In this document: piece by piece, positions 1-64,000 of the stretch
How positions within the stretch are numbered: the first letter of the stretch is position 1
Layout of the letters: every line of letters begins with the position of its first letter
Assembly: GCA_031553535.1 (NCBI GenBank)
Contig: JAVBLM010000001.1
Coordinates: 129,600 to 193,599, forward strand
Direction of reading: 5' to 3'
DNA from: Bacteroidales bacterium
Lineage (GTDB): Bacteria; Bacteroidota; Bacteroidia; Bacteroidales; WCHB1-69
Length of the DNA stretch: 64,000 bases
Position numbers and translations under genes: made by a program
Notes under the pieces: generated by a model
What the model was told of the DNA's origin: nothing
The model's database searches: none
The model's input: only the letters and a program-made list of their open reading frames with translations

Positions 1-1331
1 GTACGCGTTGTGTTCGTACATGTGCCCAATTGCAGGGAGTAAATGCCCTTACAATGGCCAACAAGGGAAATCTTGCAAAAATGAGTACGTTTAAAGAAAA
101 ACCGATGGCGGAAGTAGTCTGTACAAATTGCGGTCAATGTATCAACCGCTGCCCCACAGGAGCATTAACGGAAAGAACATATATTGAAGACGTATGGAAT
201 GCAATTTATGATCCTAAAAAACATGTCGTTGTTCAAACAGCCCCTGCGGTACGTGTTGCATTGGGAGAGCGTTTCGGCTTAAAGTCAGGACATCGTGTAA
301 CCGGAAAAATGGTTGCTGCCTTACGGGCAATGGGATTTGATTCTGTATTGGATACTGATTTTACAGCAGATCTCACTATTATGGAGGAGGGAACCGAGCT
401 TATATCGCGTCTGAAAAAAGTGCTGGTAGATGGTAATACCACTACTGCACTGCCCATGTTTACATCTTGCTCTCCGGGATGGATAAAATTTACTGAACAT
501 ATTTTTCCTGAGATGATTCCGAATTTATCGACATGTAAATCCCCGCAACAGATGTTTGGCGCTTTGGCAAAAACCTATTATGCGGAAAAAAGGGGAATTG
601 ATCCGAAAGATATTGTTTCGGTTTCAATTATGCCTTGTACAGCAAAAAAATACGAAGCCAACCGTTCGGAAATGCGGGATAGTGGATATCAAGATGTGGA
701 TTATGTATTAACTACACGCGAATTGGCAACAATGATTCAGCAATCGGGAATAAATGTCTTGACATTGAAAAATGAATCATACGATAGCATTATGGGAGAT
801 TCCAGTGGTGCAGGGGTTATTTTTGGTGCTACCGGCGGTGTAATGGAAGCCGCTATCCGTACTGCTTATGAACTTGTGACAGGAAAAGAAGTTCCCTTTG
901 AAGGACTACGTATTACTCCCGTACGCGGTTTTGATGGAATTAAAGAAGCATCCCTCTTGATTGAAAAAACAAAACCGGAGTATGAATTCTTAAAAGGAGT
1001 GGAATTGAAAGTGGCCATTGCCCATGGCCTGGCAAATGCCCGCAGATTGGTAGAAGCAATACAGGCAGGTAGTGTAAATTATCATTTTATAGAAGTAATG
1101 GCCTGTCCGGGTGGATGTTTAGGCGGTGGCGGTCAACCTATCCCTACCAACATAGACATTCGCAGCAAACGGATGGACGCCATTTACAAGGAGGATGAAA
1201 AAATGGCATACCGTAAATCACACGAGAATCCCGAAGTGATGGCATTGTACGAAGAATTTCTTGGGCAACCTAATGGAGAGGTATCCCATAAACTTTTACA
1301 TACATATTACACGGAAAGGAATAGATATTAA
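1..1331 (+). CDS. hydA: [FeFe]-hydrogenase catalytic subunit, H-cluster domain (5'-partial; frame already open at base 3)
   Basis: Frame 3 is open from the window edge (TRCVRTCAQLQG...). Ferredoxin-type CTNCGQCINRCP. H-cluster motifs FTSCSPGW, MPCTAKKYE and EVMACPGGCLGGGGQP. Stop TAA at 1329-1331. Confidence 0.9.
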   Translation, partial: TRCVRTCAQLQGVNALTMANKGNLAKMSTFKEKPMAEVVCTNCGQCINRCPTGALTERTYIEDVWNAIYDPKKHVVVQTAPAVRVALGERFGLKSGHRVTGKMVAALRAMGFDSVLDTDFTADLTIMEEGTELISRLKKVLVDGNTTTALPMFTSCSPGWIKFTEHIFPEMIPNLSTCKSPQQMFGALAKTYYAEKRGIDPKDIVSVSIMPCTAKKYEANRSEMRDSGYQDVDYVLTTRELATMIQQSGINVLTLKNESYDSIMGDSSGAGVIFGATGGVMEAAIRTAYELVTGKEVPFEGLRITPVRGFDGIKEASLLIEKTKPEYEFLKGVELKVAIAHGLANARRLVEAIQAGSVNYHFIEVMACPGGCLGGGGQPIPTNIDIRSKRMDAIYKEDEKMAYRKSHENPEVMALYEEFLGQPNGEVSHKLLHTYYTERNRY

Positions 1332-1337
1332 TTGATC

Positions 1338-1390
1338 CAAGATTAACTTCGTTGAGCTCGCAAGTTCAACGAAGTTAATCTTGAATTTTT
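1338..1390 (+). terminator. Intrinsic terminator-like hairpin between hydA and the hydS-like gene
   Basis: Perfect 18-bp stem: caagattaacttcgttga (1338-1355) pairs with tcaacgaagttaatcttg (1366-1383). The 10-nt loop is gctcgcaagt, followed by aattttt. Confidence 0.7.
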
Positions 1391-1402
1391 ATATGTAAAA
1401 TC

Positions 1403-3253
1403 ATGTTAGATAATATTATTCAGTTAGATAAAAGTAAATGCAAAGCATGTTATACATGTATCCGTGCCTGTCCTGTAAAGGCAATTCATGTTCGTAAAAA
1501 CAGTGTATTTCCCCATATTGAGGAAAGTAAATGTATTCTATGTGGTACTTGTATAGGTACATGCGCTTACAATGCCATTTCTTATATCGATTCCAAAAAG
1601 AGTGTAAAGCAATTATTAAATTCGGAAGAAAAAGTTGTTGCCATATGTGCACCTTCTATTGCAGGAGAATTTGATGATATTACGGATTATCGTAAATTCG
1701 TTAAAATGATCCGATTACTTGGTTTTTCCTATGTAACAGAAATGGCATTCGGAGTGGATATCATTGCTGAACGATATAAAAAGCTTACACATGATGAATT
1801 TAATGGAAAATATTACCTGACAAGCTGCTGTCCCTCAATAGTCGCTTTGATAGAAAAATTCTATCCGGAACTTATAGGAAACCTGACCCCATACGTCTCC
1901 CCTGCTTCTGCCTGTGCTATTGTTGCCAGAAAATCATATGGGAATAACCTGAAAGTTGTCCACATAACTCCATGTGTTGCCGCAAAGAAAGAAATTGACA
2001 GATATACCGGCTTGGCAAAAGTAAATGAGGTCTTGACATTTAAAGAATTGCGGGAATTATTTGATGAATTTAAAATCAATGAAACATTCAGCGAGTATTC
2101 CGATTTTGACGAACCGTTAGGATACAAAGGAAGCATGTATCCTATTTCCCAAGGTTTCTTAGAGGCAACGAGTTTAGATATCAGTCTATTAAAGGAGAAT
2201 ACAATTACTGCGGATGGTAAAAGTTCCGTTGACGCTGTTGAACAATTCCTGGAATATAATAAAACGATTAAACATAATTTTAACCTTTTCTTTTGTGAGG
2301 GATGCATTATGGGGCCGGGAAGCTCTGACGGAGGAGAAAAATATATGCGATATGCATTGGTTAAGGATTATATAAACAGAAGATTAACGAATTTTGATGT
2401 TGCAAAATGGCAATATAACATAGATCTTCATTCTAACTACAAAGAATTAAATGCGAAATTCATCAATAAAAAATATGAACTGCCTCCTCCGAGTGAATTT
2501 GAAATGAAAATAGCATTAAATCATATTACCGAACGAAATAATAATAAAGAAGTTAATTGTGGTGCATGTGGTTTCAATACCTGTAAAGGATTGGCCCGTG
2601 CAATCGCCCAAAATACAGCTATTCCCGAAATGTGCGTTACAAACTCCCAGATCGGTAATCGAGAAACATCCCACTCTTCGAAAAAGATCATTGAAGAACT
2701 GGATATGATCAAAAGTGAATTAAAAGTAACCAAAACGGCTCTTGACGAAACCAAGGAATTATTATATGCAAAGAATGAAGCATTATCTATTTTCATACGA
2801 GGACTTAATTCCGGAATCGTTTTCTGTGATGAAAATCTCAAAATCGTAGAGTCCAATCTCGGATTCATAGAAATCTTGGGAGAAGAGGTCAAAGAAATAC
2901 ATGATGTTATTCCTTATCTTATTGGGGCAGACCTTAAAACACTTTTGCCCGCTATGCTTATTTCCCAATTTCAATTCATATTAAATCATGATGAGACACG
3001 AATTAGCAGGGATGTGGAAATTGAGGAAAAATTAATAAATGTATCTATATTTCAACTAATACCAAAAAAATTAGTAGGCGCCGTATTTCGCAACCTGCAT
3101 TCCAAGGAAGAACGTCCTGAGGAAATTATACATCGTGTAACCGAAGTGATAGAAGAAAATCTAAGACAGGTACAACAAATCGGGTTTATCCTTGGAGAAG
3201 GAGCTGCAAAAACAGAAAAAATGCTCAATTCAATTATAAAATCATATGAATAA
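1403..3253 (+). CDS. Sensory-type (HydS-like, group C) [FeFe]-hydrogenase paralogue with C-terminal PAS domain
   Basis: N-terminal 2x[4Fe-4S] ferredoxin motifs (CKACYTCIRACP, CILCGTCIGTC). H-domain motifs are altered: TSCCPS, ITPCVAAKKE instead of MPC..K..E, and FFCEGCIMGPG instead of MACxxGCxxGGGQP. Extra CGACGFNTC-x16-C motif. PAS-like segment LNSGIVFCDENLKIVESNLGFIEILG.... Confidence 0.75.
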   Translation: MLDNIIQLDKSKCKACYTCIRACPVKAIHVRKNSVFPHIEESKCILCGTCIGTCAYNAISYIDSKKSVKQLLNSEEKVVAICAPSIAGEFDDITDYRKFVKMIRLLGFSYVTEMAFGVDIIAERYKKLTHDEFNGKYYLTSCCPSIVALIEKFYPELIGNLTPYVSPASACAIVARKSYGNNLKVVHITPCVAAKKEIDRYTGLAKVNEVLTFKELRELFDEFKINETFSEYSDFDEPLGYKGSMYPISQGFLEATSLDISLLKENTITADGKSSVDAVEQFLEYNKTIKHNFNLFFCEGCIMGPGSSDGGEKYMRYALVKDYINRRLTNFDVAKWQYNIDLHSNYKELNAKFINKKYELPPPSEFEMKIALNHITERNNNKEVNCGACGFNTCKGLARAIAQNTAIPEMCVTNSQIGNRETSHSSKKIIEELDMIKSELKVTKTALDETKELLYAKNEALSIFIRGLNSGIVFCDENLKIVESNLGFIEILGEEVKEIHDVIPYLIGADLKTLLPAMLISQFQFILNHDETRISRDVEIEEKLINVSIFQLIPKKLVGAVFRNLHSKEERPEEIIHRVTEVIEENLRQVQQIGFILGEGAAKTEKMLNSIIKSYE

Positions 3254-3426
3254 AAAATTAAGTATATTGATACCTTATCTATTATTTTTTCATCTTTTGG
3301 CAACTTTAATATTTTAACCTCTCATTTCTCATTTAAATTCTTAAACAAAATAAACATGTCAGATTGTCACTTCGGATTTATGGCATAAGTTTTGGATATT
3401 GAAAACATATCAAAAAAGAATCAATT

Positions 3427-5298
3427 ATGCAAAAAGGAAGTATAAGTATGCAATCGGAAAATATGTTTCCGATAATTAAAAAATTTTTATATTCTGATAA
3501 TGAAATATTTCTTCGTGAACTGGTTTCTAATGCGGTAGACGCTACAAAGAAATTACAAACCTTGACATCCATGGGAAAAGCGCAAGGAGAATTGGGCGAT
3601 CTCACCATAGAAATAAAGGTTGATGAAAAAAACAAAAGCCTGGTCATTTCCGACCGTGGTATTGGAATGACAGGCGAAGAAGTAGACAAATACATTAATA
3701 ATGTAGCCTTTTCCGGTGCAAACGAGTTCCTGGAAAAATACGAAGGAGTTGATGCAAATTCGTTAATTGGGCATTTCGGATTAGGTTTCTATTCCGCATT
3801 TATGGTGGCCGATAAAGTGGAAATTGTAACTAAATCTTATCTCCCTGATACCACTGCTGTAAAATGGACTTGTAACGGAAGCACTGAATATATAATTGAA
3901 GATACCGTAAAAGAAGATCGTGGAACAGACATTATTCTTTATCTGGCAGAAGATTCCATGGAATTTTTGCAAGAGAATCGGATCTTGAATATCCTTACAA
4001 AATATTGCCGGTTTTTGCCTGTCCCTATCCGTTTCGGAAATGAAAAGAAGTGGGAAAAGGTAGAAGGACAAGATAAAGATGTGGAAGTAGAAATACCAAG
4101 GATTATCAATGACACAAATCCTATTTGGAAGCTTTCCCCATCCGAACTAAAGAAAGAAGATTATGAGAAGTTTTACAGGGAGCTTTATCCGCACTCTTTC
4201 GACCAACCGTTGTTTAACATTCATATCAATATAGATTATCCTTTTGACCTTACGGGAATATTATATTTTCCCAAGATTAAACAACAGGTCGATTTTCAGA
4301 AAAACAAGATCCAACTATATTGCAATCAAGTGTATATTACAGATCAGCTGGAAGGAATCGTTCCTGAATTCCTGATGTTACTACAGGGGGTTATCGATTC
4401 TCCGGACATTCCATTGAATGTAAGCAGAAGTTATTTACAAAGCGATAGCAATGTCAAGAAAATATCATCGCATATCACCAAAAAGGTAGCCGATAAACTG
4501 GAAGAAATGTTTTCCAAGGACAGAGAAGATTTTCAAACAAAATGGGACGATATCCGAATGTTCATGCAATATGGTGTATTAACAGACGAAAAATTTTACG
4601 AACGTGCAAAAAAATTCCTCCTATTTAAGAATATCGATGGAAAATATTTTACCATTGAGGAATACAAAAAGCAAATCGAATCGTTACAAAAAGACAAAGA
4701 TGATACGTTGGTTATATTATACGCCACAAATAATGAAGAACAATATACGCAGATAGAAGCCGCCAAAGGAAAAGGATATGATGTTCTGCTGATGGATGGA
4801 GCACTGGATATACACTTTATCAATTTGTTGGAACAAACGTTAGAAAAAATAAAATTCGTCCGGGTTGATTCCGATGTTACGGACAAATTGATTGAAAAGG
4901 GAGATAAACCTGTCTCAAAATTAACGGAAGAGCAGCAGAAAAAGCTCAACACCATTTTTGAAGAAGCCACAAATAAAAATAAGTTTACAATTGTCTTTGA
5001 AAATCTAAGCGATACCGATTTTCCTGTTAGTATTACACACCCCGAGTTTATTCGTCGCTGGGCAGATATGCAAAAAATGACAGGGAGTGCACCTATGTTC
5101 GGAATGGATATCCAAAAAAGTAATCTGGTTGTAAATACCAACCATCCTATTATGGAGAAAATCCTGGAGGAAAAAAGCAAGAAAAAAAGATCCGTATTGG
5201 TTTCCCAGTTGATAGATTTATCCCTGTTGTCTCAACAAATGCTTACCGGGGAATCTCTGGCAGCTTTTGTAAAACGCAGTCTGGAAATATTGAATTAA
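3427..5298 (+). CDS. htpG: Molecular chaperone HtpG (Hsp90)
   Basis: 623 aa with GHKL N-box FLRELVSNAVDA, GIGMT and GQFGLGFYS-like HFGLGFYSAF. Full-length Hsp90 architecture. Confidence 0.95.
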   Translation: MQKGSISMQSENMFPIIKKFLYSDNEIFLRELVSNAVDATKKLQTLTSMGKAQGELGDLTIEIKVDEKNKSLVISDRGIGMTGEEVDKYINNVAFSGANEFLEKYEGVDANSLIGHFGLGFYSAFMVADKVEIVTKSYLPDTTAVKWTCNGSTEYIIEDTVKEDRGTDIILYLAEDSMEFLQENRILNILTKYCRFLPVPIRFGNEKKWEKVEGQDKDVEVEIPRIINDTNPIWKLSPSELKKEDYEKFYRELYPHSFDQPLFNIHINIDYPFDLTGILYFPKIKQQVDFQKNKIQLYCNQVYITDQLEGIVPEFLMLLQGVIDSPDIPLNVSRSYLQSDSNVKKISSHITKKVADKLEEMFSKDREDFQTKWDDIRMFMQYGVLTDEKFYERAKKFLLFKNIDGKYFTIEEYKKQIESLQKDKDDTLVILYATNNEEQYTQIEAAKGKGYDVLLMDGALDIHFINLLEQTLEKIKFVRVDSDVTDKLIEKGDKPVSKLTEEQQKKLNTIFEEATNKNKFTIVFENLSDTDFPVSITHPEFIRRWADMQKMTGSAPMFGMDIQKSNLVVNTNHPIMEKILEEKSKKKRSVLVSQLIDLSLLSQQMLTGESLAAFVKRSLEILN

Positions 5299-5323
5299 CA
5301 GAAGTTATTTTATTACTCACAAT

Positions 5324-5361
5324 GCGGACACTAAGGTTATCGAAGTGTCCGCGTTGTTTTA
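5324..5361 (+). terminator. Intrinsic terminator after htpG
   Basis: 8-bp GC-rich stem gcggacac (5324-5331) / gtgtccgc (5345-5352) followed by gttgtttta. Confidence 0.6.
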
Positions 5362-5467
5362 TATTGAGAGAGCATTTCGACAAGCTGAATAACCCTCAAT
5401 TTGTTTTTGGCCATCCTTTTTGAGAATAATATCTAAGAACAAATAAAATTCACTTCCAAAAAAAGTA

Positions 5468-5475
5468 TAATTTTG
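5468..5475 (+). promoter_or_regulatory. Bacteroidetes -7 promoter box (TAatTTTG) upstream of aspS
   Basis: Exact match to TAnnTTTG, 38 nt upstream of the ATG at 5513. Confidence 0.35.
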
Positions 5476-5512
5476 CTTTTATTTTTTGAAGAACTTTAAA
5501 CAAATACAAACA

Positions 5513-7261
5513 ATGTACAGAACAAATACTTGTGGCGAATTGAGCATATCTGATGTCGGACGAAAAGTAATACTTTGCGGATGGGTACAAAAATCAAGGG
5601 ATCTGGGGGGAATGACTTTTATTGATCTGAGAGACCGATATGGAATTACACAATTGGCTTTTAACATGGAAACAAATGCAACATTATGTGAACAAGCCCG
5701 GACATTGGGAAGAGAATATGTTATCCAAACAGAAGGTATTGTTGCTGAACGTTATAATAAAAACAAAAATATCCCTACCGGAGATATTGAGATCCAGGTA
5801 GAAAAGATAACCATACTTAACGAAGCGAAAACTCCTCCCTTTACCATCGAAGACAATACCGATGGAGGAGATGAGTTACGCATGCAATACCGGTACCTGG
5901 ATATTCGCCGCAACAGTGTAAAAAACAACCTGATGCTTCGTCATAGAATAGGTTTGGAAATCCGTAATTACCTAAGTGGAATAGGCTTTATTGAAATAGA
6001 AACTCCATTTTTGATTAGTTCCACACCCGAAGGTGCCCGTGATTTCCTTGTTCCTTCGAGGATGAATGAAGGAAAATTCTATGCCCTGCCCCAGTCCCCG
6101 CAAACGTTCAAACAGTTATTAATGATTGGTGGCATGGATAAGTATTTCCAGATAGTAAAGTGCTTCCGTGATGAAGACCTGCGGGCTGACCGTCAACCGG
6201 AATTTACGCAAGTAGATTGTGAAATGTCGTTTGTAACTCAGGAAGATGTTTTGCAGACATTCGAAGGACTATATAAATATTTGTTTCAAACAGTAAAAGG
6301 TATGTCTATGGAAAACTTCCAACGCATGACTTATGCCGATGCGATGAAATATTATGGTAGCGATAAACCGGATTTACGATTCGGGATGCCATTTGTAGAA
6401 CTGAACGAGCTATTGCAACACCGCGATTTTAAAGTATTCAACGAAGCCGAACATATAATCGGCATCTGTGCTGAAAACTGCGCCGGTTTCACCCGGAAAC
6501 AACTGGACTCGTTAACCGATTTTGTCAAGCGTCCTCAAGTTGGAGCTAGCGGATTGGTATATGTTTTATGCAATGAAGACGGCAGCTTTAAATCATCCGT
6601 AGATAAATTTTACTCGCAGGAGGATTTGCATGCCGTTTCGATAAAATGTAATGCCAAAGCCGGGGATTTAATTCTGGTACTATGCGGTAAAACAGAGAAA
6701 ACACAAAAAGCATTATGCGAATTACGTCTTGAAATGGGTTCTCTCCTCGGCTTACGCGATCCGGAGAAATTCAAACCTTTATGGGTAATTGATTTCCCAT
6801 TGTTGGAATGGGATGACGAAACACAACGTTTCTATGCCAAGCACCACCCTTTTACAGCCCCGAAGCCCGAAGACGAAGATTTGTTAAAGAGCGATCCCGC
6901 TGCCGTCCGCGCCAATGCATACGACTTGGTAATTAATGGCGTTGAAGTGGGCGGCGGTTCTGTTCGTATCTTCCAACGTGAATTACAGAAACAAATGTTT
7001 CGGGTATTAGGATTTTCCAATGAAGAAGCCCAAGCAAAGTTCGGCTTCCTGATGAATGCTTTTGAATACGGTGCTCCCCCGCATGCGGGAATTGCCTTTG
7101 GATTCGATCGTATGTGTGCTGTTTTCAATGGTGTTGATTCCATTCGTGATTTTATCGCTTTTCCAAAGAATAACTCGGGAAGAGATGTTATGATCGATGC
7201 TCCTTCTACTATCAGCGAAGAGCAACTTAAGGAACTTCATATTATTTCTACCGCGAAATAA
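5513..7261 (+). CDS. aspS: Aspartate--tRNA ligase
   Basis: Class II aaRS motifs [25 protein letters not shown] and GIAFGFDR. The track start at 5486 is TTG. The ATG at 5513 ([10 protein letters not shown]) fits the family N-terminus. Confidence 0.95.
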
Positions 7262-7306
7262 TAGAATAATTTATATTCTTTTTATTCGAATCGTATTTGA
7301 GGAAAC

Positions 7307-8281
7307 TTACAAAATATAAGTTTCTAATAACTTACATTGGGGTCCCGGGTGAATGATTGCACCTTCAATAGAAGCAGGCATGAATACACATTCTCCTATC
7401 TTAATTGTCTCTTCTCCCTCAGGACAGGTAATCTTAGCCTTTCCCGATAAACAGATATAAATAACAAATGAATCAATATCCGCATAAATCTTTTCCACCG
7501 GTTTATCAAAGTCCATAAAATTTGTTGCAAAAAATGGTGTGGAGACAATATTGTTCGTATTATTTTGCTGCCTCGAATATTGAATAAACCCATTATCCGT
7601 ATCGTTATAATGAATAGCATCCAAAGCATCTTCTATATGCAATGTCCTTAAACTTCCATCTTTATCTTTACGATTATAATCATGTAAGCGGTATGTAATG
7701 TCCGAGCTTTGCTGGATTTCAGCTAGTAAAATCCCCTTCCCGATTGCATGAACTTTTCCCGAAGGAATAAAAACAGCATCACCGGATTTTACAGTAACAA
7801 AATGCAAGACTTCCTCTATCGTATTATTCGTAATATGTTCTTTTAGTAATTGCTTATTCATGGGGATATTAAATCCGATATTAAGTTTGGCCCCCGGATC
7901 GGCATCGATAACATACCACATTTCTGTCTTGCCGTTACAACGATGTTTTTGTCCTGCAAGTTTATCATCAGGATGAACCTGCACAGATAAATCTTTTTCC
8001 GCATCAATAAATTTAATCAATAATGGAAACTCATGCCCAAATTTATCAAACACCTTCTCCCCTACCAAATCACCCATATAGATTTCAATAAGTTCATTCA
8101 GTGTATTTCCCTCTAAAAATCCATTATCAACCATGCTGGATTCAGGTTCTATTCCTGATATTTTCCACGCTTCACCACAATTGGGCAATGGAGAAAAATC
8201 CTGTCCTAAAATACGTTTTATCTTATCTCCCCCCCAAATCTTATCTTTAAAGATAGTCTTGAACTTTAATGGATACAGCAT
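7307..8281 (-). CDS. manA: Type I mannose-6-phosphate isomerase (cupin)
   Basis: 324 aa. N-terminus MLYPLKFKTIFKDKIWGG and metal-site motif LSVQVHPDD are typical of this family. Confidence 0.8.
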   Translation of the reverse strand: MLYPLKFKTIFKDKIWGGDKIKRILGQDFSPLPNCGEAWKISGIEPESSMVDNGFLEGNTLNELIEIYMGDLVGEKVFDKFGHEFPLLIKFIDAEKDLSVQVHPDDKLAGQKHRCNGKTEMWYVIDADPGAKLNIGFNIPMNKQLLKEHITNNTIEEVLHFVTVKSGDAVFIPSGKVHAIGKGILLAEIQQSSDITYRLHDYNRKDKDGSLRTLHIEDALDAIHYNDTDNGFIQYSRQQNNTNNIVSTPFFATNFMDFDKPVEKIYADIDSFVIYICLSGKAKITCPEGEETIKIGECVFMPASIEGAIIHPGPQCKLLETYIL

Positions 8282-8308
8282 ATCGAATTATTTATTATAA
8301 TGTTTATA

Positions 8309-8316
8309 CAAAGATA
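8309..8316 (-). promoter_or_regulatory. -7 promoter box (TAtcTTTG) upstream of manA
   Basis: The reverse complement of caaagata is TATCTTTG, 28 nt upstream of the manA ATG. Confidence 0.35.
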
Positions 8317-8455
8317 TAATTTTTATGTTATTTACGGAAGTCTGCATTGTATCACTTTTATCGGTTTTATCTATTTTATCGGCTTTATCCTTTCTGCTTG
8401 TTGCGTTTTTATATTTCCCGCTGACCTCGCAAACTTCCGCAGACAATCATTATTT

Positions 8456-9076
8456 CTAGTTCTTGCAATTGCATGATCTGGAAAACAGAAACTTTGTCTT
8501 GGGCAATGTAGCTTGCAAAAGTTCCCTGTATTCATCGCCTATATTAATAACACGCATGTCGACAGTCTTCAATGAATTTTCAAGCAGGTTAATTTCTGTC
8601 GGAAATTCAATGATTAAATTACTCCATAAATCCAAATAAGATAACTGAAGCAATTGGGCAATTTCCACCGGAAGAGAAAGTAAATAATTCCGGTTAACTA
8701 TTAATCGCTCTAAGTGAATCAGGTTTTTAATCTTATAAGAAAGACTGTCCAGTTTATTATTAGATAAATCTAGAACGGTCAGGTTGTCTAAGCTCCAAAC
8801 AGCATCCGGAACCTTCTTTAATCTCATACTATTAAGATGTAATTCCTGCAGGTTGGGGTACCGTACTATTTTTTCTTCAAAATCATCAGGAAGTTTTCTT
8901 TTAAAGGAAAAACGATATACACTATCTGCCGGAACAAGGTTAGCCTGTTCGAAAGAAGTATATAATGTCTGATTTTGCAGCTGGGAAGAATCCTGCAATT
9001 GCCCGTAAGAAAAGGATACGGAACACAAACAAAAAGAAAACAACAAAGATTTATTTACTAGTATTCTAAAAATCAT
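8456..9076 (-). CDS. Secreted leucine-rich-repeat (LRR) protein
   Basis: Signal peptide, then repeated LxxLxLxxNxL units (LQELHLNSMRL, LTVLDLSNNKL, LERLIVNRNYL, LSYLDLWSNLI). Confidence 0.7.
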   Translation of the reverse strand: MIFRILVNKSLLFSFCLCSVSFSYGQLQDSSQLQNQTLYTSFEQANLVPADSVYRFSFKRKLPDDFEEKIVRYPNLQELHLNSMRLKKVPDAVWSLDNLTVLDLSNNKLDSLSYKIKNLIHLERLIVNRNYLLSLPVEIAQLLQLSYLDLWSNLIIEFPTEINLLENSLKTVDMRVINIGDEYRELLQATLPKTKFLFSRSCNCKN

Positions 9077-9082
9077 AAATAA

Positions 9083-9661
9083 TTATTTTTTATAACAATA
9101 ATGTCCGATAATCACAAAATGAAATAACATATCCTCTTCCATTTGCCCAGCCCCAATATTATGAACTATTTTATAGCGCCGTCCATCGTCAGACTTTTTA
9201 TTAACAACAATTCCGATATGAGTAATGCCGCCATCGAGATTCCAACAAACAATATCTCCCGGCTGATAATCTTTCGCATTGTCCGTAATAGGCTTTATTT
9301 GCCCATGCCTGGAAAAAAAAGTCATTAAATTAGGAACCCTTCGATGGTCAATATTTTTATCGGGACTACTTAAGCCCCATTTCTTAGGGTATTTGGAAAA
9401 ATTAGCTGTCATGTCTTCATGCACTTCCTTTTGTAGATCAATTCCCATTTTCCGGTATGCCCGGATTATAACATCGGTACAAACACCTTTATTAGCCGCA
9501 ACATCTCCATTGGGATAGGCTATTTTTACATAAGACGGATCATAATCTACCGGTTGCTTTGTCAACTCAAGCGCCGCTTTCGAAAGGCTATCATAAAAGG
9601 TAGTTTGCCCTAGACCTCGTAAAGAGGTAATCAAAAGGAAAACTAGAAAGATTTTTTTCAT
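9083..9661 (-). CDS. DUF1287-family secreted protein
   Basis: GVCTDVIIRAYRKMGIDLQKEVHEDM and the C-terminal GDIVCW...THIGIV are typical of DUF1287. The start is moved to MKKIFLVFLL (ATG at 9661), which gives a signal peptide and removes the overlap with the neighbouring gene. Confidence 0.7.
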   Translation of the reverse strand: MKKIFLVFLLITSLRGLGQTTFYDSLSKAALELTKQPVDYDPSYVKIAYPNGDVAANKGVCTDVIIRAYRKMGIDLQKEVHEDMTANFSKYPKKWGLSSPDKNIDHRRVPNLMTFFSRHGQIKPITDNAKDYQPGDIVCWNLDGGITHIGIVVNKKSDDGRRYKIVHNIGAGQMEEDMLFHFVIIGHYCYKK

Positions 9662-9668
9662 ATCTTTA

Positions 9669-10628
9669 CTACTTCGGTATATAAAAAATCTTTGTTTTAT
9701 TCTCCCTTGGAGGAAGAGGCTTATCCGGATTACGTGCAATCACATCCGCTTTATACACCCATTTGCCATCGGTTTCTATAAATGCATCATTCATACTTGC
9801 TTCCCCCACCATAAACTGGGGGATCTGTTGCAACGACTCATCCATAGGAATCAACCGGTTAAAAATAATCATTTCCGTAAACACGGTATCTATCGTATAC
9901 TTATTCGTTTTTTTATCTCTTTTATCAGATTTTTTCGTATAAAATTGCTTCTCGTAACGCAATAAAAAAGGAGCCCGTTTTGCATATTCGAAGACAATCC
10001 GCATTGTACGATTCTTTGTATACCCTTTAAAGATGAGCGCTCCAAAAGATGGAACCCCTTTATTGTTTAGAGACAAAACCTCTATAAGCTTATGTTGGGA
10101 TAAAATATCTCCCCCATTCCATCCCAATAATGTATAATATGTCTTATCATTGGTTCCCTTTATTTCGATAAGTTCGGTGTATAAAGCCCCGTACCAATTC
10201 TCACATGTCAGAACCTGTGCAGCAGGAGTATTGATCCTTCGCCACTTATCAGTCAATGTATAGAGTTTATATTGTTTCTTTTCTTCATTGTAAGCTTGAA
10301 GAAATCCATAATGTTCATGAATTCCTTCATCACTGATAAGATACCAGGTAAAAATACGTACTTTCTTATCCGGAGAAGTTAATACGGATATAGTTTTCAG
10401 TGAATCAAAAGGGTAAGATATCGAATTTTTTAATTCAAGGGTTTCTTCAAGCAGGAGTAACAATTGTTCATTCTTTTGATAACGAGGTATGGTATTGCGT
10501 TCAGAAATAATGTCTTTATGCAACCTGACAATAGAATCTTCCAAGGTGACAAATGTCTCTTTTTTCTGAGCATATCCACTTACAGATATACCTAATACAA
10601 ACAAAAGTAATAATAATTGCTTTTCCAT
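9669..10628 (-). CDS. Hypothetical secreted protein
   Basis: 319-aa ORF with an N-terminal signal peptide (MEKQLLLLLFVLGISVSGYAQ). I do not recognise the family. Confidence 0.6.
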   Translation of the reverse strand: MEKQLLLLLFVLGISVSGYAQKKETFVTLEDSIVRLHKDIISERNTIPRYQKNEQLLLLLEETLELKNSISYPFDSLKTISVLTSPDKKVRIFTWYLISDEGIHEHYGFLQAYNEEKKQYKLYTLTDKWRRINTPAAQVLTCENWYGALYTELIEIKGTNDKTYYTLLGWNGGDILSQHKLIEVLSLNNKGVPSFGALIFKGYTKNRTMRIVFEYAKRAPFLLRYEKQFYTKKSDKRDKKTNKYTIDTVFTEMIIFNRLIPMDESLQQIPQFMVGEASMNDAFIETDGKWVYKADVIARNPDKPLPPRENKTKIFYIPK

Positions 10629-10706
10629 ATAAATTTATATCTTAAACGGAATCCTGATCCTGTTTAGTATTTTGTTATTTTTGCAAAAATAATCAAACAT
10701 ATTCAT

Positions 10707-11750
10707 ATGATGACCATCGAAGAAAGAATTTCTGCTTTCGAAAAACTTTCTATCCGTTTACAAGACACTTTAGAGGATAAACAAACCGGAAACCAAAAAT
10801 TAAAACAGCAAATAGAGCAAGAATATAATTACAATCCCTGGTTTATTCCCCTCTTCGTTCAGAAATCGATTGACGCTATTATTCAAATGCTGGATAAAGA
10901 AAAATTAACTCAATGGACTCTACCTTATCAAGGCATATCGAAAACATCGCAAAGATCGCTACGCATAGGAACTATTATGGCAGGGAACATTCCGCTTGTG
11001 GGATTTCATGATTTTTTGTCCGTACTTATAACCGGACATACATTCGTAGGGAAATTATCCTCGAATGATCCTCATTTATTACCTATCATTGCCGAAATAC
11101 TCTGCGAAATAGAACCTCGTTTTACAAATAAAATAGAATTCTGCTCCGGGAAACTTGGTAAAATAGACAGGCTTATTGCCACAGGCAGTAATAACTCGGC
11201 GCGTTATTTTGCTTATTATTTTCAAAAATATCCTTCTATTATTCGAAAGCATTGTAACAGCATTGCTATCCTAAATGGAAACGAATCCGAAGAGGAATTG
11301 AAGAAACTTGCCGATGATATTTTTTTATATTTCGGGCTCGGTTGCCGGAGTGTTTCCAAAATTTATATTCCTAAAGAATATGATTTTGAACCTTTATTCA
11401 TGGCTCTCGATCCCTATAAAAGCATTATGAACCAGCATAACAAATACCTGAACAACTTAGAGTATCAAAAAACAATCCATCTACTTAATTCTATCCCCTT
11501 TTTAGATCAAGGGATAACTATTTTTAAGGAAGATCCTGCTTTAGCATCTTCCATCAGTATTATCCATTATCAATATTATGACGATATGGATACTGTTTTA
11601 AAAGAAGTTTTATCTTTAGGCGATGAATTGCAATGTGCTGCAAGCAATATAATTCAAGATGGTTCCTTTGTCGCATTAGGGAAAACGCAATTTCCGGAAT
11701 TGGATGATTATGCCAATAGGATAAATACTTTATCTTTTTTGACTGAATGA
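10707..11750 (+). CDS. Acyl-CoA reductase (LuxC-like) family protein
   Basis: 347 aa. Overall resemblance to Bacteroidetes LuxC-like acyl-CoA reductases (GNIPLVGFHDFL, GLGCRSVSKIYIP). Assigned by recognition only. Confidence 0.55.
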   Translation: MMTIEERISAFEKLSIRLQDTLEDKQTGNQKLKQQIEQEYNYNPWFIPLFVQKSIDAIIQMLDKEKLTQWTLPYQGISKTSQRSLRIGTIMAGNIPLVGFHDFLSVLITGHTFVGKLSSNDPHLLPIIAEILCEIEPRFTNKIEFCSGKLGKIDRLIATGSNNSARYFAYYFQKYPSIIRKHCNSIAILNGNESEEELKKLADDIFLYFGLGCRSVSKIYIPKEYDFEPLFMALDPYKSIMNQHNKYLNNLEYQKTIHLLNSIPFLDQGITIFKEDPALASSISIIHYQYYDDMDTVLKEVLSLGDELQCAASNIIQDGSFVALGKTQFPELDDYANRINTLSFLTE

Positions 11751-11898
11751 TAGTGATAAAAGGAAAATTCCTTCGTTTTATTGAACTTACAAGTTCAGTT
11801 TTTATATATAAACAAGCCCTATCTGTTTTTACAGATAAAACATGCTTGAGATAATACAACTGAGGTATTTCACAATCTCTGCCGTACAAGAAAAATTC

Positions 11899-12245
11899 CC
11901 GAAAGACTCAAATGCTTTTTCAGGAAGTCTTGGAAGGTATCCGAAAGGGTTAATGTATTTGTTTTGGAAGCCTCGGAAGATATCCCAAAGACTCAGACAC
12001 TTTTTTAAGCGGTTTCCGGAATACCCGAAAGCTTCAAACCATTTGGTTTATGGGTTTCGGGAATTCCGAAAGGATTAAACCATTCGGTTTGGAGGTTTCG
12101 GGAATATCCGAAAGGCTCAAACCATTCGGTTTGGAGGTTTCGGAACTTCCGAAAGGTTCAAACCATTCGGTTTGGAGGTTTCGGGAACACCCGAAAGAGG
12201 CAAACCATTTGGTTTGGAGGTCTCGGAAACATCCGAAAGTGTCTT
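11899..12245. repeat. Tandem array, about 9 units of 41-43 bp, two short hairpins per unit
   Basis: CCGAAAG recurs at 11899, 11941, (11984), 12025, 12066, 12108, 12149, 12191 and 12233. Core unit: ccgaaaggctcaaaccattcggtttggaggtttcgggaatat. Hairpins are TTTCGG-n6-CCGAAA and AAACC-attc-GGTTT. Confidence 0.9.
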
Positions 12246-12353
12246 ATACTTTTATATCCGACCTTATTTAACATGAGCCAGGGGGTCAGAATTTAGTTTG
12301 TTTAAATAAAATCGAAATGATTTATATGATTTAATAACAGAATTTACAGGAAG

Positions 12354-12680
12354 TTATAACTCATGAACATCTTCGTATAGTTTCTTACAATAACTATATA
12401 ATAACTTGCTTACTTCCTCCGGTTTTTCTATTAAAAACAAGTATTGCTCATTGCTGAGATATTTTAAATCTTTTGACAGAATAAGATAATATTTGCATTC
12501 TTCGAGGCTTCCCTGGGAAATAGTAGAAAATCGAAGCTTTTCTGCTTTTCCTTTTCGTCGATATTCCTCTGCAATGTTAGCTGGTATTGAAACAGCGGAT
12601 CTTCTTAGTGGGGAAACAAGCCCGAATAATTCTTCTTTAGGATAATTTTCTATTATCTTGTAAGATTCGAGTTCAAAATT
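12354..12680 (-). pseudogene. 5'-truncated four-helix-bundle (23S rRNA intervening-sequence protein family) gene remnant
   Basis: The minus-strand frame reads KKSHNFELESYKIIENYPKEELFGLVSPLRRSAVSIPANIAEEYRRKGKAEKLRFSTISQGSLEECKYYLILSKDL...HEL*. It is bounded upstream by TAG and contains no Met, so it is absent from the ORF track. Confidence 0.55.
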
Positions 12681-12741
12681 ATGTGATTTCTTCTACCTAT
12701 ATAATCAAATCAATAAAAGAATTTGTTTTCTCCATCCCCTG

Positions 12742-12787
12742 TAACTTTATTTAACTTCTGAAACTTCTGTAACTTCTGTAACTTCTA
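12742..12787. repeat. 9-bp microsatellite (A/T)AACTTCTG x4-5
   Basis: taactttat ttaacttctg aaacttctg taacttctg taacttcta. Confidence 0.7.
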
Positions 12788-13075
12788 TTAAATAGTTTTT
12801 ATCCTGTTAAAATAAACGACTCCTATTCTCATCTTTATCAAACATTAAAATAATCAATTACAATAAATAAATCCCTCCGGATAATAATTCTTCATGAAAC
12901 GATTAAACATTAGAAAGTCAATATTTGTTATAGGGGAGTAATTTATTCTTATATACATATTTCAAAATAAATAAGAAAAATATATAAGAAAAAATCATTA
13001 TGGAATGGTTTTTGAAACTCAAGATACAATAACTGATAAATAATAAAATAATAGTTTAACTTTAAAAAAATAGAT

Positions 13076-13588
13076 ATGGGAAAAGAAGCCGTAGAAATTG
13101 CAGGTGTAGACGTAAAAAAACTTTTAGAAATGCTAAATGGTGCACTATCGGAAGAATGGTTAGCATATTATCAATATTGGGTAGGGGCACGTTTAATGGA
13201 GGGTCCAATGAGAAGTGAAATTGAACCGGAATTACTCGTACATGCGAATGAAGAACTTAACCATGCGGTTTTAGTAGTTAACAGAATCATCCAATTGAAC
13301 GGGACACCGGTAATAAATCCAAATGAATGGACGAAATTAGCTCGTTGTAAATATGAAGCGCCATCGGATCCTTATGTGGAAGTTATTCTGGAACAAAACT
13401 TAAGGGGAGAAAGATGTGCTATCAAGCGTTATGAAGAAATCGCAAATTATACCGTAGGAAAAGATCATGCAACATATCAAATGGCTGTAACTATTCTTGA
13501 AGATGAATTGGAACACGAACATGATATCGAAGATTGGATCAGAGACTTAGCCAGAATGAAAGAAGACTGGAAAAAAATCAGAATGTAA
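13076..13588 (+). CDS. DPS-like (DPSL) ferritin-superfamily protein
   Basis: 170 aa with ferritin-like di-iron ligand pattern (EE...EELNH...EDELEHEHD) and two Cys (CKYE..., ERCAIKRYEE), as in DPSL/thioferritin proteins. Confidence 0.8.
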   Translation: MGKEAVEIAGVDVKKLLEMLNGALSEEWLAYYQYWVGARLMEGPMRSEIEPELLVHANEELNHAVLVVNRIIQLNGTPVINPNEWTKLARCKYEAPSDPYVEVILEQNLRGERCAIKRYEEIANYTVGKDHATYQMAVTILEDELEHEHDIEDWIRDLARMKEDWKKIRM

Positions 13589-13592
13589 TAGT

Positions 13593-14300
13593 ATGGAACA
13601 AGAAATATTTTCAATGCCCCGTATAGGAGATAATGCTCCTGAATTCAAAGCATCAACAACACAAGGACCGGTTAATTTCCCTTCGGATTATAAGGGAAGT
13701 TGGGTGATATTATTTAGCCATCCGGCTGATTTTACTCCGGTTTGTACATCCGAATTTGTAACGTTTGCATCGATGGAAAAACAATTCAATGAAGCAAACT
13801 GTAAGTTGATAGGTCTTTCTGTAGATGGTTTATACAGTCATATTGCTTGGTTACGCACTATCAAAGAAAAGATTGAATACAAAGGAATGAAGGATGTAGA
13901 TGTCAAATTTCCTTTGATAGATGACGTTTCAATGAACGTTGCTAAAAAATACGGCATGATCATGGAAGGAGAAGCAACTACTTCCGCTGTACGTGCGGTA
14001 TTCGTAATCGATCCTAATGGAATAGTGCGGGCAATTATATACTATCCTTTGAGTTTGGGCCGTAACTTTGATGAATTGTATCGTATTGTTATTGCTCTAC
14101 AGACAGCGGATGAATTCAAAGTTGCTACTCCCGCTGATTGGAGACCTGGAGACGACGTAATTGTTGGCGCAGCAGGAACTTATAATGCAGCACAGGATAG
14201 GATGGATGGAAAAGAATCCGGACTTATGTGCAAAGATTGGTTCTTCTGTACCAAGAAACTTGACAAAGATACTGTTTTGAAAAAAATCATCAAGAAATAG
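13593..14300 (+). CDS. Peroxiredoxin, Prx6-type with C-terminal Cx5C
   Basis: Peroxidatic motif FSHPADFTPVCTSEF. C-terminal CKDWFFC. Confidence 0.9.
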   Translation: MEQEIFSMPRIGDNAPEFKASTTQGPVNFPSDYKGSWVILFSHPADFTPVCTSEFVTFASMEKQFNEANCKLIGLSVDGLYSHIAWLRTIKEKIEYKGMKDVDVKFPLIDDVSMNVAKKYGMIMEGEATTSAVRAVFVIDPNGIVRAIIYYPLSLGRNFDELYRIVIALQTADEFKVATPADWRPGDDVIVGAAGTYNAAQDRMDGKESGLMCKDWFFCTKKLDKDTVLKKIIKK

Positions 14301-14315
14301 CCCTAAGAAAATACA

Positions 14316-14346
14316 AAGGCTTGGTTATAAATCAAGCCTTTTTCCT
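14316..14346 (+). terminator. Intrinsic terminator after the peroxiredoxin gene
   Basis: Stem aaggcttg (14316-14323) / caagcctt (14333-14340) followed by tttcctt. Confidence 0.65.
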
Positions 14347-14397
14347 TTATATTTCAATATTGATTAAATTACTATTTTTGCGGGAAATATAAACGAT

Positions 14398-15180
14398 ATG
14401 AATCAAGACAATTTAAATTGCTGTTTAATACAATCTGATATTCACCCTGTGAATATAAAAGATAATTTGAACAGGTATGAAATGCTTTTGGAAAGCATAG
14501 AAAAGAATCCTGATATTATTATCTTTCCGGAAATGTTTGCATGTGGATTTTCAGAGAATATTGCACAAATTGCAGCAAGCTATACAAAAACATGCCTTGA
14601 TCTTTTATATCAGACTTCTCAAAAATATCATGCCGATATTGTAGCAAGTCTTCCGGTGATAGAAAAAGAATATCTTTTTAATCGACTTGTTTGGATCAGA
14701 GAAGGTAGAATAATTGCTCAATATGATAAAAGACATTTATTCTTCGGGTGTGAAAAACAATTGTGTACAAGAGGGGAAACAAAAGTAATTGTAAATAAAA
14801 ATGGCTGGAATTTTTTACCTTTGGTTTGTTATGATATTCGATTCCCCAACTGGTGTAGAAATCATTATAAAGATGATGCATTCACATACGACTGCCTACT
14901 GTTTATTGCTAACTTTCCAACACCACGTGTCGACACGCTAAAATTATTATTAAGAGCACGTGCGGTAGAAAATCAAGCTTATGTAATAGGAATCAACCGA
15001 ATAGGAGAAGATGGCATCGGGAATAAACACTGCGGAGGAAGCATGGTTATCAGCCCGGCGGGAGAAATAATCGCAGAAGCGCCATACAACAAAAATTTTT
15101 TATTAACTGCGACGATTGGAAAACCTGTTTTAGAGAAATTACGTTCAGATTTTCCTGTCTATAAAGACTGGGATGAATAA
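14398..15180 (+). CDS. Carbon-nitrogen hydrolase (nitrilase-superfamily amidohydrolase)
   Basis: Catalytic E-K-C context: IIFPEMF, YDKRHLF, LVCYDIRFP. Confidence 0.8.
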   Translation: MNQDNLNCCLIQSDIHPVNIKDNLNRYEMLLESIEKNPDIIIFPEMFACGFSENIAQIAASYTKTCLDLLYQTSQKYHADIVASLPVIEKEYLFNRLVWIREGRIIAQYDKRHLFFGCEKQLCTRGETKVIVNKNGWNFLPLVCYDIRFPNWCRNHYKDDAFTYDCLLFIANFPTPRVDTLKLLLRARAVENQAYVIGINRIGEDGIGNKHCGGSMVISPAGEIIAEAPYNKNFLLTATIGKPVLEKLRSDFPVYKDWDE

Positions 15181-15397
15181 AATTTGCTTCTTTAAACATA
15201 TAATTAACAACTTTATTAACAATTATTTTTTTATAAAACAAACGAAATCAGAATAATAATAAAAGTAAATATTTTTTTATCAACAATTCATTATTAACAA
15301 CTTATTAATAATGGAAAATGTTTTACATTTGCAAGAGATTATATTTAGTTTTAGGCATATTGTAAATACACTGGATATAAGCACATAAGAAAACTTA

Positions 15398-15405
15398 TAT
15401 ATTTG
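15398..15405 (+). promoter_or_regulatory. -7 promoter box (TAtaTTTG) upstream of the dcw cluster
   Basis: Exact TAnnTTTG match about 160 nt upstream of the mraZ ATG. Confidence 0.3.
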
Positions 15406-15500
15406 TTCTTTGTTTTTATCTTGTTTTCAAACCATGAGAAATGGATTTAATTTATTGAAAATTAACGGAATGTAGCATGTCCGTATTTTTTTGAAATCCA

Positions 15501-15550
15501 AATGGGAAAAAATGGGAAAAAACGAGAAAAAACGGGAAGAATAGGAAATA
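15501..15550 (+). promoter_or_regulatory. Candidate MraZ operator: five 10-bp phased (T/C)GGGA-type boxes
   Basis: aaTGGGAaaa aaTGGGAaaa aaCGAGAaaa aaCGGGAaga aTAGGAaata. The period is exactly 10 bp and the run ends 12 nt before the mraZ ATG. Confidence 0.5.
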
Positions 15551-15562
15551 AAAAAGAAAAAA

Positions 15563-16039
15563 ATGGTACCGGAAAAAAAGCACAATAGCACAATGGATAG
15601 CAACGGGAGATTCCTGTTACCGGCTTCCATTTTGCGGGAATGGCCCGCAAAAATGGAAGAGGGCTTTGTGATTAGCAGAAGTACTTCCGGTAAATGTTTG
15701 ACTCTCTATCCCATGAAAATTTGGAATACCTACAAGGAAAAGTTAAACAAACTCAATCCTTTTGACCAGAAAAATCGTGCTTATATTCGTGCATTTACTG
15801 GCGGGGCTACCGAAATAAAATCGGATGCCAAAGGACGACTGTTGATTCCTCAACATTTGCAGGAATATGCCCAACTAGGAAAAGAATTATATGTTGTGCA
15901 ATTCAGTTTTTTGGTAGAAATCTGGAATCCGAGTTTATATGATAATTGTAATGTTGATTTCATAGCAAACAATCAGGAATTTATTAGTGAAAAATCGAAT
16001 GAAATTTATGGAGATGGAAGCGAATTCTCTTTATCATAA
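15563..16039 (+). CDS. mraZ: Transcriptional regulator MraZ
   Basis: Two SpoVT/AbrB-like halves (DSNGRFLLPASILRE and DAKGRLLIPQHLQEY). First gene of the dcw cluster. Confidence 0.9.
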   Translation: MVPEKKHNSTMDSNGRFLLPASILREWPAKMEEGFVISRSTSGKCLTLYPMKIWNTYKEKLNKLNPFDQKNRAYIRAFTGGATEIKSDAKGRLLIPQHLQEYAQLGKELYVVQFSFLVEIWNPSLYDNCNVDFIANNQEFISEKSNEIYGDGSEFSLS

Positions 16040-16925
16040 TCCGGTAATGCTTACTCAAAGCATTGTTGGGCTTAATATCAAGCCCAATGGGATTTATGTT
16101 GACCTGACTTTCGGTTCGGGTGGGCACAGTCGTGCCATTCTAGAACATCTCGATGAAAACGGAAAACTATTTGCTTTCGACCAGGATCAGGATAGCAAAC
16201 GTAACCTGATTGATGACTCTCGTTTTGTATTTATCAATCAAAATTTCAAACACATAAAAAATCATCTAAAATTCTATGGTGTTGAAAAGGTGGATGCTAT
16301 ATTAGGTGACTTGGGCGTATCTTCCCACCAATTCGATTGTGAAGAGCGTGGATTTTCTATTCGTTTTGACGGTCCCCTTGACATGAGGATGGATAATAGA
16401 AAATCGTTAAAAGCCAGTGATATTTTAAACACATTCGAAGAAGCTGAATTAATCCGCATATTTTATCAATATGGAGAAATACAAAATGCAAGAAAGTTAG
16501 CAGAACTCATTATTAAAGAGAGAGAGATAATGCCATTCTCCACATCCCAGGATTTAATAAAACGAATCAACATATGCATTCCTAAACACAGAGAATTCAA
16601 ATATTTAGCCCAATTATATCAATCACTTCGTATAGAGGCAAATGATGAAATGAATGCACTGCGTACTCTTTTGGAACAAAGTACCTCGCTGTTAAATTCC
16701 GGTGGAAGGCTGGTTATCATTTCTTACCATTCCCTCGAAGACCGAATGGTTAAGATATTTATGAGAAGTGGAAATTTCAATGATATAATAGAGAAAGACA
16801 TGTATGGAAATATCTTATCTCCATATACTTTGATAAATCGCAAAGCAATTACTCCTGATGAGCAAGAACTAAAAGATAATAATAGAAGTAGAAGTGCAAA
16901 ATTAAGAATCGCAGAAAAAAAATAA
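16014..16925 (+). CDS. rsmH: 16S rRNA (cytosine1402-N4)-methyltransferase RsmH
   Basis: YHNPVML N-terminus and SAM motif DLTFGSGGHS. The track start at 15987 is GTG. ATGs at 16008 or 16014 fit family length better. Confidence 0.9.
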   Translation: MEANSLYHNPVMLTQSIVGLNIKPNGIYVDLTFGSGGHSRAILEHLDENGKLFAFDQDQDSKRNLIDDSRFVFINQNFKHIKNHLKFYGVEKVDAILGDLGVSSHQFDCEERGFSIRFDGPLDMRMDNRKSLKASDILNTFEEAELIRIFYQYGEIQNARKLAELIIKEREIMPFSTSQDLIKRINICIPKHREFKYLAQLYQSLRIEANDEMNALRTLLEQSTSLLNSGGRLVIISYHSLEDRMVKIFMRSGNFNDIIEKDMYGNILSPYTLINRKAITPDEQELKDNNRSRSAKLRIAEKK

Positions 16926-16926
16926 A

Positions 16927-17388
16927 ATGGCAAATAAATTTAGACCGATTGTAAATACTCCTATACCTGAAGAAGACTATTCAGAAATGAATAAGCCTAA
17001 GAATCGGCCTATACCTTCTAAGAAGAAAAAGCCAAAAAGTAAGAGTAAAATAGGAAAAAAAATCCGTAAAGCATTCGATAATATTTTCGGATTGGGAATA
17101 TTGAGGAAAATAAATTTCCGAAAGAATCTCCCCTATTTTATCATGATCATAATTATGATTATTGCATTGATATATAATAATTTGAACACTCAATCAAAAA
17201 GACTGAAAATCGAAAAACTTGAAGATGAAATTACCAAAGTCAACGATTTGCTGATGGACGTAATTGAAGAAGAATACAGTGTGGACGATAAACAGGAGAA
17301 AGAACTTTTACAGACGGCCAAAGAAGAAGGCTTTCAAAGTAACGGATACATTCCATATACAATAAAAGTAGAAAAAAAAGAAAAATAA
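16927..17388 (+). CDS. ftsL: FtsL-like cell-division protein
   Basis: Position between rsmH and ftsI. Lys-rich N-terminus, a single TM (LPYFIMIIIMIIALIY), then a coiled-coil. Confidence 0.6.
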   Translation: MANKFRPIVNTPIPEEDYSEMNKPKNRPIPSKKKKPKSKSKIGKKIRKAFDNIFGLGILRKINFRKNLPYFIMIIIMIIALIYNNLNTQSKRLKIEKLEDEITKVNDLLMDVIEEEYSVDDKQEKELLQTAKEEGFQSNGYIPYTIKVEKKEK

Positions 17389-17395
17389 TAATAAC

Positions 17396-19621
17396 GTGAA
17401 GAACTTTAAAATAAGTGTTTTCTTTGTATATGTCGTATTTCTAATCATAGGAATCATGGCAATGTATCGCATTGTCTCTTTAGCCGTTGCAAAAGGAAAA
17501 TATTACAGGGGCGAAATAGATGATGACAAGGAAATGGTTATTGATGGTCGAATTTTCAAAATAGAAACAAACACAATTTCCGGTAAAAGAGGAAATATTA
17601 TTTCGGATGATGGAACTGTTTTACTATCTACTGTTTATATCTATGATTTATATTGGTATCCATCTTATATATATACAAACAAGGTAAACGACAGTTTATT
17701 CATGTTGAACGTAGATTCGTTAATCCAAATTTTTCATCGGATAAACCCGAAAAAATCAATTGATTCTTATAATAAACTTATCAAAGAAGAATATCTGAAT
17801 TGTCGTCAAGCATACAAAAAAGCTATCAAACAAACAAAAAGCAACGAGAAGAAAGAAAAAGAAAAAGGTTATCTCGCTATTAAGAACCTGCAAAAAGAAT
17901 ATGTTCAAATAAAAGTCTCGAATGTCAGTCGTACAAACGAATGGGTTCGTCAGAAAGATATTGATGAAATTGATTCTTTATTCGCTGCCTGGAAAGGAGG
18001 TGGCAATTTTAGAGGAGGCTGTAAAAAAGACAGACGGGATGTAAGAAGGCAATTGACAGGTGGCTATCCTAAAAGCATTTTAGGAATGTTCGAAAGTGTA
18101 TCTTCCAGCAACAGAACCGATTCTATCATCTTTAAAAAAGGAATAGAAGGGTACTATGATTCTACACTTAGAGGAAAATGTATCACTTACCGCATATTAA
18201 AAGTAAATAATGAAACCGTCCGTCTAAAAGAAAACAGAGATATTTCACCCAGTAATGGCTGCGACGTAGTAACGACTATCAACAACGATATACAACGTGT
18301 AACTAAAAATGCATTAGAGAAACAACTTTTATTATCGGGAGCAGCTTGGGGTTGTGCCGTTGTGATGGATGTAAAAAGCGGAGAAATTAGAGCCATTTGT
18401 AATTTGGACAAAGTAGGGAATATCTATGAAGAACGGATTGACCATGCAACAACCGAACGATATGAACCGGGGTCAACATTTAAATTAATGACTTTATTAG
18501 CAGCATTAGAATCCGGAAAAATAGATACCAATACAATTGTTGAATGCGATAAAGGCAATTATTATTCTCTGAAAAAAGCATTTGTTATTTCCGATAACAA
18601 AGGATTATACAATGCTGCCAGAATGACCCATAAAAATATCAGTTCATTTCTTCTATCTCTAAAAGGAATGTCTTTAGAAAAAGATTTGAAAATCGAAACT
18701 GCACAGGCACGAATCCCGATATTAATTCCGATCACTTCAAAAGAATCTGATTTTCGGAATGTTACACATGGGTATAGCGTTAAAATACCTCCTGTCTATA
18801 TGCTCGCTTATTATAATGCTATTGCTAATGATGGTAAATATATAAAACCTACGTTAGTAAAATCAATAACTTGTCCTGATAAAGGGTCTTCTACCTCTCA
18901 ACATGAAATAATAAATGCAGCTATTTGTTCTCCACAAACAATTGCCAAAGCAAAAGATTGTCTGGAAGCCGTTGTTACTGAGGGAACTGCAAGAAGGGCA
19001 AGAGATAATCAATATTTAGCGTACATTAAAAATAAAGATACAAACATAATACATTATCCATTAATAGCAGGAAAAACAGGCACTGCTTTTATATATGATG
19101 AGAAAGAGAAAAAATATTCTCCTACACTTAAAAATTCTTCTTTTATCGGTTATTTTCCCAGTCAAAAACCAAAATACACTTGTTTGGTATTGGTTTCAGG
19201 AACTCCTTTGGATGCAAGTATTGTCGCTGTACCCGTTTGCAAGGAAATTGCCGAAAAATTAAACATGCATGATATAGAAATCGAATTAAGCGAGTCCAGA
19301 CAGAATAGTAAAAAAAATATTCCTACCAGTCGATTTGCCTATACAAAAGACATACAAACAATCTATAATGAACTTCATATTCCTATAAGCCTGTCAAACG
19401 AAAATCAATATGTTAGTCTTACAAAAAATGATAATAATGATATTGTCTCTATTCCCAGAAAGATTCCAAATCGCTCTGTTGCCGAATTAAAACATGCAAC
19501 AGTAAAAGATGCAACTTATATTTTGGAAAAAATGGGATATACAGTACAAATAAGAGGAAAAGGAAAAGTTAACGACATACAGATAGCCGGAACAACAGCA
19601 ATCGTGTTTTTAAAAGATTAA
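17396..19621 (+). CDS. ftsI: Penicillin-binding protein 3 (FtsI) with C-terminal PASTA domain
   Basis: Transpeptidase motifs STFK, SDN and KTGT. N-terminal TM. C-terminal PASTA-like VKDATYILEKMGYTVQIRGKG. GTG start. Confidence 0.9.
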   Translation: MKNFKISVFFVYVVFLIIGIMAMYRIVSLAVAKGKYYRGEIDDDKEMVIDGRIFKIETNTISGKRGNIISDDGTVLLSTVYIYDLYWYPSYIYTNKVNDSLFMLNVDSLIQIFHRINPKKSIDSYNKLIKEEYLNCRQAYKKAIKQTKSNEKKEKEKGYLAIKNLQKEYVQIKVSNVSRTNEWVRQKDIDEIDSLFAAWKGGGNFRGGCKKDRRDVRRQLTGGYPKSILGMFESVSSSNRTDSIIFKKGIEGYYDSTLRGKCITYRILKVNNETVRLKENRDISPSNGCDVVTTINNDIQRVTKNALEKQLLLSGAAWGCAVVMDVKSGEIRAICNLDKVGNIYEERIDHATTERYEPGSTFKLMTLLAALESGKIDTNTIVECDKGNYYSLKKAFVISDNKGLYNAARMTHKNISSFLLSLKGMSLEKDLKIETAQARIPILIPITSKESDFRNVTHGYSVKIPPVYMLAYYNAIANDGKYIKPTLVKSITCPDKGSSTSQHEIINAAICSPQTIAKAKDCLEAVVTEGTARRARDNQYLAYIKNKDTNIIHYPLIAGKTGTAFIYDEKEKKYSPTLKNSSFIGYFPSQKPKYTCLVLVSGTPLDASIVAVPVCKEIAEKLNMHDIEIELSESRQNSKKNIPTSRFAYTKDIQTIYNELHIPISLSNENQYVSLTKNDNNDIVSIPRKIPNRSVAELKHATVKDATYILEKMGYTVQIRGKGKVNDIQIAGTTAIVFLKD

Positions 19622-19627
19622 ATACAA

Positions 19628-21088
19628 ATGAAAACAATTAAAGAACTAATTAACAATATTTCTACAATTCAGATAATTGGCTTGATCGATAAGCAGATCG
19701 AAGCCATCTGTTTTGATACACGGGAAGTGAAAAGTTCTTCTTTATTTGTAGCGCAAAAAGGGACAAAAGTAGATGGGCACAAATATATTGACCAAGCTAT
19801 TGAAAAAGGGGCAACTTGCATTGTTGCGGAACAACTTCCCGTAACATTACACGAAGATGTGACCTATTTGCAAGTAAAATCTTCTCCTCATACACTCGCT
19901 CTTTTGGCATGTAACTTTTATGGCAATCCTTCCTATAAATTAAAATTAATAGGAATTACAGGAACAAATGGTAAAACAACAACCGCTACCCTACTCTATC
20001 GATTATTTACAAATCTGGGATTTAAAGCAGGGTTATTGAGTACAGTTGAGAATAAAATCGGACAAACGACAATTCCCTCTACACATACAACTCCCGATGC
20101 TATAAAAATAAATCAATTATTATCGCAGATGGTATCCGAGGGCTGTGAATATTGTTTTATGGAAGTAAGCTCGCATGCGATTGTACAAGAACGTATCACA
20201 GGATTACATTTCGTTATTGGAATTTTTACTAACATCACGCATGATCACTTGGATTATCACAAAACATTTAAAGAATATATTGCAGCAAAAAAACTATTTT
20301 TCGATAATCTACCGAAAACAGCATTTGCTTTAACTAACATTGATGATCCAAATGGAAAAGTAATGCTACAAAACACTGCTGCGCAATGTAAAACATATAG
20401 CTTACAAACCATCAATTCTGATTTTAAAGCTAAAGTCAATGAAGATAGTTTGGAAGGAATGAATTTAATCATTGATAACGAAGATGTTTGGTTTAGATTA
20501 ATTGGAAAATTTAATGCTTACAATTTACTTTCAATTTACGCAACAGCTTTACTTTTAGGAGTTAATAAAAAAGATGTATTACGAGAAATGAGCATGCTTG
20601 AGTCAGCAGAAGGCAGATTTTCTACTATCAATAAAAATGGGAAAACGGTAATTATTGACTATGCTCATACTCCTGATGCACTGTTAAATGTTCTTAATAC
20701 GATAAGGGAAATAAGCAAAAACGACCAGAAAATAACTACTGTTGTCGGTTGTGGAGGAGACCGGGATAAAACAAAGCGTCCCGAAATGGCAAAAATTGCA
20801 TACAACCTAAGCGACAAAGTAATTCTTTCTTCTGATAATCCACGAAGTGAAGACCCTGATTCTATTCTCAATGATATGGTTAAGGGAATTCCAAGCGATG
20901 ATGAAAGTAATGTATTTGTTATTGTCGATAGAAAGCAAGCTATTAAATTGGCCATTGCCACATCACAAACAGGAGATATTATTCTGATTGCAGGCAAAGG
21001 TCATGAAAAATACCAAGAAATAAACGGAGTGAAATACGAATTCGATGATATCGAAATTGCTAAAAACTATTTAGAAAATCTAAAATAA
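19628..21088 (+). CDS. murE: UDP-MurNAc-L-Ala-D-Glu--2,6-diaminopimelate ligase
   Basis: GITGTNGKTT P-loop. The DNPR motif (SDNPRSEDP) indicates meso-DAP specificity. Confidence 0.95.
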   Translation: MKTIKELINNISTIQIIGLIDKQIEAICFDTREVKSSSLFVAQKGTKVDGHKYIDQAIEKGATCIVAEQLPVTLHEDVTYLQVKSSPHTLALLACNFYGNPSYKLKLIGITGTNGKTTTATLLYRLFTNLGFKAGLLSTVENKIGQTTIPSTHTTPDAIKINQLLSQMVSEGCEYCFMEVSSHAIVQERITGLHFVIGIFTNITHDHLDYHKTFKEYIAAKKLFFDNLPKTAFALTNIDDPNGKVMLQNTAAQCKTYSLQTINSDFKAKVNEDSLEGMNLIIDNEDVWFRLIGKFNAYNLLSIYATALLLGVNKKDVLREMSMLESAEGRFSTINKNGKTVIIDYAHTPDALLNVLNTIREISKNDQKITTVVGCGGDRDKTKRPEMAKIAYNLSDKVILSSDNPRSEDPDSILNDMVKGIPSDDESNVFVIVDRKQAIKLAIATSQTGDIILIAGKGHEKYQEINGVKYEFDDIEIAKNYLENLK

Positions 21089-21094
21089 TGATAT

Positions 21095-22348
21095 ATGTTC
21101 TACTATCTTTTTAATTGGTTAGATAAGACTTTTAATATACCCGGAGCAGGAGTCTTTCAATATATTTCCTTTCGGACTGCAATGGCGGGATTGGTATCTC
21201 TATTTTTATCATTGATAATCGGAAAATATGTAATCCGATTACTACAAAAGAAACAAATTGGAGAAGATATTCGTGATTTGGGTTTGGAAGGTCAAATACA
21301 GAAGAAAGGAACCCCTACCATGGGAGGGATTATTATCTTATTCAGCATATTAGTTCCGGTTTTATTGTTCAATAAATTGGACAATATCTATATTATTCTC
21401 ATGATTATCACTACGATATGGCTCGGACTACTTGGATTTATCGACGATTATATCAAGGTGGCAAAAAAGAATAAGGGAGGAATTTCTTCCAAGGTGAAAC
21501 TGATAGGACAATCCATTTTAGGTTTGGTAGTTGGTTTGGTTCTCTTTTTCAATCCTAATGTGGTGATAAAAGAAAAACTTCCCGATTCCAATTTTGTAAA
21601 GACAGAAGAAGTATTTCGTGTAGAAAACAGTTCCGATGGAGAAAAAACCAAAACGGCTAAATTTACAAAATCAACCAAAACGACTATTCCATTTTTCAAA
21701 AATAATGAATTCGATTATGCCAGCCTGTTAAAATGGTTGGGCGACGGTTATGAAAAATGGGCGTGGATTATTTATATTCCCATTATTATTTTTATTATCT
21801 GCGCAGTTAGTAACGGAGCTAATCTTACCGACGGGTTGGACGGATTGGCCATTTCAGTCTCGGGAATTATAGGAGCAACCTTGGGAGTATTGGCATATGT
21901 ATCGGGAAACACCATCTTTGCTGAGTATTTGAATATCATGTATATTCCTAATACCGGCGAGCTGATGATTTTTGCCGGAGCACTTGTCGGCGCCTGTTTA
22001 GGATTTTATTGGTGGAATACCTATCCCGCACAAGTATTCATGGGAGATACAGGATCTTTAGCTTTGGGAGGCATTATCGCTGTTTTTGCAATTATTATAC
22101 GTAAAGAATTGTTAATTCCTATTTTATGTGGAATCTTTTTTGTCCAAAGCATCTCCGTAATCGCCCAGGTAACTTACTTTAAATATACAAAGAAAAAATA
22201 TGGAGAAGGAAGGCGTATTTTTTTAATGACCCCGATCCATCATCATTACCAGAAAAAAGGCATGCATGAAGCAAAGATAGTACAACGGTTTATTGTCATC
22301 GCTATCATACTGGCCGTAGTAACCATAGTAACATTAAAATTACGTTAA
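21095..22348 (+). CDS. mraY: Phospho-N-acetylmuramoyl-pentapeptide transferase
   Basis: [13 protein letters not shown] and [12 protein letters not shown] signatures. Polytopic membrane protein. Confidence 0.95.
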
Positions 22349-22365
22349 ACAAAAATATATCAATC

Positions 22366-22911
22366 ATGAAATTTGAAGATTTAATGATCGACCGATCGCA
22401 AACTGTTGCCGAGCAGGCTGCCATTCTAGAAAATAGACTGATTGCCATTCGTAGATCAAATAGACAAGAAATTGTCAACCAGTTTGATAAAGAAGAACAT
22501 CGATTAGAGCATGTCACCCTGTTCCGAGGGGTGAATTTTATCAATGATTCCAAAGCGTGTACAATCAATGCAACTTATTATAGCTTTGAAACCATGAAAA
22601 GTGACATCATCTGGATGGCAGGGGGGAATGATTCTTCAATGAATTATATGGAGCTGATAGGACATGTGTCACAAAAGGTCAAAGCATTGATTTGTATTGG
22701 CAATAACAATAAAACGCTAATGAAAACATTTGTCAAATATATTGCATCTATTCAAGAACAAAAGAACATGGAAGATGCCGTACGGACAGCCTTTTATTCG
22801 GCACAAAAAGGCAATATTGTACTATTATCCACAGGGTGTGAGTGTGATGAATTGTACACAGATTATCAAGAGCGAGGAACTACCTTTAAAAAAGCAATAG
22901 CTCAATTATAA
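22366..22911 (+). CDS. murD: MurD C-terminal-domain-only ORF (murD lacking N-terminal and ATP-binding domains)
   Basis: 181 aa. HRLEHV, GVNFINDSKA, GGNDSSMNY, VLLSTGCECDELYTDYQERG and F.KAI align with the last ~140 residues of MurD. No GxNGKT P-loop. Only 17 nt separate the ORF from the mraY stop. Confidence 0.7.
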   Translation: MKFEDLMIDRSQTVAEQAAILENRLIAIRRSNRQEIVNQFDKEEHRLEHVTLFRGVNFINDSKACTINATYYSFETMKSDIIWMAGGNDSSMNYMELIGHVSQKVKALICIGNNNKTLMKTFVKYIASIQEQKNMEDAVRTAFYSAQKGNIVLLSTGCECDELYTDYQERGTTFKKAIAQL

Positions 22912-22912
22912 A

Positions 22913-24064
22913 ATGGAGAACAAAAAACTTATCGGGAAATTGAAAGGAGACCGCATAATATGGGGAATAATTGTTCTATTATCTGTGTTTTCCATATTCG
23001 TTGTATACAGTACCGGCTCAAAACTAGGGGATCCGTTACATAAAGAAAGTATATGGTTTCTTATTCGCGGACATGTTTTTTATCTTGTCCTGGGATTCCT
23101 GGTAATGTATATTATGAGCAATGTCAATTACAGATGGATCGGTCGGTTATCGAAAATCGGATTTCTGATAGGTTTACTGTTGGTATTTCTAACATTTATC
23201 TTTGGAGAAAATATGGGAGATGCCAAACGAAGTTTACGAATTTTTGGTATCTCTTTCCAAACGATACAATTAGCGGAAGTATTATTTATCATCTATTTTG
23301 CTCAATGGATTTCCCGGGTAAAAGGTGAAATTAACGATCTCAAAAGAGTTCTTTTACCTATGATTATTTATATTGTTGTAACCTGTTTACTCATTACTTC
23401 CCAAAAAACATCAGGGGGAATTATCATGGGTGCTACTTTCTTTGTTCTCTTATTTGTATCTCAACTAAAGAAAAAATACTTTTTTGCTCTATTGGGTAGC
23501 ATTGTAATTATAGGGGGATTATTCCTGTTTGTCGTCATGAATAGCAATACTTCCCTTTTCCGACTTGATACAGCAAAAGCACGTATTGAGGCTTTTACAG
23601 GTAAATCGGAATTAAATAAGGAAACAATCATTACCGAAGCGGCAATTGCAAGAGGCGGTATTTTGCCTAATCCGGGAGGATCGGTTTTGATGGGTTCGGT
23701 AGGTGAAAGCTTCTCCGATTATATTTATGCTTTTCTTGTAGAAGAGTATGGCATTCTGATGGGTATTGTTGTTATTTTATTGTATTTAGCGTTATTTTAC
23801 CGGGTACGGAAAGCAGCAGTGAATATACAATCTACTTTTGGAGCTTATTTATCAATAGGACTAGGATTCTTCATTGTATTTCAAGCATTCACACATATAT
23901 TAGTTTGTATCGGTTATTTTCCTGCAACGGGAGAAACTTTACCAATGATCAGCCGAGGGGGAATGTCTATTTTAACAATGTCATTCTGTCTTGGTATCTT
24001 ATTAAACATAAGTGAAGAAGCCAAAGAAGATAAGAAAAGATTAAAAGAAGAGCAATCGAATTAA
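22913..24064 (+). CDS. ftsW: SEDS-family peptidoglycan glycosyltransferase FtsW
   Basis: Polytopic membrane protein with PATGETLPMISRGGMS. Position in the dcw cluster. Confidence 0.9.
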   Translation: MENKKLIGKLKGDRIIWGIIVLLSVFSIFVVYSTGSKLGDPLHKESIWFLIRGHVFYLVLGFLVMYIMSNVNYRWIGRLSKIGFLIGLLLVFLTFIFGENMGDAKRSLRIFGISFQTIQLAEVLFIIYFAQWISRVKGEINDLKRVLLPMIIYIVVTCLLITSQKTSGGIIMGATFFVLLFVSQLKKKYFFALLGSIVIIGGLFLFVVMNSNTSLFRLDTAKARIEAFTGKSELNKETIITEAAIARGGILPNPGGSVLMGSVGESFSDYIYAFLVEEYGILMGIVVILLYLALFYRVRKAAVNIQSTFGAYLSIGLGFFIVFQAFTHILVCIGYFPATGETLPMISRGGMSILTMSFCLGILLNISEEAKEDKKRLKEEQSN

Positions 24065-24086
24065 ATTAAAAATAAATAATAATAGC

Positions 24087-25199
24087 ATGGCAAAAAAAAT
24101 GATCATTTCAGGTGGTGGCACAGGAGGACATATCTTTCCGGCAATTGCAATTGCCAATGCTGTAAAAGAAGAATTGTCCGATATTGAAATCCTATTTGTA
24201 GGAGCCAATGGACGAATGGAAATGAAACGTGTACCCGAAGCCGGGTTTCCTATAGAAGGATTGGATATTTATGGTCTTCAACGTAAATTGAATTTGAGAA
24301 ATATTCTTGAAAACCTGAAACTTCCTTTCCGTTTGTATCGCAGTAGTAACAAAGCAAAAGAAATCATCAAGAGATTTCATCCTGACGTAGTTGTAGGTGT
24401 TGGAGGATATGCAAGTGGCCCTACATTGAGAGTTGCGGCATCCATGGGAATCCCAACATTGATACAAGAACAAAATTCATATCCGGGAATTACCAATAAA
24501 ATACTGGCAAAAAAAGTTAACGTAATTTGTACTGCTTATGACAACCTGGATCGGTTTTTCCCTGCCGGTAAAATAATCAAAACAGGAAATCCCATTCGAA
24601 AAGATATCCTAAACTCTATAGACAAAAAAGAAGGATATGCTTATTTCCAGTTGGATGAGAATAAGAAAACAGTTGCTGTTGTCGGAGGCAGTTTGGGTTC
24701 CCGTACTATCAATGAAAGTGTTTGTACATTTGTAAAAGAGCTATCAGATAAAAAAGTTCAAATGATATGGCAAACAGGAGAATATTACTATCAGAATCTT
24801 CCGGATGAATATAAAAGGCTGGAAGGAGTAAAAGTAATGCCTTTTGTACAACGGATGGATTATTTATACGGCATTGCCGATGTAGTAGTTTCCCGCGCAG
24901 GAGCTATTGCACTTTCGGAATTATGTGTTGTAGCAAAACCTTGCATCTTAATCCCTTCCCCAAATGTTTCGGAAGATCATCAGACAAAAAATGCAAAAGT
25001 ACTTTCCAATGCAGGAGCCGCTATTTTAATACCTGACAATAAAGCACGCGAAGAACTGAAAGATGCCGTATTTGAACTTATTGTAGATGAAGGTCGCTGT
25101 ACTACTATGAAAGAAAATTTGAAAAAAATGGCACAACCTAATGCAGCCAAACAAATTGCAAAAGAGATAATTAAATTAATGGATAAGAAAAATGGATAA
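24087..25199 (+). CDS. murG: UDP-GlcNAc--MurNAc-(pentapeptide)-PP-undecaprenol GlcNAc transferase
   Basis: GGGTGGHIFPAIAIA N-terminus. The C-terminal region SRAGA...E is typical of MurG. Confidence 0.95.
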   Translation: MAKKMIISGGGTGGHIFPAIAIANAVKEELSDIEILFVGANGRMEMKRVPEAGFPIEGLDIYGLQRKLNLRNILENLKLPFRLYRSSNKAKEIIKRFHPDVVVGVGGYASGPTLRVAASMGIPTLIQEQNSYPGITNKILAKKVNVICTAYDNLDRFFPAGKIIKTGNPIRKDILNSIDKKEGYAYFQLDENKKTVAVVGGSLGSRTINESVCTFVKELSDKKVQMIWQTGEYYYQNLPDEYKRLEGVKVMPFVQRMDYLYGIADVVVSRAGAIALSELCVVAKPCILIPSPNVSEDHQTKNAKVLSNAGAAILIPDNKAREELKDAVFELIVDEGRCTTMKENLKKMAQPNAAKQIAKEIIKLMDKKNG

Positions 25200-26553
25200 A
25201 ATTCCCGTTGATATAAAAAGCATCTATTTCTTAGGAATAGGGGGCATCGGAATGAGCGCCCTTGCTCGCTATTTCCATAGACAGGGAATTTTTGTATCCG
25301 GATACGACAAGACACCCTCTCCCCTGACCGATGAATTGATTGCCGAAGGAATATCCGTTCATTTTGAGGATGATATTTCTCAAATACCGGATTCGTTGTC
25401 CATGGCAATATATACTCCTGCTGTTCCAAAAGGGAATAAAGAATATGAATTCTTACAAAAATCCAGAACACCTTTTTTGAAGCGTTCGCAGTTATTAGGC
25501 TTGCTTACGCATGGAAAAACAACATTTGCAATAGCGGGAACACATGGAAAAACCTCCACGACCGCAATGACGGCACATATACTACATGGAGAAAAAAAAA
25601 TAATTGCATTTATCGGAGGAATTGCCTCCAATTACAACTCTAATCTAATTTACGATAACAATCCGGAGATTATACTTGTAGAAGCGGATGAATACGACCG
25701 TTCTTTTCTAACCCTTCATCCTGATATTGCCGTAATTACAGCAATGGATGCCGACCATTTAGATGTTTATGGAAATAATAACGGTTTGATAGAATCATTC
25801 AACGATTTTGCAAACAACATCAAAAAAGGGGGAACTCTTATTACAAAGAATTCATTAGTAAAGAATATCCATACAAAAGCAAATATAAAAACATACGGTC
25901 TGGAACCCGGTATTTCGGATTATTATGCTACAAACATACATATTAAAAACGAAAAGCAATACTTTGATATAGTTACTCCCAATGGAATTATTGAGAATAT
26001 TTCTTTCGAAGCGGGAGGATTACACAATGTAGAAAATGCAGTAGCGGCAACAGCTATTGCTGATATTGCAAATGTAAATCATCAAACGATAAAAAAACAA
26101 TTAGAATCTTATAAAGGGGTAAAACGGAGATTCGAATATATTATACGTAGAGAAAATTGTATTTATATCGACGATTATGCACATCATCCGCAGGAAATAA
26201 AGGCTTGTATTGCCTCTGCTAAAATGATGCATCCCGGCAAGAAAATATGCGGGATATTTCAACCTCATCTCTATAGTAGAACCAGGGATTTTGCCGATGA
26301 ATTTGCAAGAAGCCTGGAAGAGTTGGACCATGTTATCCTGCTCGACATTTATCCTGCCAGGGAGTTACCGATAGAAGGAGTAAGTTCCAAAATGTTATTG
26401 AAAAAAATAAACAAAACAGAAAAGATATTAGTAAACAAAGAACAACTTCTCCAATATCTGGAGATCATAAAACCGGAGGTGCTTATTACAATGGGAGCAG
26501 GAGACATCGATCGATTAGTAAAGGATATAAAAAAAGTGTTTGATCATGAGTAA
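25192..26553 (+). CDS. murC: UDP-N-acetylmuramate--L-alanine ligase
   Basis: FLGIGGIGMSALA and GTHGKTSTTAM motifs. 453 aa. Confidence 0.95.
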   Translation: MDKIPVDIKSIYFLGIGGIGMSALARYFHRQGIFVSGYDKTPSPLTDELIAEGISVHFEDDISQIPDSLSMAIYTPAVPKGNKEYEFLQKSRTPFLKRSQLLGLLTHGKTTFAIAGTHGKTSTTAMTAHILHGEKKIIAFIGGIASNYNSNLIYDNNPEIILVEADEYDRSFLTLHPDIAVITAMDADHLDVYGNNNGLIESFNDFANNIKKGGTLITKNSLVKNIHTKANIKTYGLEPGISDYYATNIHIKNEKQYFDIVTPNGIIENISFEAGGLHNVENAVAATAIADIANVNHQTIKKQLESYKGVKRRFEYIIRRENCIYIDDYAHHPQEIKACIASAKMMHPGKKICGIFQPHLYSRTRDFADEFARSLEELDHVILLDIYPARELPIEGVSSKMLLKKINKTEKILVNKEQLLQYLEIIKPEVLITMGAGDIDRLVKDIKKVFDHE

Positions 26554-27355
26554 GAAAAACATCATTATTTATTCTATATTCGGCATTATTTTTATTGCAT
26601 GTTTTGTCTTTTATGCTATCCTGTCAAAAGACAAAAAATACACGGAGATAATATATAAGATCGAATATCCATCAGATACTTTATTTACCGAAAAAGAATT
26701 CACTCAATATGTTTCCAAAGTTCATCCGTCAATCATTGGAAAACCTTTTGACAGTGTAAACCTCTCTACTCTTGAGAAAAAAATAGAAAAGTATCCATAC
26801 ATATCCAATGCCGATGTGATCAATAATCGCGGAACATTAATAATAAAGGCTACACAGGAAAAAATTATTGCAAAGGTATTCAATAGTAAAGATCAGCAAT
26901 TTTTCCTGGCAGAGAGTGGGAAACTAGTTCCTAAATCAAAAAACACGGCAGGAAGAATTGTTATTGCGAATGGAAATATAAACAAACAATATACGGATAA
27001 CTATTTTGTCTACAATGAAGACAGTCTCAATAAAGATAAGTCAAAAACAAAATATTCTCAGCTACATATTGTTTGGAAAATGGCATCTTTCATAGAAAAA
27101 GATCCTTTCTGGAATGCACAAATAAGCCAAATCTACGTTAATAATAAACAGGAAATCGAGCTCATTCCTACAATAGGGGATCATGTGATTCTATTTGGAA
27201 GTATTGGGCTTCAAGAAAACATCGATAATGTTATTAAACAACGTTTAGATAATTTAAGAAATTTATATATTGATGGATTTAAAATAACCGGATGGGAGAA
27301 ATATAAATCCATTAACTTAAAATATGGAACAGAAATTTCTTGTGAAAGAAAATAA
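26546..27355 (+). CDS. ftsQ: Cell-division protein FtsQ
   Basis: Position in the cluster, a single N-terminal TM and a POTRA-like region. The track start at 26540 is TTG. ATG at 26546. Confidence 0.75.
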   Translation: MSKKNIIIYSIFGIIFIACFVFYAILSKDKKYTEIIYKIEYPSDTLFTEKEFTQYVSKVHPSIIGKPFDSVNLSTLEKKIEKYPYISNADVINNRGTLIIKATQEKIIAKVFNSKDQQFFLAESGKLVPKSKNTAGRIVIANGNINKQYTDNYFVYNEDSLNKDKSKTKYSQLHIVWKMASFIEKDPFWNAQISQIYVNNKQEIELIPTIGDHVILFGSIGLQENIDNVIKQRLDNLRNLYIDGFKITGWEKYKSINLKYGTEISCERK

Positions 27356-27378
27356 TTAACCCACGATAAATAAATATT

Positions 27379-28773
27379 ATGTTAGATCTAAGTTTCAAAA
27401 AATCGAGAAAAAAGCACCTTGATCAAACAGAAGAAGCAAAAATTGCAGTAGGACTTGACATTGGAACGACAAAAGTCGTCGCATTTGTCGGACAACGGAA
27501 TAAAGATGGGAAAATACATATACTGGGTCACGGCAAACATGTATCACTCGGCGTACAACGAGGACAGGTTATCAATATTGATAAAACGGCCGATGCTATC
27601 AGGCAGGCAATCTCCCAAGCAGAAAATAAAGCCAATATTGACATTGACACAGTAATGGTTGGAATTGCAGGCCAGCATATCAACAACACTCAAATTCTGG
27701 GTGAAATTAAGCGTCGTAATCCGGATTCGGAAATAACAAAAGAAGATGTCCGGATGTTGATTGACGATATGTTTAAGGTAGCGGTAAACCCCGGAACACA
27801 AATCATTGATATTATTCCCCAGGAATATACTGTAGATAGCTTTATCGGTTTGGATGATCCTATCGGTGTATTAGGGATACAGTTAAGTTCGGTATTCAAT
27901 GTAATTACAGGAAATTCGCAACATATCAAAAACATAGCCAGATGTGTCAAACGTTGTAAATTAGAAATGGACGGACTGGTGTTGGAACCGATAGCTTCTG
28001 CTGAAGTTGTTCTGGATAAAAGGGAAAAAGAAACCGGAGTTGCGTTGGTTGACATCGGAGGCGGAACAACAGATATCGCCGTATTTATTAATGGCATTCT
28101 GCGGCACACCGCTGTAATTCCTATCGGAGGAGATGTAATTACCGATGATATCAAAGCTGTATTCAAGGGAATTGTCAAAGAGGAAGCCGAGACATTAAAA
28201 ATAAAACATGGTTCATGTATTCCAAATAAAGGGAATGAAAATCATGTTATTTCTATTCCCGGCATAAAAGGTCGCCCGGCTACCGAAATCCCCGTAGTGG
28301 ATTTGGCAGAAGTAATCGCTGCGCGAACCAAAGAAATTATTCAGCGTATAGCCGATGAGCTTAAAAACGCCAATTGTTTCAACAAGCTTGGCTGCGGAAT
28401 AGTATTAACCGGAGGCGGTGCACAATTAAAAGATATTAAGGAATTTACCGAATACAATACCGGGTTATCCGTACGGATAGGCAATCCGGAAGAAAAGATT
28501 GTAATTGAAAAAGAAGCTGAATGGAATCATCCCATGTATGCTACCGGATTAGGGCTTATGATACTCGGAATAGAGAAAGATGAAGACCTGCATGCAATCA
28601 GGGATGAAAGAGATGAAAACACATCCGCATCTAAAAAGCCAAGTAAACAAATTAGAAATACAGAGGCCAGAGATGGAGAAAGAGATAAATACCGTCCGTG
28701 GGAAAAAATCAGGGAAGTGGTTTATTCATTGGTAAGCGATGATGACATGGACGATGATTTCGAAGATGATTAA
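27379..28773 (+). CDS. ftsA: Cell-division protein FtsA
   Basis: Actin-fold motifs GLDIGTTKV and DIGGGTTDIAVF. Long acidic C-terminal tail (DDDMDDDFEDD). Confidence 0.95.
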   Translation: MLDLSFKKSRKKHLDQTEEAKIAVGLDIGTTKVVAFVGQRNKDGKIHILGHGKHVSLGVQRGQVINIDKTADAIRQAISQAENKANIDIDTVMVGIAGQHINNTQILGEIKRRNPDSEITKEDVRMLIDDMFKVAVNPGTQIIDIIPQEYTVDSFIGLDDPIGVLGIQLSSVFNVITGNSQHIKNIARCVKRCKLEMDGLVLEPIASAEVVLDKREKETGVALVDIGGGTTDIAVFINGILRHTAVIPIGGDVITDDIKAVFKGIVKEEAETLKIKHGSCIPNKGNENHVISIPGIKGRPATEIPVVDLAEVIAARTKEIIQRIADELKNANCFNKLGCGIVLTGGGAQLKDIKEFTEYNTGLSVRIGNPEEKIVIEKEAEWNHPMYATGLGLMILGIEKDEDLHAIRDERDENTSASKKPSKQIRNTEARDGERDKYRPWEKIREVVYSLVSDDDMDDDFEDD

Positions 28774-28819
28774 CTAATAATTATAATACAGTATATATAA
28801 CATTAAAAACTCATTAACA

Positions 28820-30151
28820 ATGATAAATTTTGACAACGGAAATCTAATGGAAATAACACCTTATATGGATGATCAAACAGCCGGAACATCTTCAATAATT
28901 AAGGTGATTGGTGTTGGCGGCGGCGGAAGCAATGCGGCCCGGCACATGTACAATATGGGTATTATCGGGGTTGATTTTATGATATGCAACACCGACAAAC
29001 AAGCCTTGGAAAGTAATCCTATCCCTATAAAAATACAATTGGGGAAAAATGGATTAGGCGCCGGAGCGATCCCTGAAGTTGCCAGAGATGCAGCGCTGGA
29101 CAGTGAAGAAGAAATAAAAGCTGCCCTTGCCGGAACAAAAATGTTGTTTGTAACAGCCGGTATGGGTGGAGGTACCGGAACAGGAGCCTCCCCTATTGTG
29201 GCTTCTATTGCCAGAGACTTGGGGATTTTAACGGTCGGTATTGTTACTTATCCGTTCAACTTCGAACAAAAAGACAAGTTTGACCTTGCCAATGAAGGGA
29301 TTAATGAATTAAGCCAAAACGTAGATGCCCTTATCGTCATTAAAAACGAAGCATTAAAAAGCTTTTACCCTGATTTAAAGCTATCCAATGCTTTTGCAAA
29401 GGTAGATGATGTTTTGTTAATCGCAGCAAAAAGCATTGCGGAACTTATCACGTTGGAATCCATTATCAATGTGGATTTTAATGATGTAAAAACTATTTTA
29501 CAGAACAGCGGAACCGCATTGATCGGTTCGGGAGAAGCTGAAGGGGAAGATAGAGCCTTTAAAGCAGTGGAAGCAGCAATTAACAGCCCGTTATTAGATC
29601 AAAATTCAATCTATGGTGCTGAAAAGTTATTATTCTTTATTTCATATAGCGACGATAATCAGATTACCATAAACGAACTGGAAAAAATAACCGAGGAACT
29701 GGAAAACAAAACCTGTACTACAAGTAAAAAACTAATCTGGGGACATGGAATTGACGATAACCTCGGAGATAAAGTACGGGTAACTGTCATTGCTACGGGA
29801 CTACACAACAATACAGGGACATATGGAAGCAAGGCATCTCCCGGAAAGGAAAATGCACCAGGTGAACAGGTTAAAATCCCTTATGATACGGATAACGCAC
29901 CTAAAGAAGAAAAGAAAACAAATGAATCTACGGTTATTAAAGTTCCTCTAGGCGAGGTTCCGGATAATAACCAATTACGAGGCAAATCGGAAGAAGAAGT
30001 AACGGAATATCTTAATAAGCCTGCTTATATCCGGGAAAGGGAATTGAAAAAATTCGACAGTAACTCGAATGATGAAATCTCCAATTACAAAGCAGGGGCA
30101 AACGGATTAGAATGTAATGCACCCTCTTTTCTAAACAACGTGGTTGACTAA
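28820..30151 (+). CDS. ftsZ: Cell-division GTPase FtsZ
   Basis: GVGGGGSNA and the tubulin signature GMGGGTGTGA. C-terminal PSFLNN peptide. Confidence 0.95.
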   Translation: MINFDNGNLMEITPYMDDQTAGTSSIIKVIGVGGGGSNAARHMYNMGIIGVDFMICNTDKQALESNPIPIKIQLGKNGLGAGAIPEVARDAALDSEEEIKAALAGTKMLFVTAGMGGGTGTGASPIVASIARDLGILTVGIVTYPFNFEQKDKFDLANEGINELSQNVDALIVIKNEALKSFYPDLKLSNAFAKVDDVLLIAAKSIAELITLESIINVDFNDVKTILQNSGTALIGSGEAEGEDRAFKAVEAAINSPLLDQNSIYGAEKLLFFISYSDDNQITINELEKITEELENKTCTTSKKLIWGHGIDDNLGDKVRVTVIATGLHNNTGTYGSKASPGKENAPGEQVKIPYDTDNAPKEEKKTNESTVIKVPLGEVPDNNQLRGKSEEEVTEYLNKPAYIRERELKKFDSNSNDEISNYKAGANGLECNAPSFLNNVVD

Positions 30152-30213
30152 CGATAAAATCTTTTTCATAATTCAAATTATGGCTACCTCCCCGGTAGCC
30201 TTTTTTATTTTTT
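30150..30213 (+). terminator. Conserved stop-proximal module plus intrinsic terminator (copy 1 of 3)
   Basis: aacgataaaatctttttcataattcaaattatGGCTACCtccccGGTAGCCttttttatttttt. Stem at 30182-30188 / 30194-30200. Near-identical modules are at 40290-40355 and 50090-50151. Confidence 0.8.
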
Positions 30214-30375
30214 CCCATAGGCATCCCTACTGTTCATCCATAGTTATCCCTACGTATTACCCGTAAGGATAACTACGGTTCATCCGTAGGCATACCTACT
30301 GACAATACGTAGGAGTAACTACTTTTCATCCATAAGATAGCTACCGGTAATATAAAGGCATACCCTAAGTATAAA
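30214..30375. repeat. Tandem array of 46-bp units (two 23-bp hairpin half-units each), about 3.5 copies
   Basis: TTCATCC recurs at 30233, 30279 and 30325. Half-units carry short stems such as GTAGG-cata-CCTAC, CGTA-aggataac-TACG and GTAG-gagtaa-CTAC. Confidence 0.65.
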
Positions 30376-30529
30376 GTAAAAACAGGGAGGATTTTTCCCA
30401 CTTCGTTTCAATAAGCTCGCAAACTTGGTTCCTGGCTGCCTTGAAATAATAAAGATAAAGGGAATCTCAAGGTTCTCAATAATGCGATTGTTAGCATACT
30501 TTTACAGGCTAAAACAGTACAGAAAGTCA

Positions 30530-30563
30530 TTTAGGACGACACATATCACGGAGTAGTCCTAAA
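30530..30563 (-). terminator. Possible terminator hairpin downstream of the esterase gene
   Basis: Stem tttaggac (30530-30537) / gtcctaaa (30556-30563) with an 18-nt loop. The U-tract is weak on the minus strand and better on the plus strand. Confidence 0.35.
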
Positions 30564-30599
30564 CTTTTTCTTCCGGTTTTAGGTTGTTCTTTATTTTCA

Positions 30600-31817
30600 T
30601 TATTCTAAAGTTATTTCTTTATTATTTATATTATACTTTGGATTAGCCATATGATGAAACAGGAATTGGTTAATCTCTTGTTTCACGATATTGAGATTTC
30701 CATTGAAAGAGCCATCTTTTTCGGCATGAGGTGCATGTTTGCAATCGACAAACGGAACATATCTTACATTCATATTATACCCGGACATGTGTTTGTAAAT
30801 GGCATACGAACCATATAATTCCTGAGCACCAAAGAAAATATCCTTCATATATGAACTCAGATAATCCTGGAATGGAATTCCGGATTCATTGTATAAAATA
30901 TTATCCTCTGTCCCATGAAATAACAAAACAGGTATATTATTGCGTTCATCAATCATGTTAAGGTCATTGATTCCTCCCCACAAGGCAATTATTCCTGCTA
31001 ACTTAGGAGTACATGTTAAGGAATTGCCTGATTCATTAATGCCTCCAAACCGTTTCTTAAAGCCTTTTGTTTGGCAGCATTTAAACACTTCATCTTCATT
31101 CATAAACCCTGTTGTCAAGGCAATAATAGCTCCGGAACTGCTTCCGCCAAGATAAATCTGATCCGGGTCAATCTTAAGTTCATCGGCATAATAAGTAAGA
31201 TACCTCAGAGCGGAACGAACATCTTGCACACAGCAATAAATTCCCTTTTTAATATCACTATATCCCCGCAATTTTGTTCCCAACCGGAAATTGATGGAGG
31301 CAACCACAAAACCATTATCTACTAACTCTTTGGTCAATTCCATCTGTAAATCATTTTCTTTATCCCCAAAAAAGAAACCTCCTCCATGTACAAATAAAAA
31401 AACAGGTTTAATCCGGTTTTCGTCCTTTTCCGAACGATAAATATCCATATGCAAAGGAAGAAAATCCCGTTTATCGGAAACGGTAGCCAAGATACTAACA
31501 ACTTCTTTCAACAATTGATATGTCGTTTTATCGGCAACATTCATTGTCTTGGAAGTATAAAATCCTTTTGCATATCCATACAAAATATCCCTTTGAACAA
31601 CATAATGTGTGTTGATTTCCTTAGGATATATATCAGGATTTGCTACATTAGGATACCGTTCCACGGGGAAAATATGATTGTTTTGTATGTCATAATCTTG
31701 CGCACTTAACGATTGACAAGACATATTAATTAAAAAGAATGCTATGATAAACACAAAGTTTTTTGTGTTACAAAAGTATTCTTTAAATACACTTCTACAA
31801 AATATATTTATTTTCAT
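30600..31817 (-). CDS. Secreted alpha/beta-hydrolase (carboxylesterase/lipase-type)
   Basis: HGGGFFFG oxyanion motif and nucleophile elbow GGSSGA. N-terminal signal or lipoprotein-like sequence. Confidence 0.75.
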   Translation of the reverse strand: MKINIFCRSVFKEYFCNTKNFVFIIAFFLINMSCQSLSAQDYDIQNNHIFPVERYPNVANPDIYPKEINTHYVVQRDILYGYAKGFYTSKTMNVADKTTYQLLKEVVSILATVSDKRDFLPLHMDIYRSEKDENRIKPVFLFVHGGGFFFGDKENDLQMELTKELVDNGFVVASINFRLGTKLRGYSDIKKGIYCCVQDVRSALRYLTYYADELKIDPDQIYLGGSSSGAIIALTTGFMNEDEVFKCCQTKGFKKRFGGINESGNSLTCTPKLAGIIALWGGINDLNMIDERNNIPVLLFHGTEDNILYNESGIPFQDYLSSYMKDIFFGAQELYGSYAIYKHMSGYNMNVRYVPFVDCKHAPHAEKDGSFNGNLNIVKQEINQFLFHHMANPKYNINNKEITLE

Positions 31818-31984
31818 GACTCTGCATTTTTATTATACTTGATGAATTTATTTAAAGTTGTCTTTGTTTGTTTCGGGTTCACCCCTAATCTCTGCCTATA
31901 TCCCCTCCGGGATTTTTCCAAAAAGAGGGAAGAAAAAGGAAAAGAACTTTTGAGGATTTGTCAGTGGTTAATTCGCTAGTTACT

Positions 31985-32182
31985 AACTTCATTCCGAACA
32001 ACATATCCATATTACTTTTATTATGTATTGAAATAAGTGGTGGAATCCGCAACCTGAGAGCTTCTAACAAGGGAATTCCATCACCTCGCTTTTACTTCTA
32101 TTCCAAACAATACTTCTTGTTCATTCATCATTCCTATTAAAAGTCTTTCATCTTGCAAGAACACTCCGTTCGGAATGAAGTT
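31985..32182. promoter_or_regulatory. Candidate invertible DNA segment (168 bp flanked by a perfect 15-bp inverted repeat)
   Basis: aacttcattccgaac (31985-31999) is the exact reverse complement of gttcggaatgaagtt (32168-32182). The segment lies upstream of the esterase gene and contains a near -7 box (TAttgTTTG on the minus strand, about 32100-32110) that points toward the esterase. Confidence 0.4.
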
Positions 32183-32200
32183 CTTATCAAAAACTTATTG

Positions 32201-32494
32201 TCATATTGTCCTTTCGACCTTTAATACAAATGCCCGTAATCCTTGTGCTTCCGACTGGATGTCAAGTTCATGTAATAAATTAAGAAACGAATCTACTTTT
32301 TCGTCGTCAATCATTGTCCAAATGGCGCCATTCAATGCGGGCCAGGCATGGTCTCCATAACGAGGGTCGCCCGTACGGCTGCCTCTTCCGGCAACGGTAT
32401 CCCAATAGGTAAATCCACGAATTTCACATCTGTCCATTATGGATAAGATATCTTCGTAATACGCTTGATTAAATGCTACAAATATTGCTTTCAT
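32201..32494 (-). CDS. Small transporter-associated protein (P-II-like, family seen after Bacteroidales RND pumps)
   Basis: 97-aa ORF, last gene of the efflux operon. I recognise it as a small conserved protein commonly encoded downstream of Bacteroidales RND permeases. No motif-level proof. Confidence 0.5.
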   Translation of the reverse strand: MKAIFVAFNQAYYEDILSIMDRCEIRGFTYWDTVAGRGSRTGDPRYGDHAWPALNGAIWTMIDDEKVDSFLNLLHELDIQSEAQGLRAFVLKVERTI

Positions 32495-32573
32495 TTCATT
32501 TATTTTTTAAATTATTTTATTTCTGAATTATCTCGCTAACGCTTTGATGCACTCCCATGCTTCGCGTTCAGGT

Positions 32574-32634
32574 GCTTCGTTCGTCGCAATGACGTTCTTA
32601 AGTTTGTTCAGTGCGTCATTGCGACGAGCGAAGC
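32574..32634 (-). promoter_or_regulatory. Intercistronic 21-bp-stem GC-rich hairpin
   Basis: gcttcgttcgtcgcaatgacg (32574-32594) pairs with cgtcattgcgacgagcgaagc (32614-32634) at 20 of 21 positions, with a 19-nt loop. It lies between the RND stop (32654) and the small-gene start (32494). Confidence 0.6.
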
Positions 32635-32653
32635 AATCCCGTTTCCGTTTTCT

Positions 32654-35600
32654 TTATGAATTATTTTCTACCACAACCGATATATTTTGCTGATTCTTTT
32701 CCGCTTTCTTTCCTCTTTTTGCAGAGAAAATGCAATAAACAACAGGTATAAGGAAGAATGTCACCAAAGTTCCTATAGAAAGTCCCCAGGCAACCGTTGT
32801 TCCCATTGCCCGCCACATTTCCGAACCTTCTCCGGTTCCGAGCGCCATGGGCAACATTCCCAAAACAGTTGTCAATGTGGTCATCAAAACAGGACGTAAA
32901 CGTGATTTGCCGGCAGTAACGATAGCATCAGCCAAGCTCATTCCCCTTTCACGGCACATTTTGATATAATCTACCAACACAATCCCGTTTTTAGCAACAA
33001 TTCCCACAAGCATCAGCACCCCGATAAGAGCCATTACACTTAATGGTGTACTTGAAATGGATAATCCCAATATTACACCCACCATGGCAAAAGGAAGGGA
33101 AAACATAATCACAAACGGGTCTTTGAACGAGCCGAATTGAGCTGCCATCACCAGAAAGACCAGCGTGATAATTAAAATCAGCAAGGTAAAAAGATTGGAA
33201 AACGTTTCCTGTTGTGTTTCCAATGTTCCGGCTAAGCGGTATGTTACATCGGATGGCATATCAATCTGCGGCATAACCGTTTGAATAACGGTTACCAAGT
33301 CACTTAAAGCATATCCGCTGGCAACGGCTGCCGATACGGTAAGCACACGTTCACGGTCTTTTCGTTCAATAGTTGGCGGAGTCATTACTTCAACTACTGT
33401 TCCCAGATCGCGGATACGTATTCCCCTGCCTTGTGGATTATATACCAGAATATCTTCAATAGCATCGATAGATTCACGATATTCGGGAGCATAGCGGATC
33501 CGGATGTCATATTCTTCTCCGGCTTCGCGATAATAAGACGGTACCACTCCATTAATTCTATTGCGGAGGTATTGGGCGACAGTGGTTACATTCAAACCGT
33601 TCAATGCCAATTTCTCACGGTCAAAATCCACTTGGATTTCCGGCACATAATCACCCCTGCTGATGTCAACCTGGGTACATTCCGGCACATTCTTCAGTTT
33701 TTCCGCCAATTGAGCTGCAATAGCATCTGTTGCCGCAAAATCATAGCCGTAAATTTCCACATCCACCGTACTTTCGCCGCCCGTTCCACTGCCGCCTGCC
33801 GTTACTTTGTAATCTTCCAATTCGGTATATTTTTCCAGATCTTCACGCATCAAATCACTAATTTCCGTCATACTGCGTTTGCGTTCTTCCATCGGATAAA
33901 GCGTGATATTAAAACTGATAAAGTGGGTTCCGTTTTCGCTCAGGTTGCCAAAAGCATTATCCGCATCCGCTTGCCCTACGGAAAAATTGATGACCTCTAT
34001 TTCAGGATATTTTTCGGTAAACTCATCATTAACCGCCATGGCTAAATCTTTGGCAATATCCTGACGCGTGGAAACAGGAAGTTCAAGATCGATATTAATC
34101 CTGCCGTTATCCTGCGTGGGGAAAAATTCCGTTTTAATTCCCGGAGCAAGAAGCATTGTAGCTCCGAATATCGCTATTGCCCCAACGACAATAATTGTCC
34201 GGTGGTTAACCGACCAATGGAGCAATCTTCCGTATCCGCTACTCAAAGAGTTAAGTCCTCTATCTATAGGAGCATATAGTCTTGTTAACAAGCCTGCTTT
34301 CTTTTTTCCATCTTTTTTGTTTTCATTTTTTAATAATATGGAAGCCAACATCGGAATCAGCGTTAAAGCAGCTATCATGGAAATAGTCATGATGATAGCA
34401 ATCATCCAACCCAATTGTTTGAACAAAATCCCAGCCATTCCCGAAACCATTGTAATGGGAATAAATACCGCCAACATGGTCAAACAGGAACCGACAACCG
34501 ATTTCCCCACTTCCTTCGCTCCGAAGATGGCTGCCTGCTTGGGGCGGCTTCCGCTTTTGAGGTGCGTCATGACATTTTCCGTAACTACAATAGAATCGTC
34601 CACCACCATTCCGATAGCCAACGAAAGGGAAGATAGAGAAATGATATTTAGCGTATTTCCACTTACAAATAAATAGATAAGGGATGCAATCAGGGAAATG
34701 GGAATCGTTATGAGAATGATAATAGTCGCCCGCCATTTTCCCAAAAAGAAGAATACCACAAGCACCACAAGTAACAATATGATTAGAATTGTTTCCTGCA
34801 AAGAATTCATGGTGTTGAGGATATTTGTGGAAGTATCCGTGATAACTCCCAACTTTACATCCGAAGGCAATGTTTTTTGGATTTCCGGTAATTTTTCACG
34901 CACTTCTTCAGCAATATTTACCGTATTGGCGCCGGTTTGTTTTTGAATGACAATCATCGCTCCGCGTTGTCCGTTGGTATATGTTTCCTGCGCTCTTTCC
35001 TGCAAGGCATCTTCAACACGGGCAACATCACGCAAATAAATGGTTTTCCCCTCACGGCTTCCCACAACGATATCCAACATTTCCGAAGGGTCGTCAAATT
35101 CTCCCTGAACCCTCAAAGAATAGGTATTGGAACCTATATCCATATTTCCACCCGGAATATTCCTGTTTTCCATTCCCACCAATTGAGCGATAGCTTCCAC
35201 CGACAATCCGTAAGCATCCATTTTGAGCGGATCACAGTAAATATTTATCTCTCTTTGAGCCGTTCCCGAAACGGAAACCGTTCCCACTCCGTTTATCCGC
35301 GCCAACGGATTTGCGACTTTATCGTCCAAAATCTTGTACAACCCATTAGTACTTTCGTCGGAGATTACCGACAGAATGATTATCGGAATATCATTCGCCC
35401 CGAATTTAAAAATAATGGGATTTTGCGCATCATCAGGGAGACTGGTTTTCAACAATTCAAGCTTATCCCGCACATCATTCATTTTCATATCTATATCCAC
35501 CCCAAATTCAAATTCAAGATTTACAATAGATACATTTTCTTTTGAAGAAGAAGTGATGTGTTTGAGGTTGCTGATACTGTTTAACGTATTTTCAACCGGA

Positions 35601-35794
35601 CGCGAGATATTATTTTCCACATCGTTGGCATTGGCGCCGGGATAGGCGGTCATAACCAACAGGGAATTTGTCTCGATATTGGGAAGCAAATCCACCGATA
35701 ATTTACTGTAGGAAAAAAGTCCAAGTATGACGACTGCTATAAAGCATACCGCAGTCAGGACAGGATTTTTAACGGCTATTGAAGGTAATTTCAT
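32654..35794 (-). CDS. RND-family efflux permease (AcrB/HAE1-type)
   Basis: 1046 aa with 12-TM RND architecture and two large periplasmic loops. Typical N-terminus MKLPSIAVKNPVLT. Confidence 0.95.
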   Translation of the reverse strand: MKLPSIAVKNPVLTAVCFIAVVILGLFSYSKLSVDLLPNIETNSLLVMTAYPGANANDVENNISRPVENTLNSISNLKHITSSSKENVSIVNLEFEFGVDIDMKMNDVRDKLELLKTSLPDDAQNPIIFKFGANDIPIIILSVISDESTNGLYKILDDKVANPLARINGVGTVSVSGTAQREINIYCDPLKMDAYGLSVEAIAQLVGMENRNIPGGNMDIGSNTYSLRVQGEFDDPSEMLDIVVGSREGKTIYLRDVARVEDALQERAQETYTNGQRGAMIVIQKQTGANTVNIAEEVREKLPEIQKTLPSDVKLGVITDTSTNILNTMNSLQETILIILLLVVLVVFFFLGKWRATIIILITIPISLIASLIYLFVSGNTLNIISLSSLSLAIGMVVDDSIVVTENVMTHLKSGSRPKQAAIFGAKEVGKSVVGSCLTMLAVFIPITMVSGMAGILFKQLGWMIAIIMTISMIAALTLIPMLASILLKNENKKDGKKKAGLLTRLYAPIDRGLNSLSSGYGRLLHWSVNHRTIIVVGAIAIFGATMLLAPGIKTEFFPTQDNGRINIDLELPVSTRQDIAKDLAMAVNDEFTEKYPEIEVINFSVGQADADNAFGNLSENGTHFISFNITLYPMEERKRSMTEISDLMREDLEKYTELEDYKVTAGGSGTGGESTVDVEIYGYDFAATDAIAAQLAEKLKNVPECTQVDISRGDYVPEIQVDFDREKLALNGLNVTTVAQYLRNRINGVVPSYYREAGEEYDIRIRYAPEYRESIDAIEDILVYNPQGRGIRIRDLGTVVEVMTPPTIERKDRERVLTVSAAVASGYALSDLVTVIQTVMPQIDMPSDVTYRLAGTLETQQETFSNLFTLLILIITLVFLVMAAQFGSFKDPFVIMFSLPFAMVGVILGLSISSTPLSVMALIGVLMLVGIVAKNGIVLVDYIKMCRERGMSLADAIVTAGKSRLRPVLMTTLTTVLGMLPMALGTGEGSEMWRAMGTTVAWGLSIGTLVTFFLIPVVYCIFSAKRGKKAEKNQQNISVVVENNS

Positions 35795-35808
35795 ATCTTT
35801 ATAATTTT

Positions 35809-36840
35809 TTACTTGTTAATACTTGTTACTTCTACCTGAATGCCATCGTTAAGACGGTTTTGTCCGGTAACGGCAACTACATCGCCTTTTTTCAAACCGG
35901 ATACTATTTCATATTCATCACCTATCCTGCGACCGATATCGACTTTCCGGTAATTTGCAACACCATTTTTACAAATATAGACATACCTGTCTCCCGAACC
36001 GGTTTGTTTGAGTATGGCACGGTCGGGCAAAACGATACTTTCCGCCGAACCGTAATTTAAGGTTACACGTGCAAACATTCCCGGAAGAACACGCTCATTT
36101 TTGTTGTCAATCCGGATTTCGACCGGAAACGTATGGGTAGCCGGGTCAATGCTGGGATGTATCAAGGTAACTACTCCTTTAAACTTTTCATCCCCATAAA
36201 CATCCAATGTGACAGTTACCTCCATTCCTTTTTTTACTTTTGTAAATAAAGCTTCAGAAACATTTACCTTTACCTTAACCGGTTGGATTTGCTCCACTAC
36301 ATAAATGGGGGCCATTCCATTGTACATATCACCGATATCATAATTGCGCTTGGTGATAATTCCGCTGATTGGACTGCGTAATATAGTATTTTCCAATAGA
36401 TTTTCATACGTTTCTTTGGAAAGTTCGTACGCCATCTTTTTCCCGTCCCACACCGATTTGGCAATTCCACCGACTTTGTAGAGTTCATCGACCCTTTCAA
36501 AATCAATTTTGTCGTTTTCCAGTTTAAGTTTGGCTTGGTTAAGGTTAGCAGCATCCATTTCGACCAAAATTTGTCCTTTTTTAACATGGTCGCCCACTTC
36601 GGCGGAAATCCGTTTGATGCGTACTGGTTGTTGCGGAGCAATATTGTTTACAATTTCCGCTTCGACGGTTGCCGTAAATGTTCCTGCATGATCAACATCA
36701 CGTATGGATGCTGTTACTGTCTGCACTTTTACAACTTCGGGGACATCCGCTTGAACTGTATCCTGTTTTTTGTCGCTGCATGATGAAGCGATTAAAGTTA
36801 CTGCAATGGCATAAGCTCCTATTAATTTTTTCCTGTTCAT
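35809..36840 (-). CDS. RND efflux periplasmic adaptor (MFP/HlyD family) lipoprotein
   Basis: Lipobox-like LIASSCS. Barrel-sandwich and coiled-coil layout. Position directly upstream of the RND permease. Confidence 0.9.
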   Translation of the reverse strand: MNRKKLIGAYAIAVTLIASSCSDKKQDTVQADVPEVVKVQTVTASIRDVDHAGTFTATVEAEIVNNIAPQQPVRIKRISAEVGDHVKKGQILVEMDAANLNQAKLKLENDKIDFERVDELYKVGGIAKSVWDGKKMAYELSKETYENLLENTILRSPISGIITKRNYDIGDMYNGMAPIYVVEQIQPVKVKVNVSEALFTKVKKGMEVTVTLDVYGDEKFKGVVTLIHPSIDPATHTFPVEIRIDNKNERVLPGMFARVTLNYGSAESIVLPDRAILKQTGSGDRYVYICKNGVANYRKVDIGRRIGDEYEIVSGLKKGDVVAVTGQNRLNDGIQVEVTSINK

Positions 36841-36892
36841 GACTATTTCTATTTTAATGATTTATTACTGATTTTAATTTTTAACTCTTAAT

Positions 36893-38233
36893 TTATTCTT
36901 GTTTACTTTCTCCTGTTAATTTTTCCAATGATGATTTGGCTACTAAATAATTGTATATAGCATAATTCAGATTCAGTTGGGATTGTATCATCGACAATTG
37001 CGCCTGATTGACATCCAGAAATGTCCCCTCTCCGGTTTCGTAGCGTTTCATAGTAATGGTGTAGCCTTTTTCCGATTCTTCAACGCTTGCTTTTGCCGCC
37101 GAATATTGTTTTATGGATGTATTCATCTGGTCAACAGCTTGTTTCACTGCCATATTCAGGTTGCGTTCAACATCAATTCGCTGATTTTCAAGCTGCATCA
37201 TGTTTATTTTCGATTGTTTAACATCAAACATCCGTTTTCCACCGGAAAATATCGGAACATTCAAGGAAACGGCCACTGTTGAATATGGGTCCCACCTAAA
37301 CTTCCTAAAGTTGTCGCTCATCGACATCCAACTGTATCCAAATTGTGCACTTATGGAAGGATAATACTGGGCAATCTGCATCTGGCGTACTTTCCTCAAT
37401 TGAGCGTATTGTATATCCATTTGCCAAAGTGTACTGTTGTTTGCCAGAGAAGTAAACGGTACGGGATTCTCTGAAAACAGGCTATTTTCGTAATCATCCA
37501 AAGAATTGGCACAGGTTACATTTTTCTCCAAATCCAAGCCCAGCAATACTTTCAATTGCCAATGCGCCAGAATCAACGAATTTTCGGCGTTATAGACTTC
37601 CGGTTCGGCATTTTTCATACTTACATTCGCCCGGATAAGATCATATTCGGAAAGATAGCCTTTATCTACTTTCACCTTGATTTCATTATAGTTATAGACC
37701 GTATTGTCATAAGCCTGTTTATACACTTCATAAGCATTTGCCGCCAAAAGAACCATATAGTATGCTCGCTTTACTTGATCAATCATATCAAGTCTTGATG
37801 AACGCGCCTTTTCTACTGCCAGTTCAACATCGTAGGCAGAAAGCTTGAAACTCTGCCATAAAGGAACAGAGACGACAGGCATTCCGGCGGAAAAGCCTAA
37901 CGACCAAGTATTGTTCATCCCCATTTTTATCCCGTCTTCCATTCCCGGAATACCATCCATGTAAATGGTTTGCTTTTCAATGGAGTACTGATAAGCTCCA
38001 CTGAAATCTATTTGCGGAAAAAGAGAAGAAAAACCACCTTTACGGGCATATCGTTGTTTTGTAATTTCCTGATCGGCAATTTTAATCGTCAGATTCTCAC
38101 TTAATGCTATTTCAAGTGCATCTTTTAAAGTGAGGCGTAAAGTATCGGTATTCGTTTGCGCTTTGAGCAAAGTACCGCATAACAACACGGTAATCAAAAC
38201 TGCGAATTTCCTGTTTTTTATTATTGTATTCAT
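36893..38233 (-). CDS. TolC-family outer-membrane efflux protein
   Basis: 446 aa with a signal peptide and duplicated OEP repeats. First structural gene of the efflux operon. Confidence 0.9.
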   Translation of the reverse strand: MNTIIKNRKFAVLITVLLCGTLLKAQTNTDTLRLTLKDALEIALSENLTIKIADQEITKQRYARKGGFSSLFPQIDFSGAYQYSIEKQTIYMDGIPGMEDGIKMGMNNTWSLGFSAGMPVVSVPLWQSFKLSAYDVELAVEKARSSRLDMIDQVKRAYYMVLLAANAYEVYKQAYDNTVYNYNEIKVKVDKGYLSEYDLIRANVSMKNAEPEVYNAENSLILAHWQLKVLLGLDLEKNVTCANSLDDYENSLFSENPVPFTSLANNSTLWQMDIQYAQLRKVRQMQIAQYYPSISAQFGYSWMSMSDNFRKFRWDPYSTVAVSLNVPIFSGGKRMFDVKQSKINMMQLENQRIDVERNLNMAVKQAVDQMNTSIKQYSAAKASVEESEKGYTITMKRYETGEGTFLDVNQAQLSMIQSQLNLNYAIYNYLVAKSSLEKLTGESKQE

Positions 38234-38263
38234 GATATTGATTTTTAATAGATTATTTATATT

Positions 38264-38812
38264 TTATGTTAATATTGTTAATTCATGTAATCCTTTTTCG
38301 GTACATATTCCCTGTATGAATGCCAAAATGGAAGTATGCTGATACTTAAAGTCCAACATGCTTATTTCCTCCACAAAAATGGAAGCAATCGGCTCATAGC
38401 TCAATCCGGGAATAAAATATCCTTCTTCGGCTCCCTGTATGAAATAGAGTGTGCACTTTTCGCGAAATTTGGCTCTAACCATAGAGAAGAATTGGACGGC
38501 TCTGGAAAATTTTCTTATATCCTTATAAAATGCCGGAGATAAAGTCGAAAATTCACGAAAGACATCAGAACTGACTTTGAGAATTATCTCAGGAATAGAT
38601 TTAGCTTCTTTTATTATTTCTTCTTCTGAAAGGCATGCCTTTTTTGCTGCATGGCCCAGACATCGCAAAAGCAATTCCTCTTTATCTTTGAAATATATAT
38701 ATATAATATCCTCCGAAATATTCAAATTTCCGGCAAGTTGTTCCATGCTTACTCTTTCGATACCATCTTTGGCATAAAGTATACTTGCCGCTTCTATTAT
38801 TTTATTTTTCAT
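38264..38812 (-). CDS. TetR-family transcriptional regulator
   Basis: N-terminal HTH IIEAASILYAKDGIERVSMEQLAGNLNISEDIIYIYFKDKEEL. The start is moved to MKNK (ATG at 38812), because the upstream extension in the track has no family counterpart. Confidence 0.85.
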   Translation of the reverse strand: MKNKIIEAASILYAKDGIERVSMEQLAGNLNISEDIIYIYFKDKEELLLRCLGHAAKKACLSEEEIIKEAKSIPEIILKVSSDVFREFSTLSPAFYKDIRKFSRAVQFFSMVRAKFREKCTLYFIQGAEEGYFIPGLSYEPIASIFVEEISMLDFKYQHTSILAFIQGICTEKGLHELTILT

Positions 38813-38936
38813 CGTTATTTTATTTTTGATTTTTATATTCCAAAAATCAGACAAAAGAATGGATTTTAATAGGCTGAAACCGTCTAGAATTCGTCCAAAA
38901 CCGATAAGTTTATTTTTTGGAAAGTCTTTAATAATC

Positions 38937-38953
38937 AATATTTGATAAATATT
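38937..38953. promoter_or_regulatory. Palindrome AATATTT-gat-AAATATT in the tetR/araC divergent intergenic region (candidate operator)
   Basis: Perfect 7-bp inverted repeat with a 3-bp spacer. AT-only, so specificity is low. A second one, GATTTTT-n7-AAAAATC, is at 38828-38848. Confidence 0.25.
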
Positions 38954-39059
38954 CGTCCGTTTTTGACATCGAAAGATTTCAAGCTTAGAAAAAATAAAAT
39001 AACACGTAAAATATCTTAGGAACGATATTTGCTAATTATTACAAAAAATAAATCGTAAA

Positions 39060-39986
39060 ATGAACCAGCCTATAGGTGTAGAACTTGAGAATTTTGTTCG
39101 AGAAAAACATCCGAATAAGTATATTTTTAAGAATGAATTAATTATTTATGAAATTGATCAGGTTGATATGGAAATTGCAAAACAAATCCAAGAACAACCT
39201 CCAACCCGGATAAATGCGTCTTCATTCTTTTTTACGACACAAGGAGGAATGAGTGTTGATGTTGATTATCAAAAATATAGATTATCGGAAAACACGATAT
39301 TACAAATATCCAATATCCATATTCTTGACAAACTGAATTTTTCTCCTGACTTCAAAGGATATGTTCTGTTTGTGTCTCAAGACTTATTCAGCGTTATTAA
39401 AACAGAAGTTTTTTCTTTAAAATCATTAGGTTTTGAAACAAATCTTTTCCACCCTATTCTACAATTAAACAGAAAATCAACCCTCCTTCTGGAAGACATT
39501 ATTCACCGCATCCAAGGGCATATAAAAGATACAAATCATATCTTCCAGAGAAACCTCATCAAAAATGAAGTCAGCAACTTTTTGCTGGAACTTGCAGATA
39601 TGAATATTAAAAATGATAAAACTCCTGATCTTGTTTCGGAAACAAATCATAAAGAAGAGGTTTTACAGAAGTTTATCAAATTGATCATTTCGCATTGCAA
39701 AGAACAACATCTGGTCTCTTTTTATGCTTCCGAACTCTGCATGACACCGGAAAATTTATCCAGAATTATAAAAGCTATCAGTGGGGAAACTGTCAATGTA
39801 TGGATAGCAAATGCTTTGCTTGCTGAGTCGAAAATATTGTTGAGGAAACCTAAAATGAGCATTCAACAAGTGGCACAGGAATTGAATTTCGGAAATCAAT
39901 CTTCTTTTGGGAAATTCTTTAAAAAACACACTGGGAAAACCCCACTGGAATATAGAAGTGATGTCCTTTCAGATAAGGGAAATTAG
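39060..39986 (+). CDS. AraC-family transcriptional regulator
   Basis: C-terminal double HTH (ASELCMTPENLSRIIK... IQQVAQELNFGNQSSFGKFFKKHTGKTPLEYR). Confidence 0.85.
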   Translation: MNQPIGVELENFVREKHPNKYIFKNELIIYEIDQVDMEIAKQIQEQPPTRINASSFFFTTQGGMSVDVDYQKYRLSENTILQISNIHILDKLNFSPDFKGYVLFVSQDLFSVIKTEVFSLKSLGFETNLFHPILQLNRKSTLLLEDIIHRIQGHIKDTNHIFQRNLIKNEVSNFLLELADMNIKNDKTPDLVSETNHKEEVLQKFIKLIISHCKEQHLVSFYASELCMTPENLSRIIKAISGETVNVWIANALLAESKILLRKPKMSIQQVAQELNFGNQSSFGKFFKKHTGKTPLEYRSDVLSDKGN

Positions 39987-40046
39987 TAAATAAGACTTTT
40001 TGTAAGTCCGGACGAAAGTAGTAGCTTCTTTGCTTTATCAATAATT

Positions 40047-40301
40047 GGTGTATGACTATATCGTACTTTTGCGTACGAAAGTATCGTTCCACTGCGTACG
40101 TATGTATTGTCCACCTGCATATGCTTGTATCATACTATTTCTTCAATAAACGGACAAATATTATACAATAAATCCATGGAAAGCGAGTTAGGTATACACT
40201 CAATAGACATGAATGTGTCTCATTTAGCTGCCGGGATTTATTTCTACTCCATGGAATTCAACGGACAGAAGATCACCAAGCGAATGAGCATTAAACGATA
40301 A
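40047..40301 (+). pseudogene. Remnant of a T9SS cargo gene: C-terminal sorting domain fragment only
   Basis: ...LYHTISSINGQILYNKSMESELGIHSIDMNVSHLAAGIYFYSMEFNGQKITKRMSIKR* parallels the last ~55 aa of the 2772-aa protein (HVHSISGKLLY...AAGIYIYSMEFNGQRIVKRMSIKR*). There is no body of the gene upstream. Confidence 0.75.
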
Positions 40302-40325
40302 AATCTTTTTCATAATTCAAATTGT

Positions 40326-40355
40326 GGCTGCCTCCCCGGCAGCCTTTTTTATTTT
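40326..40355 (+). terminator. Intrinsic terminator (module copy 2 of 3)
   Basis: GGCTGCC-tcccc-GGCAGCC followed by ttttttatttt. Confidence 0.8.
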
Positions 40356-40449
40356 CTGTGAATTAGCAGGTAATACCTAAGAGATAAAGTAAATAAAATC
40401 AACACCTCCACAGAACAGGATATATACTTCATCTTGAAGGATGTATCTT

Positions 40450-40541
40450 CTTAGGCTCGGAAGCTATTTCCGCTTAGGCAAAGAAGATGCTTCCGCTTAG
40501 GCTCGAAAGGTATGTTCGCTTAGGCTATGATGATACTTTAG
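40450..40541. repeat. Tandem array of four 23-bp hairpin units
   Basis: CTTAGGC recurs at 40450, 40473, 40496 and 40519. Stems are CGGAA/TTCCG, GAAG/CTTC and CGAA/TTCG. A further 2-unit 23-bp repeat (tatcgtacttttgcgtacgaaag / tatcgttccactgcgtacgtatg) is at 40061-40106. Confidence 0.7.
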
Positions 40542-40839
40542 ATTAAAATCCTCCATTCGGGCAAAGCCTCTCCCTTCGTAATGATGCTTTTTACTGTTTT
40601 CTGCATGTTGCTTATTGCACACTCTCTTCCTTTCCGGATTGGTGCATTACATGTAAGAATATCAATTTTCATCTTTCAAATTGAATTAGCATGAACAATC
40701 AAGACTAATTTCACGCATAAATCGAACGTTATTGTCGACTTTTTTATATTTATTTGATTTTTTCTCATTCACTAACAAATACATACATTTTATTGTGCGA
40801 TTATTTTACACAAATGCTCATACCATTCATATTTTATGT

Positions 40840-40847
40840 ATTTTTGC
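40840..40847 (+). promoter_or_regulatory. -7 promoter box (TAttTTTG) upstream of the leader-repeat array
   Basis: Exact TAnnTTTG match. I could not find any other exact match between 40302 and 41780. Confidence 0.3.
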
Positions 40848-40921
40848 TTCGTAGAAACAAAATTATGAGACAAAGATGAAGAAAACATAATTAATAAAGT
40901 TATTTACAAAAATAAAAAAAG

Positions 40922-41780
40922 ATGGAAAAGGTTTTTATTTTTAAAAAAGGTTTTATTATTGTTGACTATACTCCATTCGTCAAGCGAAAGGTTTTTCTTT
41001 ACTAGAATTTAGTCCTTGCTATTCAAGGGCTAAAAAAGTTACTCTTATTCCTATTCCTTAATAATCTTAAAGAATTATTTTCTTTAAACTATTTACAGGT
41101 TTAGCTATAGTGTTACAAGTATTGCTTATTTGTATACTTAAATTCTATCAGAATAAGGAGGAAGCTGAAAATCCTAATTTACAACAGAGTAAGCATAATA
41201 AATAAAAATAAAACAAGATGAAGAAGGTTTTTATTATTATCGACGATACCTATTTCGTCAGGCGAAAGATTTTTCTTTACTAGAATTTAGTCCTTGCTAT
41301 TCAAGGGCTAAAAAAGTTACTCTTATTCCTATTCCTTAATAATCTTAAAGAATTATTTTCTTTAAACTATTTATAGGTTTAGCTATAGTGTTACAAGTAT
41401 TGCTTATTTGTATACTTAAATTCTATCAGAATAAGGAAGAAGCTGAAAATCCTAATTTACAACAGAGTAAGCATAATAAATAAAAATAAAATAAGCCATG
41501 ATGAAGAAGGTTTTTATTATTATCGACGATTCCCATTTCGTCAAGCGAAAGGTTTTTCTCTACTAGGTTTTAGCCCTTTATATCTAAAGGCTAAAGAAGT
41601 TACTCTTATTCCTATTCCTTAATAGTCTTAAAGAATTACTTTCTTTAAACTATTTACAGGTTTAGTTATATCACTACAGGTATTATCTATTTGTATACCT
41701 AAATTGTATCAGAATAAGGAGGAAGCTGAAAATCCTAATTTATAACAGAGTAAGCATAATAAATAAAAATAAAATAAGCC
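40922..41780 (+). repeat. Three head-to-tail copies (296, 280/283, 283 bp) of the giant gene's upstream region plus its first ~20 coding nt
   Basis: ATG(ATG)AAGAAGGTTTTTATT occurs at 41218, 41498 and 41781, and in diverged form (ATGGAAAAGGTTTTTATT) at 40922. The intervening sequence is collinear in all copies. Confidence 0.9.
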
Positions 41781-44700
41781 ATGATGAAGAAGGTTTTTAT
41801 TTTTGTGTTAGGAATATTATTTCTTAACTTAACAGGACATTCCCAATCGGGAGTTCGAAAATGGATAGAGGATTTCGACGGAAGTACAGTTTCGTATGCC
41901 CAGAATCCTCAAGGCTCATGGGTGTTTAACACCGATTATTATCTTCCCAGCTTGAGCGGGTCGAGTGTATCAAAGTCTTATTTGGGATTTGTTCCCAGCA
42001 GAGAGGGAGATACAATTATTTTACAAACCGCCAGTGCATATGATTTGAGTAATTACGACTATGTTCAGTTACGCTTCAGTCACATTTGCAAGGTTTCCCC
42101 CATGGATATTGCAAAGATACAATACCGTATAGCCGGACAACGGTTTTGGGAAGACATCGATCCTGCTGACTATAAAGGAGGCGCTTCTAATTACACAAAA
42201 GCAAGAGGGTTTAATGCTGCAAGTTATCCCGAATGGCAAGCCAGAGACAGTACGGTTATTCCAATGCAATCGTGGTGGAAAGAAGAATTTTTCGACCTGA
42301 CTGTCAACATAAAGAAAATGAGTGGAGTGGAAATCCGTTTTTTGATTATACACGGGGATGTCCCACACACGCAGGCTTCTTTTGGCTGGCTACTGGAAAA
42401 CATCCAGTTAACGGCATCTACCCATGAATTAAGCCCTCCTATCGTAAAGTTCATCCCGCCATCGGTAAAAAATACCGTATATACTACCGGCCCTCATGAA
42501 ATAAATGCGAAGGTAAAAACCACTACCAACGCTCCTATCAAACATCCCTGGCTGAAATATACGGCAACCGAACCCGGTAAACCCGCCGTAACAGATTCCA
42601 TATCAATGACAAAGATAGCAGGAGATAGCTTGTGGAAAGCTACCATACCGCAATATATAGCAGGTACGAAAGTTGAATATTCTATTACAGGAAGAGACAC
42701 TATAGGAAATGAGGCAATCGATATGTCTGGATATGTGATAGTAAGGCCATCGGGAGGAGATAAAACAGGTTATGTCATAGTAGGTACCGGAACAACAACC
42801 ACCTCAACTTATTATTTTCCGGTAGGCCAATATTATGGTACCAGTTGGTCACGACAGATATATTTAGCCTCCGAACTAAATTCTACCTCTGCAGGAGGAA
42901 TAATTACAGAGTTCGCATGGGATTACGCCTCAAGCGGCACATTTAGTAAAACGAATCAATACTGCTATTTTCAAGTGGTAGATGATGTTGCAACTGTTTC
43001 AGGATATACAGATCCTGTTGCCAATGGAGCTACTTTAGTATGGTCGGGCACTTTTTCTGCCTCCGGCGGGCGTACATGGATAAATCTACAATTAGACCAG
43101 CCATTTTATTTACCCCCCGGAAAAAATTTGATGGTGTATTGGATAAATAATAATGGCACATCATATACTTCAACAACCTTATTTAATGGAACCTCCACCT
43201 CGCCAACAAACAGAACAATCTATGCAGGTGCTTTTAGTACAGTTTTTCCATCTACAAGTACCGGAACTCTCACGACAAACAGGCCCAATGCACGTTTTTA
43301 TATTATAGGGACTCCCCCTCTTAATTACTCCGCAGGAACTTTTTCTATAGATATGTCCGATACAATAATAGTATCTCCCGGACTAAGTGTTCCTATTGTG
43401 GCAACAATAAAAAACAAAGGGAAATCGAATCTGGATTCGGTGACGGTATCGTATTCTATCAATAATGCTGCTCACGTATCGAAAAAACTATATTTTAATC
43501 CGGGCTTGCCGTGGGATCACAATTACCAGGATACCCTGGGATATTATGTTCCCGGAGCAGCGATAAACAATGCTATTACCGTATGGATTTCATCTCCCAA
43601 TGGCGTACATGATTCCACTACCTGGGATGATACCTTAACAAAAAATGTATATGGAAGCAGTGATCTACTGGTAGCATTTGTTAGCCCGCCGGCTAATACC
43701 GTATATACCACCGGTCCATATGGGATAAAAGCTTCTATAAAGAGTATTACCGGAGCTGCACTCCCTGTCACTATTTCCTTACATGTAGATTATACCTATC
43801 AGGGAGTAACCACCAGTGATGTATTGCCCATGCTGTTGGATGCATCGGATAATTTATGGAAAGCCACCATACCCCAAAAACGCTTTAACAATCATGTTGA
43901 ATATTCAATTAGCCTGATAGATATAGTGGGTAATACTGTCGTCTTATCAAATAGCTATGATATCAAACGTTTGTGCGAAGGAACATCTAAGGGCTGCGAT
44001 ACCAATTCGGTGGGATTGGTTTCTATCGATTCACCGGAAAAAACAGGAGTACTCGCAGGCTATGATAAACCGGTACGGGTAACGTTGAAAAACAAGGGAG
44101 TGGCAGACTTGGATTCCTGTTATCTCAATTGGAGCCTCAACGGAGTACAACAACCGGGCACAGCTGTCTATAGAGGGCCATTGCCGGATGATTTTACCGA
44201 TACGATTACCGTAGGGTCGTACATGCCTGTAGCGAATCAAAGGGATACGATAAAGGTATGGGTAAGCATGCCCAACGGGAAGGTAGATCCTGTTAAAACG
44301 GATGATACATTGACGGTATCTCCATTGGGATGCGGAACTATTTTATCGGGTTATCACCAGATAGGGGAAGGCAGAACGTATACAAAATTGACCGATGTGT
44401 TAAATATAATACGTAATTGCGGAGTAAGCGGAAATCTTATTTTGCAGTTGAAAGGAGAACATCCGGGTGCGGATTTGAATGGCATATCGAATTATCTGCA
44501 AGGATATACTCTAACAATTACCTCGTATGATAATGATCCGGATAGTGCTAGAATAAAGGTTACCAGCGGAGCCGGCATTACACTCAATAACAGCAACAAT
44601 ATTGTAATAAAAAGCATTACTGTCGATGCAACCAAAGCATCGTATGCGATTCAGTTTACGGGAACATGCACCAATGTGGTCATACGCGATTGCAAGTTAT

Positions 44701-47700
44701 TAACCGATACTGCTTCTACAGCAACTACAGTAGCTCCTATCTATAAAGCATCTGCTACAGGAGTAGTAGACAGTATATTTATTATCCATAATCTTTTAGA
44801 TGGGGGATACGATGGGTTTAGTTTCTATGGAGCTCCGTCAACTTCCGTTTATGGGACCAATGTAATATTTGACAGTAATATAGTTCGCAATCAATCTCAT
44901 TACGCTTGCGCTCCGCAACATGTTGATTTTATAAGTTACTCTCATAACACCATATTGAGCAGAACTGCAAATATAGCCACAGCATGGCATGGCTTACGGG
45001 CAGTTTATTGCAATGGTCCTATTATTGGCAACCGCATACACCAACGCAATACAGGTATTACAAGTCCCGATGGAATACTAATACAATACTATAATCAATA
45101 TCCGGCTTCCAAGCTTCATCAAAGGACATTGGTTGCGAATAATGAAGTCATTACATCTCCAACCGGTGGTATTTCCGCACTACATTTCACTTCGGCAAAA
45201 GCCGAATGTATAAATAATTCTCTACATGTATCCGGAAGCGGCAATGCATATGGAATTTATATTGTCAATTCAACAATGAATGATCTGGCCATTAAAAACA
45301 ATAACATTGTCATGACAAGTGCTACCGCTCGTCCAATAGAGTTTAGCGGTACAGGCAATCTGCAATTATATGATATTGACTATAACAATTTATATGCCCC
45401 TACAAATATAGGGTTTTATGGGGTACTTATTACCTCAATGCAGACCTGGCAGCAAACAATACCCACCGATCGTCATTCAAAAAACATTATGCCTGTTTTT
45501 GTAGATCCGTCAATGAAAACAAGTCTGGAAATAGTTAAAGATTTACGCTTTTTATGCAATGTAATACCACCTGTTATAACGGATATACGTGGTAATATAA
45601 GGGCTGTTACTACAACTATGGGATGTTATGATGTGGGTTCTTACCAAGCAAATGCCACACTTTGGGAAATTACAGGGCTAACCGACGGACATACCCCGGG
45701 ACAAACAGAAGATGTTAATGTGGTTGTATTTAATACCGGAGAAGACGACATAACATCTATCAACCTGGAATGGTCGGTGAATGGAACATCAAAAGGAAGT
45801 GCAAATCATCCGGTATCATTATCCAGAGGCGACTCTACAACAATTATGGTAGGACAACTCACCTACCCGTCGGCAAATGTAACGGTAAAAGTGTGGATCA
45901 ACAATTTGAATAATGATCCCCAATTGGACGAATATGCCGGGGATGATACAGTGAGCCGGTTTGTTAATGTTTGTAACGGAGGAGGCTATAGCGGAGTGGT
46001 AAAAGTAGGCAAGAGTGTGGGAGCTTTCCCCTCTTTTGAAGCGGCTTATCAAGCATTGACCTTATGTGGTGTATTAAGCAATATAACGATTGAAATTGAG
46101 CCGGGTACATATCCGGATAACCTGAGCATATCGAATAATGCAACCGCATTTGGGACTCATAAGCTGACAGTTACTTCTTCCACTTCCAATGCAAGTGATG
46201 TAATCGTTAATTCTACCATACGCATTGAGAATGCAACCAATGTTACCTTTAAAAACATAACGGTAGACGTAGATTCTGTAAGTAATGCCTGTGGGATTGT
46301 ATTTGCAGGAACCTGTTCTAATATTGAAATAAACGCATGTACTATTCTGGCTGATCCGACAACAACTTCTTCTACTGTCCATGGAATATGGTATAATAAT
46401 ACAAATGGTTCTGGAAATCAAATTTCAAATATATCCATTATTAATAATACGATAGATGGAGGATATTGTAATGTTTATTTTAATTATTTAGGTGGGGCTG
46501 TTGGGCAAGGTTTGAATAATATAATAGATAATAATATTTTCTTGCGAGCCTGTAGCAGCGTATATATTATTCAATACGGACATGTGAGAAGTGTATCCAA
46601 TAATACCATTATTACTCGAAATACAAGCACTCAACAATATGGCATACATTTCAGGACGAATACCTGTGTGGATACGATTGCAAATAATAAAATCTTAATG
46701 CAGGGAACAGGCACATGTTACGCATTAGATTTGTATGAACAAATAAATAGTACAACCAATGGGGCTACCCATCCGGTATTGCTTGTCAATAATGAAATAC
46801 GTCATCTTGCATTGTCAGGAGGAACTTATGGAATACTTATGTACCAAACACGGGCAGATATCTTGCATAATTCTGTTTATTTCAAAGGGACATCAAGTGC
46901 TTATGCTATGTATATAAATAATACAAGAACAACCGATTACCTCAACATTAAGAATAACATCTTTTCAGTGGAAACTTCTGGAGCGGGATATCCACTTTAT
47001 GTAAACACAGCTACACATGTTACACAAGCCTTTAATACATTTATGGATTATAATGATTATCACAATACAGGTGCTAATTTTGCTTATTTAGGAGGAACTA
47101 CTATCACAACATTACCTGCTTTGCAGACGGCAACAGGCCAGGATGCCAACTCGGTAAGTGTAAAACCATTGTATATAGATACCGCTGTAAGCCTGGAATG
47201 TTCCTCGTATGATGATAAGATGGAGTGTCCTTTGCCTAACGGTGTTACGACCGACATAGAGGGAACTACCCGCCTGTTAATCACCACAATGGGGGCATAC
47301 ACCGATCAACCGGTAGGATTGGATTTAAGGGCTCAGGCAATTACACCCTGGAATACAAAAGTAGTAAAGGATCAGGTAGTTCAGGTAAATTTAAATGTAG
47401 CCAGCGGCGGGACAACACCTGTCTCTTCTGCCACCTTCGGCTGGAGTTTGAATGGACAAACCCAACAAACCGGTATTCCATGGAATCCTGCCCAGCCATT
47501 GGGATTAGCACAACAAGCCAATGTTACCATAGGCAGTTTCACCGTTACCAATACTACCAATACATACAATATAGTAGTGTGGATAGAGCGTGCCAACGGG
47601 CAACAGGATATGAAACAGAAGAATGATACGGTAAGAACATCCGCTACACTTGTTCCTTTGGCAGAGTGGGTAAAACCATTTAATGGGGATACAATATCCA

Positions 47701-50099
47701 TCCTTTCTTTTGATGTACCTGCAATTATATATACGAGTACAGGTGCTCCTCAAACTCCACCGGAATTAATAGTTGTTACAACAATCGGTACGTCTGTTTT
47801 CCAGAATACAGCACCTATGACATTGTCGAATGGTGTATGGACGGCGAATGTTCCGCAGCAATATTACGGAAGCAAGGTTGTATATTCTCTGAATGTCTCG
47901 GACACAAAGAGTAACAGTATTTCTTTGAAGGATTCGGTTTATATAATTTCCGGTGTGGGGACAGAACTCTATACAGGCCATGATTTAGCCGTATTCTCAC
48001 TGGTATCCCCGGTAACGAATCCTGATGACCTCTGCGTTCCGAATTATTTACCGGTGCAAGTACCCATTCTTAATTTGGGAGAGGATGATTATGATTTTAC
48101 ACAGGATTCCATAAAAGTATGTGCAGAGATCATCGATCCTAAAGGGTTTATTCATTCGATAATACATACTGTCAAGACGGGAACATTAGAGTCGGGACAT
48201 ACCGATACTGTAGAAATAATGTCCGCTTTGCCGGTGTATGCCGGTCTCTATAAGATTAAAACATGGGTAAGCAGTTCTGTAGATCATATTATATATGATG
48301 ATACATTAATTACCACCTATGCATCACCCAAAATAGGTTTACCTCTGTATACGAACTTCAGTACGGGCATTCCTATCGAATTTGTTTCTTCTCCGAGAAA
48401 TGGTAATAGCGTATGGGAACATTACTATGACCCAGGTTCTACCGTTCAGCCCGATTCGGGAACAGCGATGATACGGTTTAACGGCACTCCGGGTTCGATA
48501 GCACGTTTGAGTACCGGTCAATTGGATTTGTTCCAAGCCTTCAATCCCTTTGTAGAGTTCTGGTATTACCATGACGCGACAACATCAACCAGTGACTATA
48601 CGAATACGGAGATCAATGTATTAGTGAATGATGTAAGGCATAATATAGGTACAATCTATTTGAAAGATTCGTCAGGCCGTCACGGTTGGACACATTATAA
48701 ATATGATCTAAGTGCATTTACGACGGTTAATGCCTGTATTTTGATACAGTTTGAATCTATCAATAAGTATTCGGGTTCCGCTCAGCATATAGATTATATA
48801 GGAATATCTTCCGAACCTGACGCAGCTGTTTCTGGGATCATTATAACCCCTGCACCTGATTTATGCCATCGTTCGAACAAGAATATTTCTGTGGTATTGA
48901 CAGCTACCCGCTCCCAGGCAATACATTTTGACAATGCATCGGCTTTGATACTGGACATGAATGGAATTATCCATACTGTTTCCTTACAGGGCATAGTTTT
49001 AGATGGCAATAGCTCTGATACAGTACCCGTATTATCCAATATTACTATCCCGGTTGGAATTACTGACATGAAAGCCTATTTTAATACTCCGGTAGATAAT
49101 ATCCATGCCAATGATACGGCTGACCTTTCATTGGATATACGTCCTGCAATGTCTCTAACGGCGCAATCCATATCAGGAGGAACGAATTGCCTGGCAAAAG
49201 GGGGACCGGCGCAACAAGAAGTGAAGATAAAGAATATGGGTAATATAGAGATTCCCGGGATTGAGTTGGTATTAAATGTAATGACTTCTCCTCAACAAAC
49301 CCTTACAAAATCAGTAGGGAATTTGGCTCCGGGAGATTCTGCTATTATCCTCTTCGATGCTTATACCGTTCCTGCCGAGGCACAATATCAGGTACAGATA
49401 GCAGGATATATGAGTTGTGATTCGGTTTTGGTAAACGCCAGCACTCCTGTCACGGAATGCGTAGATATGGATGACCTTGTCCTGGTAGAAACCTTAAGTC
49501 CCGATCCTCTGGATGGAGGGATCGATCAGGTTGGTTCTACCAAGGAAATAGAAGTTTCCTTAACGAATACAAGTGATATGAAAAACTATCAGAACGTGGA
49601 TGTTACTACATTAATCGAGAATGCGAGCGGTCAGATACTGGCCCGGCATGTAGATATTATCCCTGCAGTTAATGTCTCGGAAAGTAATAAGCCGTTTAAA
49701 TTCACAGACAAGTACACCGTTCCTAACGAGGGAGTATATTATGTAAGGGTGTTTATAAGCAAAGTAGATAATTATCAGGAAAATGATACGATTCTGATAA
49801 CACGTACTACATCAAACAACTTACAGGGAACAGGGAATAATGTCTTTGCAATGGAGCAAAATATCCCCAATCCTGCCAATACCGGCACGACAATACGTTA
49901 TCATATACCGGAACCGGGAGAAGTAGTTTTCCATGTTCACAGCATAAGCGGTAAATTGCTGTATACCAAAGTACTGCAAGCCGAACCGGGAAAGCATACT
50001 ATAAATGTAAACACAAGTAGTTTTGCCGCAGGAATCTATATTTACTCCATGGAATTCAATGGACAACGGATTGTTAAGCGAATGAGCATCAAACGATAA
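41781..50099 (+). CDS. Giant (2772 aa) T9SS-secreted surface protein with jelly-roll, Ig/FN3-like and CARDB-like domains and two right-handed parallel beta-helix modules
   Basis: Signal peptide MMKKVFIFVLGILFLNLTGHSQ. Repeated CARDB-like segments (...NKG..DL.S..L.WSLNG...). PbH1-type repeats (NNSNNIVIKSITVDA..FTGTCTNVVIRDCKLL; FAGTCSNIEINACTIL). MAM-like jelly roll near the C-terminus. Type A T9SS C-terminal domain. Confidence 0.9.
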   Translation: MMKKVFIFVLGILFLNLTGHSQSGVRKWIEDFDGSTVSYAQNPQGSWVFNTDYYLPSLSGSSVSKSYLGFVPSREGDTIILQTASAYDLSNYDYVQLRFSHICKVSPMDIAKIQYRIAGQRFWEDIDPADYKGGASNYTKARGFNAASYPEWQARDSTVIPMQSWWKEEFFDLTVNIKKMSGVEIRFLIIHGDVPHTQASFGWLLENIQLTASTHELSPPIVKFIPPSVKNTVYTTGPHEINAKVKTTTNAPIKHPWLKYTATEPGKPAVTDSISMTKIAGDSLWKATIPQYIAGTKVEYSITGRDTIGNEAIDMSGYVIVRPSGGDKTGYVIVGTGTTTTSTYYFPVGQYYGTSWSRQIYLASELNSTSAGGIITEFAWDYASSGTFSKTNQYCYFQVVDDVATVSGYTDPVANGATLVWSGTFSASGGRTWINLQLDQPFYLPPGKNLMVYWINNNGTSYTSTTLFNGTSTSPTNRTIYAGAFSTVFPSTSTGTLTTNRPNARFYIIGTPPLNYSAGTFSIDMSDTIIVSPGLSVPIVATIKNKGKSNLDSVTVSYSINNAAHVSKKLYFNPGLPWDHNYQDTLGYYVPGAAINNAITVWISSPNGVHDSTTWDDTLTKNVYGSSDLLVAFVSPPANTVYTTGPYGIKASIKSITGAALPVTISLHVDYTYQGVTTSDVLPMLLDASDNLWKATIPQKRFNNHVEYSISLIDIVGNTVVLSNSYDIKRLCEGTSKGCDTNSVGLVSIDSPEKTGVLAGYDKPVRVTLKNKGVADLDSCYLNWSLNGVQQPGTAVYRGPLPDDFTDTITVGSYMPVANQRDTIKVWVSMPNGKVDPVKTDDTLTVSPLGCGTILSGYHQIGEGRTYTKLTDVLNIIRNCGVSGNLILQLKGEHPGADLNGISNYLQGYTLTITSYDNDPDSARIKVTSGAGITLNNSNNIVIKSITVDATKASYAIQFTGTCTNVVIRDCKLLTDTASTATTVAPIYKASATGVVDSIFIIHNLLDGGYDGFSFYGAPSTSVYGTNVIFDSNIVRNQSHYACAPQHVDFISYSHNTILSRTANIATAWHGLRAVYCNGPIIGNRIHQRNTGITSPDGILIQYYNQYPASKLHQRTLVANNEVITSPTGGISALHFTSAKAECINNSLHVSGSGNAYGIYIVNSTMNDLAIKNNNIVMTSATARPIEFSGTGNLQLYDIDYNNLYAPTNIGFYGVLITSMQTWQQTIPTDRHSKNIMPVFVDPSMKTSLEIVKDLRFLCNVIPPVITDIRGNIRAVTTTMGCYDVGSYQANATLWEITGLTDGHTPGQTEDVNVVVFNTGEDDITSINLEWSVNGTSKGSANHPVSLSRGDSTTIMVGQLTYPSANVTVKVWINNLNNDPQLDEYAGDDTVSRFVNVCNGGGYSGVVKVGKSVGAFPSFEAAYQALTLCGVLSNITIEIEPGTYPDNLSISNNATAFGTHKLTVTSSTSNASDVIVNSTIRIENATNVTFKNITVDVDSVSNACGIVFAGTCSNIEINACTILADPTTTSSTVHGIWYNNTNGSGNQISNISIINNTIDGGYCNVYFNYLGGAVGQGLNNIIDNNIFLRACSSVYIIQYGHVRSVSNNTIITRNTSTQQYGIHFRTNTCVDTIANNKILMQGTGTCYALDLYEQINSTTNGATHPVLLVNNEIRHLALSGGTYGILMYQTRADILHNSVYFKGTSSAYAMYINNTRTTDYLNIKNNIFSVETSGAGYPLYVNTATHVTQAFNTFMDYNDYHNTGANFAYLGGTTITTLPALQTATGQDANSVSVKPLYIDTAVSLECSSYDDKMECPLPNGVTTDIEGTTRLLITTMGAYTDQPVGLDLRAQAITPWNTKVVKDQVVQVNLNVASGGTTPVSSATFGWSLNGQTQQTGIPWNPAQPLGLAQQANVTIGSFTVTNTTNTYNIVVWIERANGQQDMKQKNDTVRTSATLVPLAEWVKPFNGDTISILSFDVPAIIYTSTGAPQTPPELIVVTTIGTSVFQNTAPMTLSNGVWTANVPQQYYGSKVVYSLNVSDTKSNSISLKDSVYIISGVGTELYTGHDLAVFSLVSPVTNPDDLCVPNYLPVQVPILNLGEDDYDFTQDSIKVCAEIIDPKGFIHSIIHTVKTGTLESGHTDTVEIMSALPVYAGLYKIKTWVSSSVDHIIYDDTLITTYASPKIGLPLYTNFSTGIPIEFVSSPRNGNSVWEHYYDPGSTVQPDSGTAMIRFNGTPGSIARLSTGQLDLFQAFNPFVEFWYYHDATTSTSDYTNTEINVLVNDVRHNIGTIYLKDSSGRHGWTHYKYDLSAFTTVNACILIQFESINKYSGSAQHIDYIGISSEPDAAVSGIIITPAPDLCHRSNKNISVVLTATRSQAIHFDNASALILDMNGIIHTVSLQGIVLDGNSSDTVPVLSNITIPVGITDMKAYFNTPVDNIHANDTADLSLDIRPAMSLTAQSISGGTNCLAKGGPAQQEVKIKNMGNIEIPGIELVLNVMTSPQQTLTKSVGNLAPGDSAIILFDAYTVPAEAQYQVQIAGYMSCDSVLVNASTPVTECVDMDDLVLVETLSPDPLDGGIDQVGSTKEIEVSLTNTSDMKNYQNVDVTTLIENASGQILARHVDIIPAVNVSESNKPFKFTDKYTVPNEGVYYVRVFISKVDNYQENDTILITRTTSNNLQGTGNNVFAMEQNIPNPANTGTTIRYHIPEPGEVVFHVHSISGKLLYTKVLQAEPGKHTINVNTSSFAAGIYIYSMEFNGQRIVKRMSIKR
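44000..47300 (+). repeat. Two copies of a ~1.65-kb CARDB + beta-helix supermodule (protein-level repeat) inside the 2772-aa gene
   Basis: The marker motif F.GTC(T/S)N..I..C.(L/I)L occurs at about 44652 and about 46300 (spacing ~1645 nt). Each copy is preceded by a CARDB-like W(S)(L/V)NG segment. Confidence 0.7.
49836..50096 (+). other. T9SS type A C-terminal sorting domain of the 2772-aa protein
   Basis: NNVFAMEQNIPNPANTGTTIRYHIPEPGEVVFHVHSISGKLLY...AGIYIYSMEFNGQRIVKRMSIKR. The N.PNPA start and G.Y......NG......K.... end are typical of Por_Secre_tail domains. Confidence 0.8.
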
Positions 50100-50122
50100 A
50101 ATCTATACATAATTCAAATCAT

Positions 50123-50151
50123 GGCTGCCTCCCCGGCAGCCTTTTTTATTT
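50123..50151 (+). terminator. Intrinsic terminator (module copy 3 of 3)
   Basis: GGCTGCC-tcccc-GGCAGCC followed by ttttttattt. Confidence 0.8.
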
Positions 50152-50154
50152 CAC

Positions 50155-50460
50155 AGGTTTCCTTGTTATTCGAAGGCATAGCTCCATGTTGTTTTAAAGA
50201 AGTCCATAGGCACTACAAGGTTGGGAAAGGGATATTCATTCTTGTTTAAAGATGTCCCAAGGCTGGGAAAGGGATTTTCATCTTTGTTTGGAGGTGTCCC
50301 AGAATTGGGAAAAGGATTTTCACTCTTATTTGAAGGTGTCCCAAAGTTGGGAAAGGGGTTTTCATCCTTGTTTAGAGATGTCCCAGAATTGGGAAAAGGA
50401 TTTTCACCCTTATTTGAAGGTGTCCCAGGGTTGGGAAAGGTTCATGCAGCTATTACAAGG
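50155..50460. repeat. Tandem array, about 7 units of exactly 42 bp, two hairpins per unit
   Basis: TGGGAAA recurs at 50222, 50264, 50306, 50348, 50390 and 50432, with one or two degenerate units to the left. Unit: tgggaaagggattttcatctttgtttggaggtgtcccagaat. Hairpin TCCCA-gaat-TGGGA. Confidence 0.9.
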
Positions 50461-50575
50461 GAAAATAATACAATATATCTTTAACCTCCTATCAAAAAGA
50501 AATATATTCCGGTCATTATAGGACTATCTTTGCATCAACTTTTGATAATTTTATTACAAGTATTTAATATTTGTT

Positions 50576-50583
50576 TATATTTG
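50576..50583 (+). promoter_or_regulatory. -7 promoter box (TAtaTTTG) upstream of the TPR-LuxR regulator gene
   Basis: Exact TAnnTTTG match 27 nt upstream of the ATG at 50610. Confidence 0.35.
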
Positions 50584-50609
50584 TATTTCATATTTTCGAG
50601 AACATTATA

Positions 50610-52286
50610 ATGATAAAATCATTTTTCTTCAAAAAAGCTATCTTATTGTTATTGATGCTATTTCCGATTATCGGTCAAGGAAATAATAATCGCTCCTATT
50701 GTGAAGAACTTCTTGAGCAGTCGAAAAAAGAACGTATTGAGGGGAATTATATAAAATCCATAGAACTTCTCTCCGAAATTAAAGTGCTTTCAATAAATAA
50801 TGACTGGACAGATCTGCTAACGTATGCCCTCAATATTGAAGGTACTATCTATATGGATTTATTGGATTATCAGAAAGCAATGGAATGCTTTCTATCCGGC
50901 TATGAAATCGCTATAAAACAATCCTATAAAACGCAGCAAATAATGATATTGAACAATATCTCGCAGATATATTACATTAATAATGAAACAGACAAAGCAA
51001 AAGAATATCTTGATAAAGCATATGAAATATCCGAACAACTACAAGACAGTGCAAAACTAGGAATCGTGAGCATGAATCTGGGTGTAGTTTTCAATAAAAC
51101 CGGGGATCTCAACCAGGCGGAAAAATATCTGGATATTGCTATCAAATTGTCAAGTAAAGTAAAAGATACGATAACATGGATCGCATCAAAAGTAATAAAA
51201 ATAGAGAACCTGTATCTGAAAAAAGAATACGATAAGGCAGAATCACTGGCACTGGAAATTCTGGAAGAGACCCAATCTGAAATGGATGATGATCAGAATG
51301 CACAGTGTTTGCTATTGCTTTCCCAGATCCACGACCAAAAGAAAAACTATCCCAAGGCCATTTCATATGCCCGTGAAGCACTAAACAATCATGTTAAGTT
51401 AACACTAAAGATCGAAATCTATGAACAATTATCAAAATTATACAGGAGTAATAATGCTCTGATTTTAGCTCTCGACTATCAAGATTCTTTATCCATAGCG
51501 AAAGATTCGTTAATGAAAATAAATGATATGGCACAAGTGGCCAATAATCAAATACGCTTCGACCTGATTAATTCTGAAAAGGAATTAGCAGAAAATAAAG
51601 CAAAACAAAAGACGGAACGAACCTTCTTTATCTTTGTTGTTATTTTTATGATCATACTTTCTATTATCGCTATATGGATATACCGTATTAAGCTGGAAAA
51701 AAATAAGCAACAAAAGATAATCGCAGAGAATGAACAAAAGATCATAAAGTTAAAACTGGAAAAAGAACAAAACGAACGTTTATTATTAGAGCAACAATTA
51801 AAAGAACAAGAAACGCTATCATTATTGGAACAAGAAAAACTAAACAATGAAATCGATACAAAAAACAGACAACTTGCATCGAAGGCCTTATTCCAATCGA
51901 ACAGAAATGAATTGATCAAAGAAATTATCGACACCTTTTCCAATATTGTATCAAACAAAGTAAAAAACGATGTACTTGAGTCAGCTATTCAACAATTGAG
52001 ACTGCAACTAAAGGAATCTGCGGAATGGGATGGTTTTTTAGTCTATTTCGAGAAAATCAACCCCCTGTTTTTATCATCCTTAAAAGAGAAGCATCCTACA
52101 CTCAATGCCAGTGAAATCCGGTTCCTTTCCTATATTTACCTTAACCTGGACACAAAAGAAATTGCCAAACTATTAAATATTACCCCGGGACATTGTAGAA
52201 AAAAACGGTTACGGCTTGCCAATAAGATGCATGTATCCATAGCTGAATTATACAGCTACCTGATAAATGAAATAGATTCAAATTAG
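50610..52286 (+). CDS. Membrane-anchored one-component regulator: signal peptide, extracytoplasmic TPR region, TM helix, coiled coil, LuxR-type HTH
   Basis: MIKSFFFKKAILLLLMLFPIIGQG. TPR-like repeats over ~300 aa. TM helix TFFIFVVIFMIILSIIAIWIY. Coiled coil KLEKEQNERLLLEQQLKEQE. C-terminal LNASEIRFLSYIYLNLDTKEIAKLLNITPGHCRKKRLRLANKM. The track start at 50571 is TTG. Confidence 0.8.
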   Translation: MIKSFFFKKAILLLLMLFPIIGQGNNNRSYCEELLEQSKKERIEGNYIKSIELLSEIKVLSINNDWTDLLTYALNIEGTIYMDLLDYQKAMECFLSGYEIAIKQSYKTQQIMILNNISQIYYINNETDKAKEYLDKAYEISEQLQDSAKLGIVSMNLGVVFNKTGDLNQAEKYLDIAIKLSSKVKDTITWIASKVIKIENLYLKKEYDKAESLALEILEETQSEMDDDQNAQCLLLLSQIHDQKKNYPKAISYAREALNNHVKLTLKIEIYEQLSKLYRSNNALILALDYQDSLSIAKDSLMKINDMAQVANNQIRFDLINSEKELAENKAKQKTERTFFIFVVIFMIILSIIAIWIYRIKLEKNKQQKIIAENEQKIIKLKLEKEQNERLLLEQQLKEQETLSLLEQEKLNNEIDTKNRQLASKALFQSNRNELIKEIIDTFSNIVSNKVKNDVLESAIQQLRLQLKESAEWDGFLVYFEKINPLFLSSLKEKHPTLNASEIRFLSYIYLNLDTKEIAKLLNITPGHCRKKRLRLANKMHVSIAELYSYLINEIDSN

Positions 52287-52336
52287 CTTCTCAGAATTAA
52301 TTTAAATCACTAAATTTCAAATAAAAACACAATAAT

Positions 52337-52372
52337 GTCTCGTTTTTGCTCGTTATTGTCTTGTTTTTGCTC
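52337..52372 (+). promoter_or_regulatory. Direct repeat TGTCT(C/T)GTTTTTGCTC x2 (20-bp period) upstream of the second giant gene
   Basis: tgtctcgtttttgctc (52337-52352) and tgtcttgtttttgctc (52357-52372). An imperfect inverted repeat tttgtaaaga-n13-tcttttacaaa follows at 52408-52441. Confidence 0.3.
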
Positions 52373-52452
52373 TCTTATATAAATAATGGAAAAAGATTTT
52401 TTCTCATTTTTGTAAAGATATTCTTATTAATCTTTTACAAATTTTACGTGTT

Positions 52453-55400
52453 ATGAAAAAATGGATGTTTTTATTACTGGTAACTTTAATTTCTCTACAA
52501 GCAAGCTATTCTCAAAATGTTTCTTATGAAAGAGAAAATTTTGATGGAAACAGTATCAGCTTTGTTTCTCAACCTTCCTCGTCATGGAGAATTGACAAAA
52601 ATTACTATGTAAGTTCTCCTAATTCTTATCGAGGTGTTGTCCCCAATAAGTCAGGAGACTCAACGATTTTAACCTCTCCTCCTTATGATTTTTACACGAA
52701 TGGTTATTCCAATATATTACTTCGGTTCAACCATATCTGCAAAATATCTCCCCGGGATATCGTCCGGATAGAATATAAGATTCAAAATCAAGGCTGGCTT
52801 CCAATACCGGCAACTGCTTATTTGGGAAAAGCCGCCAATTATATAACCACCGGATTCAATGCCGCCAGCTATACTCAATGGCAAGCCAACGATAGTACAG
52901 CCCTTCCTACAAACAACTGGTGGAAAGAAGAAACATTTGACCTGGGCTTTTTAATGGGATATGCCCCTAATGCTCAAATCCGGTTTATTATAAAGCACGG
53001 CAGTACACCCGGAACACAAATTTCATACGGGTGGCTACTGGACAACATTGAGATAACTGCTTCCACTTATCTGGTTCGGGATCCTATTGTAGAATTTATA
53101 GGTAGTGTTGTAAAGGACACCGTTAACAGTACCGGGCCTTATACTATAAATGCAAAAGTACAAACCACAACAAGTGCTCCAATTAAGACCCCTTTCCTGA
53201 CATATACATATACTTTGAATGGAGTATCTACTACAAATTCCATCGAAATGGATCCTGTATCCGGGGATTCTTTATGGAGAGGTGTTTTACCTCAAATTGA
53301 AGGAGGAAGCACTGTTTCGTATTCCATCACAGGCTATGATACAAATGGGAATAATGCAACAGTACAAGAGCGTTATTTCATTAAGAAACCCTCCGGCAAT
53401 GATAGTGTTTCAGTTGCATTAACAAGCATAAACTCTCCCGCGAAAGGAGAAAACCCAGTAGGGGCTACCCCTGTAACAGCTACATTCCGTAACAAAGGTG
53501 ATTCCACGTTAAGAGCTGTGGAGATCAATTGGAGTTTAAATGGAGTGTTGCAAACAGTACAACCTCATACCTGGACAGGGGGTCTACCCTGGGATTTTGA
53601 ACATACGGAGCAATTAGGCACCTTCAACCCTCGTTTAAGAATGTCGGATACTATTGTTATATGGGTAAACAATCCCAATGGCATACAAGACCCCAAGCAT
53701 TCGGATGACACCTTATCCATTATTACTTATGGTTGTCCAGTAGATGTATCGGGCAGTTTCCCTGTAGGGAAGAACAGTGAATTCAAAACGATACAGGAAG
53801 CTTTTAACTCTTTTCAAAAATGCAGCCCTACCGGAAATATCACCCTCGAACTGGAATCCGACACGATCCGTGAAAACTGGGATTTCTCCAATATCAATTC
53901 TTTTATGAATGGATACATGCTGACGATAACATCGTTAAAACATCACAGGGATAGTGTCGTTCTTCGTCCAAATACAGGAGGAATAGGTATAACATTGGGA
54001 AATACAAGAAACCTTACATTGGATGCGATTACAGTTGATGTTAGCCATTTAATTCCTCAGATTCCTGTTATGATGAATGTATATGCTATCTATTTCAGTA
54101 ATACATGTACCAACATTATCATTAATAATTGTAATATAAAAGCACACAAAACATCTAACTCAACTAATATACATCCAATCTTTAAAGGAAGTACAGGGCT
54201 TGCAGACAGTATTTATATAACAAATAATATCTTAGATGGAGGATATTCGGGATTTACTTTTCCCGGTGGAAATACAAATCAATATGGAAAGAATATAGTT
54301 TTTGACAGCAATACACTCACTAATCAGTATTATTATGGAATAAATGCTTCTTATACCGATTTTAAAAGCATATCCAATAACACAATTCTTAGCAGGGAAG
54401 CTGCCAATTTCAGCGCAACATGGATTGCCATATATATGAACAATGCCAACGGTAATATTACAGGGAACCGGATCCGGCAACGTAATACATCAAACATTAC
54501 CAACCCGAGAGGGATTTTCAGTTATTACCATAATTATTACTTTACGAACGACACCGCGCTTATTGCCAACAATGAAATTATAATTTATACAACCGGAGAA
54601 TATGAAGGAATACAGGTAAATTATTCCCGTTCGAAAATCATACACAATTCCATATATGTAAAAGGATCCGGATCTTCAAGAGGGATTTACATCAATGAGC
54701 CCGGATATGTTAATATCCATGTTATCAAGAACAATAATATAATTATGGAATCTGCTGCTGCATACCCTATCCAGATTTCAAAGGCAACAAATATAAGGAG
54801 TTATGATATAAACAGTAATAACTATTATGCTCCGACTTATATTGGAAATATAGGAGGAACAGGAGGGGATAAACTAACAATGGATGCCTGGCAAAAGATG
54901 GTTACAACAGACGTGAATTCCGTAAGAATCCGAAGTTCTTTCATAGACAGCACCAAAAACCTGAAGATGCGTGACTATACGGGACTGGAATGCAAGCCTC
55001 TTCCGGAAGTACCTAAAGATATTGATAATACACCGCGCCTGGGATTAACAACGATGGGTTGTTACCATTACGATCCGATGTATACGGTAAATGCAAGATT
55101 AACAGACCTCCAGGGATGGAGGGAAGGAAACATTTCGGGAGAATCCGATACGGTAAAAGTATTACTGACCAATACAGGAGCAACTCCTTTGACAAATGCC
55201 AATTTAACATGGATATTCAATGGGGCAGAAACAACAACAGCATGGTCGGGAACTTTAGCCAAAGGGGAAAGCACTACTGTCACATTAGGGAAAATAACCT
55301 ATATCTCGGGTAATTATACAATAACCGCCAGAATAGATAACTTGGGCGGCTCTTTGCAAGACGATTTTTTACAGGATGACACTACTTCCGTTTCAATATT

Positions 55401-58400
55401 TGTATGTTCATCTATATACAGTACAGGAATATATACTATCGGAAAAACAGCAAGTTCTTTTACATCGGTAGAAGAAGCTATTAAGAAGCTATCTCTTTGC
55501 GGAGCAAACGGAGACATTACACTGGAAATAAAAAACGGTACATACGCCAACACCGTCGACCTGACCGGTATTTCTTCTTTGTTAGGGAACAATAAATTGA
55601 CCATCAAATCCCAAAGCGGAAACCCCGGAGATGTTATTCTACAAACAACCAATATCGGATTTACATTAGCACGAAGCAATAACATTGTAATAGATGGCGT
55701 AACAATAGATGCAAAGGGAGGAATAGTAGGCATACAGTTTTTAGATACATGTACAAATGTTGTCATTCAAAATTGTATATTATTGGTTGATACAACCGTC
55801 ACATCCAACAAATATGGTGGGATTTATAAGCCCAGTATTGCCAATGTTGCAGATAGCATCTTTATACTAAATAATATTATAGAAGGAGGGCATTTTGGGA
55901 TCTGGCTTTATGGTGTCAGCTCAAGTGTCTATGACAGTAATATTTTTATAACCGGTAATGCTATCTCCAAACAATCACATTATGGAATTTATTTATATTA
56001 TACTGATTTTAGAATTATATCAAACAATATAATAACAAGCAGATTGTCCAACATAAATACTTCATGGACAGGAATAAATACTTCAAATACGAATGGAGAC
56101 ATTATTGCAAATAAAATAAAACAATTAAACAGGGCAATATCATATGCAGTAGGAATAAGTCTTTCAAATCATAATAATAACAAAACGGAGTTAGCGCTGA
56201 TTGTAAACAATGAAATAAATGGTTATGTGGGAAATGGTTATGCTGCATTAGCTCTTTCAAGTACTCGTGCCGATATTATACATAATTCTATATATGTTCG
56301 AAGAGTTGCAGGTTCAAAGGGTATTGGTATAAGTGACGGAACCAGTAATCGTCTCAATATTAAAAATAATAATATTATAATGGACACTACGGGTACCTTC
56401 CCTATCTATATTAATGGTTCTTCAAATGCAGCTTTGTATAACTTTGAATCTAACAACTATTATTCGCCAAGTTACATAGGATACGCAGGTGCAAATAAAG
56501 TAACAATGGAGCAATGGCAAGATGTGTTCTTTACAGATATTAATTCCGTAAAGGTTCGTCCTACCTTTATAGACAGTACTATTAATTTAAAATTCATAAA
56601 TTATGACAGTGTAAAATGTCCTGTTTTGTCAGATGTTGATACCGATTTGGAAGATAGCATCCGGGCAGGGGCATTTACAGCAATGGGATGTTATCATGGA
56701 TTTGCACCTTTTTCGAAGAATATTAAACTAACGGAAATCCTTAATTGGAATGAAGGGCCAGTCTATGGAACAAATGATACGGTTAAGGCTGTAATTATAA
56801 ATACCAGTTTATCCTCTTTCTTGCCACAAACTATTAATTGGTCTTTTAATGGAAATTCCAGAACAGGAGTTCCATCAAACAAGACATTGGCATATGGGGA
56901 AAGGGATACCATTACGTTAGGAATAATAAATTACGGTTTGGGACATAATATATTAACTGCATGGATCGATAATTCTCAGGACAATTATCTCGAAGATGAT
57001 ACGATACTGGCAACAAGTTATATATGTTCTACAGCCGGAATTAACGGTACTTTCACGGTAGGAAAAACAGGGGATTTTAAAACCATAAATCTTGCACTAC
57101 AACAAATAGAAGACTGCGGAGTAAATGGAAATATTATACTGAAAGTACAACCCGGCCTGTATGTTGAAGACATAGACTTAACTGACTATGCTTTAATATT
57201 AGGTAATAATAAATTGACGATTACCTCTACTACAGGAAATGCTGAAGACGTTGTTTTTAAAACACTGTCAGTGGGAATGATATTGTCCCAAAGTAATAAT
57301 ATCGTTATAGATGCCATTACAATTGATGCAACAAAAGGGAAGTTTGCAATACAATTTAAAGGCGCTTGCACCAATGTTGTAATTAGTAATAATATTCTAT
57401 TAGCAAACCTAACTACAACTTATAGCGATTATAATCCTATACATAAAGGTAGCAATACAGGTGTAGTTGATAGTATTTTTATTGTAAATAATGAATTAAA
57501 CGGAGGATATATTGGTTTTAATTTTATTGGAGGAGTAGCTTCGACCCTTGGAACAAATGTGGTTTTTGACAGTAATCGAGTTTTCAATACACATACTTCG
57601 GGAATATATCCGCAATATACTCATTTTACCAGTATTTCGAATAATACCATATTAAGCAGAACGGAAAATACAATAACCAGTACATGGTATGCAATGCGTT
57701 TTGAAAGTTGCAATGGCCCCATTACAAATAACCGGATAAAACAACAAAGTAATGTGATTGCACAACCTTACGGAATATATCTTAATAATTATAGTATCAA
57801 TTCAACAGCAGATACTGCATTGATTGCCAACAATGAAGTCATGCTTAATGTTGCAACAGGTACAACAGGTGGCATATATACAAATGTTTCCCGTACAAAA
57901 ATTATCAATAATTCCATTTACGTATCCGGTGCTGCTGCAGCAAGGGGAATGTATATTGCTAATGATAATAATAGCCGTACTGTCGCAAAAAACAATAATA
58001 TTGTTGTGGCATCTTCTTCTGCATATCCTATTTATCTGAATTACGTAACCAATATGAGTTTATGTGATCTGGATTACAACAATATGTACGGCACCGGATA
58101 CGTGGGATACTGCGGAAGTACCGGAGGTGCAAAAGCCACCATAGATGCCTGGCAACAATTTGTTACCAGTGATAAGCATTCAGTGAGTGTTTATCCGAAT
58201 TTTATTGATCTTACCAAAAATATGGATCTATTGGATAGTGTATTGAGTTGCCCTGTATTTGAAAATGTTACAGAAGATATAAATAAGAATACTCGTGTTT
58301 CTCCCAACACTACAATGGGTGCATATCAATATATAGGTACAACACACGATGTCCATCCTGTTGAATTTGTAAATTTATCTCCAACTTATCCGCTTGGAAC

Positions 58401-61400
58401 GCTTATTCCATTGCAGGTTGCCATTACAAATTCCGGAACCGATACATTAAAATCAGCTTTGATCAGTTGGACTGCCAATGGAGTATTACCATACAAAGTA
58501 CAACCCTGGCAAGGAAACCTGGCACCGGGAGAAACAGAAGTCGTTCCTGTAACAACAGGTAGCCTGACACTTGGAGCAGGAAATACAGACTTAATATTAT
58601 TCACCAGTATGCCTAATAATGTTCCGGACACGAGAACATTTAATGATACGTTGAGAACCTCTATCTATGCATGCGACAGTATGCTTAACGGGACATACCT
58701 GGTTGGTACCGGAGAAGATATCGAAGATTTAAAAACCGTTTTTGAATTATTATCCAAATGTGGAATTGATGGAACCGTTACGTTCAAGCTAACTCCGGAT
58801 ACCTACACATGGAATCAAAATATAGGGACATATCCGGGAGTAAATTATTACAACAGGATTATCTTCACATCATCCACTTCAAATGCCGGAGATGTAACTA
58901 TACTTTCTACAGGTACCGCTTCCATGACTTTAAGCCAGGCAAAATATATTACCCTAAAAGATATTACTATCGGTAATTCATCCGCTGCCGTAGCTTTACG
59001 TTTCTCCGGAACATGTAGTGATATTGAAATCAATGGCTGTATTATTTCAGCTAATCCGACAACAACAGTTGCCACATCAAGGGCTATTGAGTATGTCGAA
59101 ACATACGGGAGCGGAAACAAACTGGATAATATCCGAATAGTAAACAACACAATAAACGGCGGATATTATAATGTATATTTTGATTATCCCGGCAGTTCGG
59201 AAAATGCCGTGTCGGACATTACTTTTGATAACAATATATTAACGAATGCATATTCGTATGGTTTCTATTCGAAGAACTGGGGATATTATCGCAGTATTTC
59301 GGATAATACAATTAAAACACGAAATGCAAATACTACTCAATATGGTATATATGCAGAGGCCAACACAAATATTGATAATTTGAACCGGAATAAAATACAT
59401 CTGTATGGAACATCCAATTCCAATGGTATTTATTTATCCGGGATTAATTCCTCTACATATCTGACAAGATACAATGCCCAAATAATAAACAATGAAATAA
59501 TTATTTCAAGTGCCGGAGGCAGCAACCCCAGTTACGGAATATCTACATCCAACACTAATGCAACCATGTTCCACAACTCTATCTATTTGCAAGGAACCGC
59601 CGGTTGCTACGGATGGAATATCGCTTCAACCGCGGCTACATATTCCCTTATCTCCAAAAACAATCTATATGTAACCAAGACAACAGGGGCAGGCTATCCT
59701 CTTTATGCAAGCAATGCCACCTTTGTAACAACGGCAGGAGGGACAATTTCAGATTACAATAATTATTACACCACAGGAACAAATATTGCTTTTATTGGAT
59801 CTCCTGTAGCAACACTTGCCAATTTACAAACCGCAACGGGGCAGGATGCTAACTCAACAAACAAAGAACCGGTATTTACCGATGTTACCAAAAGTTTGGA
59901 AATTGCAGATGCGGCAAATATAATATGTCCTGTCAATCCGGTTGTATTATCTGATATCAGAGATGTTTTACGTGTTGATTCAACCAACATCGGAGCATAC
60001 GGAATTGCGTTAAAGAAACTGGATGCTATGGCCACGGAGATTATTCTGTCTTCCGACCAGAGCACCCCTACCCTCAAAATTAAAAACACAGGAAAGGACA
60101 CTATTAAATCAATAGAAATTAATAGTTTGTACAACGGAAGAGTAAAATCACCTGTATCATGGAATGGCTCCATTGCTTCCATGGAGGAAGTATCGATTGT
60201 TTTGGATACAATTATGGCCGACCCGGATTATAATACAATCACTGCGTGGATCAGCAATGTAAACGGTGGAGGATTGGATTCCTTACAGTTAAATGATACT
60301 GCAAGTACTGCATTCTATCTATGCCAAGGAGGGTTAGCCGGAATATATACTGTCGGGAATTCAGGCAAGTTTAAAACGATTGATAATTTTATAGATGTGA
60401 TAAGCAAATGTGGAGTAAGTGGAGCTATTACTTTAGCATTTGAAGATGGAACACACAATATAACATTCGATGTATCGTCTATCTCTACCATATTAAACTC
60501 TCACCCATTGACTATTACTTCCGAAAACCAGGATTCTTCTTTAGTTAAGCTTATCGCGTTGAAAGATGCGGTTATATTATTAGGGAATAATACAAATGTT
60601 ACAATTAAAGATCTGACGATAAATGCGAAACAAGCCAAATATGGAATACAATTTACAGCAGCATGTTCGAATATTGTCATTGACAAATGTGCTATATTGG
60701 CAAACCCAACAACAACACAGAATAATAGCTATCCTATTTTTAAAGGAGATAAAACAGGTATTGCGGACAGTATCCGTATTACAAATAATCTTCTTGATGG
60801 CGGCTATACCGCATTGTGGTTTTATGGCGGAATTGACAATAATACATACGGAAAAAATATAGTCCTGGACAGTAATACGATAAGCAATCAATCCCATTAT
60901 GGAATATATCCGCAATATGTAGATTTTTTCAGTGTATCTTATAATACGGTTTTAAGTAGAACTGCAAACATAAATACAACATGGATAGGATTGCGAATGC
61001 AATATGCAAATGGTCCCGTTATCGGCAATAGTGTTATCCAAAGAAGTAATGACATAACACATCCAACAGGTATTTACGCATATTACTATAATTATTATCT
61101 TGCCGGCAACAACATAGGTCGCATAATAAACAATGAAGTTATCTTGAATACCACAGATATGCAAAGCGGGATAGAAATAGGTTACTCTAATGTTGACGTT
61201 ATCCATAATTCCATATACATAACAGGAACAGGAGCTGCCCGTGGAATTACAACCCGTGCTGAGATTAATAACCTGACTATCAAAAACAACAATATAGTAA
61301 CAACAGCGACCAGTTCATACCCTATCAGTATTACAAATAGATTGGTATTAAGACCTAATAATATCGATTATAATAACTATTACGCACCTACATACATCGG

Positions 61401-64000
61401 ATCTGTCGGATACGCATACACGTCTTTATCCGATTGGAGATCAGTAGTAACTTCGGATCAGAATTCCGTAAGTGTCATGCCGAATTTCAAGAATCCAACT
61501 ACAAGCCTGGAACTATCCGATTATTCCCACTTATTATGTCCGCTGTATACAAATGTGACAACAGATATACTGGGAGAAACCAGGGAAAGCCTGACAACAA
61601 TGGGAGCATATACTCAGATCATCTCTCCATTTGACTTAATGCTTAGCAATATAAGTGTAGACAAAGAGATTGTGAATAATCAGAAAGTTCCCATAAGCAT
61701 TAAGGCCATAAATGTCGGGCATACTCCTATAAATGAAGCCGATCTCGGATGGAGCATTAATGGTGTACCGCAAATACCTGTCACATGGACAGCTGCTAAC
61801 AGCCTGAATCTTTTCGATGAAGAAGATATCTACATTGGTACATTCGAAGCACGCGATACAAATACATTCGACATTGTTGTTTGGATAGAAAATATCAATG
61901 CCTTTCCGGATCCTGTAAATTGGAACGATACCGTATCTGCTTCATCTATTGTTGTTCCCCTGATAGAATTTGCAGCACCATTCGTGCCGGATACTGTCTA
62001 TGCCCGTTCTTTCGATGTATATGTAAAAATAATGGAAGGAACCGGTGCTACCATGGTAACGCCTGCATTAAATGTACAATCCTTATTCAATGATACTACA
62101 TTTTACGATACGATAGCTATGAGTCTGGAGAATAATGGATTATGGAAAGCCCAAGTCTCTCAACAATATTATTACAGCAAAATCAATTACGATATAACCG
62201 TAACGGATACCGTTGGAAATAGCATTACACTATTCGATACCACATATATTAAATTTGCTTCCGGAAGTGAATTATACCCCGGAAATAATTTAAGTTTGAT
62301 AGCGGTAAATGATCTCGTAGATCCTAATGCGCTTTGTTCGCCGGATTATACTTCCGTATCGGTTGATATATTAAATACCGGGGAGAACAATCAAGATTTC
62401 TCCGTCAACAATATCACCTTAAGCTTACGGGTAACGGAGCCTATTGTATTCAGCGTAGATACAATAATTAAAACAGGATCTTTGGTTGCAGGCAAGGTAT
62501 CCACCATAAAAATAACCGACATGATGCCTATTGTTACGGCAGGAGCATACGATCTTAAAATATGGATGGATAATCCGATAGATGGTATCGTGCATGATGA
62601 TACCTTATGGTTCAACTATGTAACCGGAAGATTTGCCCTGCCTGTTGATGAAGACTTCAGCAATGGTATTCCTATGGTATTCACAGTAAAGACAAATAAT
62701 GATCCTTATAAATGGGATACAATAGTGAAAGGAACAGGAAGCGATACCGCAGTTAAACCTGTATATGGAACAAAAATGTTATCCTTTACCGGAACTCCCG
62801 GTTCCATGTCTACATTATCTACGCGTCAGCTGGATTTGAGCAGGACGATCGATCCGTCCCTGACGTTCTGGTATTTCCATGATACCGTTGCCGGAGAAGA
62901 TTACACGGATGTGCGCATTACCGTAGACGGAGGAGACTCCTACTCTACCCTGTTCTCTCTTACAAAATACGATCCTGCTTATTGGGGGTGGAAAGAATAC
63001 AATATTGACCTGCCGTCTTTTGCTATCAATCAATGTGTGATCATTGCATTCGAAGCAATGGAAAAAACACATGGTAAAAGCGTTGTTCAATACATTGACC
63101 GGATTCTTATCACCTCCAGCCAAAATCTTTCATTAGATACATTATTATTACCTGAGGTATCTGCATGTGATCTGAACGGACAGGAATTGAAAGTCGTTTT
63201 AAGAAATACGACCGGACAACGGATTAATTTCTCAGATGCCCCGATGGAAATACATATCAATGTTACGGGAGCTCTGAATAGAAAGATCACTTATCCATTA
63301 CGTGGCGCTATGGACGGATTAGAAGTTGATACGCTTACAATAACTACACATTTTGATTTTGCCGCCATGGGAGATTATTATTTTAAAGCCTACATAAGTA
63401 CGCTTGCGGCAGATTTCAACCGCAAGGATGATACTACGACAAACCATCTTCTTATTAATCCGAGACTGGATCTGAGAATCATTCCTAACTCAAATGGTTT
63501 CGATAATTGTCTCTTGGCAGGAACAAAAATAAATCAAGAGGTTATCGTTAAGAATAACGGAAATATGGATCTATCCGGTATTGAACTTACATTGCGCATA
63601 GACGCTCCCGAAGCAACTCCTCCTTATTTTGAGATTATACGAAATACTATATCCGGAACTATTGCTGCCGGGGATTCTATCCGGTACCCGTTCACCGATT
63701 TCTATACTGTGCCCTGGAGCCCGACTTATCAATTACAGGTATTCGCCAACCTGAATTGTAATCCCGGTCTACTAAATCCAAGAACATCGGCTGAGGAATG
63801 TGTCAATATAGATGATCTCGCACTTATTGCTATCAGTAATCCTCCCAGGCAAATTGACACGGTGGGATCGAATATCAATATTGAGGTAATTCTGGAAAAC
63901 AGAAGTGATGTCGTTTCTTACTCCGGTGTAAAAATACATGCACGGATAGAAGACTCTAAAGGAAATATAAAAGCCGACATATCGGAAGCTATTTCCAATA
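52453..64000 (+). CDS. Second giant T9SS-type beta-helix surface protein, paralogue of 41781-50099 (3'-partial; at least 3849 codons in window)
   Basis: ATG at 52453 with signal peptide MKKWMFLLLVTLISLQASYSQ. The N-terminal domain is collinear with the first giant protein (FNHICKISPRD vs FSHICKVSPMD; SYGWLLDNIEITAS vs SFGWLLENIQLTAS). Frame 1 yields no terminated ORF in the track across 11.5 kb, which is consistent with one unbroken frame. The frame is still open at 64000 (..VKIHARIEDSKGNIKADISEAISN). Confidence 0.88.
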   Translation, partial: MKKWMFLLLVTLISLQASYSQNVSYERENFDGNSISFVSQPSSSWRIDKNYYVSSPNSYRGVVPNKSGDSTILTSPPYDFYTNGYSNILLRFNHICKISPRDIVRIEYKIQNQGWLPIPATAYLGKAANYITTGFNAASYTQWQANDSTALPTNNWWKEETFDLGFLMGYAPNAQIRFIIKHGSTPGTQISYGWLLDNIEITASTYLVRDPIVEFIGSVVKDTVNSTGPYTINAKVQTTTSAPIKTPFLTYTYTLNGVSTTNSIEMDPVSGDSLWRGVLPQIEGGSTVSYSITGYDTNGNNATVQERYFIKKPSGNDSVSVALTSINSPAKGENPVGATPVTATFRNKGDSTLRAVEINWSLNGVLQTVQPHTWTGGLPWDFEHTEQLGTFNPRLRMSDTIVIWVNNPNGIQDPKHSDDTLSIITYGCPVDVSGSFPVGKNSEFKTIQEAFNSFQKCSPTGNITLELESDTIRENWDFSNINSFMNGYMLTITSLKHHRDSVVLRPNTGGIGITLGNTRNLTLDAITVDVSHLIPQIPVMMNVYAIYFSNTCTNIIINNCNIKAHKTSNSTNIHPIFKGSTGLADSIYITNNILDGGYSGFTFPGGNTNQYGKNIVFDSNTLTNQYYYGINASYTDFKSISNNTILSREAANFSATWIAIYMNNANGNITGNRIRQRNTSNITNPRGIFSYYHNYYFTNDTALIANNEIIIYTTGEYEGIQVNYSRSKIIHNSIYVKGSGSSRGIYINEPGYVNIHVIKNNNIIMESAAAYPIQISKATNIRSYDINSNNYYAPTYIGNIGGTGGDKLTMDAWQKMVTTDVNSVRIRSSFIDSTKNLKMRDYTGLECKPLPEVPKDIDNTPRLGLTTMGCYHYDPMYTVNARLTDLQGWREGNISGESDTVKVLLTNTGATPLTNANLTWIFNGAETTTAWSGTLAKGESTTVTLGKITYISGNYTITARIDNLGGSLQDDFLQDDTTSVSIFVCSSIYSTGIYTIGKTASSFTSVEEAIKKLSLCGANGDITLEIKNGTYANTVDLTGISSLLGNNKLTIKSQSGNPGDVILQTTNIGFTLARSNNIVIDGVTIDAKGGIVGIQFLDTCTNVVIQNCILLVDTTVTSNKYGGIYKPSIANVADSIFILNNIIEGGHFGIWLYGVSSSVYDSNIFITGNAISKQSHYGIYLYYTDFRIISNNIITSRLSNINTSWTGINTSNTNGDIIANKIKQLNRAISYAVGISLSNHNNNKTELALIVNNEINGYVGNGYAALALSSTRADIIHNSIYVRRVAGSKGIGISDGTSNRLNIKNNNIIMDTTGTFPIYINGSSNAALYNFESNNYYSPSYIGYAGANKVTMEQWQDVFFTDINSVKVRPTFIDSTINLKFINYDSVKCPVLSDVDTDLEDSIRAGAFTAMGCYHGFAPFSKNIKLTEILNWNEGPVYGTNDTVKAVIINTSLSSFLPQTINWSFNGNSRTGVPSNKTLAYGERDTITLGIINYGLGHNILTAWIDNSQDNYLEDDTILATSYICSTAGINGTFTVGKTGDFKTINLALQQIEDCGVNGNIILKVQPGLYVEDIDLTDYALILGNNKLTITSTTGNAEDVVFKTLSVGMILSQSNNIVIDAITIDATKGKFAIQFKGACTNVVISNNILLANLTTTYSDYNPIHKGSNTGVVDSIFIVNNELNGGYIGFNFIGGVASTLGTNVVFDSNRVFNTHTSGIYPQYTHFTSISNNTILSRTENTITSTWYAMRFESCNGPITNNRIKQQSNVIAQPYGIYLNNYSINSTADTALIANNEVMLNVATGTTGGIYTNVSRTKIINNSIYVSGAAAARGMYIANDNNSRTVAKNNNIVVASSSAYPIYLNYVTNMSLCDLDYNNMYGTGYVGYCGSTGGAKATIDAWQQFVTSDKHSVSVYPNFIDLTKNMDLLDSVLSCPVFENVTEDINKNTRVSPNTTMGAYQYIGTTHDVHPVEFVNLSPTYPLGTLIPLQVAITNSGTDTLKSALISWTANGVLPYKVQPWQGNLAPGETEVVPVTTGSLTLGAGNTDLILFTSMPNNVPDTRTFNDTLRTSIYACDSMLNGTYLVGTGEDIEDLKTVFELLSKCGIDGTVTFKLTPDTYTWNQNIGTYPGVNYYNRIIFTSSTSNAGDVTILSTGTASMTLSQAKYITLKDITIGNSSAAVALRFSGTCSDIEINGCIISANPTTTVATSRAIEYVETYGSGNKLDNIRIVNNTINGGYYNVYFDYPGSSENAVSDITFDNNILTNAYSYGFYSKNWGYYRSISDNTIKTRNANTTQYGIYAEANTNIDNLNRNKIHLYGTSNSNGIYLSGINSSTYLTRYNAQIINNEIIISSAGGSNPSYGISTSNTNATMFHNSIYLQGTAGCYGWNIASTAATYSLISKNNLYVTKTTGAGYPLYASNATFVTTAGGTISDYNNYYTTGTNIAFIGSPVATLANLQTATGQDANSTNKEPVFTDVTKSLEIADAANIICPVNPVVLSDIRDVLRVDSTNIGAYGIALKKLDAMATEIILSSDQSTPTLKIKNTGKDTIKSIEINSLYNGRVKSPVSWNGSIASMEEVSIVLDTIMADPDYNTITAWISNVNGGGLDSLQLNDTASTAFYLCQGGLAGIYTVGNSGKFKTIDNFIDVISKCGVSGAITLAFEDGTHNITFDVSSISTILNSHPLTITSENQDSSLVKLIALKDAVILLGNNTNVTIKDLTINAKQAKYGIQFTAACSNIVIDKCAILANPTTTQNNSYPIFKGDKTGIADSIRITNNLLDGGYTALWFYGGIDNNTYGKNIVLDSNTISNQSHYGIYPQYVDFFSVSYNTVLSRTANINTTWIGLRMQYANGPVIGNSVIQRSNDITHPTGIYAYYYNYYLAGNNIGRIINNEVILNTTDMQSGIEIGYSNVDVIHNSIYITGTGAARGITTRAEINNLTIKNNNIVTTATSSYPISITNRLVLRPNNIDYNNYYAPTYIGSVGYAYTSLSDWRSVVTSDQNSVSVMPNFKNPTTSLELSDYSHLLCPLYTNVTTDILGETRESLTTMGAYTQIISPFDLMLSNISVDKEIVNNQKVPISIKAINVGHTPINEADLGWSINGVPQIPVTWTAANSLNLFDEEDIYIGTFEARDTNTFDIVVWIENINAFPDPVNWNDTVSASSIVVPLIEFAAPFVPDTVYARSFDVYVKIMEGTGATMVTPALNVQSLFNDTTFYDTIAMSLENNGLWKAQVSQQYYYSKINYDITVTDTVGNSITLFDTTYIKFASGSELYPGNNLSLIAVNDLVDPNALCSPDYTSVSVDILNTGENNQDFSVNNITLSLRVTEPIVFSVDTIIKTGSLVAGKVSTIKITDMMPIVTAGAYDLKIWMDNPIDGIVHDDTLWFNYVTGRFALPVDEDFSNGIPMVFTVKTNNDPYKWDTIVKGTGSDTAVKPVYGTKMLSFTGTPGSMSTLSTRQLDLSRTIDPSLTFWYFHDTVAGEDYTDVRITVDGGDSYSTLFSLTKYDPAYWGWKEYNIDLPSFAINQCVIIAFEAMEKTHGKSVVQYIDRILITSSQNLSLDTLLLPEVSACDLNGQELKVVLRNTTGQRINFSDAPMEIHINVTGALNRKITYPLRGAMDGLEVDTLTITTHFDFAAMGDYYFKAYISTLAADFNRKDDTTTNHLLINPRLDLRIIPNSNGFDNCLLAGTKINQEVIVKNNGNMDLSGIELTLRIDAPEATPPYFEIIRNTISGTIAAGDSIRYPFTDFYTVPWSPTYQLQVFANLNCNPGLLNPRTSAEECVNIDDLALIAISNPPRQIDTVGSNINIEVILENRSDVVSYSGVKIHARIEDSKGNIKADISEAISN
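53400..61620 (+). repeat. Five copies of the ~1.63-kb CARDB + beta-helix supermodule inside the second giant gene
   Basis: Marker motifs: FSNTCTNIIINNCNI (~54092), FLDTCTNVVIQNCILL (~55738), FKGACTNVVISNNILL (~57355), FSGTCSDIEINGCIIS (~59002) and FTAACSNIVIDKCAIL (~60650). Spacing is 1615-1650 nt. Confidence 0.75.

Follow-up and report, generated by a model that had tools for sequence, protein, structure and literature searches.

A tandem triplication of a DUF805b leader module upstream of a giant T9SS cargo gene in a Bacteroidales bacterium

The giant gene and the repeat array before it

The window analyzed here is a 64,000-nt stretch of a Bacteroidales contig (JAVBLM010000001.1), and all positions refer to it. 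The locus of interest is a cluster of tandem giant paralogs with one deleted member. One member is a giant T9SS cargo gene, and upstream of it lies the orphan sorting-domain tail of a deleted paralog (Table 1), which indicates that the locus was rearranged earlier.

Between the orphan tail and the giant gene we identified a tandem repeat. Tandem Repeats Finder (TRF) reported an array at 40947-41801 with a period of 283, 3.0 copies, 91% matches and a score of 1414. A gapless repeat finder recovered three 275-nt copies starting at 40943, 41221 and 41504, of which the second matches the first at 95% and the third at 87% identity. The same program detected a 39-nt block, comprising the end of the leader, an ATG and AAGGTTTTTATT, at four positions (40904, 41200, 41483 and 41766), the last of which is the real start of the giant gene. 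We define the array as three head-to-tail units of 296, 283 and 283 nt (40922-41783) with the true gene start at its end. The corresponding ATGs are at 40922, 41218, 41498/41501 and 41781/41784, and their spacing reproduces the periods of 296, 280/283 and 283 bp given in a preliminary description of this DNA.

Each module consists of about 215 nt of lineage-specific upstream sequence, a DUF805b motif, an A-rich initiation region of 22-25 nt, an ATG and the first 6-7 codons. No homolog of the first ~215 nt was found in 122 loci from related genomes, so the unit is local intergenic DNA and not a mobile element. With no other copy of the unit in the window either, an origin as a mobile element or dispersed repeat was rejected.

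The left edge of the array is more complex. An A-rich partial unit end had been reported before 40922, and it proved genuine: its local alignment score of 46 exceeds all those obtained with shuffled sequences (mean 21.6, maximum 33). This partial copy has ATTTTT, as in the real gene, whereas units 2 and 3 have ATTATT. The region directly upstream (40839-40903) has no significant homology to the matching promoter/leader part of unit 3 (global alignment, p = 0.17). Homology is thus confined to 40904-40942, which rules out a fourth, decayed full unit reaching the exact -7 box described below.

The end-point of the duplicated segment lies within the gene, and each unit therefore opens with an accidental ORF of 21-27 codons that ends just before a hairpin (Table 1). 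No terminator-like site was detected in 40900-41800. The array had also been proposed to be a structured leader of ~0.9 kb; folding did not bear this out, as the unit fold (z = -1.33) gives no sign of unusual global structure. Another candidate was a set of collapsed tandem paralogs, in which the tail of each small ORF would derive from a T9SS sorting-domain tail, with the corresponding terminator after it. Compared with 120 tails of the family, BLOSUM62 local scores of the small-ORF tails were not above those of shuffled sequences, and their DNA showed no significant similarity to the 3′ end of the gene or of the orphan remnant. As the tails are unlike the family sorting-domain tail at both the protein and DNA levels, we conclude that the units are not collapsed paralogs.

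Table 1. Positions of the features at the locus, in window coordinates
Feature	Position	Strand	Remarks
Orphan C-terminal sorting-domain tail of deleted giant paralog	40130..40344	+	with terminator
Exact -7 box TATTTTTG	40839..40846	+	candidate outermost promoter P0; 83 nt before ATG 40922; no leader motif after it
Left-edge partial copy	40904..40942	+	~18 nt A-rich leader end, ATG, ~18 nt gene-start-like; repeat family D2, 82%
Unit 1	40922..41217	+	296 nt; 18-nt in-frame internal duplication near its start
Small ORF 1	40922..41005	+	27 aa: MEKVFIFKKGFIIVDYTPFVKRKVFLY, then stop
Hairpin after small ORF 1	41008..41034	+	-12.7 kcal/mol; 2 nt past stop; no T-run; not scored as terminator
-7-like box CTTATTTG, unit 1	41125..41132	+	two mismatches to TAnnTTTG; 32 nt before GGAG of motif
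DUF805b copy 1	41155..41195	+	Rfam 36.5 bits; own covariance model 67.5 bits
Unit 2	41218..41500	+	283 nt; mosaic; five private substitutions
Small ORF 2	41218..41283	+	21 aa: MKKVFIIIDDTYFVRRKIFLY, then stop
Hairpin after small ORF 2	41286..41312	+	-12.7 kcal/mol
-7-like box CTTATTTG, unit 2	41403..41410	+	two mismatches to TAnnTTTG; 32 nt before GGAG position of motif
DUF805b copy 2	41433..41473	+	GGAG to GGAA; Rfam 33.5 bits (below gathering score); own model 63.6 bits
Small ORF 3	41498..41566	+	22 aa: MMKKVFIIIDDSHFVKRKVFLY, then stop
Unit 3	41501..41783	+	283 nt; adjoins gene; 30 substitutions and 0 indels relative to unit 2
Hairpin after small ORF 3	41568..41596	+	-9.2 kcal/mol; kept despite 9 substitutions, bulge gained
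-7-like box TCTATTTG, unit 3	41686..41693	+	one mismatch to TAnnTTTG; 32 nt before GGAG
DUF805b copy 3	41716..41756	+	native leader of giant gene; Rfam 39.7 bits; own model 68.1 bits
Giant T9SS cargo gene	41781..50099	+	2772 aa; N-terminal signal peptide; C-terminal Por_Secre_tail domain

The DUF805b motif and candidate promoters

DUF805b (RF02914, clan CL00115) was described as a candidate cis-regulatory RNA of Bacteroidales in a comparative screen (Weinberg et al., 2017; PMC5737381). Our literature search on DUF805, DUF805b or the motif sequence returned nothing usable. In the window, each unit has one copy, and no copy was identified in the rest of the 64 kb. Matches were judged by the Rfam gathering score of 35.6 bits, with a second scoring by a covariance model built in this analysis (Table 1). 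All three copies match the full consensus, which comprises a 4-bp stem, the loop GGAAGCYGAAAA and the 3′ box AGAGUARGCA. Across the window copies and the type-A relatives, the outer pair alternates between A-U and C-G and so covaries. We detected an additional 3-bp long-range, pseudoknot-like helix between the GCY of the loop and a downstream RGC, which is paired in 100% of 23 sequences despite variants (GC/AU/GU and CG/UA/UG/AU); given this pairing, the motif is on comparative grounds a real conserved element. The GGAG of the motif is otherwise near-invariant, and the GGAA of copy 2 recurs in the single-copy leader of the closest N-terminal relative (locus L122).

We searched for the motif upstream of homologous giant genes in termite-gut and rumen Bacteroidales MAGs, using 80 genome loci plus three added loci (L120-L122). 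DUF805b occurs once before each of the 24 motif-bearing giant genes (24/24), 19-35 nt before the ATG. Twenty of these genes, including two divergently oriented paralogs, were detected in the 80 loci with our covariance model; the others are both giant genes of the syntenic locus L120, one in L121 and that of L122. The motif was also found, singly, in 38 IMG/VR phage contigs. In the window the distance from motif to ATG is 25 nt in units 2 and 3 and 22 nt in unit 1. The proposal of a triplicated leader unit is thereby borne out, with one DUF805b per unit at the same distance from the ATG as in single-copy relatives. This placement indicates that the unit is a complete 5′ expression module and not a random repeat. 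Moreover, motif, A-rich spacer and ATG have passed through duplication as a set and all persist, so they probably act as one functional module.

More than one module was found before none of the giant genes of the 24 motif-bearing relatives, so the family manages without extra copies. Likewise, TRF returned no comparable array before homologous genes in the 80 loci; a 207-nt array in one of them (L053) was rejected because it consists of coding repeats of another protein. Repeats of other kinds abound before related giant genes, among them arrays with units of 7, 8 and 23 nt and a (CA)n tract. No second assembly of the species emerged: the protein cluster of the giant gene has one member, its N-terminus used as query retrieved only a 62% relative, and a 22-mer from the unit gave a single match, attributed to chance (L081), in a metagenome contig collection of 241 million records. 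The single-copy state of the relatives agrees with the statement in the preliminary description that no equivalent is known for T9SS cargo genes, and we found none in the literature.

Promoters were sought by a regex scan for the -7 box of the Bacteroidetes housekeeping-sigma promoter (-33 TTTG / -7 TAnnTTTG). Between 40300 and 41780 the + strand has a sole exact TAnnTTTG, located upstream of the array as previously reported, though it lies at 40839-40846 instead of 40840-40847 and is not the only one at the locus, as a second occurs inside the gene start at 41798. No exact -7 box lies inside any unit. Each unit has a -7-like box, of which those of units 1 and 2 lack both the T and the A (Table 1). 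In 12 of 12 type-B relatives an exact TAnnTTTG is present at -24 to -35 from the motif, and the near-match in the window is at -32; among relatives that share the motif subtype of the window copies, an exact box within 1 kb is mostly absent. The type-B spacing places the motif near the mRNA 5′ end rather than deep in a leader, and in many relatives DUF805b is ~10-20 nt from the predicted transcript start. We consider TCTATTTG in unit 3 most likely to be the proximal promoter element, and we only infer a promoter in each unit.

Divergence, origin and possible role of the units

The units differ pairwise by 5-13%, and the most divergent stretch of the whole array is the first ~50 nt of unit 1. 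In unit-3-equivalent coordinates, private SNPs lie at 41534, 41544, 41552, 41657 and 41721. Unit 2 is a mosaic: its first ~52 nt and last ~9 nt resemble unit 3, and an internal tract of ~184-238 nt resembles unit 1. The informative sites fall into 5 runs where 16.3 are expected (runs test, p < 5e-5), from which it follows that recombination between units has occurred. Copies 1 and 2 had been called almost identical, and this holds for the internal tract but not for the ends. In the same way, the claim of a stepwise, partly recent duplication is right in that units have recombined, but gene conversion explains the mosaic no less well than a recent extra duplication does. The longest identical runs between units are 104, 40 and 36 nt, the first being common to units 1 and 2. 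Copy-number turnover by way of that run would be possible, yet it appears to be slow; the divergence argues against a fast switch or frequent turnover.

Between units 2 and 3, the leader part changed at 2 of 68 sites compared with 28 of 215 elsewhere (Fisher p = 0.022). Clustering of substitutions was significant by sites (p = 0.017) but not once adjacent changes were merged into events (p = 0.58), so there is little evidence that purifying selection acts on the upstream units.

The sequence AAGGTTTT(T)ATT is present both at 40946-40957, the ancestral left edge, and at the gene start, and the junction of units 2 and 3 reads as a fusion of the two. A junction within this shared sequence fits a microhomology-mediated tandem duplication; the partial copy at the left edge needs a further event.

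The repeat is a genuine, rather old, lineage-specific tandem triplication of a known leader module. As to what the units do, the overall best explanation, which we hold tentatively and would not yet call probable, is that they act as tandem promoters/leaders and not as a switch. The whole 5′ module, with upstream DNA, leader, ATG and first codons, has been duplicated in tandem, and the units have since exchanged sequence by homologous recombination, through gene conversion or unequal crossing-over. Every unit may still be a start module, with a weak promoter at its (T/C)(C/T)TATTTG box, the DUF805b motif near the transcript 5′ end and translation from its own ATG. As there is no terminator between units, transcripts from the upstream units would continue into the giant gene and contribute to its mRNA.

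A serious competitor, which we regard as quite possible, is that the triplication is an inert relic in which only the gene-proximal unit drives the gene, and the boxes and motifs of units 1 and 2 decay neutrally. The -7-like boxes of units 1 and 2 have two mismatches and that of unit 3 only one, motif copy 2 is altered in the near-invariant GGAG and falls below the Rfam threshold, substitution events are not significantly clustered, and one module is present in every relative. Against decay, the array has been kept through 5-13% divergence with no motif, ATG or small ORF disrupted, the leader is the less changed part between units 2 and 3, and GGAA is also found in the single, presumably functional, leader of L122. 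Doubtful in our view is an arrangement in which transcription starts only after the 40839-40846 box, giving a 5′ UTR of ~0.93 kb whose three motifs and three short upstream ORFs would act post-transcriptionally, for instance as a decoy target of ribosomes or of a factor that binds the motif. That box is the only exact one on the + strand in 40300-41780 and no terminator separates it from the gene, but in all 12 type-B relatives the box precedes the motif by 24-35 nt, folding of the unit RNA is unremarkable (z = -1.33), and the P0 region, which lacks homology to the units, has only the motif-less partial copy after it.

Tandem repeats inside the control region of a secreted-protein gene are what a contingency locus would have, and such a locus would reversibly tune a costly surface protein within populations through frequent RecA-mediated gain and loss of units. 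Recombination between units has indeed happened, the 104-nt identical run is enough for RecA, and other repeats are abundant upstream of related giant genes. However, the near-identical units that go with high-frequency gain or loss are not seen here: frequent unequal exchange should homogenise the units, which instead differ by 5-13%, unit 2 with its five private substitutions among them, and no relative has more than one module. We therefore give this rapid form only a slim chance. Scarcely better placed, and improbable in our estimate, is the broader idea of a long-unit dosage rheostat, in which whole promoter/DUF805b-leader/start cassettes would be gained or lost by homologous recombination and set expression heritably and reversibly, as one instance of a wider family habit of hypervariable repeats in control regions. 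An assembly artefact, with a single genomic unit expanded by the assembler or stitched from strain variants, is judging from the contig itself unlikely, and we give it almost no credence. The source does look like a metagenome-type assembly of an uncultured member of the Bacteroidales, and the relatives are all MAGs. Nevertheless, every unit has private substitutions, unit 2 with its five private changes is no simple chimera, and the unit-unit junctions, in which the gene start is fused to a unit start, are impossible in a single-unit genome. In the protein database, the only contig with the giant gene is 194 kb.

Significance and comparison with known systems

On its own the array is a modest curiosity, in effect a naturally occurring construct that places one, two or three copies' worth of a 5′ expression cassette before an 8.3-kb gene. 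It matters mainly because it gives access to the orphan RNA motif DUF805b, which this analysis identifies as the usual leader of giant T9SS cargo genes, a large family in gut Bacteroidales, and which is also used by phages of these bacteria. If motif, spacer and ATG are one module, this bears on how Bacteroidetes start or stabilise mRNAs that lack an SD sequence. If the number of units varied in populations, the array would offer a new way, based on long units, of tuning how strongly costly surface proteins are expressed.

Large adhesin genes can be under the control of tandem promoters and repeat number, as with the 7-bp repeats between the hmw1A/hmw2A promoters of Haemophilus influenzae. Both systems have repeats in the 5′ control region of a gene for a very large surface or secreted protein, and copy number could set expression. 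The unit in the window is 283 nt and not 1-7 nt, and it is a complete promoter-leader-start module (its promoter being inferred) rather than a spacer. With copies 5-13% diverged, high-frequency switching of the slippage type is not expected.

The short ORF in the 5′ region with a hairpin directly after it recalls leader-peptide attenuators. However, the window has no terminator, T-run or alternative pairing, and the ORF, which owes its existence to where the duplication ended, does not occur in single-copy relatives.

With regard to origin, microhomology-mediated tandem duplication followed by expansion has been described (bioRxiv 10.64898/2026.02.28.708716). The head-to-tail array with a junction inside short shared sequence is compatible with that process, except that the partial copy at 40904-42 is unexplained by a single simple event. 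In tandem paralog clusters, an evolutionary unit made up of a 3′ ORF, intergenic region and 5′ ORF has been recognized (Tsuru and Kobayashi, 2008; PMC2568036). Our unit similarly crosses a gene boundary, combining intergenic DNA with first codons in a cluster of giant tandem paralogs, but its small-ORF tails are unlike the strongly conserved C-terminal sorting-domain tail. Finally, as in Rfam DUF805b, each copy in the window lies upstream of an ATG in a Bacteroidales genome and has the full consensus. The gene downstream encodes a giant T9SS cargo protein and not a DUF805 protein, and the motif, single in relatives and phage contigs, stands here three times in tandem before one gene.

The tandem array and its leader modules

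TRF identified a single array ahead of the giant T9SS cargo gene, with a period of 283, 3.0 copies and 91% matches, and a gapless repeat finder recovered three 275-nt copies and four occurrences of a 39-nt block comprising the A-rich leader end, ATG and AAGGTTTTTATT (see table). The last block is the true start of the giant gene, whose protein has a signal-peptide-like N-terminus and a C-terminal Por_Secre_tail (T9SS). It belongs to a large family from uncultured Bacteroidales, with members of 2,300–4,700 aa. No other unit-like sequence was found in the 64-kb window outside the array, and no homology to the unit was detectable left of 40904.

DUF805b (RF02914), a candidate cis-regulatory RNA motif, is the only Rfam match in the whole window, with one copy per unit. 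The motif ends 25 nt before the ATG (22 nt in unit 1). Copy 2 carries a G-to-A change in its GGAG; the same change is present in the single leader of L122, a relative's locus, so it need not inactivate the motif. The duplicated segment reaches 21 nt into the gene and each upstream unit therefore opens a small ORF. In every case the stop codon is 2 nt ahead of a hairpin that lacks a T-run, and a terminator scan found no terminators inside the array. The complete leader/start module is present three times, with no terminators between copies. Both the head-to-tail repeat that includes the start codon and the triplicated leader unit of the preliminary description are borne out by these results. 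Its ~0.9-kb structured leader is not, as whole-unit folding is no better than that of shuffled sequence (z = -1.33).

Features of the array, its surroundings and related loci. Positions are those of the window unless a locus is named; the DUF805b gathering score is 35.6, passed by two of the three window copies.
Feature	Position	Details
Units 1, 2, 3	40922–41217, 41218–41500, 41501–41783	
TRF array	40947–41801	
275-nt copies (starts)	40943, 41221, 41504	
39-nt blocks (starts)	40904, 41200, 41483, 41766	
Partial copy	40904–40942	
DUF805b copy 1	41155–41195	36.5 bits
DUF805b copy 2	41433–41473	33.5 bits, slightly below gathering score
DUF805b copy 3	41716–41756	39.7 bits
3-bp helix, unit 3	41726–41728 with 41751–41753	alignment A4 columns 17–19 with 57–59
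Small ORF, 27 codons		MEKVFIFKKGFIIVDYTPFVKRKVFLY
Small ORF, 21 codons		MKKVFIIIDDTYFVRRKIFLY
Small ORF, 22 codons		MMKKVFIIIDDSHFVKRKVFLY
Exact -7 box upstream of gene	40839–40846	
Exact -7 box within gene	41798–41805	TATTTTTG
Sites placing unit 2 with unit 1	41560–41743	
Giant gene	41781–50099 (+)	2772 aa
Giant gene terminator	50126–50145	
TPR-repeat protein gene	50571–52286	
Second giant paralog	52450–64000	start near 52450, runs off window
AraC-type regulator	39060–39986	
T9SS sorting-domain tail	40130–40344	ends in GIYFYSMEFNGQKITKRMSIKR and stop
23-nt-period arrays	40450–40526, 40070–40114, 30261–30344; L120 14651–14735	
41–44-nt-period arrays	12011–12239, 50216–50440	
84-nt direct repeat	L120 2579–2662, 2795–2878	216 nt apart, 94%
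(CA)~45 microsatellite	L122 3590–3677	

The DUF805b motif in relatives and phages

Alignment of the conserved N-terminal domain of the giant family yielded 80 loci from species-representative genomes, all of them MAGs of termite-gut, rumen or digester Bacteroidales. A covariance model built on the first motif instances detected 20 further copies in these loci, all single and all with their end at a giant paralog's ATG; two minus-strand matches are ahead of divergently oriented paralogs. In L002, L006 and L026, DUF805b also passes Rfam's own threshold. The spacer between motif and ATG is 19–35 nt throughout the giant-gene relatives. The closest N-terminal relative (L122, 62% identity, from a Prevotellaceae MAG) has a single copy and a nearly identical 3′ leader, GCATAATAAATAAAATAAAAAAATGATG. 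Homologs elsewhere were identified for the motif part of the unit alone, the first ~215 nt being lineage-specific. Genes of this giant family normally have the motif as their leader, and it is triplicate in the window only.

An exact-protein look-up revealed a locus (L120, GCA_003324365.1) with the gene order of the window, in which a TPR gene sits between two giant genes. There, both giant genes have one motif copy each (2/2). The second giant paralog of the window has no DUF805b leader.

The motif also occurs in 38 IMG/VR viral contigs (L082–L119), many of them ~100 kb, where it is located 21–37 nt ahead of diverse small ORFs (HNH endonuclease, phrog_24909 and unknowns). One contig, L105, has two copies ~920 nt apart. 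DUF805b-type motifs are common to Bacteroidales phages and host giant genes, and the motif serves Bacteroidales and their phages as a generic leader element.

Type B sequences, which are more distant, keep the stem modelled by Rfam only in part; the window groups with type A. A 3-bp long-range helix between GCY in the hairpin loop and a downstream RGC is paired in 23 of 23 sequences, with compensatory changes (GC/AU/GU and CG/UA/UG/AU), and is the sole helix predicted by RNAalifold. The Rfam consensus structure line has a 4-bp stem only, and the helix may represent a pseudoknot-like contact not in that annotation.

Putative promoter elements, array history and neighboring repeats

All 12 type B relatives have an exact Bacteroidetes -7 box (TAnnTTTG), and its start is 24–35 nt ahead of the GGAG of the motif. 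Given the usual position of the box, this would place the motif roughly 10–20 nt from the predicted mRNA 5′ end. The window has TCTATTTG (unit 3) and CTTATTTG (units 1 and 2) at -32, and the plus-strand NNNNTTTG sites of the 1.5-kb intergenic region are only these unit boxes plus two further upstream. Among relatives sharing the window's motif subtype, an exact box within 1 kb is generally absent. The promoter in each unit is putative. The sole exact box upstream of the gene is outside the units and no motif follows it; the preliminary description recognized it, but placed it at 40840–40847. Another exact box falls within the giant gene's initial codons and is probably a coincidence of T-rich signal-peptide codons. 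At the corresponding positions of the upstream units, the final G is lost or the sequence has become ATTATT.

There are 30 substitutions but no indels between units 2 and 3. Units 1 and 2 diverge mainly over their initial ~50 nt, a stretch in which unit 1 also contains an 18-nt in-frame duplication. Unit 2 sides with unit 3 at the informative sites of its initial ~36 nt and again at the final one, whereas 24 consecutive sites place it with unit 1 (5 runs vs 16.3 expected, p<5e-5). The units have recombined with each other. The unit 1-like tract has a boundary on either side, and gene conversion from one of these two units to the other therefore accounts for it no less well than an unequal crossover giving rise to unit 2. 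Given the five substitutions private to unit 2, the exchange is not very recent. The stepwise and partly recent duplication proposed earlier is partly supported, and the likeness of units 1 and 2 holds over this tract. The junction of units 2 and 3, GAAGAAGGTTTTTATT followed by ATTATCGAC, reads as the gene start fused to AAAAAAGGTTTTATTATTGTTGAC from the start of unit 1, as would be expected for microhomology-mediated duplication. The partial copy needs one more event.

Control regions of giant genes are generally rich in repeats. Just upstream of the array is an in-frame T9SS sorting-domain tail that lacks a gene body and shares 85% identity with the tail of paralog P0014. The terminator after it is nearly the same as that of the giant gene, and the tail resembles what a deleted giant paralog would leave behind. 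The 23-nt-period arrays may be operator arrays for the neighboring AraC-type or TPR regulators. In the two arrays read, each unit has a small palindrome, CGGAA-N5-TTCCG (window, 40450) or ATAAAG-N3-CTTTAT (L120), and the L120 array ends 15 nt before a giant-gene leader motif. The two 41–44-nt-period arrays of the window have two short hairpins per unit, and one of them separates the terminator of the giant gene from the TPR gene. In seven related loci (L001, L005, L006, L008, L011, L012 and L016), giant genes have arrays of this period ~1–3.5 kb upstream, suggestive of a repeat class that is conserved but undescribed. The 84-nt direct repeat of L120 is upstream of the leader, and L006, L008 and L011 have AATTTTC two to five times in tandem immediately before the motif. 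The L122 microsatellite, ~330 nt upstream of the ATG, is potentially another hypervariable control-region repeat of the family.

Possible roles of the array and known systems

We tentatively propose, at somewhat less than an even chance, that each unit still starts transcription, weakly, and translation, efficiently. Transcripts from upstream units would encode a short peptide and then read through into the giant gene, so that the array would act as additive tandem promoters/leaders. It is also possible, though somewhat less likely, that the upstream units are inert relics without a role. When units 2 and 3 are compared, 2 of 68 nt are changed in the leader vs 28 of 215 elsewhere (p=0.022), and changes are concentrated in the hairpin, which still folds, and between TTTA(G) and the -7-like box. 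However, clustering is not significant after merging adjacent changes (p=0.58), so constraint on the upstream units is only suggestive.

Unselected 283-nt tandem duplications are expected to have a limited lifetime due to RecA-dependent duplication loss. By this measure the array appears old, because the units are 7–20% apart outside the tract. Divergence of the units also disfavors a fast copy-number rheostat, which we consider quite improbable. A single distal promoter at 40839 is unlikely; the resulting leader of ~0.93 kb would contain three motifs as well as three short upstream ORFs. An assembly artefact is very improbable, since each unit has substitutions of its own and the unit junctions are chimeric.

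In combination, the array is a real, well-delimited structural variant of modest interest, and additive expression is a candidate role only. Arguably more useful is the by-product that DUF805b is a standard leader of giant T9SS genes and phage genes, with a covarying pseudoknot-like helix. For the motif, a member of a known Rfam family, we found no publications other than the Rfam entry. Nor did we find arrays of this kind described for T9SS cargo genes, in agreement with the preliminary description. The array lacks the near-identical units that define a contingency locus and the terminator that defines a leader-peptide attenuator. In its working, it would most resemble tandem promoters or repeat-controlled adhesin promoters.

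Follow-up and report, generated by a model that had tools for sequence, protein, structure and literature searches.

Upstream ORFs and hairpins before a giant T9SS cargo gene as probable products of a tandemly triplicated DUF805b leader cassette

When short ORFs recur in a leader and each of them is followed by a hairpin, the question arises whether they form a regulatory device or reflect the way in which the DNA came about. In the window, by which we mean the entire 64-kb stretch of DNA analysed here, three such mini-ORFs precede the gene for a 2772-aa T9SS cargo protein, and a sequence-only reading had suggested that they are conserved and may represent a translated upstream ORF (uORF) coupled to an RNA structure, or else accompany a palindromic protein-binding site. 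We found that this observation is partly confirmed and its interpretation partly supported. The three ORFs are located exactly where they had been described and all end in TAC TAG, and the 23-nt stem-loops (41010-41032, 41288-41310 and 41571-41593) start 4-5 nt past the stop codon, as had been reported. In our judgement, unequal crossing-over has probably triplicated the giant gene's expression cassette in tandem (Table 1).

Table 1. Features of the leader array and its surroundings (positions in the window)
Feature	Position	Strand	Properties
AraC-family regulator gene	39060-39986		
Predicted intrinsic terminator	40326-40354	+	GGCTGCC-tcccc-GGCAGCC and T-run; closes T9SS-tail gene fragment 40107-40301
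Perfect TAnnTTTG box	40839-40846	+	TATTTTTG; upstream of the array, 76 nt before the mini-ORF 1 ATG
Unit 1	40904-41199	+	With internal 18-nt duplication
Mini-ORF 1	40922-41005	+	27 aa, MEKVFIFKKGFIIVDYTPFVKRKVFLY; no DUF805b copy upstream
H2, unit 1	41008-41034	.	TTTAGTCCTTG-ctatt-CAAGGGCTAAA; MFE -12.7 kcal/mol, z -3.9
Candidate box, unit 1	41125-41132	+	CTTATTTG; 6/8 to TAnnTTTG
DUF805b copy 1	41155-41195	+	36.5 bits; GUA 26 nt before the mini-ORF 2 ATG
Unit 2	41200-41482	+	
Mini-ORF 2	41218-41283	+	21 aa; codons 1-7/8 duplicate the real gene's start
H2, unit 2	41286-41312	.	Identical to the unit 1 copy
Candidate box, unit 2	41403-41410	+	CTTATTTG; 6/8 to TAnnTTTG
DUF805b copy 2	41433-41473	+	33.5 bits, E 7.5e-07; below threshold; G to A at a conserved loop position
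Unit 3	41483-41765	+	
Mini-ORF 3	41498-41566	+	22 aa; starts ATGATG like the real gene
H2, unit 3	41569-41595	.	+ strand: shifted register, bulged C, -8.9 kcal/mol, z -1.3
Candidate -7 box, unit 3	41686-41693	+	TCTATTTG; 7/8 to TAnnTTTG; 22 nt upstream of DUF805b copy 3
DUF805b copy 3	41716-41756	+	39.7 bits; the real gene's own leader
Partial fourth copy	41766-41804	+	A-rich spacer and the real gene's first 8 codons
2772-aa gene	41781-50099	+	Signal peptide; T9SS type A C-terminal sorting domain (TIGR04183, 35.2 bits, cutoff 23)

Positions 40904-41804 of the + strand constitute a 283-bp head-to-tail tandem repeat of 3.1 copies, whose units are 87-95% identical; TRF gave a period of 283, 3.0 copies and a 91% match, and the repeat search returned the region as families D1 and D2. 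According to the alignments, the final 39 nt of the repeat are the spacer and ATGATGAAGAAGGTTTTTATT of the 2772-aa gene, and the 3' boundary of the array lies within codons 1-8 of this T9SS cargo gene. The unit boundary falls a few codons into the coding sequence, and a decoy start therefore comes with each additional copy; since each unit carries the leader and an ATG, mini-ORFs 2 and 3 begin as duplicates of the real start. Moreover, as they belong to the units of one 283-bp repeat, the three ORF copies are not independent of each other.

The 3' part of the unit matches the full model length of DUF805b (Rfam RF02914, clan CL00115), a candidate cis-regulatory leader of Bacteroidota; copies 1 and 3 pass the Rfam gathering score of 35.6 bits and copy 2 is just under it. 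The likeness includes a 4-bp hairpin with a GGAA...GAAAA loop, an AGAGUA tail, pairing between loop and tail, and the distance to the start codon: the GUA-to-ATG spacings of copies 1-3 are 26, 28 and 28 nt, and the bulk of the GUA-to-start spacings at 86 other Bacteroidota loci is 21-28 nt. The loop-to-tail pseudoknot consists of G-C, C-G and U-A pairs in the window copies and shows covariation elsewhere, with 97% of the cells paired in 76 distinct instances; the loop-tail pair 10-30 appears as UA 26, GC 21, AU 14 and CG 6 times, and the observed value was reached by 0 of 500 shuffles. A fixed promoter-to-motif distance was rejected, as there was no positional signal upstream of the motif in the 86 loci. 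It should be noted that, of the 120 loci returned by the genome scan for the general DUF805b pattern, about a quarter are chance matches lacking the AGAGUA tail. In the literature searched, DUF805 and DUF805b were found only in a benchmark mention, and they are absent from the available parts of the main text and supplements of the discovery paper. The closest other matches to the FtsZ of the contig's organism come from Bacteroidales MAGs, at 75-78% identity.

At the other loci (about 1 Mb, 128 loci), each same-strand DUF805b copy precedes an ORF of 75-245 aa, with the exception of L081, whose ORFs are unclear, and same-strand copies are at least 342 nt apart. The window, in contrast, has three copies 278-283 nt apart, two of which feed ORFs of 21-22 codons. 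The suspicion that three leader units in series are unusual was thus well founded. The mini-ORF and its hairpin, designated H2, lie outside the DUF805b motif.

Are the mini-ORFs conserved, translated uORFs? The part of this claim that concerns translation holds up as plausible, the leader and A-rich spacer in front of them being nearly identical to those of the real gene; given this almost identical initiation context, the ribosome probably also translates mini-ORFs 2 and 3, as decoys. Bacteroidota initiate translation without Shine-Dalgarno pairing. The part that implies selection on the peptide does not hold. After the shared 8 codons, an ORF of at least 21 codons is present in 28% of the dinucleotide shuffles of the unit (P=0.28), so the 21-codon length is expected by chance. 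A point on the other side is that the 18-nt insertion in unit 1 preserves the frame, for which the chance is 1 in 3. The ratios of non-synonymous to synonymous nucleotide differences in the ORF are 8:1, 4:1 and 7:1. The middle of the ORF, with 7 of 21 nt differing between unit 1 and units 2 or 3, is among the most variable segments of the unit, and the FV(K/R)RK(V/I)FLY end is not conserved above the non-coding spacer. The length and C-terminal half that had been described as kept therefore reflect repeat identity, with no sign of purifying selection. Regulatory codon runs are absent from the mini-ORFs, and the peptides matched no Pfam or NCBIfam family. The remainder of the mini-ORFs has no homology to the signal peptide or N-terminus of the real gene, whose N-terminal WIEDFDG region is conserved in homologues.

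H2 turned out to be a longer palindrome than had been described, spanning 27 nt (TTTAGYCC-N12-GGCTAAA), and this pattern has no other match in the 64 kb of the window (chance expectation 0.25). No unit differs from the others in the outer half-sites or in the distance between them; the inner 12 nt vary. The proposal that compensatory changes maintain the hairpin fared poorly. In the fixed register, 2 of the 11 pairs are broken in unit 3 (CA and UU), and there are 0 both-sided compensations and 1 one-sided change; the T-G to C-G change is itself one-sided, and pairing is regained only via a register shift with a bulged C. The resulting stem is weaker, and 26 of 200 shuffles fold equally well on the + strand. 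On the - strand, unit 3 forms a perfect 10-bp stem, including one G-U pair, of -10.5 kcal/mol. When the unit-1 hairpin received an equal number of random substitutions, an equally stable fold was retained on the + strand in 6-11% of the trials, i.e. a borderline, non-significant P=0.06-0.11, and on the - strand in 1.6-2.6% (nominal P=0.016-0.026, uncorrected for 8 tests). In the consensus fold, two both-sided changes occur in a third variable stem-loop (41104-41151 in unit 1), which was rejected as a kept structure because its stability is lost in unit 3 (P=0.62). The structure of the whole unit as RNA is not unusual (z -1.6).

Attenuation-style control, which had also been suggested, is not borne out: the units lack both a terminator with a U-tract and a run of regulatory codons, and the predicted folds show no alternative pairing. 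The sequence after H2 reads AAAAAAG on the + strand and AAATTC on the - strand, and the terminator scan did not call H2, though the same scan recovers the terminator at 40326. Neither the consensus nor the single-sequence folds contain a helix competing with H2, or one linking it to the next start. A 7-bp alternative pairing of H2 with UUUAGCU, about 60 nt downstream, can be made out in the sequence by eye. No test that we ran supports a regulatory device made up of the peptides or the hairpin, and H2 is simply a piece of the former upstream DNA carried along in the repeat. Its clustered, partly complementary changes are best explained by quasi-palindrome mutation (template switching) or weak selection for the palindrome. 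Under the Ripley model, such mutation has been proposed to create and maintain RNA hairpins without selection. Consistent with this model, the differences between the unit types cluster in three stretches that form stem-loops and are partly complementary in H2; however, no specific template-switch event can be reconstructed, and the other two clusters do not keep their pairing overall.

The history of the array is recorded in its mosaic of differences, which amount to 5-13% of positions between pairs of units. Unit 2 has 0-2 differences from unit 3 in the ORF half (columns 1-37) and 3 differences in 213 nt from unit 1 from H2 onward (columns 61-273); between units 1 and 3, 35 of 273 positions differ, which puts the divergence of the two unit types at 13%. 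The hybrid nature of unit 2, part unit 3 and part unit 1, is the signature of unequal crossing-over: given these segment matches, the order [A][B5'-A3'][B] is the exact product of one unequal crossover. Diverged short homology is present at both ends of the array. The differences between units 1 and 3 are unevenly distributed, with 27 of the 35 falling within 102 of the 273 columns (ORF middle, H2 and the region of the third stem-loop). The DUF805b leader and spacer are 96-98% identical between these units, and no other segment of the unit is as well conserved as the leader of the decoy units, which has 1-2 differences in 63 nt. Such unevenness could mean that parts of the decoy units are under selection and are not simply decaying neutrally; alternatively, gene conversion may have been patchy. 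Tandem repeats are usually short-lived; since the unit types are nevertheless 13% apart, something may be maintaining the array. When the units were compared by BLAST with the window and every retrieved locus, the DUF805b part alone gave matches, the ORF, H2 and spacer part having no homologue elsewhere in the window or in the 120 DUF805b-pattern loci, and a 20-mer that the three units share unchanged had two matches in a metagenome scan, both by chance, and no true relative. A phase-variable invertible promoter was also considered and rejected: there are no promoter-flanking inverted repeats and no recombinase among the neighbouring genes scanned, and the inverted pairs in the region consist solely of AT-rich runs and of H2 palindromes matched with one another (71% complementary).

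Each 283-bp unit comprises a putative promoter, the DUF805b pseudoknot RNA, the A-rich spacer, an ATG and the first 7-8 codons. TAnnTTTG is the sigma-A promoter consensus of Bacteroides and Flavobacterium. From their resemblance to it, we infer that the candidate boxes have promoter function, and there is probably one promoter per unit; a scan for sigma-70-type promoters is uninformative for Bacteroidota. The predicted terminator at 40326-40354 marks the upstream limit of the putative transcription unit. Translation from the decoy starts of the extra copies would enter DNA that formerly lay upstream of the promoter and stop after 21-27 codons, where the frame first meets a stop codon. The effect of the array is probably quantitative, in that it would supply more promoters or leaders, in a copy number that recombination can alter, and would not be that of a uORF-hairpin switch.

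The alternative that survives best is that the mini-ORFs are functional uORFs for which the act of translation, and not the peptide, matters. In a long leader, presumed to begin upstream of the array, a ribosome halting at the UAG would cover and melt the 5' arm of H2, located 2-5 nt downstream, thereby tuning read-through, stability or Rho access. ORFs 2 and 3 do have a complete DUF805b leader at the canonical distance, no part of the unit is better conserved than these leader segments, the entire array is preceded by a perfect TAnnTTTG box, and the hairpin keeps a distance of 4-5 nt from the stop. We nevertheless consider it unlikely: neither length nor sequence shows selection beyond descent, H2 has no U-tract and no predicted structure linking it to the next start and is weaker in the gene-proximal unit, and DUF805b copy 2 is altered at a conserved position and remains below the Rfam threshold.

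The homologous loci, whose lack of a uORF and hairpin would speak against the sequence-only reading, bear on both sides of this question. The nearest homologues of the 2772-aa gene are at most 54% identical, and this ORF and hairpin are absent from all seven homologous loci examined, yet three of these carry a different self-copy. These three (L122, L127 and L129), from two other Bacteroidales lineages, repeat their own leader and start further upstream; the other four have no decoy, and L121 (41.5 bits) and L123 (26.3 bits) have a single DUF805b leader and no array. The self-derived ORF of L122 has 35 codons and lies about 297 nt upstream; that of L127 and L129, copied from the gene's own 5' end, has 94 codons and lies about 590 nt upstream. 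The latter is open, of identical length and free of gaps across 39% nucleotide divergence (P=0.008), and the duplicated leader is 74% conserved versus 55-63% for the flanks. On the other hand, these upstream ORFs have no sequence, length or comparable hairpin in common with the window mini-ORFs, and a protein-family search with the 94-aa decoy ORF of L129 matched only itself. The region upstream of the paralogous giant gene at 52453 was rejected as a homologue of the 283-bp leader, nothing scoring above shuffles. By analogy, the self-copies of these three loci, with the ORF kept open in L127/L129, are the caveat that leaves room for a functional uORF.

These self-copies could be given a wider meaning, namely that the giant T9SS genes of this Bacteroidales group are selected to keep them as translated decoys that set or buffer expression. 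The mini-ORFs and palindrome of the window would then be one local version of a general device. The arrangement is found with different boundaries in three lineages, i.e. the window (21-27 codons), L122 and L127/L129; we view this generalization as doubtful.

It is also rather improbable that H2 serves as an operator in the DNA, bound by a dimeric transcription factor such as the adjacent AraC-family protein, in which case the preceding ORF would be irrelevant. The outer half-sites and spacing, identical in 3 of 3 units around a variable inner 12 nt, would suit such a site, and each H2 copy has one RNA imperfection on one strand or the other, which a site in duplex DNA would tolerate. Each candidate promoter follows its H2 copy at about 110 bp, which, relative to the candidate -7 boxes, places H2 where an upstream activator site could be, and an AraC-family gene is nearby. 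However, outside the array the 64 kb do not contain the motif, the upstream region of the paralogous giant gene at 52453 included, and the inner 12 nt remain self-complementary, a property that is dispensable for an operator. Direct repeats, not palindromes, are the typical binding sites of AraC-family proteins.

Very little speaks for the possibility that the mini-ORFs are real small-protein genes, that is, a tandem set of DUF805b-led peptide genes. DUF805b often precedes tandem small genes, such as the two 75-80-aa peptides of the GG-leader type in L020, and paralogue pairs lie behind it in L018 and L066, but the 21-27 aa encoded here fall well short of all of these. The N-termini stem from DNA copies of the big gene's start, nearly all substitutions are non-synonymous, there is no family match, and the collections searched contain no homologous peptide genes. 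A triplication produced by the assembly is just as improbable: short-read assembly of this organism does break at repeats, as where the Logan contig stops 10 kb short of the locus, at the repeated terminator module beside ftsZ, and look-ups of the exact proteins (AraC gene, big gene and TolC-like gene) gave no independent assembly, but collapse or expansion artefacts would be identical copies, whereas the units are a mosaic 5-13% apart.

The probable cassette triplication can be compared with several known systems. The attenuators of transcription (trp, his, pheA and pyrBI) and translation (erm and cat) that operate through leader peptides likewise have a short leader ORF and a stem-loop within ribosome reach of its stop codon, but the window has no U-tract terminator, antiterminator pairing, codon run, arrest-type conservation or sequestration of the next start. 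As in tandem riboswitches and cis-regulators (glycine aptamers, and complete TPP or T-box units), several full RNA copies precede one gene; unlike those, the window copies bring their own start codon, and probably their own promoter, and are recent paralogues from unequal crossing-over. Promoter-proximal amplification by unequal (RecA-dependent) crossing-over is likewise head-to-tail, with a hybrid middle unit and homologies at the ends. Compared with a typical bacterial tandem duplication, however, the array is old, with unit types 13% apart, and the duplicated segment includes the translation start, which gives rise to decoy ORFs.

These results call for caution, as a repeat that contains a start codon will always mimic a "conserved uORF", and a palindrome inside it will mimic a "maintained" element. 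They also provide a clear case of a DUF805b leader cassette multiplied by unequal crossing-over before a 2772-aa T9SS cargo gene, which could alter expression via its copy number, and the covariation of the DUF805b pseudoknot refines the model of a leader that is widespread in Bacteroidota. Finally, homologous giant genes are repeatedly preceded by upstream ORFs derived from their own 5' end; this recurrence, if real, would point to an unexplored control of genes for very long secreted proteins.

The three mini-ORFs lie exactly where the sequence-only reading had placed them (40922-41005, 27 codons; 41218-41283, 21 codons; 41498-41566, 22 codons), each ends in TAC TAG, and a 23-nt stem-loop follows 4-5 nt past the stop of every one. 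All belong to one array, reported by Tandem Repeats Finder at 40947-41801 (period 283, 3.0 copies, 91% matches), with repeat-finder limits of 40904-41804 and three 275-nt copies, 95% and 87% being the identities to copy 1; the mini-ORFs are therefore not independent occurrences. A 39-nt family occurs four times in the array, and its final copy, 41766-41804 (AAAATAAAATAAGCC-ATGATGAAGAAGGTTTTTATTTTT), consists of the spacer and the eight initial codons of a 2772-aa ORF (41781-50099), whose likeness to the units ends a few bases past 41804. In the encoded protein, a signal peptide is combined with a T9SS type A sorting domain (TIGR04183, 35.2 bits, cutoff 23; Pfam Por_Secre_tail). The best homologues of its N-terminus are 41-54% identical, those with names being Bacteroidales MAGs, and the closest FtsZ matches besides the own sequence of the organism, a Bacteroidales bacterium, are Bacteroidales MAGs with 75-78% identity.

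Each unit also contains RF02914 DUF805b, a candidate cis-regulatory RNA; copy 2 scores below the Rfam gathering score of 35.6 bits. Scanning the genome collection for the motif core gave 120 loci, 86-88 of them with the AGAGUA tail. These tailed loci occur throughout Bacteroidota ahead of many unlike genes, with a GUA-to-ATG distance mostly of 21-28 nt and no fixed signal 5' of the motif. The spacings in the window are 26 nt (mini-ORF 2), 28 nt (mini-ORF 3) and 28 nt (the giant gene), and DUF805b is absent ahead of mini-ORF 1. A single DUF805b-type leader, with the array absent, precedes two homologous giant genes (L121, 41.5 bits; L123, 26.3 bits), indicating that the repeated unit corresponds to the expression cassette of the gene itself. 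The best-supported account is a tandem triplication of the DUF805b leader cassette, including the start codon. Since mini-ORFs 2 and 3 open with the duplicated real start in an initiation context nearly identical to that of the giant gene, they would likely be translated if transcribed. The + strand of the intergenic region was scanned for the Bacteroidota -7 consensus TAnnTTTG, and the boxes found are putative promoters; L123 has a perfect box 20 nt ahead of the motif. Every unit could have its own promoter, or the array could be transcribed as a single long leader.

Coordinates of features in the window (or in the named homologous locus)
Feature	Position	Strand	Remarks
DUF805b copy 1	41155-41195	+	Rfam 36.5 bits
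DUF805b copy 2	41433-41473	+	Rfam 33.5 bits
DUF805b copy 3	41716-41756	+	Rfam 39.7 bits
Spacer/codon complementarity	41757-41780 with 41790-41806		same in each unit
Spacer/codon complementarity	40906-40918 with 41794-41806
TAnnTTTG box, perfect	40839-40846	+	upstream of array; putative
TAnnTTTG box, 7/8	41686-41693	+	unit 3, 22 nt before DUF805b; putative
TAnnTTTG boxes, 6/8	equivalent place, units 1 and 2	+	consensus match; putative
Upstream self-copy, L122	4465-4572		compared with 4760-
Upstream self-copy, L127	2304-2697		compared with 2890-
Upstream self-copy, L129	1053-1445		compared with 1639-
Palindromic repeat array	40450-40526		CGGAAG..TTCCG, 3.3 copies
Palindromic repeat array, L127	2031-2206		AAAAGGGTCTTACCTTTT, 7 copies
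Palindromic repeat array, L129	780-911 and 1470-1491		AAAAGGGTTATCCCTTTT, 5 copies
Terminator module	30150-30211		after ftsZ
Terminator module	40294-40355		after tail fragment
Terminator module	50087-50151		after giant gene

DUF805b itself appears to form an H-type pseudoknot, in which the loop N-C-N of GGAA-NCN-GAAAA pairs with the 3 nt directly after AGAGUA; this goes beyond the Rfam consensus line, which has a 4-bp hairpin only. In an alignment of 76 instances from the 120 scanned loci, 95% of the cells are paired, a value matched by 0 of 500 shuffles, with pair 10-30 found as UA (26), GC (21), AU (14) and CG (6), and pair 12-28 as CG (48), UG (12) and UA (11). U-rich codons 4-8 (GUUUUUAUUAUUAU) have their complement in the A-rich spacer that precedes each ATG (AUAAUAAAUAAAAAU), and the start codon could lie in the loop of a weak A-U helix between the two. 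Small peptides whose N-terminus is of the type MKK..L...L.K..I..L are encoded behind many DUF805b leaders (L020, L011, L058, L093, L099 and L113); L020 encodes two such peptides in tandem, 75-80 aa long, which have a GG motif and tails rich in Gly/Ser/Thr/Cys and look like the products of RiPP or bacteriocin precursor genes. DUF805b may be a marker of genes for secreted or precursor peptides that are highly expressed.

What the sequence-only reading had observed is real, but its words "conserved" and "compensatory" fail. Shuffle, substitution and family-search evidence all speak against conservation of the mini-ORF past descent: dinucleotide-shuffled versions of the unit give an ORF of at least 21 codons past the eight shared codons 28% of the time, non-synonymous to synonymous codon nucleotide differences are 8:1 (units 1-2), 4:1 (2-3) and 7:1 (1-3), and searches of Pfam and NCBIfam with the peptides gave zero family matches. 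Of all unit segments, the ORF middle varies most, with 7 of its 21 nt changed when unit 1 is compared with unit 2 or 3. The basic C-terminal half, said to be kept, has 1-3 changes in 23 nt and does not surpass the non-coding spacer in conservation. The sole hint of frame keeping is the in-frame 18-nt internal duplication of unit 1, a 1-in-3 chance event.

The hairpin, claimed to be maintained by compensatory changes, is a real 27-nt palindrome (TTTAGYCC-N12-GGCTAAA, hereafter H2) that within the 64 kb is confined to the three units (0.25 matches expected), but its maintenance by compensation is weak at best. As + strand RNA, the H2 of units 1 and 2 reaches -12.7 kcal/mol (z -3.9) and that of unit 3 -8.9 kcal/mol (z -1.3), the latter equalled by 26 of 200 shuffles. 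With the alignment held fixed, unit 3 shows 0 both-sided compensations: a single pair is changed on one side (U-G to C-G) and two are broken (C-A, U-U), the stem being regained solely by a register shift with a bulged C. When an equal number of random substitutions was put into the hairpin of unit 1, its stability was matched in 11% (27-nt version) and 5.6% (33-nt) of trials on the + strand and in 2.6% and 1.6% on the - strand, uncorrected for eight tests. The fold does not settle on one strand, + being favoured by units 1 and 2 via a G-U pair and - by unit 3. The stem is followed 3' by AAAAAAG, without a U-tract, and the terminator scan that calls the real terminator at 40326-40354 does not call H2. 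Neither consensus nor single-sequence folds contain a helix competing with H2, and the whole unit as RNA has no unusual structure (z -1.6).

The array-specific ORF, hairpin and spacer sequence have no match elsewhere in the window, among the 120 loci with the DUF805b pattern or in the metagenome collection. Among seven loci with homologues of the giant gene, this ORF and hairpin are likewise absent, but three carry upstream copies of their own gene start; L121, L123, L128 and L130 have none. In L122 the copy is truncated to 35 codons, sits ~297 nt upstream and shares 77-80% identity with the true start; in L127 and L129 it spans 94 codons, lies ~590 nt upstream and comes with a duplicated leader of its own. 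These three loci represent two other Bacteroidales lineages, and their copies are diverged in leader and 5' coding region. The L127 and L129 decoys are equal in length and gap-free, with 61% DNA and 38% protein identity, and cluster together and not with the true N-termini (27-30%). Their probability of staying free of a premature stop under 111 random substitutions is P=0.008, and the duplicated leader is 74% conserved, versus 55-63% in adjoining intergenic DNA. It is mainly because of this decoy ORF and leader conservation that we still entertain, as unlikely, the view that the mini-ORFs are functional uORFs and, as slightly more doubtful, that a self-derived decoy ORF is a device used across the family of giant genes.

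Unit 2 equals unit 3 in columns 1-37 (0-2 differences) and unit 1 from the hairpin to the unit end (3 differences in 213 columns), and between unit 1 and unit 3 there are 35 differences in 273 positions. The units are read as a mosaic, [A][B5'-A3'][B], the product expected of one unequal crossover in a two-unit array, with the exchange point in the 3' part of the mini-ORF (~41259-41283). Of the 35 A/B differences, 27 fall in 102 columns (ORF middle, H2 and third stem-loop region; binomial P 2e-6, for regions picked after the data were seen), and the DUF805b leader and spacer are 96-98% identical between unit types. Clustering in stretches that form stems is compatible with mutation of a quasi-palindrome (template switching) and with patchy gene conversion; the uneven divergence could also mean that the leader parts of the decoy units are constrained, a reading not separable from these two.

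Several neighbouring features were observed. Arrays of 22-23-nt tandem repeats, each repeat a small palindrome and the sequence differing by locus, lie a few hundred bp 5' of these giant genes, and an HU-HIG-type DNA-binding gene is found just upstream in L127 and L129. A 64-codon ORF fragment at 40107-40301 has a T9SS sorting domain at its end (Pfam Por_Secre_tail, 29 bits). The 3' end of the fragment (40223-40354) shares 84% DNA identity with that of the giant gene (50021-50151), with the same terminator after it, and the fragment is probably what is left of an upstream paralogue that was deleted. The ~62-nt terminator module (stop-proximal spacer, GGCTGCC-tcccc-GGCAGCC, T-run) occurs three times: the ftsZ and tail-fragment modules are 95% identical, and the third sits inside the 84%-identical match. 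A short-read Logan contig stops at the first module. Just past the giant gene's terminator, 50216-50440 is a 42-nt (84-nt higher-order) tandem repeat with 5.4 copies and TCCCA..TGGGA in each unit. A second giant gene (52453-64000, + strand; at least 3850 codons, exceeding the window end; start MKKWMFLLLVTLISLQASYSQ...ENFDG) reads as a paralogue of the first by its N-terminal motif. Neither DUF805b nor H2 was found upstream of it, and the 9-codon ORF (MEKDFFSFL) 67 nt ahead of its start is probably due to chance.

With the leader cassette triplicated, the mini-ORFs would be decoy starts produced by that event, and the H2 palindrome would be a passenger out of former upstream DNA. The array is then a fresh case in which a leader RNA already known has been multiplied by a recombination process that is known as well.

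Follow-up and report, generated by a model that had tools for sequence, protein, structure and literature searches.

The window, by which we mean the whole stretch of 64,000 nucleotides of Bacteroidales DNA that was analysed, carries two tandem arrays with units of 41 or 42 bp. The second of them, array 2, lies between a gene for a protein of 2772 aa and a gene for a TPR-repeat protein. The features relevant to this study are the following.

11898-12245, + strand: array 1, the sister array, about 8.3 units (TRF).
41781-50099, + strand: upstream gene, 2772 aa, with a T9SS C-terminal sorting domain (ORF list; Pfam).
50123-50147, + strand: intrinsic terminator of this giant gene, GGCTGCC-TCCCC-GGCAGCC followed by T6 (terminator scan).
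50155-50215: left flank of array 2, counted into the array in the sequence-only reading that preceded this analysis, with at most faint decayed repeat traces.
50216-50445, + strand: array 2 proper (TRF, units in register, nhmmer unit matches at 50217-50451).
50297-50310: representative main dyad TCCCA-GAAT-TGGGA of array 2 (repeat finding; columns 1-7 pair with 12-18).
50525-50532 and 50576-50583, + strand: two TAnnTTTG -7 box matches, TATCTTTG and TATATTTG (motif scan).
50610-52286, + strand: downstream gene, TPR-repeat protein, 558 aa (ORF; Pfam TPR families).

The sorting domain of the upstream protein is matched by the Pfam family Por_Secre_tail (E = 6.5e-06), with a score of 26.8 bits against a cut-off of 27. 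On the other side, the ATG of the TPR gene is located 165 nt 3' of array 2, and to the eye the C-terminus of the TPR protein looks like a LuxR-type HTH, a resemblance that Pfam did not confirm. TAnnTTTG is the consensus of the Bacteroidetes-type -7 box, and because the two putative boxes lie between array 2 and the TPR gene, array 2 is positioned upstream of a likely promoter. The context is one of chromosomal housekeeping genes, and no ParA, ParB or Rep genes are present in the window. Exact-protein look-ups of two window proteins returned no record. Elsewhere in the window, TRF detected three separate 23-bp repeats.

Array 2 is a non-coding, intergenic minisatellite belonging to a Bacteroidota family of arrays with 41/42-bp units. 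It consists of five full 42-bp units and a final dyad, 5.4 units in total, with the consensus TGTCCCAGAATTGGGAAAGGGATTTTCATCCTTGTTTGAAGG; TRF reports 50216-50440 with a period of 42, 5.4 copies, 78% matches and no indels, and nhmmer matches to the units have E-values from 3e-06 to 8e-03. TRF also detects a higher order of 84 bp, which is due to the alternation of two unit subtypes. The regularity noticed in the sequence-only reading was real: the six copies of TGGGAAA, at 50222, 50264, 50306, 50348, 50390 and 50432, are separated by five exact 42-bp steps. That reading had also let the array begin 4 nt past the terminator, and this had to be corrected to about 70 nt. The region 50148-50220 is not significantly repeat-derived when locally aligned to the unit consensus (P = 0.08), so array 2 proper begins at about 50216; the sole trace of repeats in 50155-50215 is a 19-nt match of 84% between 50193-50211 and 50245-50263. 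A CRISPR array was considered and rejected, because the units are contiguous, what would be the "spacer" part is itself repeated, and the window contains no cas domains.

Array 1 has the consensus unit TTTCGGGAATATCCGAAAGGTTCAAACCATTCGGTTTGGAGG, and its units alternate between 41 and 42 bp, giving a higher order of 83 bp. Its core spans 12011-12245, the units at 11898-12010 are decayed, and its left flank is significantly repeat-derived (P < 0.001). The pattern GAAAGG-N13-GTTTGGAGGT, with up to three mismatches, matches 11 times in the 64-kb window against 0.5 matches expected; all 11 matches are on the + strand and 10 of them fall inside arrays 1 and 2, which bears out the earlier observation that GAAAGG and a 10-mer occur in the same register in both arrays. 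Array 2 contributes one exact match and four with two or three mismatches, and the exact 10-mer is present in just one of its units (at 50267); GAAAGG and GTTTGGAGG are found 13 nt apart in it, at the period of 41-42 bp. Over the whole unit, the similarity that had been counted by hand as about 24 of 41 positions was measured as 22/42 in the same register (P = 0.012 against shuffles). Array 2 is homologous to array 1, at 11898-12245.

Searching with GAAAGG-N13-GTTTGGAGGT yielded five further 41/42-bp arrays, one in Flavobacterium aureirubrum (array F, 9.9 units) and four on metagenome contigs. We define the family here as the 41-42-bp arrays with GAAAGG and TGTTTGGAGG, with seven members including arrays 1 and 2 (A1 and A2), and the idea that the arrays form a family rather than random satellite DNA is upheld. 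The closest consensus pairs are A2-L025 (31/42), A1-L023 (30/42) and A1-F (28/42), each with P < 0.0002, whereas arrays 1 and 2 are the most divergent pair of the family, each being nearer to a foreign array. Every family array has a period of 41, 42 or alternating 41/42; units of 41 nt are present in A1, F and L023, and in L023 all units have this length. Higher-order periods of 83, 84 and 125 bp occur, and array edges are decayed. The arrays are intergenic, are located at unrelated loci in different organisms, and show all configurations of orientation with respect to the flanking genes. A preferential placement 3' of genes for T9SS cargo, which had been proposed, was not found: array 2 is the only one of the seven family arrays in that position, and orientation to neighbours is not conserved. 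Period-42 arrays unrelated in sequence are present in relatives (one in L039, two in L040), and none was found in about 190 kb of unrelated control loci. We found no description of the family in Rfam or in the searchable literature, where string and keyword searches retrieved only primers and the BrickBuilt paper discussed below.

Each unit is built around an 18-nt dyad, consisting of T(T/G)TC, two or three variable pairs, 3-8 central nt, the complement of the variable part, and GAAA. A conserved (C)TGTTTGRAGG lies directly 5' of the dyad and GG(Y)TC directly 3' of it, and some 10 nt of variable sequence complete the unit. In array 2, every unit contains the dyad TCCCA-N4-TGGGA, which occurs besides the representative copy at 50255-50268, 50339-50352, 50381-50394 and 50423-50436. 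Written in full as TGTCCCA-N4-TGGGAAA, it has Watson-Crick pairs at 3-16, 4-15, 5-14, 6-13 and 7-12 and a G-A opposition at 2-17, so that the outer TC/GA is kept and the inner pairs are complementary. It corresponds to the dyad TTTCGG-N5/6-CCGAAA of array 1, in which the central spacing varies by 1 nt within the array; the outer TTTC-N10-GAAA spacing is nearly fixed across arrays.

The sequence-only reading had described these main stems as swapped on both sides. What we find is one homologous dyad, T(T/G)TC-N10-GAAA, whose inner two to three pairs covary (GG/CC, CCA/TGG, CGG/CCG): the inner two pairs indeed changed on both sides, from G-C to C-G, but the swap was not wholesale, the outer TC/GA being common to both arrays and one A-T pair having been added. 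Across the family, 82% of the cells of the main dyad pair, and 26 carry changes in both partners, where shuffles give 12.3 +/- 3.1 and none of 500 is as high; shifted-partner controls were all lower. At pair 5-14, which is Watson-Crick in all seven arrays (7/7), in two orientations, 13 units have GC and 11 have CG; the counts are 13 GC and 8 CG at pair 6-13, and 9 AU and 7 GC at pair 7-12. Of 189 cells, 151 are Watson-Crick, and the mismatches show no wobble bias (G-T 4, A-C 8, G-A 17). The second stem behaves differently. AAACC/GGTTT occupies alignment columns 24-28/33-37 and AAGG/CCTT approximately columns 18-21/30-33, and since these columns differ, the apparent exchange of one for the other is not covariation; the stems are non-homologous and did not change together. 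In a common register the second helix has 62% of its cells paired against 65% in shuffles, and a conserved second hairpin was rejected for its lack of covariation. Compensatory change, on which the proposal of selection for the ability to pair was built, is seen in the main dyad and not in the second stem. Within A1 and L023, the AAACC/GGTTT-type stem tolerates G-T and rarely has A-C (12 versus 2).

An unexpected association emerged with genes of the DUF6261 family: all five genes examined (5/5; L023, L025, L039, L048 and L049, the last two of these loci both belonging to Parabacteroides distasonis and two of the five coming from one genome) have a 41/42-bp phased dyad array 41-261 nt upstream. 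The gene products have 245-283 aa, those of L023, L025 and L039 are 23-25% identical to each other, and the range of the family extends from termite-gut Bacteroidales to human-gut Parabacteroides. Upstream of the L048 gene are five CTTAGGCCTAAGA-like 13-bp palindromes at distances of 41, 42, 41 and 42 bp, the spacers between them having diverged; that only the palindromes and their spacing are kept indicates selection. The region upstream of the L049 gene contains perfect ATTTAAA-CT-TTTAAAT dyads every 42 bp. With dyad spacers of 0-2 bp, hairpins are impossible at both loci, and to judge from their sequence these dyads look like duplex protein-binding sites. No DNA-binding domain is recognisable in DUF6261 itself, nor does it have an annotated relative, with PDB, NCBIfam, PHROGs and PADLOC being uninformative, and no DUF6261 protein was found in the viral collection. 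The 64-kb window contains no DUF6261 homolog (tblastn E > 1).

The reading that we tentatively favour is that the arrays are phased protein-binding arrays that act on DNA, with an architecture like that of sopC. On plasmid F, sopC consists of 12 repeats of 43 bp, each with a 16-bp inverted repeat that is bound by SopB (PMC3177203). Like sopC, the arrays described here are direct tandem repeats of approximately 42-43 bp with one short inverted-repeat site per unit, the rest being spacer, and at other loci the array adjoins the gene of a candidate cognate protein. Unlike sopC, parC/ParR and iterons, they are found in a chromosomal housekeeping setting lacking ParA, ParB and Rep; in addition, the candidate DUF6261 does not resemble ParB or SopB, no partner gene adjoins either array of the window, and the family has extra conserved motifs that are not palindromic.

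Several lines of evidence speak for action at the level of DNA, namely the mixed orientations, the absence of a consistent -7 box of the arrays' own (none was found upstream of the arrays by a motif scan for Bacteroidetes-type promoters), the lack of wobble bias, and the near-fixed outer spacing. Among the options offered in the sequence-only reading, the one that now agrees best with the data is a dyad-symmetric protein site with array-specific specificity, because the dyads upstream of DUF6261 genes have spacers of 0-2 bp and the main dyad has no bias of G-T over A-C, and the arrays before DUF6261 genes suggest multi-site docking platforms for a DNA-binding protein. The arrays would grow and be homogenised by slippage or unequal recombination of blocks of one to three units, as the higher-order periods and decayed edges indicate. 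Dyad, flanking motifs and 41-42-bp spacing stay constant in this process, while the inner dyad bases differ from array to array. An array would then be a row of dyad-symmetric binding sites on DNA, about 41.5 bp apart. Since this spacing corresponds to about four helical turns, all sites would be on the same face of the helix, and a sequence-specific protein could assemble cooperatively on them. Each array subtype might have its own specificity; the DUF6261 protein is a candidate partner at the other loci, and for array 2 the TPR gene's promoter region would be the probable target.

It should be noted that some observations speak against protein-binding arrays. The window contains neither a DUF6261 homolog nor par or rep genes that could provide a binding protein for its arrays; the central segments of 3-8 nt suit hairpins as well as duplex sites; and a simple model of a dimer on a dyad leaves the purine-rich flanking motifs unexplained. 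The G-T tolerance of the extra stem in A1 and L023 would be compatible with RNA, or with a single strand, if it is the G-rich strand that is read. Furthermore, the family array of L021 sits between convergent gene ends, outside any promoter region, and the DUF6261 loci number only five. A bolder version would be that the arrays and DUF6261 constitute an unrecognised protein-DNA system of Bacteroidota, with DUF6261 a new sequence-specific DNA binder that assembles on rows of dyads, phased at about 41.5 bp, directly before its own gene, dyad and protein co-diversifying, and orphan arrays, including both window arrays, being bound in trans as loading or regulatory sites. We regard this version as doubtful.

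Possible, although rather improbable in our judgement, is that the arrays are neutral or selfish structured minisatellites comparable to REP/BIME, BOX or BrickBuilt elements, in which palindromes promote slippage, which have no function for the host, and whose shared motifs result from common descent or horizontal spread. To our knowledge, no function has been shown for most bacterial minisatellites. The same family occurs at unrelated loci of different organisms, its higher-order periods and decayed edges are what slippage typically produces, and relatives hold several unrelated 42-bp and 21-bp arrays. The array is moreover absent from the orthologous site in relatives, with nothing after the LuxC ortholog in L038, L039, L040, L042, L046 and L047. 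On the other hand, no solitary or dispersed units were found outside the arrays in the 64-kb window or in about 90 kb of related loci, and the window contains no transposase, RAYT, integrase or Y1_Tnp. At the array edges, no conserved leader, tail, terminal inverted repeats or target duplication were seen. A search of the plasmid collection with array 1 DNA gave no match, and in the viral collection the frame pattern gave chance single matches only. That arrays 1 and 2 are each nearer to a foreign array than to one another is not as expected from recent intragenomic spread. The motifs and the 41-42-bp spacing have survived from Bacteroidia to Flavobacteriia while the remainder of the unit diverged, the conservation at L048 is confined to palindromes and spacing, and the 5/5 association with DUF6261 is left unexplained.

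REP/BIME elements are, like the arrays, short, intergenic, imperfect palindromes, often after gene ends, that form clusters and families with differing stems within a genome; the arrays differ from them in being head-to-tail direct repeats with a fixed period of 41-42 bp and orientations that do not alternate. Identity with REP/BIME was rejected, as there are no dispersed copies in the 64 kb or the related loci, no GTAG/GTGG head, and no Y1 transposase in the window. BOX of pneumococcus and MIRU of mycobacteria are, like the arrays, intergenic 40-100-bp tandem modules with secondary-structure potential, but the arrays lack boxA/boxC end modules and small ORFs coupled to flanking genes, and their orientation is not fixed. 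BrickBuilt elements of Porphyromonas gingivalis have a 23-nt unit, AGAYCATARTATCCTCTCRTRTG, with a leader and a tail carrying IS5-type terminal inverted repeats, and about 19 copies per genome in one species (PMC4596501). Shared with them are the occurrence in Bacteroidales, the invariably intergenic position, the spacerless tandem organisation and the breaking of assemblies, and a few BrickBuilt terminal repeats read CCGAAAGGTCTC, resembling CCGAAAGGCTC of array 1 (PMC4596501). A BrickBuilt MITE was nevertheless rejected, because the unit of array 2 has 42 bp and is unrelated, and the array flanks share nothing.

Less readily reconciled with the data, and in our view unlikely, is that the arrays are transcribed as structured RNA repeats with one hairpin per unit, serving as an antitoxin-like RNA (as ToxI does for ToxN), as a sponge for a protein or the ribosome, or as a UTR stabiliser or insulator. 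Covariation of the main dyad and the G-T tolerance of the extra stem in A1 and L023 would both agree with RNA, as would the fact that most of ten arrays (seven of the family and three unrelated ones) fold better than shuffles, with z between -0.2 and -10.8 for the G-rich strand and between -2.0 and -9.2 for the opposite one; array 1 has z-scores of -7.4 and -9.2. However, for array 2 the G-rich strand shows no gain in stability over shuffles (z = -0.02, -0.2) and the other strand only a weak one (z = -2.4, -2.0), and the main dyad is free of wobble bias. Rfam at gathering thresholds gave only DUF805b in the window, away from the arrays, and in E-value scans covering both arrays and five other array loci, nothing but noise fell on the arrays. 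Orientation to neighbours varies, no promoter motif of the arrays' own was found, and the L048 and L049 dyads described above, in particular the retention at L048 of 13-bp palindromes and not whole units, do not agree with hairpins. GAAAGG and GGAGG(T) might presumably be read as the two halves of an extended Shine-Dalgarno sequence, GAAAGGAGG(TG), although this is speculation based on 16S 3' ends, and with 65 + 36 copies in the window, where about 47 would be expected, GGAGG is not a rare sequence.

The layout of the five DUF6261 loci resembles that of type III toxin-antitoxin systems (ToxI/toxN, cptIN, tenpIN), in which tandem repeats of protein-specific sequence lie directly before a protein gene. 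In these systems, repeats of 31-62 nt occur in 1.9-5.6 copies and toxins have up to 288 aa, ranges within which repeats of 41-42 nt before a gene for 245-283 aa fall (PMC3401426). The resemblance does not extend to the toxin gene, the terminator and repeats on one strand: DUF6261 is unrelated to known toxins, matching neither ToxN, AbiQ nor other defence models (PADLOC, Pfam toxins), no terminator lies between array and DUF6261 gene at any of the five loci, L048 has palindromes only, and the window arrays have no such downstream gene on either strand.

Finally, that array 2 encodes a protein of 14-residue repeats, LGKGFSxLFxxVPx, in an 87-aa ORF with a TTG start (+ frame from 50221) is highly improbable, and we reject it: although its period is exactly 42 bp, or 14 codons, the 41-nt units of A1, F and L023 leave no frame common to the family, so that the frame is kept in array 2 alone. 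Isolated variable sites in array 2 are synonymous (TTG/CTG, AAG/AAA, GGA/GGG, TTG/TTA), and variable triplets fall on codons 7, 10 and 14. This synonymous appearance rests on the two alternating subtypes, which leaves about 6 synonymous versus 8 non-synonymous events, a difference that is not significant, and the variable block 40-42+1 is explained equally well as the dyad centre. The ORF resembles a Bacteroidia family with a coiled coil, (xIPEKGNGxxxxxx)n and a winged helix (P0218, E = 3.8e-08), yet the repeat DNA of P0218, from that winged-helix family with 42-bp coding repeats, fails to match the unit model. Most of the best-scoring matches inspected among 562 protein matches to the 87-aa ORF (E <= 0.001, exhaustive search) were repeat-versus-repeat noise, such as ABC-2-type membrane proteins that contain repeat regions and translations of junk minisatellites, and a chimeric six-frame protein query from all arrays gave no match at E <= 0.001. 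The ORF also follows a terminator and lacks an ATG start.

Should the arrays serve as protein-loading platforms, as we tentatively prefer, DUF6261 would obtain a first function, and the chromosomes of Bacteroidota would prove to carry a phased-operator or centromere-like architecture. The signature of a 41/42-bp period, the T(T/G)TC-N10-GAAA dyad and TGTTTGGAGG could then be used to annotate regions that gene callers at present mistake for ORFs and at which short-read assemblies break. Neutral arrays, too, would represent an apparently undescribed minisatellite family, common to Bacteroidia and Flavobacteriia, with real compensatory change in its dyad.

In the window, the sequence-only reading had described a 42-bp array beginning at 50155, four nucleotides after a terminator, and akin to an earlier array. 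The features concerned are as follows.

11898-12245: array 1, with better bounds
50123-50147: terminator of the 2772-aa T9SS-tailed gene
50216-50445, + strand: array 2, tandem repeat with a period of 42, 5.4 copies, 78% matches and no indels (TRF)

The observation of array 2 was largely right: TRF confirms the period of 42, TGGGAAA occurs six times (at 50222, 50264, 50306, 50348, 50390 and 50432), and the dyad TCCCA-N4-TGGGA is present in each unit. Two unit subtypes alternate, giving an 84-bp higher order (TRF). The proposed start was too early, since 50148-50220 does not align significantly with the units (P = 0.08); thus, some 70 nt separate the terminator from the array proper. In the core of array 1, 41- and 42-bp units alternate to give an 83-bp higher order, and its left flank is a significantly decayed repeat. 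The window stems from a Bacteroidales genome of termite-gut type. The gene for a LuxC-like protein, whose named relatives are Bacteroidales MAGs, adjoins array 1. The short-read Logan contig L037 (SRR23967709), an independent assembly of the same sequence up to ~12015 that includes this gene, stops within a few bases of the core start. Because L037 ends at the homogeneous part of array 1, such arrays evidently break assemblies. The array is absent at the orthologous site in six of six relatives with LuxC orthologs (66-76% identity), and it is therefore evolutionarily labile. An AT-rich, ORF-free stretch of 830 bp (12246-13075) separates array 1 from ferritin-like and peroxiredoxin genes; among its short repeats is one of 9 bp x 5.2 (12739-12786).

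The proposal that the two arrays form a family was borne out. Firstly, the frame GAAAGG-N13-GTTTGGAGGT, with up to three mismatches, matched 11 times in the 64 kb against 0.5 expected, and 10 of these matches lie within arrays 1 and 2, all on the + strand. Secondly, the two consensus sequences, kept in a single register, agree at 22 of 42 positions, which alone is only moderately significant (P = 0.012). Decisively, foreign 41/42-bp arrays came from scans for this frame over 1.5 periods, run on one genome per species and on metagenomes: the genome scan gave an array in Flavobacterium aureirubrum (L002) with 9.9 units of 41/42 bp, and four of the 32 stretches from the metagenome scan are true 41/42-bp arrays (L021, L023 from human gut, L025 and L031). 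In the alignment of 27 units, columns C4, G15 A16 A17 A18, C27, G34 T35 T36 T37 and G41 are invariant or nearly so. Consensus identity is 31/42 between array 2 and L025, 30/42 between array 1 and L023, and 28/42 between array 1 and the Flavobacterium array (each P < 0.0002); arrays 1 and 2 are the most divergent pair of the family, and the closer relative of each lies in another organism. The arrays belong to a known kind, tandem arrays of phased palindromes or hairpins; as a family they are apparently undescribed, neither Rfam nor the searchable literature having yielded an account of them.

On their G-rich strand, all family arrays carry GAAAGG and GGAGG(T/TG), the two halves of an extended Shine-Dalgarno sequence, GAAAGGAGGTG, whose complement lies in the 16S rRNA 3' tail. 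Shine-Dalgarno pairing is seldom used by Bacteroidota, and GGAGG is not rare in the window. In F. aureirubrum, a Flavo-1 RNA (RF01705; L002:3907-3966) lies between the 42-bp array and a rarA-like gene, a second copy (L002:2490-2549) lies past a divergent rhomboid gene, the two scoring 54 and 60 bits, and a 13-bp x 11 tandem repeat (L002:5318-5463) follows rarA.

Covariation had been claimed for two stems, and it stands for the main dyad in reduced form. The main stems of arrays 1 and 2 are one homologous 18-nt dyad, formed by columns 1-7 with 12-18; both arrays have T-A and C-G as outer pairs, and the inner pairs change together.

GG/CC inner pairs: array 1 and L031
GGG/CCC inner pairs: some array 1 units and L021
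CCA/TGG inner pairs: array 2 and L025
CGG/CCG inner pairs: L023

In the 27-unit alignment, 82% of the main-dyad cells are paired, and 26 carry changes in both partners, compared with 12.3 +/- 3.1 after shuffling, where 0 of 500 shuffles reached 26; shifted-partner controls were all lower than the true pairing. As units within an array are copies of each other, the honest sample size is seven, one per array: pair 5-14 is G-C in four arrays and C-G in three, always Watson-Crick but in both orientations, and pair 6-13 is Watson-Crick in all six arrays having that pair. The dyad is maintained with compensatory change, at a fixed spacing of 41-42 bp. The second-stem swap did not survive alignment: AAACC/GGTTT (array 1) and AAGG/CCTT (array 2) occupy different columns, each using one conserved motif as an arm, and a second helix in common register shows no covariation (62% paired versus 65% in shuffles).

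The suggested T9SS link also failed, as among the family arrays only array 2 follows a T9SS gene. About 90 kb from relatives, chosen without regard to repeats, contained 21-bp arrays and three more hairpin-bearing 42-bp arrays of unrelated sequence; no 42-bp array was found in ~190 kb of unrelated control loci.

L039:1045-1253: unrelated 42-bp array
L040:8363-8631: unrelated 42-bp array, alternate units with TCAAG/CTTGA or TCGGGA/TCCCGA in the same place
L040:15589-15914: unrelated 42-bp array

Unrelated arrays of period 42 or 21 bp also occur at L040:1411-1513 and L046:13809-13947. Most unrelated arrays of L039, L040 and L046 have internal hairpins, and three are overlain by called ORFs without any Pfam domain. 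L040 and L046 carry a repeat at the same site, after an RseP-like peptidase gene, with differing period and sequence. The window itself holds three tandem copies of a 283-bp unit (40947-41801; 91% matches) ending at the giant-gene start codon (41781). Two copies contain a DUF805b RNA motif at the Rfam gathering score (41155-41195, 41716-41756); the core sequence recurs in the middle copy, which was nevertheless not reported as a hit. Three separate 23-bp tandem repeats (30261-30344, 40070-40114 and 40450-40526, the last with unit CTTAGGCTCGGAAGATATTTCCG, including a CGGAA-N5-TTCCG dyad) share their period with the BrickBuilt minisatellite of P. gingivalis but are unrelated in sequence. From 52387 onward, one + frame stays open up to the window end at 64000 (11.6 kb; probable start near 52453); beyond the TPR gene there is therefore a second giant gene, cut off by the window edge.

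Elsewhere, the arrays are tied to DUF6261 (PF19775), an uncharacterised family. Pfam analysis of flanking genes places DUF6261 directly beside the L023 and L025 arrays, and the termite-gut locus L039 is arranged likewise; the three proteins share only 23-25% pairwise identity. A tblastn search of a plasmid collection brought the number of DUF6261 genes to five, adding L048 and L049 from chromosome-like Parabacteroides distasonis records.

L023:429-655, L025:2102-2295 and L039:1045-1253: DUF6261-linked arrays
L049:3497-3663: 42-bp x 4.0 array, perfect ATTTAAA-CT-TTTAAAT dyads at 3535, 3577 and 3619
L048:3691-3869: five CTTAGGCCTAAGA-like palindromes at 3691, 3732, 3774, 3815 and 3857

The L049 gene starts 97 nt past its array, and the L048 palindromes are spaced by 41, 42, 41 and 42 bp, with intervening DNA too diverged for TRF detection. 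A phased 41/42-bp dyad array thus lies 41-261 nt upstream of the start in five of five DUF6261 genes examined, each with its own, different dyad. DUF6261 itself matched nothing in NCBIfam, PHROGs, PADLOC or PDB sequences, and no useful literature was found. No DUF6261 homolog is present in the window, and in this sense arrays 1 and 2 are orphans.

Tentatively, we read the arrays as a DNA platform for protein assembly. They would act as rows of dyad sites on a single helix face, because 41.5 bp is about four turns, and a specific protein may assemble on such a row. The closest architectural analogue is sopC, with 12 x 43 bp and a 16-bp SopB site per unit (PMC3177203), the arrays differing from it in every other defining feature.

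A neutral minisatellite is a somewhat less likely explanation; for the orphan arrays, a neutral or selfish one is plausible. The window is core chromosome (hydrogenases, HtpG, AspRS, mraZ-ftsZ cluster, RND pump, two giant genes) in which no transposase, RAYT or integrase was found; a unit-model search of the window and related loci found no solitary units, and no leader, tail or terminal repeat common to the array flanks was seen.

That the arrays encode a structured RNA seems rather unlikely. Folding favours structure in most arrays (z of -7 to -9 in array 1 and -10.8 in L023) and hardly in array 2 (+ strand, -0.02 to -0.2; - strand, -2.0 to -2.4), and Rfam had no match over any array. Four observations speak for DNA rather than RNA. 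Every orientation to neighbouring genes is represented (same direction, divergent, convergent and antisense), yet the arrays keep strand-specific motifs; main-dyad mismatches (G-T 4, A-C 8, G-A 17) show no wobble bias; L048 keeps palindromes and spacing only; and the L048 and L049 dyads, with spacers of 0-2 bp, cannot form hairpins. For the DUF6261 loci, a serious rival is a type III toxin-antitoxin layout, in which repeats of 31-62 nt in 1.9-5.6 copies accompany toxins of up to 288 aa (PMC3401426); however, no terminator separates array and DUF6261 gene, DUF6261 lacks toxin homology, and L048 lacks whole-unit conservation.

A coding repeat is very improbable: array 2, the sole frame-keeping array, reads LGKGFSxLFxxVPx in a TTG-initiated ORF of 87 aa whose isolated variable sites look synonymous, but the variation stems from just two alternating subtypes, and 41-nt units in array 1, the Flavobacterium array and L023 break any frame, so that the arrays are non-coding. 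Separately, a real Bacteroidia protein family has coding 42-bp repeats (L043:250-509, L044:5090-5270, L045:6134-6341), palindromic around GAAAAAGG (TTCGGG..CCCGAA, GTACCA..TGGTAC, GTTATTCC..GGAATAAC). In these proteins, a coiled coil at the N-terminus and a winged helix at the C-terminus flank 4-7 copies of a 14-aa repeat (xIPEKGNGxxxxxx), and a PorZ gene adjoins the gene of one member.

The link to DUF6261 is testable, and it is this link that makes the finding worth following.

Follow-up and report, generated by a model that had tools for sequence, protein, structure and literature searches.

The 3′ part of the 64-kb window (the whole stretch of Bacteroidales DNA analysed here) raises the question of whether a giant gene lies there that the list of open reading frames (ORFs) does not contain and, if so, what kind of protein it encodes. 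A sequence-only reading had proposed that an ATG at position 52453 opens such a gene, here called gene A, and translation of the window bore this out: frame 1 ran from 52453 to 63999 through 3,849 codons with zero stops, and the closest in-frame stop 5′ of the ATG was at position 52384. With stops expected in 6.9% of codons from the base composition of the span 52453–64000, the probability that 3,849 codons are stop-free by chance is approximately 10^-119.8, and the remaining five frames of the same span contained 153–304 stops apiece. For this span the list has six plus-strand ORFs of 60 aa or more (starts at 53219, 55059, 57824, 60623, 61434, and 61881), and every one lies in frame 2 or 3 relative to 52453, as had been stated. 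The explanation given for the missing gene also held: gene A is absent solely for want of an in-window stop, because the ORF lister, by its stated rule, leaves out any ORF that extends past the source. Where frames are dropped at a window edge, an ORF track can conceal the largest gene present, which in this case occupies 18% of the window in a single coding sequence. The GC content of gene A resembles that of the rest of the window.

An exhaustive search of cluster representatives identified a deposited NCBI protein, P0034 (3,992 aa, no name given), encoded on the same 194,196-bp NCBI contig as the neighbouring genes; word-indexed searches gave just fragments of 40–60% identity. P0034 was 100% identical to the gene A product from Met5, over 3,845 aa, and extended 147 residues past the window end. 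Because P0034 matches completely and adds these residues, the full product of gene A would run to 3,996 aa and its stop would fall 443 nt past the window (window-equivalent positions 64441–64443); for the last 147 aa and the stop, the source is the database protein and not DNA. The final 60 nt of the window had no exact match among the genome and metagenome contigs searched. Gene A was confirmed as a real gene, for a giant predicted surface protein of a gut Bacteroidales bacterium. The coordinates of its parts and of the neighbouring genes are given in Table 1.

Table 1. Features of gene A and its neighbours, in window coordinates
Feature	Coordinates	Strand	Basis
Paralogue B, 2,772 aa, complete	41781..50099	+	A-like N-terminal domain and C-terminal region; two modules; T9SS type A sorting domain
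Transmembrane TPR protein with C-terminal helix-turn-helix-like segment, between B and A	50571..52286	+	TPR Pfam matches
Giant gene A, 5′ 96% of coding sequence	52453..64000	+	Codons 1–3849 of 3,996; open frame and P0034 identity
Sec (SPase I) signal peptide, aa 1–20	52453..52512	+	Predicted cleavage S20/Q21; sequence MKKWMFLLLVTLISLQASYS/Q
N-terminal β-sandwich, aa ~22–205, predicted membrane-distal tip	52516..53067	+	AF2, Foldseek; no Pfam/NCBIfam family
Ig/FN3-like domain X, aa ~206–311	53068..53385	+	AF2 β-sandwich, block pLDDT 76–89
Module 1 (aa 312–868), CARDB-like Ig plus right-handed β-helix	53386..55056	+	HMM envelope P0034 308–864; module alignment A1
Module 2 (aa 866–1410), CARDB-like Ig plus right-handed β-helix	55048..56682	+	Pfam CARDB; AF2-modelled module
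Module 3 (aa 1409–1954)	56677..58314	+	Self-similarity, module alignment, HMM
Module 4 (aa 1953–2513), divergent subtype common to B module 2	58309..59991	+	Identity comparison
Module 5 (aa 2511–3050)	59983..61602	+	Pfam Beta_helix; self-similarity, alignment, HMM
Partial sixth unit, CARDB-like Ig only (aa ~3051–3165), then second domain X (aa ~3166–3275)	61603..62277	+	Self-similarity +2740, +2960
C-terminal stalk, aa ~3276–3849: CARDB-like, MAM-like jelly roll, further Ig-like	62278..64000	+	Sub-threshold Pfam; B collinearity

By alignment, A was confirmed as a paralogue of its neighbour B, whose product is identical to the deposited protein P0077. Residues 1–317 of A aligned with residues 2–327 of B at 47% identity (E = 2e-79), in agreement with the N-terminal collinearity claimed earlier; neither an in-frame stop between 52453 and 64000 nor a lack of similarity to the 41781–50099 product was found. 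The estimate that A is approximately 40% longer than B was also accurate (3,849/2,772 = 1.39), but the window end, previously placed at about residue 2560 of B, aligned with residue ~2621. The surplus of A over B lies in five versus two ~545-aa modules, a point absent from the sequence-only reading.

From its N-terminus, the product of A consists of a signal peptide, a β-sandwich, and an Ig-like domain, then five diverged modules of ~545 aa, and finally Ig/jelly-roll domains and the sorting domain. The modules were evident in a self-BLAST as a periodicity of ~545 aa and are 28–40% identical in protein; specifically, module 3 was 39–40% identical to modules 1, 2, and 5, and module 4 showed 28–30% identity to the other A modules and 38% to module 2 of B. 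Domain X has a diverged second copy at aa ~3166–3275, seen as self-similarity at an offset of +2960 with 28–30% identity, and the region that contains it, together with the partial sixth unit, aligned with residues 1801–2050 of B. The C-terminal stalk is collinear with residues 2026–2621 of B and contains two sub-threshold Pfam CARDB matches (17.6 and 18.2 bits). When compared with nine metagenomic fragments, it was 38–45% identical, and eight of the nine end in PF18962. MAM, one of the profiles named in the sequence-only reading, was detected only as a sub-threshold match: the sole MAM match in Pfam was InhA-like_MAM at aa ~3393–3560 (E = 0.049; 13.6 bits, cutoff 26.9). At the other end of the protein, the N-terminal domain had no Pfam match, although a homologous domain is conserved at 36–55% identity in 41 loci of Bacteroidales metagenome-assembled genomes (MAGs). 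Its AlphaFold2 (AF2) model, with β-strands at aa 50–204, was of moderate confidence (mean pLDDT 67.7), and Foldseek gave only generic β-sandwich, MAM, and Ig matches, with the MAM-containing chains 4yu5 and 2v5y among them. The assignment of this domain to MAM was rejected, given generic β-sandwich matches on a mediocre model and no Pfam match. No ligand suggests itself for the head domain.

Both ends of A carry export signals. In line with the signal peptide noted earlier, the N-terminal sequence MKKWMFLLLVTLISLQASYS/Q combines a charged n-region with a hydrophobic core and has small residues at −3 and −1, and it contains no lipobox cysteine; this Sec signal peptide was judged by rule from its n-, h-, and c-regions. 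M1 and Q21 were invariant among 11 aligned homologues. The annotated start in the deposited P0034 is Met5 (52465), but the MKK n-region is common to B and the family consensus. The sorting domain of A comprises aa 3921–3996, beyond the window, and was read from P0034. This tail matched the type A models TIGR04183 (NCBIfam; 47.3 bits, cutoff 23) and PF18962 (Pfam; 46.2 bits, cutoff 27), so the prediction of a type IX secretion system (T9SS) domain of type A stood, but its predicted distance of 0.6–0.8 kb past the window did not, as the domain lies 0.21–0.44 kb past it. The NCBIfam scan of the tail gave TIGR04183 and two type-A-dependent peptidase tails, and nothing else; the type B (SprB-like) model TIGR04131 was not matched, and Pfam CHU_C reached only 15.8 bits against a cutoff of 27. 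The same sorting domain occurred at the C-terminus of B (TIGR04183, 35.2 bits) and of every complete relative fetched, and an A-like sorting domain was terminal in 94 of the top 150 family representatives. Genes for the T9SS machinery (SprA/Sov, PorK–N, PorU/V) were not found in the 64-kb window, and the competence of the organism for such secretion is assumed from the cargo signal of A and from Bacteroidales relatives. D[ST][AILVMT] sequons numbered 54 in A, against 17.3 ± 3.9 in shuffled sequences, with part of the enrichment stemming from a structural DDT motif conserved in the CARDB-like domains.

The reading that we favour, and consider probable, is that A is a long, non-enzymatic, probably heavily O-glycosylated surface-anchored fibril or adhesin of an anaerobic, gut-type Bacteroidales bacterium. 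Its family is large: 9,784 cluster representatives were obtained at E ≤ 0.001, many of them of 3–8 thousand residues, and the top 150 contained 1–11 near-full modules per protein (five in A, two in B). Relatives with the head domain of A were confined to MAGs of Bacteroidales, from termite gut, rumen, and comparable habitats. We found no description of the module family in the literature, and searches of Pfam, NCBIfam, and the PDB revealed no family-level model and no solved structure for it. Within this large and uncharacterised family, A is an ordinary member; giant repetitive Ig/β-helix T9SS cargo is expected in this phylum, and A would not surprise specialists in such cargo.

Upstream of B, an orphan remnant consisting of a sorting domain and a terminator (40223–40354) was 81–95% identical to the 3′ end of B, and B itself has a triplicated leader with a DUF805b RNA motif. 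Of 36 relative loci, 7 had this motif directly upstream of a family member, and the region 5′ of A had no Rfam match of any significance and lacked the DUF805b leader. The TPR protein encoded between B and A showed weak matches to BT3442, SusR, and FimS-type models in NCBIfam; from its sequence, it has a signal/TM segment, a TM helix at aa ~375–395, and a C-terminal helix-turn-helix-like segment. Its gene ends 166 nt before the ATG of A on the same strand, and a scan found no terminator-like site between the two. The protein may be a candidate local regulator. Conserved synteny with a TPR regulator was rejected, as the TPR gene was not found beside the relatives. The promoter scan was of the σ70 type, which is uninformative for Bacteroidota.

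Another reading is that A, B, and the orphan remnant belong to a fast-evolving variable surface coat or antigenic-variation family, whose members would be swapped or differentially expressed so as to alter the exposed surface against phage, protist grazing, or host immunity, with adhesion being secondary. The family is multicopy (12 head-domain loci in MAG Cd354_bin6 and 7 in RGIG8187), its members stand in head-to-tail arrays in several relatives, and the closest relative of A is just 43% identical, all of which, together with the remnant, the triplicated leader of B, and the recurrence of DUF805b, would fit such a system. However, the neighbourhood of A showed no invertible promoter, no recombinase gene, and no near-identical cassette, the modules of A share no identity in their DNA that would speak for gene conversion still at work, and the leader motif is absent from A itself. 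We regard a primary role as a variable coat as unlikely, and it is in any case compatible with an adhesin rather than exclusive of one.

The CARDB and β-helix content anticipated by the sequence-only reading was found in Pfam, as a CARDB domain (PF07705) at aa 895–963 (53.6 bits, cutoff 22.7) and a Beta_helix of the PbH1 type (PF13229) at aa 2707–2834 (30.5 bits, cutoff 25.9), the latter also supported by the AF2 fold and an Asn ladder. The other CARDB-like copies of A were sub-threshold (17.6–18.2 bits), yet they align with the copy at aa 895–963. In the AF2 model of module 2 (pLDDT 86.7, pTM 0.81), an Ig sandwich at model residues 16–120 is followed by a β-helix at residues 125–480 of ~13 coils with pLDDT above 90. 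Foldseek matched the Ig sandwich to the CARDB structures 2kl6 and 3idu with TMt values of 0.71–0.76 (0.76 for the CARDB domain of PF1109). Profile searches of PDB sequences with the module, N-terminal, and C-terminal regions gave nothing significant.

Many glycan-active enzymes and phage depolymerases use the right-handed β-helix as their catalytic fold. A might accordingly be imagined as a multi-catalytic polysaccharide degrader, in which five β-helix hydrolase, lyase, or epimerase units (of the GH28, PL, or AlgG kind) are tethered to the surface in a cellulosome-like manner, with plant or host glycans as substrates. Foldseek matched the helix best to GH28 exopolygalacturonase 2uve, GH136 6kqs, AlgG 4ozy, AlgE4 2pyh, rhamnogalacturonan lyase 5olq, and phage tailspikes, the termite-gut and rumen habitats of the relatives are fibre-degrading, and glycanase export by the T9SS is documented in the literature. 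The matches were nevertheless weak (E = 5e-6 to 1e-3, 9–14% identity, TM at most 0.41) and reflect fold only, and no glycoside hydrolase or lyase family (GH28, PL1/3/6/9, or AlgG) was matched in A by Pfam or NCBIfam, which recognised only the generic Beta_helix. Across 641 modules, the positions conserved at ≥80% were eight ladder Asn residues ~23–28 residues apart (each ladder Asn 85–100% conserved), glycines, and a CARDB N/G/D...DT motif; inside the helix, no charged residue was conserved at this level and no conserved Asp/Glu/Lys/Arg/His (acid/base) cluster was found. E389 and K439, which are invariant in the seven modules of the window, fell below 80% conservation family-wide. Because of this 641-module scan we down-weight the enzymatic alternative, which we consider improbable. 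Lineage-specific active sites in single modules could escape a family-wide conservation scan. With the Asn ladder and glycines conserved, no catalytic cluster, and no CAZy-type match, the best reading of the sequences is that A would be structural rather than catalytic.

Metagenome assemblies often get giant repetitive genes wrong, and most relatives of A are truncated at contig or locus ends, but the notion that gene A is a chimeric repeat expansion or a decaying pseudogene with a meaningless open frame was rejected and has next to no probability, since a chance frame of this length (~1e-120) is not credible, repeat collapse or expansion is not possible with modules 28–40% identical in protein and no long near-identical DNA repeats in the gene, a Logan contig of run SRR23967709, found via the TPR gene, matched the assembly with 0 mismatches over 11,909 nt (reaching 3,887 aa of A before it ends), and the domains follow one another as they do in B, in complete relatives of 2,400–3,500 aa, and in representatives of 3,900–4,800 aa.

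For the favoured fibril or adhesin, we infer secretion, anchoring, glycosylation, and an adhesive or structural role along the following lines. The preprotein would cross the inner membrane via Sec, and signal peptidase I would cleave after S20, so that the chain would now begin with Q21. At the other end, the type A sorting domain would route the protein through the T9SS and, by analogy with other type A cargo, would then be removed and A linked to anionic LPS, so that the C-terminus sits at the outer membrane and the N-terminus points outward. Mature A would form a rod, extended and made up of about 20 β-rich domains. Its core would be the five tandem modules, diverged from one another, in each of which a CARDB-like Ig leads into a ~13-coil right-handed β-helix, and its tip the family-specific β-sandwich plus Ig "head". 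Fully extended, the rod may be of the order of 100 nm long. It would set surface reach and binding toward plant particles, host or protist surfaces, or other microbes, with module number acting as a length dial.

Several known systems resemble parts of this design, and none links A by homology to a characterised adhesin. T9SS type A cargo includes the gingipains of P. gingivalis and the S-layer proteins TfsA/TfsB of T. forsythia, the latter carrying the Bacteroidota O-glycosylation sequon. A shares with this cargo a Sec signal peptide, a type A sorting domain above cutoffs, and a Bacteroidales origin, and with TfsA/TfsB the enrichment in the sequon; it differs in being far larger (3,996 aa), with a core of a CARDB plus β-helix array instead of a protease or S-layer domain. 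HagA of Porphyromonas gingivalis is a T9SS cargo protein of about 2,600 aa with four ~450-aa tandem adhesin repeats. Like A, it is a large Bacteroidales T9SS surface protein with a variable number of ~450–550-aa tandem modules and a presumed binding function, but its repeats are near-identical cleaved-adhesin domains, whereas those of A are 28–40% identical and combine an Ig domain with a right-handed β-helix, and no search detected sequence similarity between the two. SprB has a sorting domain of type B (TIGR04131), and the gliding motor drives its movement; in contrast, the tail of A matched type A only, and no gliding genes were found in the window. SprB and RemA, gliding adhesins of Flavobacterium johnsoniae that are mentioned in PMC12483993, are giant, repetitive, T9SS-exported Bacteroidota surface filaments, a description that would also fit A.

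Outside the T9SS, A resembles β-helical rods that occur as multicopy, fast-diverging paralogues with an adhesive surface role. The chlamydial Pmp proteins and pertactin/FHA-type β-helices are of this kind, but they use type V secretion (autotransporter or two-partner) and form single long helices, in contrast to the discrete Ig plus helix modules of A. With the CASH/PbH1 enzymes and phage tailspikes (GH28, PL families, AlgG/AlgE, and NosD), A has in common the fold of a ~350-aa helix and PbH1-type Asn-ladder repeats; it differs from them in lacking conserved catalytic residues, in its 9–14% identity, and in having five tandem helices that each follow a CARDB-like Ig domain.

A broader proposal, which we put forward only tentatively, is that A and B belong to an undescribed, rapidly diversifying repertoire of length-adjustable fibrils that is restricted to gut Bacteroidales from termites, the rumen, and similar habitats, a regulated, variable adhesin or antigenic-variation system with DUF805b as its cis-regulatory switch. 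This proposal draws on the 1–11 CARDB plus β-helix cassettes per protein, the up to a dozen copies per genome, the tandem arrays, and the DUF805b leader in a subset of loci. The module family is systematically fragmented in MAG assemblies. In fibre-associated gut Bacteroidales, the exposed surface would be dominated by these proteins, which are obvious candidates for mediating attachment, be it to plant particles, to protists, or to host tissue.

The giant gene opening with the ATG at 52453 (here called A) reads through 3,849 sense codons of frame 1 to the end of the window without a stop, as the sequence-only reading had stated, and the closest in-frame stop 5' of this ATG is at 52384. Given the base composition of the span, a stop is expected in 6.9% of random codons, and the probability of an open run of 3,849 codons is ~10^-120; the five remaining frames contain 153–304 stops apiece. 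The absence of A from the ORF track had been attributed to the lack of an in-window stop, and this matches the stated rule of the ORF lister, which omits ORFs running off the source and so explains the missing gene in full. Its output contains no frame-1 plus-strand ORF for the span, and the six plus-strand ORFs that reach 60 amino acids or more all lie in frame 2 or 3, as described. The proposed collinearity with the paralogue at 41781–50099 (B; 2,772 amino acids) also held, amino acids 1–317 of A aligning with residues 2–327 of B at 47% identity (E = 2e-79). The end of the window does align near the C-terminal part of B, but at approximately residue 2621, not 2560. Both the gene finding and its interpretation are supported.

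An exhaustive profile search using the module alignment recovered the A protein, already deposited without a name, as an NCBI protein of 3,992 amino acids (P0034) with 100% identity to the window ORF across 3,845 residues, from Met5. It is recorded on a 194,196-bp contig, and an equal size is recorded for B (P0077, 100% identical to B) and for the FtsZ, FtsA, TPR, and AraC proteins of the window. P0034 extends 147 residues beyond the window end, terminating in '...SAGIYIYSMEYKGQRITKRMSIKR', so that A comprises 3,996 amino acids counted from ATG 52453, and its stop would fall at window-equivalent 64441–64443, 443 nt beyond the window. The type A T9SS C-terminal domain predicted past the window was present in this tail (TIGR04183: 47.3 bits, cutoff 23; PF18962: 46.2 bits, cutoff 27), which gave no match to the T9SS type B sorting domain. 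The predicted distance of 0.6–0.8 kb was too great, and the domain spans ~0.21–0.44 kb beyond the window. The A product begins with MKKWMFLLLVTLISLQASYS, followed by QNVS from position +1, and shows the features of the signal peptide initially recognized there (a charged n-region, a hydrophobic core, and small residues at –3/–1), with no lipobox in the N-terminal sequence. The glutamine at +1 of A appears to fit the 'Q-rule' for signal-peptidase-I substrates in Bacteroidota. The deposited protein is annotated from the second ATG (Met5, 52465), but we prefer the first as the likely start: its MKK n-region recurs in B and in the family consensus, and an alignment of 11 homologues shows no variation at M1 or Q21. 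The public annotation probably clips four residues off the signal peptide.

Self-comparison of A revealed five tandem modules of ~545 amino acids, followed by a partial sixth unit corresponding to only the first ~115 amino acids of a module and then by a diverged second copy of Ig-like domain X, the first copy of which precedes module 1. The N-terminal domains (the head) and the C-terminal region of B are as in A, but B contains only two modules, which accounts for the length difference. The modules are old duplicates with pairwise identities of 28–40%, and they form two subtypes: A1, A2, A3, A5, and B1 versus A4 and B2 (38% identical). The AF2 model of module 2, based on a seven-module alignment, was confident (pLDDT 86.7, pTM 0.81) and consisted of an Ig-like sandwich (model residues 16–120), a right-handed β-helix (~125–480), and a small cap. 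With Foldseek, the sandwich matched the CARDB domains 2kl6 and 3idu (TMt 0.71–0.76), and the helix gave weak matches to β-helix enzymes and tailspikes. This fold agrees with the Pfam matches in A (CARDB 53.6 bits; Beta_helix 30.5 bits), confirming the CARDB and β-helix content expected beforehand. An expected MAM domain was not established: in the C-terminal ~720 amino acids, the sorting domain is preceded by sub-threshold CARDB-like domains and one sub-threshold MAM-like segment. The model of the N-terminal 330 amino acids was mediocre (pLDDT 67.7), with a β-sandwich at approximately amino acids 50–204 and a better-defined Ig/FN3-like domain at 210–310, and its Foldseek matches were generic.

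Modules of A, the gene between B and A, and leader elements of B and of related loci in other Bacteroidales genomes
Feature	Sequence	Position	Remark
Module 1	A protein	aa 312–868	HMM envelope
Module 2	A protein	aa 866–1410	HMM envelope
Module 3	A protein	aa 1409–1954	HMM envelope
Module 4	A protein	aa 1953–2513	HMM envelope
Module 5	A protein	aa 2511–3050	HMM envelope
TPR transmembrane protein, C-terminal HTH-like segment	window	50571–52286	between B and A; 571 aa
Leader unit 1 of B	window	40943–41217	
Leader unit 2 of B	window	41221–41495	
Leader unit 3 of B	window	41504–41778	
DUF805b (RF02914)	window	41155–41195	upstream of B
DUF805b (RF02914)	window	41433–41473	upstream of B
DUF805b (RF02914)	window	41716–41756	upstream of B; last copy, 25 nt before B ATG
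DUF805b	L005	6036–6073	
DUF805b	L011	2299–2336	
DUF805b	L012	1649–1686	
DUF805b	L015	9944–9979	
DUF805b	L018	9860–9897	
DUF805b	L023	5819–5853	
DUF805b	L027	84–121	

A combines a Sec signal and a type A sorting domain with a rod-like architecture of multiple β domains, and is probably a fibril or adhesin. By established T9SS biology, it would be exported through the T9SS, after which the sorting domain would be removed and the protein attached to anionic LPS. The C-terminus would then be held at the outer membrane with the head projecting outward, and variation in module number may tune the reach of the fibril. The length of A when extended is estimated, rather than computed, to be on the order of 100 nm, allowing ~10 nm for each module and ~4 nm for each Ig-like domain. 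A contains 54 copies of the Bacteroidota O-glycosylation sequon D[ST][AILVMT], versus 17.3 ± 3.9 in shuffles. The excess, part of which comes from the conserved structural DDT motif, suggests that A may be heavily glycosylated. A variable-coat repertoire, although compatible with the adhesin reading, is an unlikely account, and a multi-catalytic glycanase slightly more so. In an alignment of 641 modules, high conservation was confined to eight ladder asparagines, to glycines, and to the CARDB N/G/D...DT motif, with no conserved acid/base cluster, and Pfam/NCBIfam-type scans of A matched no CAZy-type family; these results argue for a putative structural or adhesive role over an enzyme. That A is an artefact is scarcely credible, given that a Logan assembly contig (run SRR23967709) matches the window exactly for 11,909 nt, covering the first 9.8 kb of A, that A lacks long near-identical DNA repeats (the sole repeat family is 73 nt at 67–75% identity), and that its GC content (36–39%) is in line with the remaining window.

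The window is core chromosome and contains genes for FeFe hydrogenases, HtpG, AspRS, and ferritin, part of the dcw cluster (transpeptidase and MurE homologues, FtsA, and FtsZ), an RND efflux operon, and AraC and TetR regulators. A small LRR protein and two 318–347-aa ORFs without a Pfam match occur amid housekeeping genes at 8456–9076 (minus strand) and 9669–11750. The TPR protein encoded between B and A comprises a signal/TM segment, periplasmic TPR repeats, a TM helix at approximately amino acids 375–395, a coiled coil, and the HTH-like segment, with weak BT3442, SusR, and DUF6377-type matches. It is a one-component-like membrane protein and a plausible candidate for a local regulator. The TTG listed as its start probably lies too far upstream, and an ATG is present at ~50610. 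The gene ends 166 nt before the A ATG, with no terminator-like site detected between them in a scan, and its position beside giant genes is not conserved among the relatives. Between the B terminator and the TPR gene lies a 42-nt tandem repeat of approximately six copies, 80–85% identical (50216–50438).

The 1.8-kb interval separating the AraC gene from B holds the orphaned 3' terminus of a third member of the family (40107–40354). This remnant, with an ORF of 64 amino acids ending '...AAGIYFYSMEFNGQKITKRMSIKR', consists of the last ~56 sorting-domain codons and the terminator hairpin and is 81–95% identical to the B 3' end (its 3' part and stop region, 40223–40306, are 81% identical to the B sorting-domain end, and its hairpin, 40311–40354, is 95% identical to that after B), suggesting that a deletion or recombination may once have occurred in a tandem array. 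The B leader (40943–41778) consists of three tandem ~280-nt copies, 87–95% identical, each bounded or begun by a replica of the first codons of B (ATGATGAAGAAGGTTTTTATT) and carrying one DUF805b RNA motif, which indicates that the promoter/leader was triplicated together with the first codons. The triplicated leader could provide several promoters or decoy starts, or it could be the footprint of recombination. DUF805b is absent upstream of A. Seven of 36 related loci carry it 20–35 nt 5' of a giant-gene homologue, and it occurred nowhere else in the ~410 kb scanned. From this confinement to sites upstream of giant genes, the 'cis-regulatory' motif seems to be a leader that recurs 5' of genes in the T9SS giant-gene family.

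With the module profile, 9,784 cluster representatives were matched at E ≤ 0.001, of which 3,189 passed E ≤ 1e-30, and proteins of 3,000–7,800 amino acids are numerous among the matches; the nearest relative of A is only 43% identical. In the top 150 representatives, near-full modules numbered 1–11 per protein, 94 proteins had an A-like sorting domain at their end, and 84 had an A-like head at their start. The head alignment identified 41 loci in species-representative genomes, all uncultured Bacteroidales/Bacteroidetes MAGs, with 12 in Cd354_bin6, 7 in RGIG8187, and 5 in UBA1205. Their isolate names point to termite gut and rumen sources, labels such as Cd354_bin6 and Gx485_bin121 being ones that we take to denote termite gut. 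Approximately two-thirds of the loci are truncated at the edge of a contig or locus; the complete relatives are mostly 2,400–3,500 amino acids long, and all those of at least 2,400 amino acids carry a C-terminal sorting domain like that of A. At several loci, a giant gene directly follows the sorting-domain end of another paralogue, indicating head-to-tail arrays. In a water-buffalo rumen Bacteroidales MAG (GCA_017616775.1, JAFZXM010000056.1, 1–9599), a homologue of the head domain, truncated by the end of the contig, is adjoined divergently by a 3,793-aa Beta_helix and Por_Secre_tail protein, and giant relatives therefore cluster in further genomes. The few names on the listed matches are 'hypothetical protein' or 'parallel beta-helix repeat protein', and a literature search returned no description of the module family; the closest context found was a termite-protist ectosymbiont in which 51 of 56 Ig-like-domain proteins with T9SS C-terminal motifs were predicted adhesins (PMC12483993). 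The finding is a window-edge effect together with a typical, very large member of an abundant, uncharacterised T9SS surface-protein family. The more interesting lead, peripheral to A itself, is this family, with its multiple copies, varying module number, and association with the DUF805b leader.
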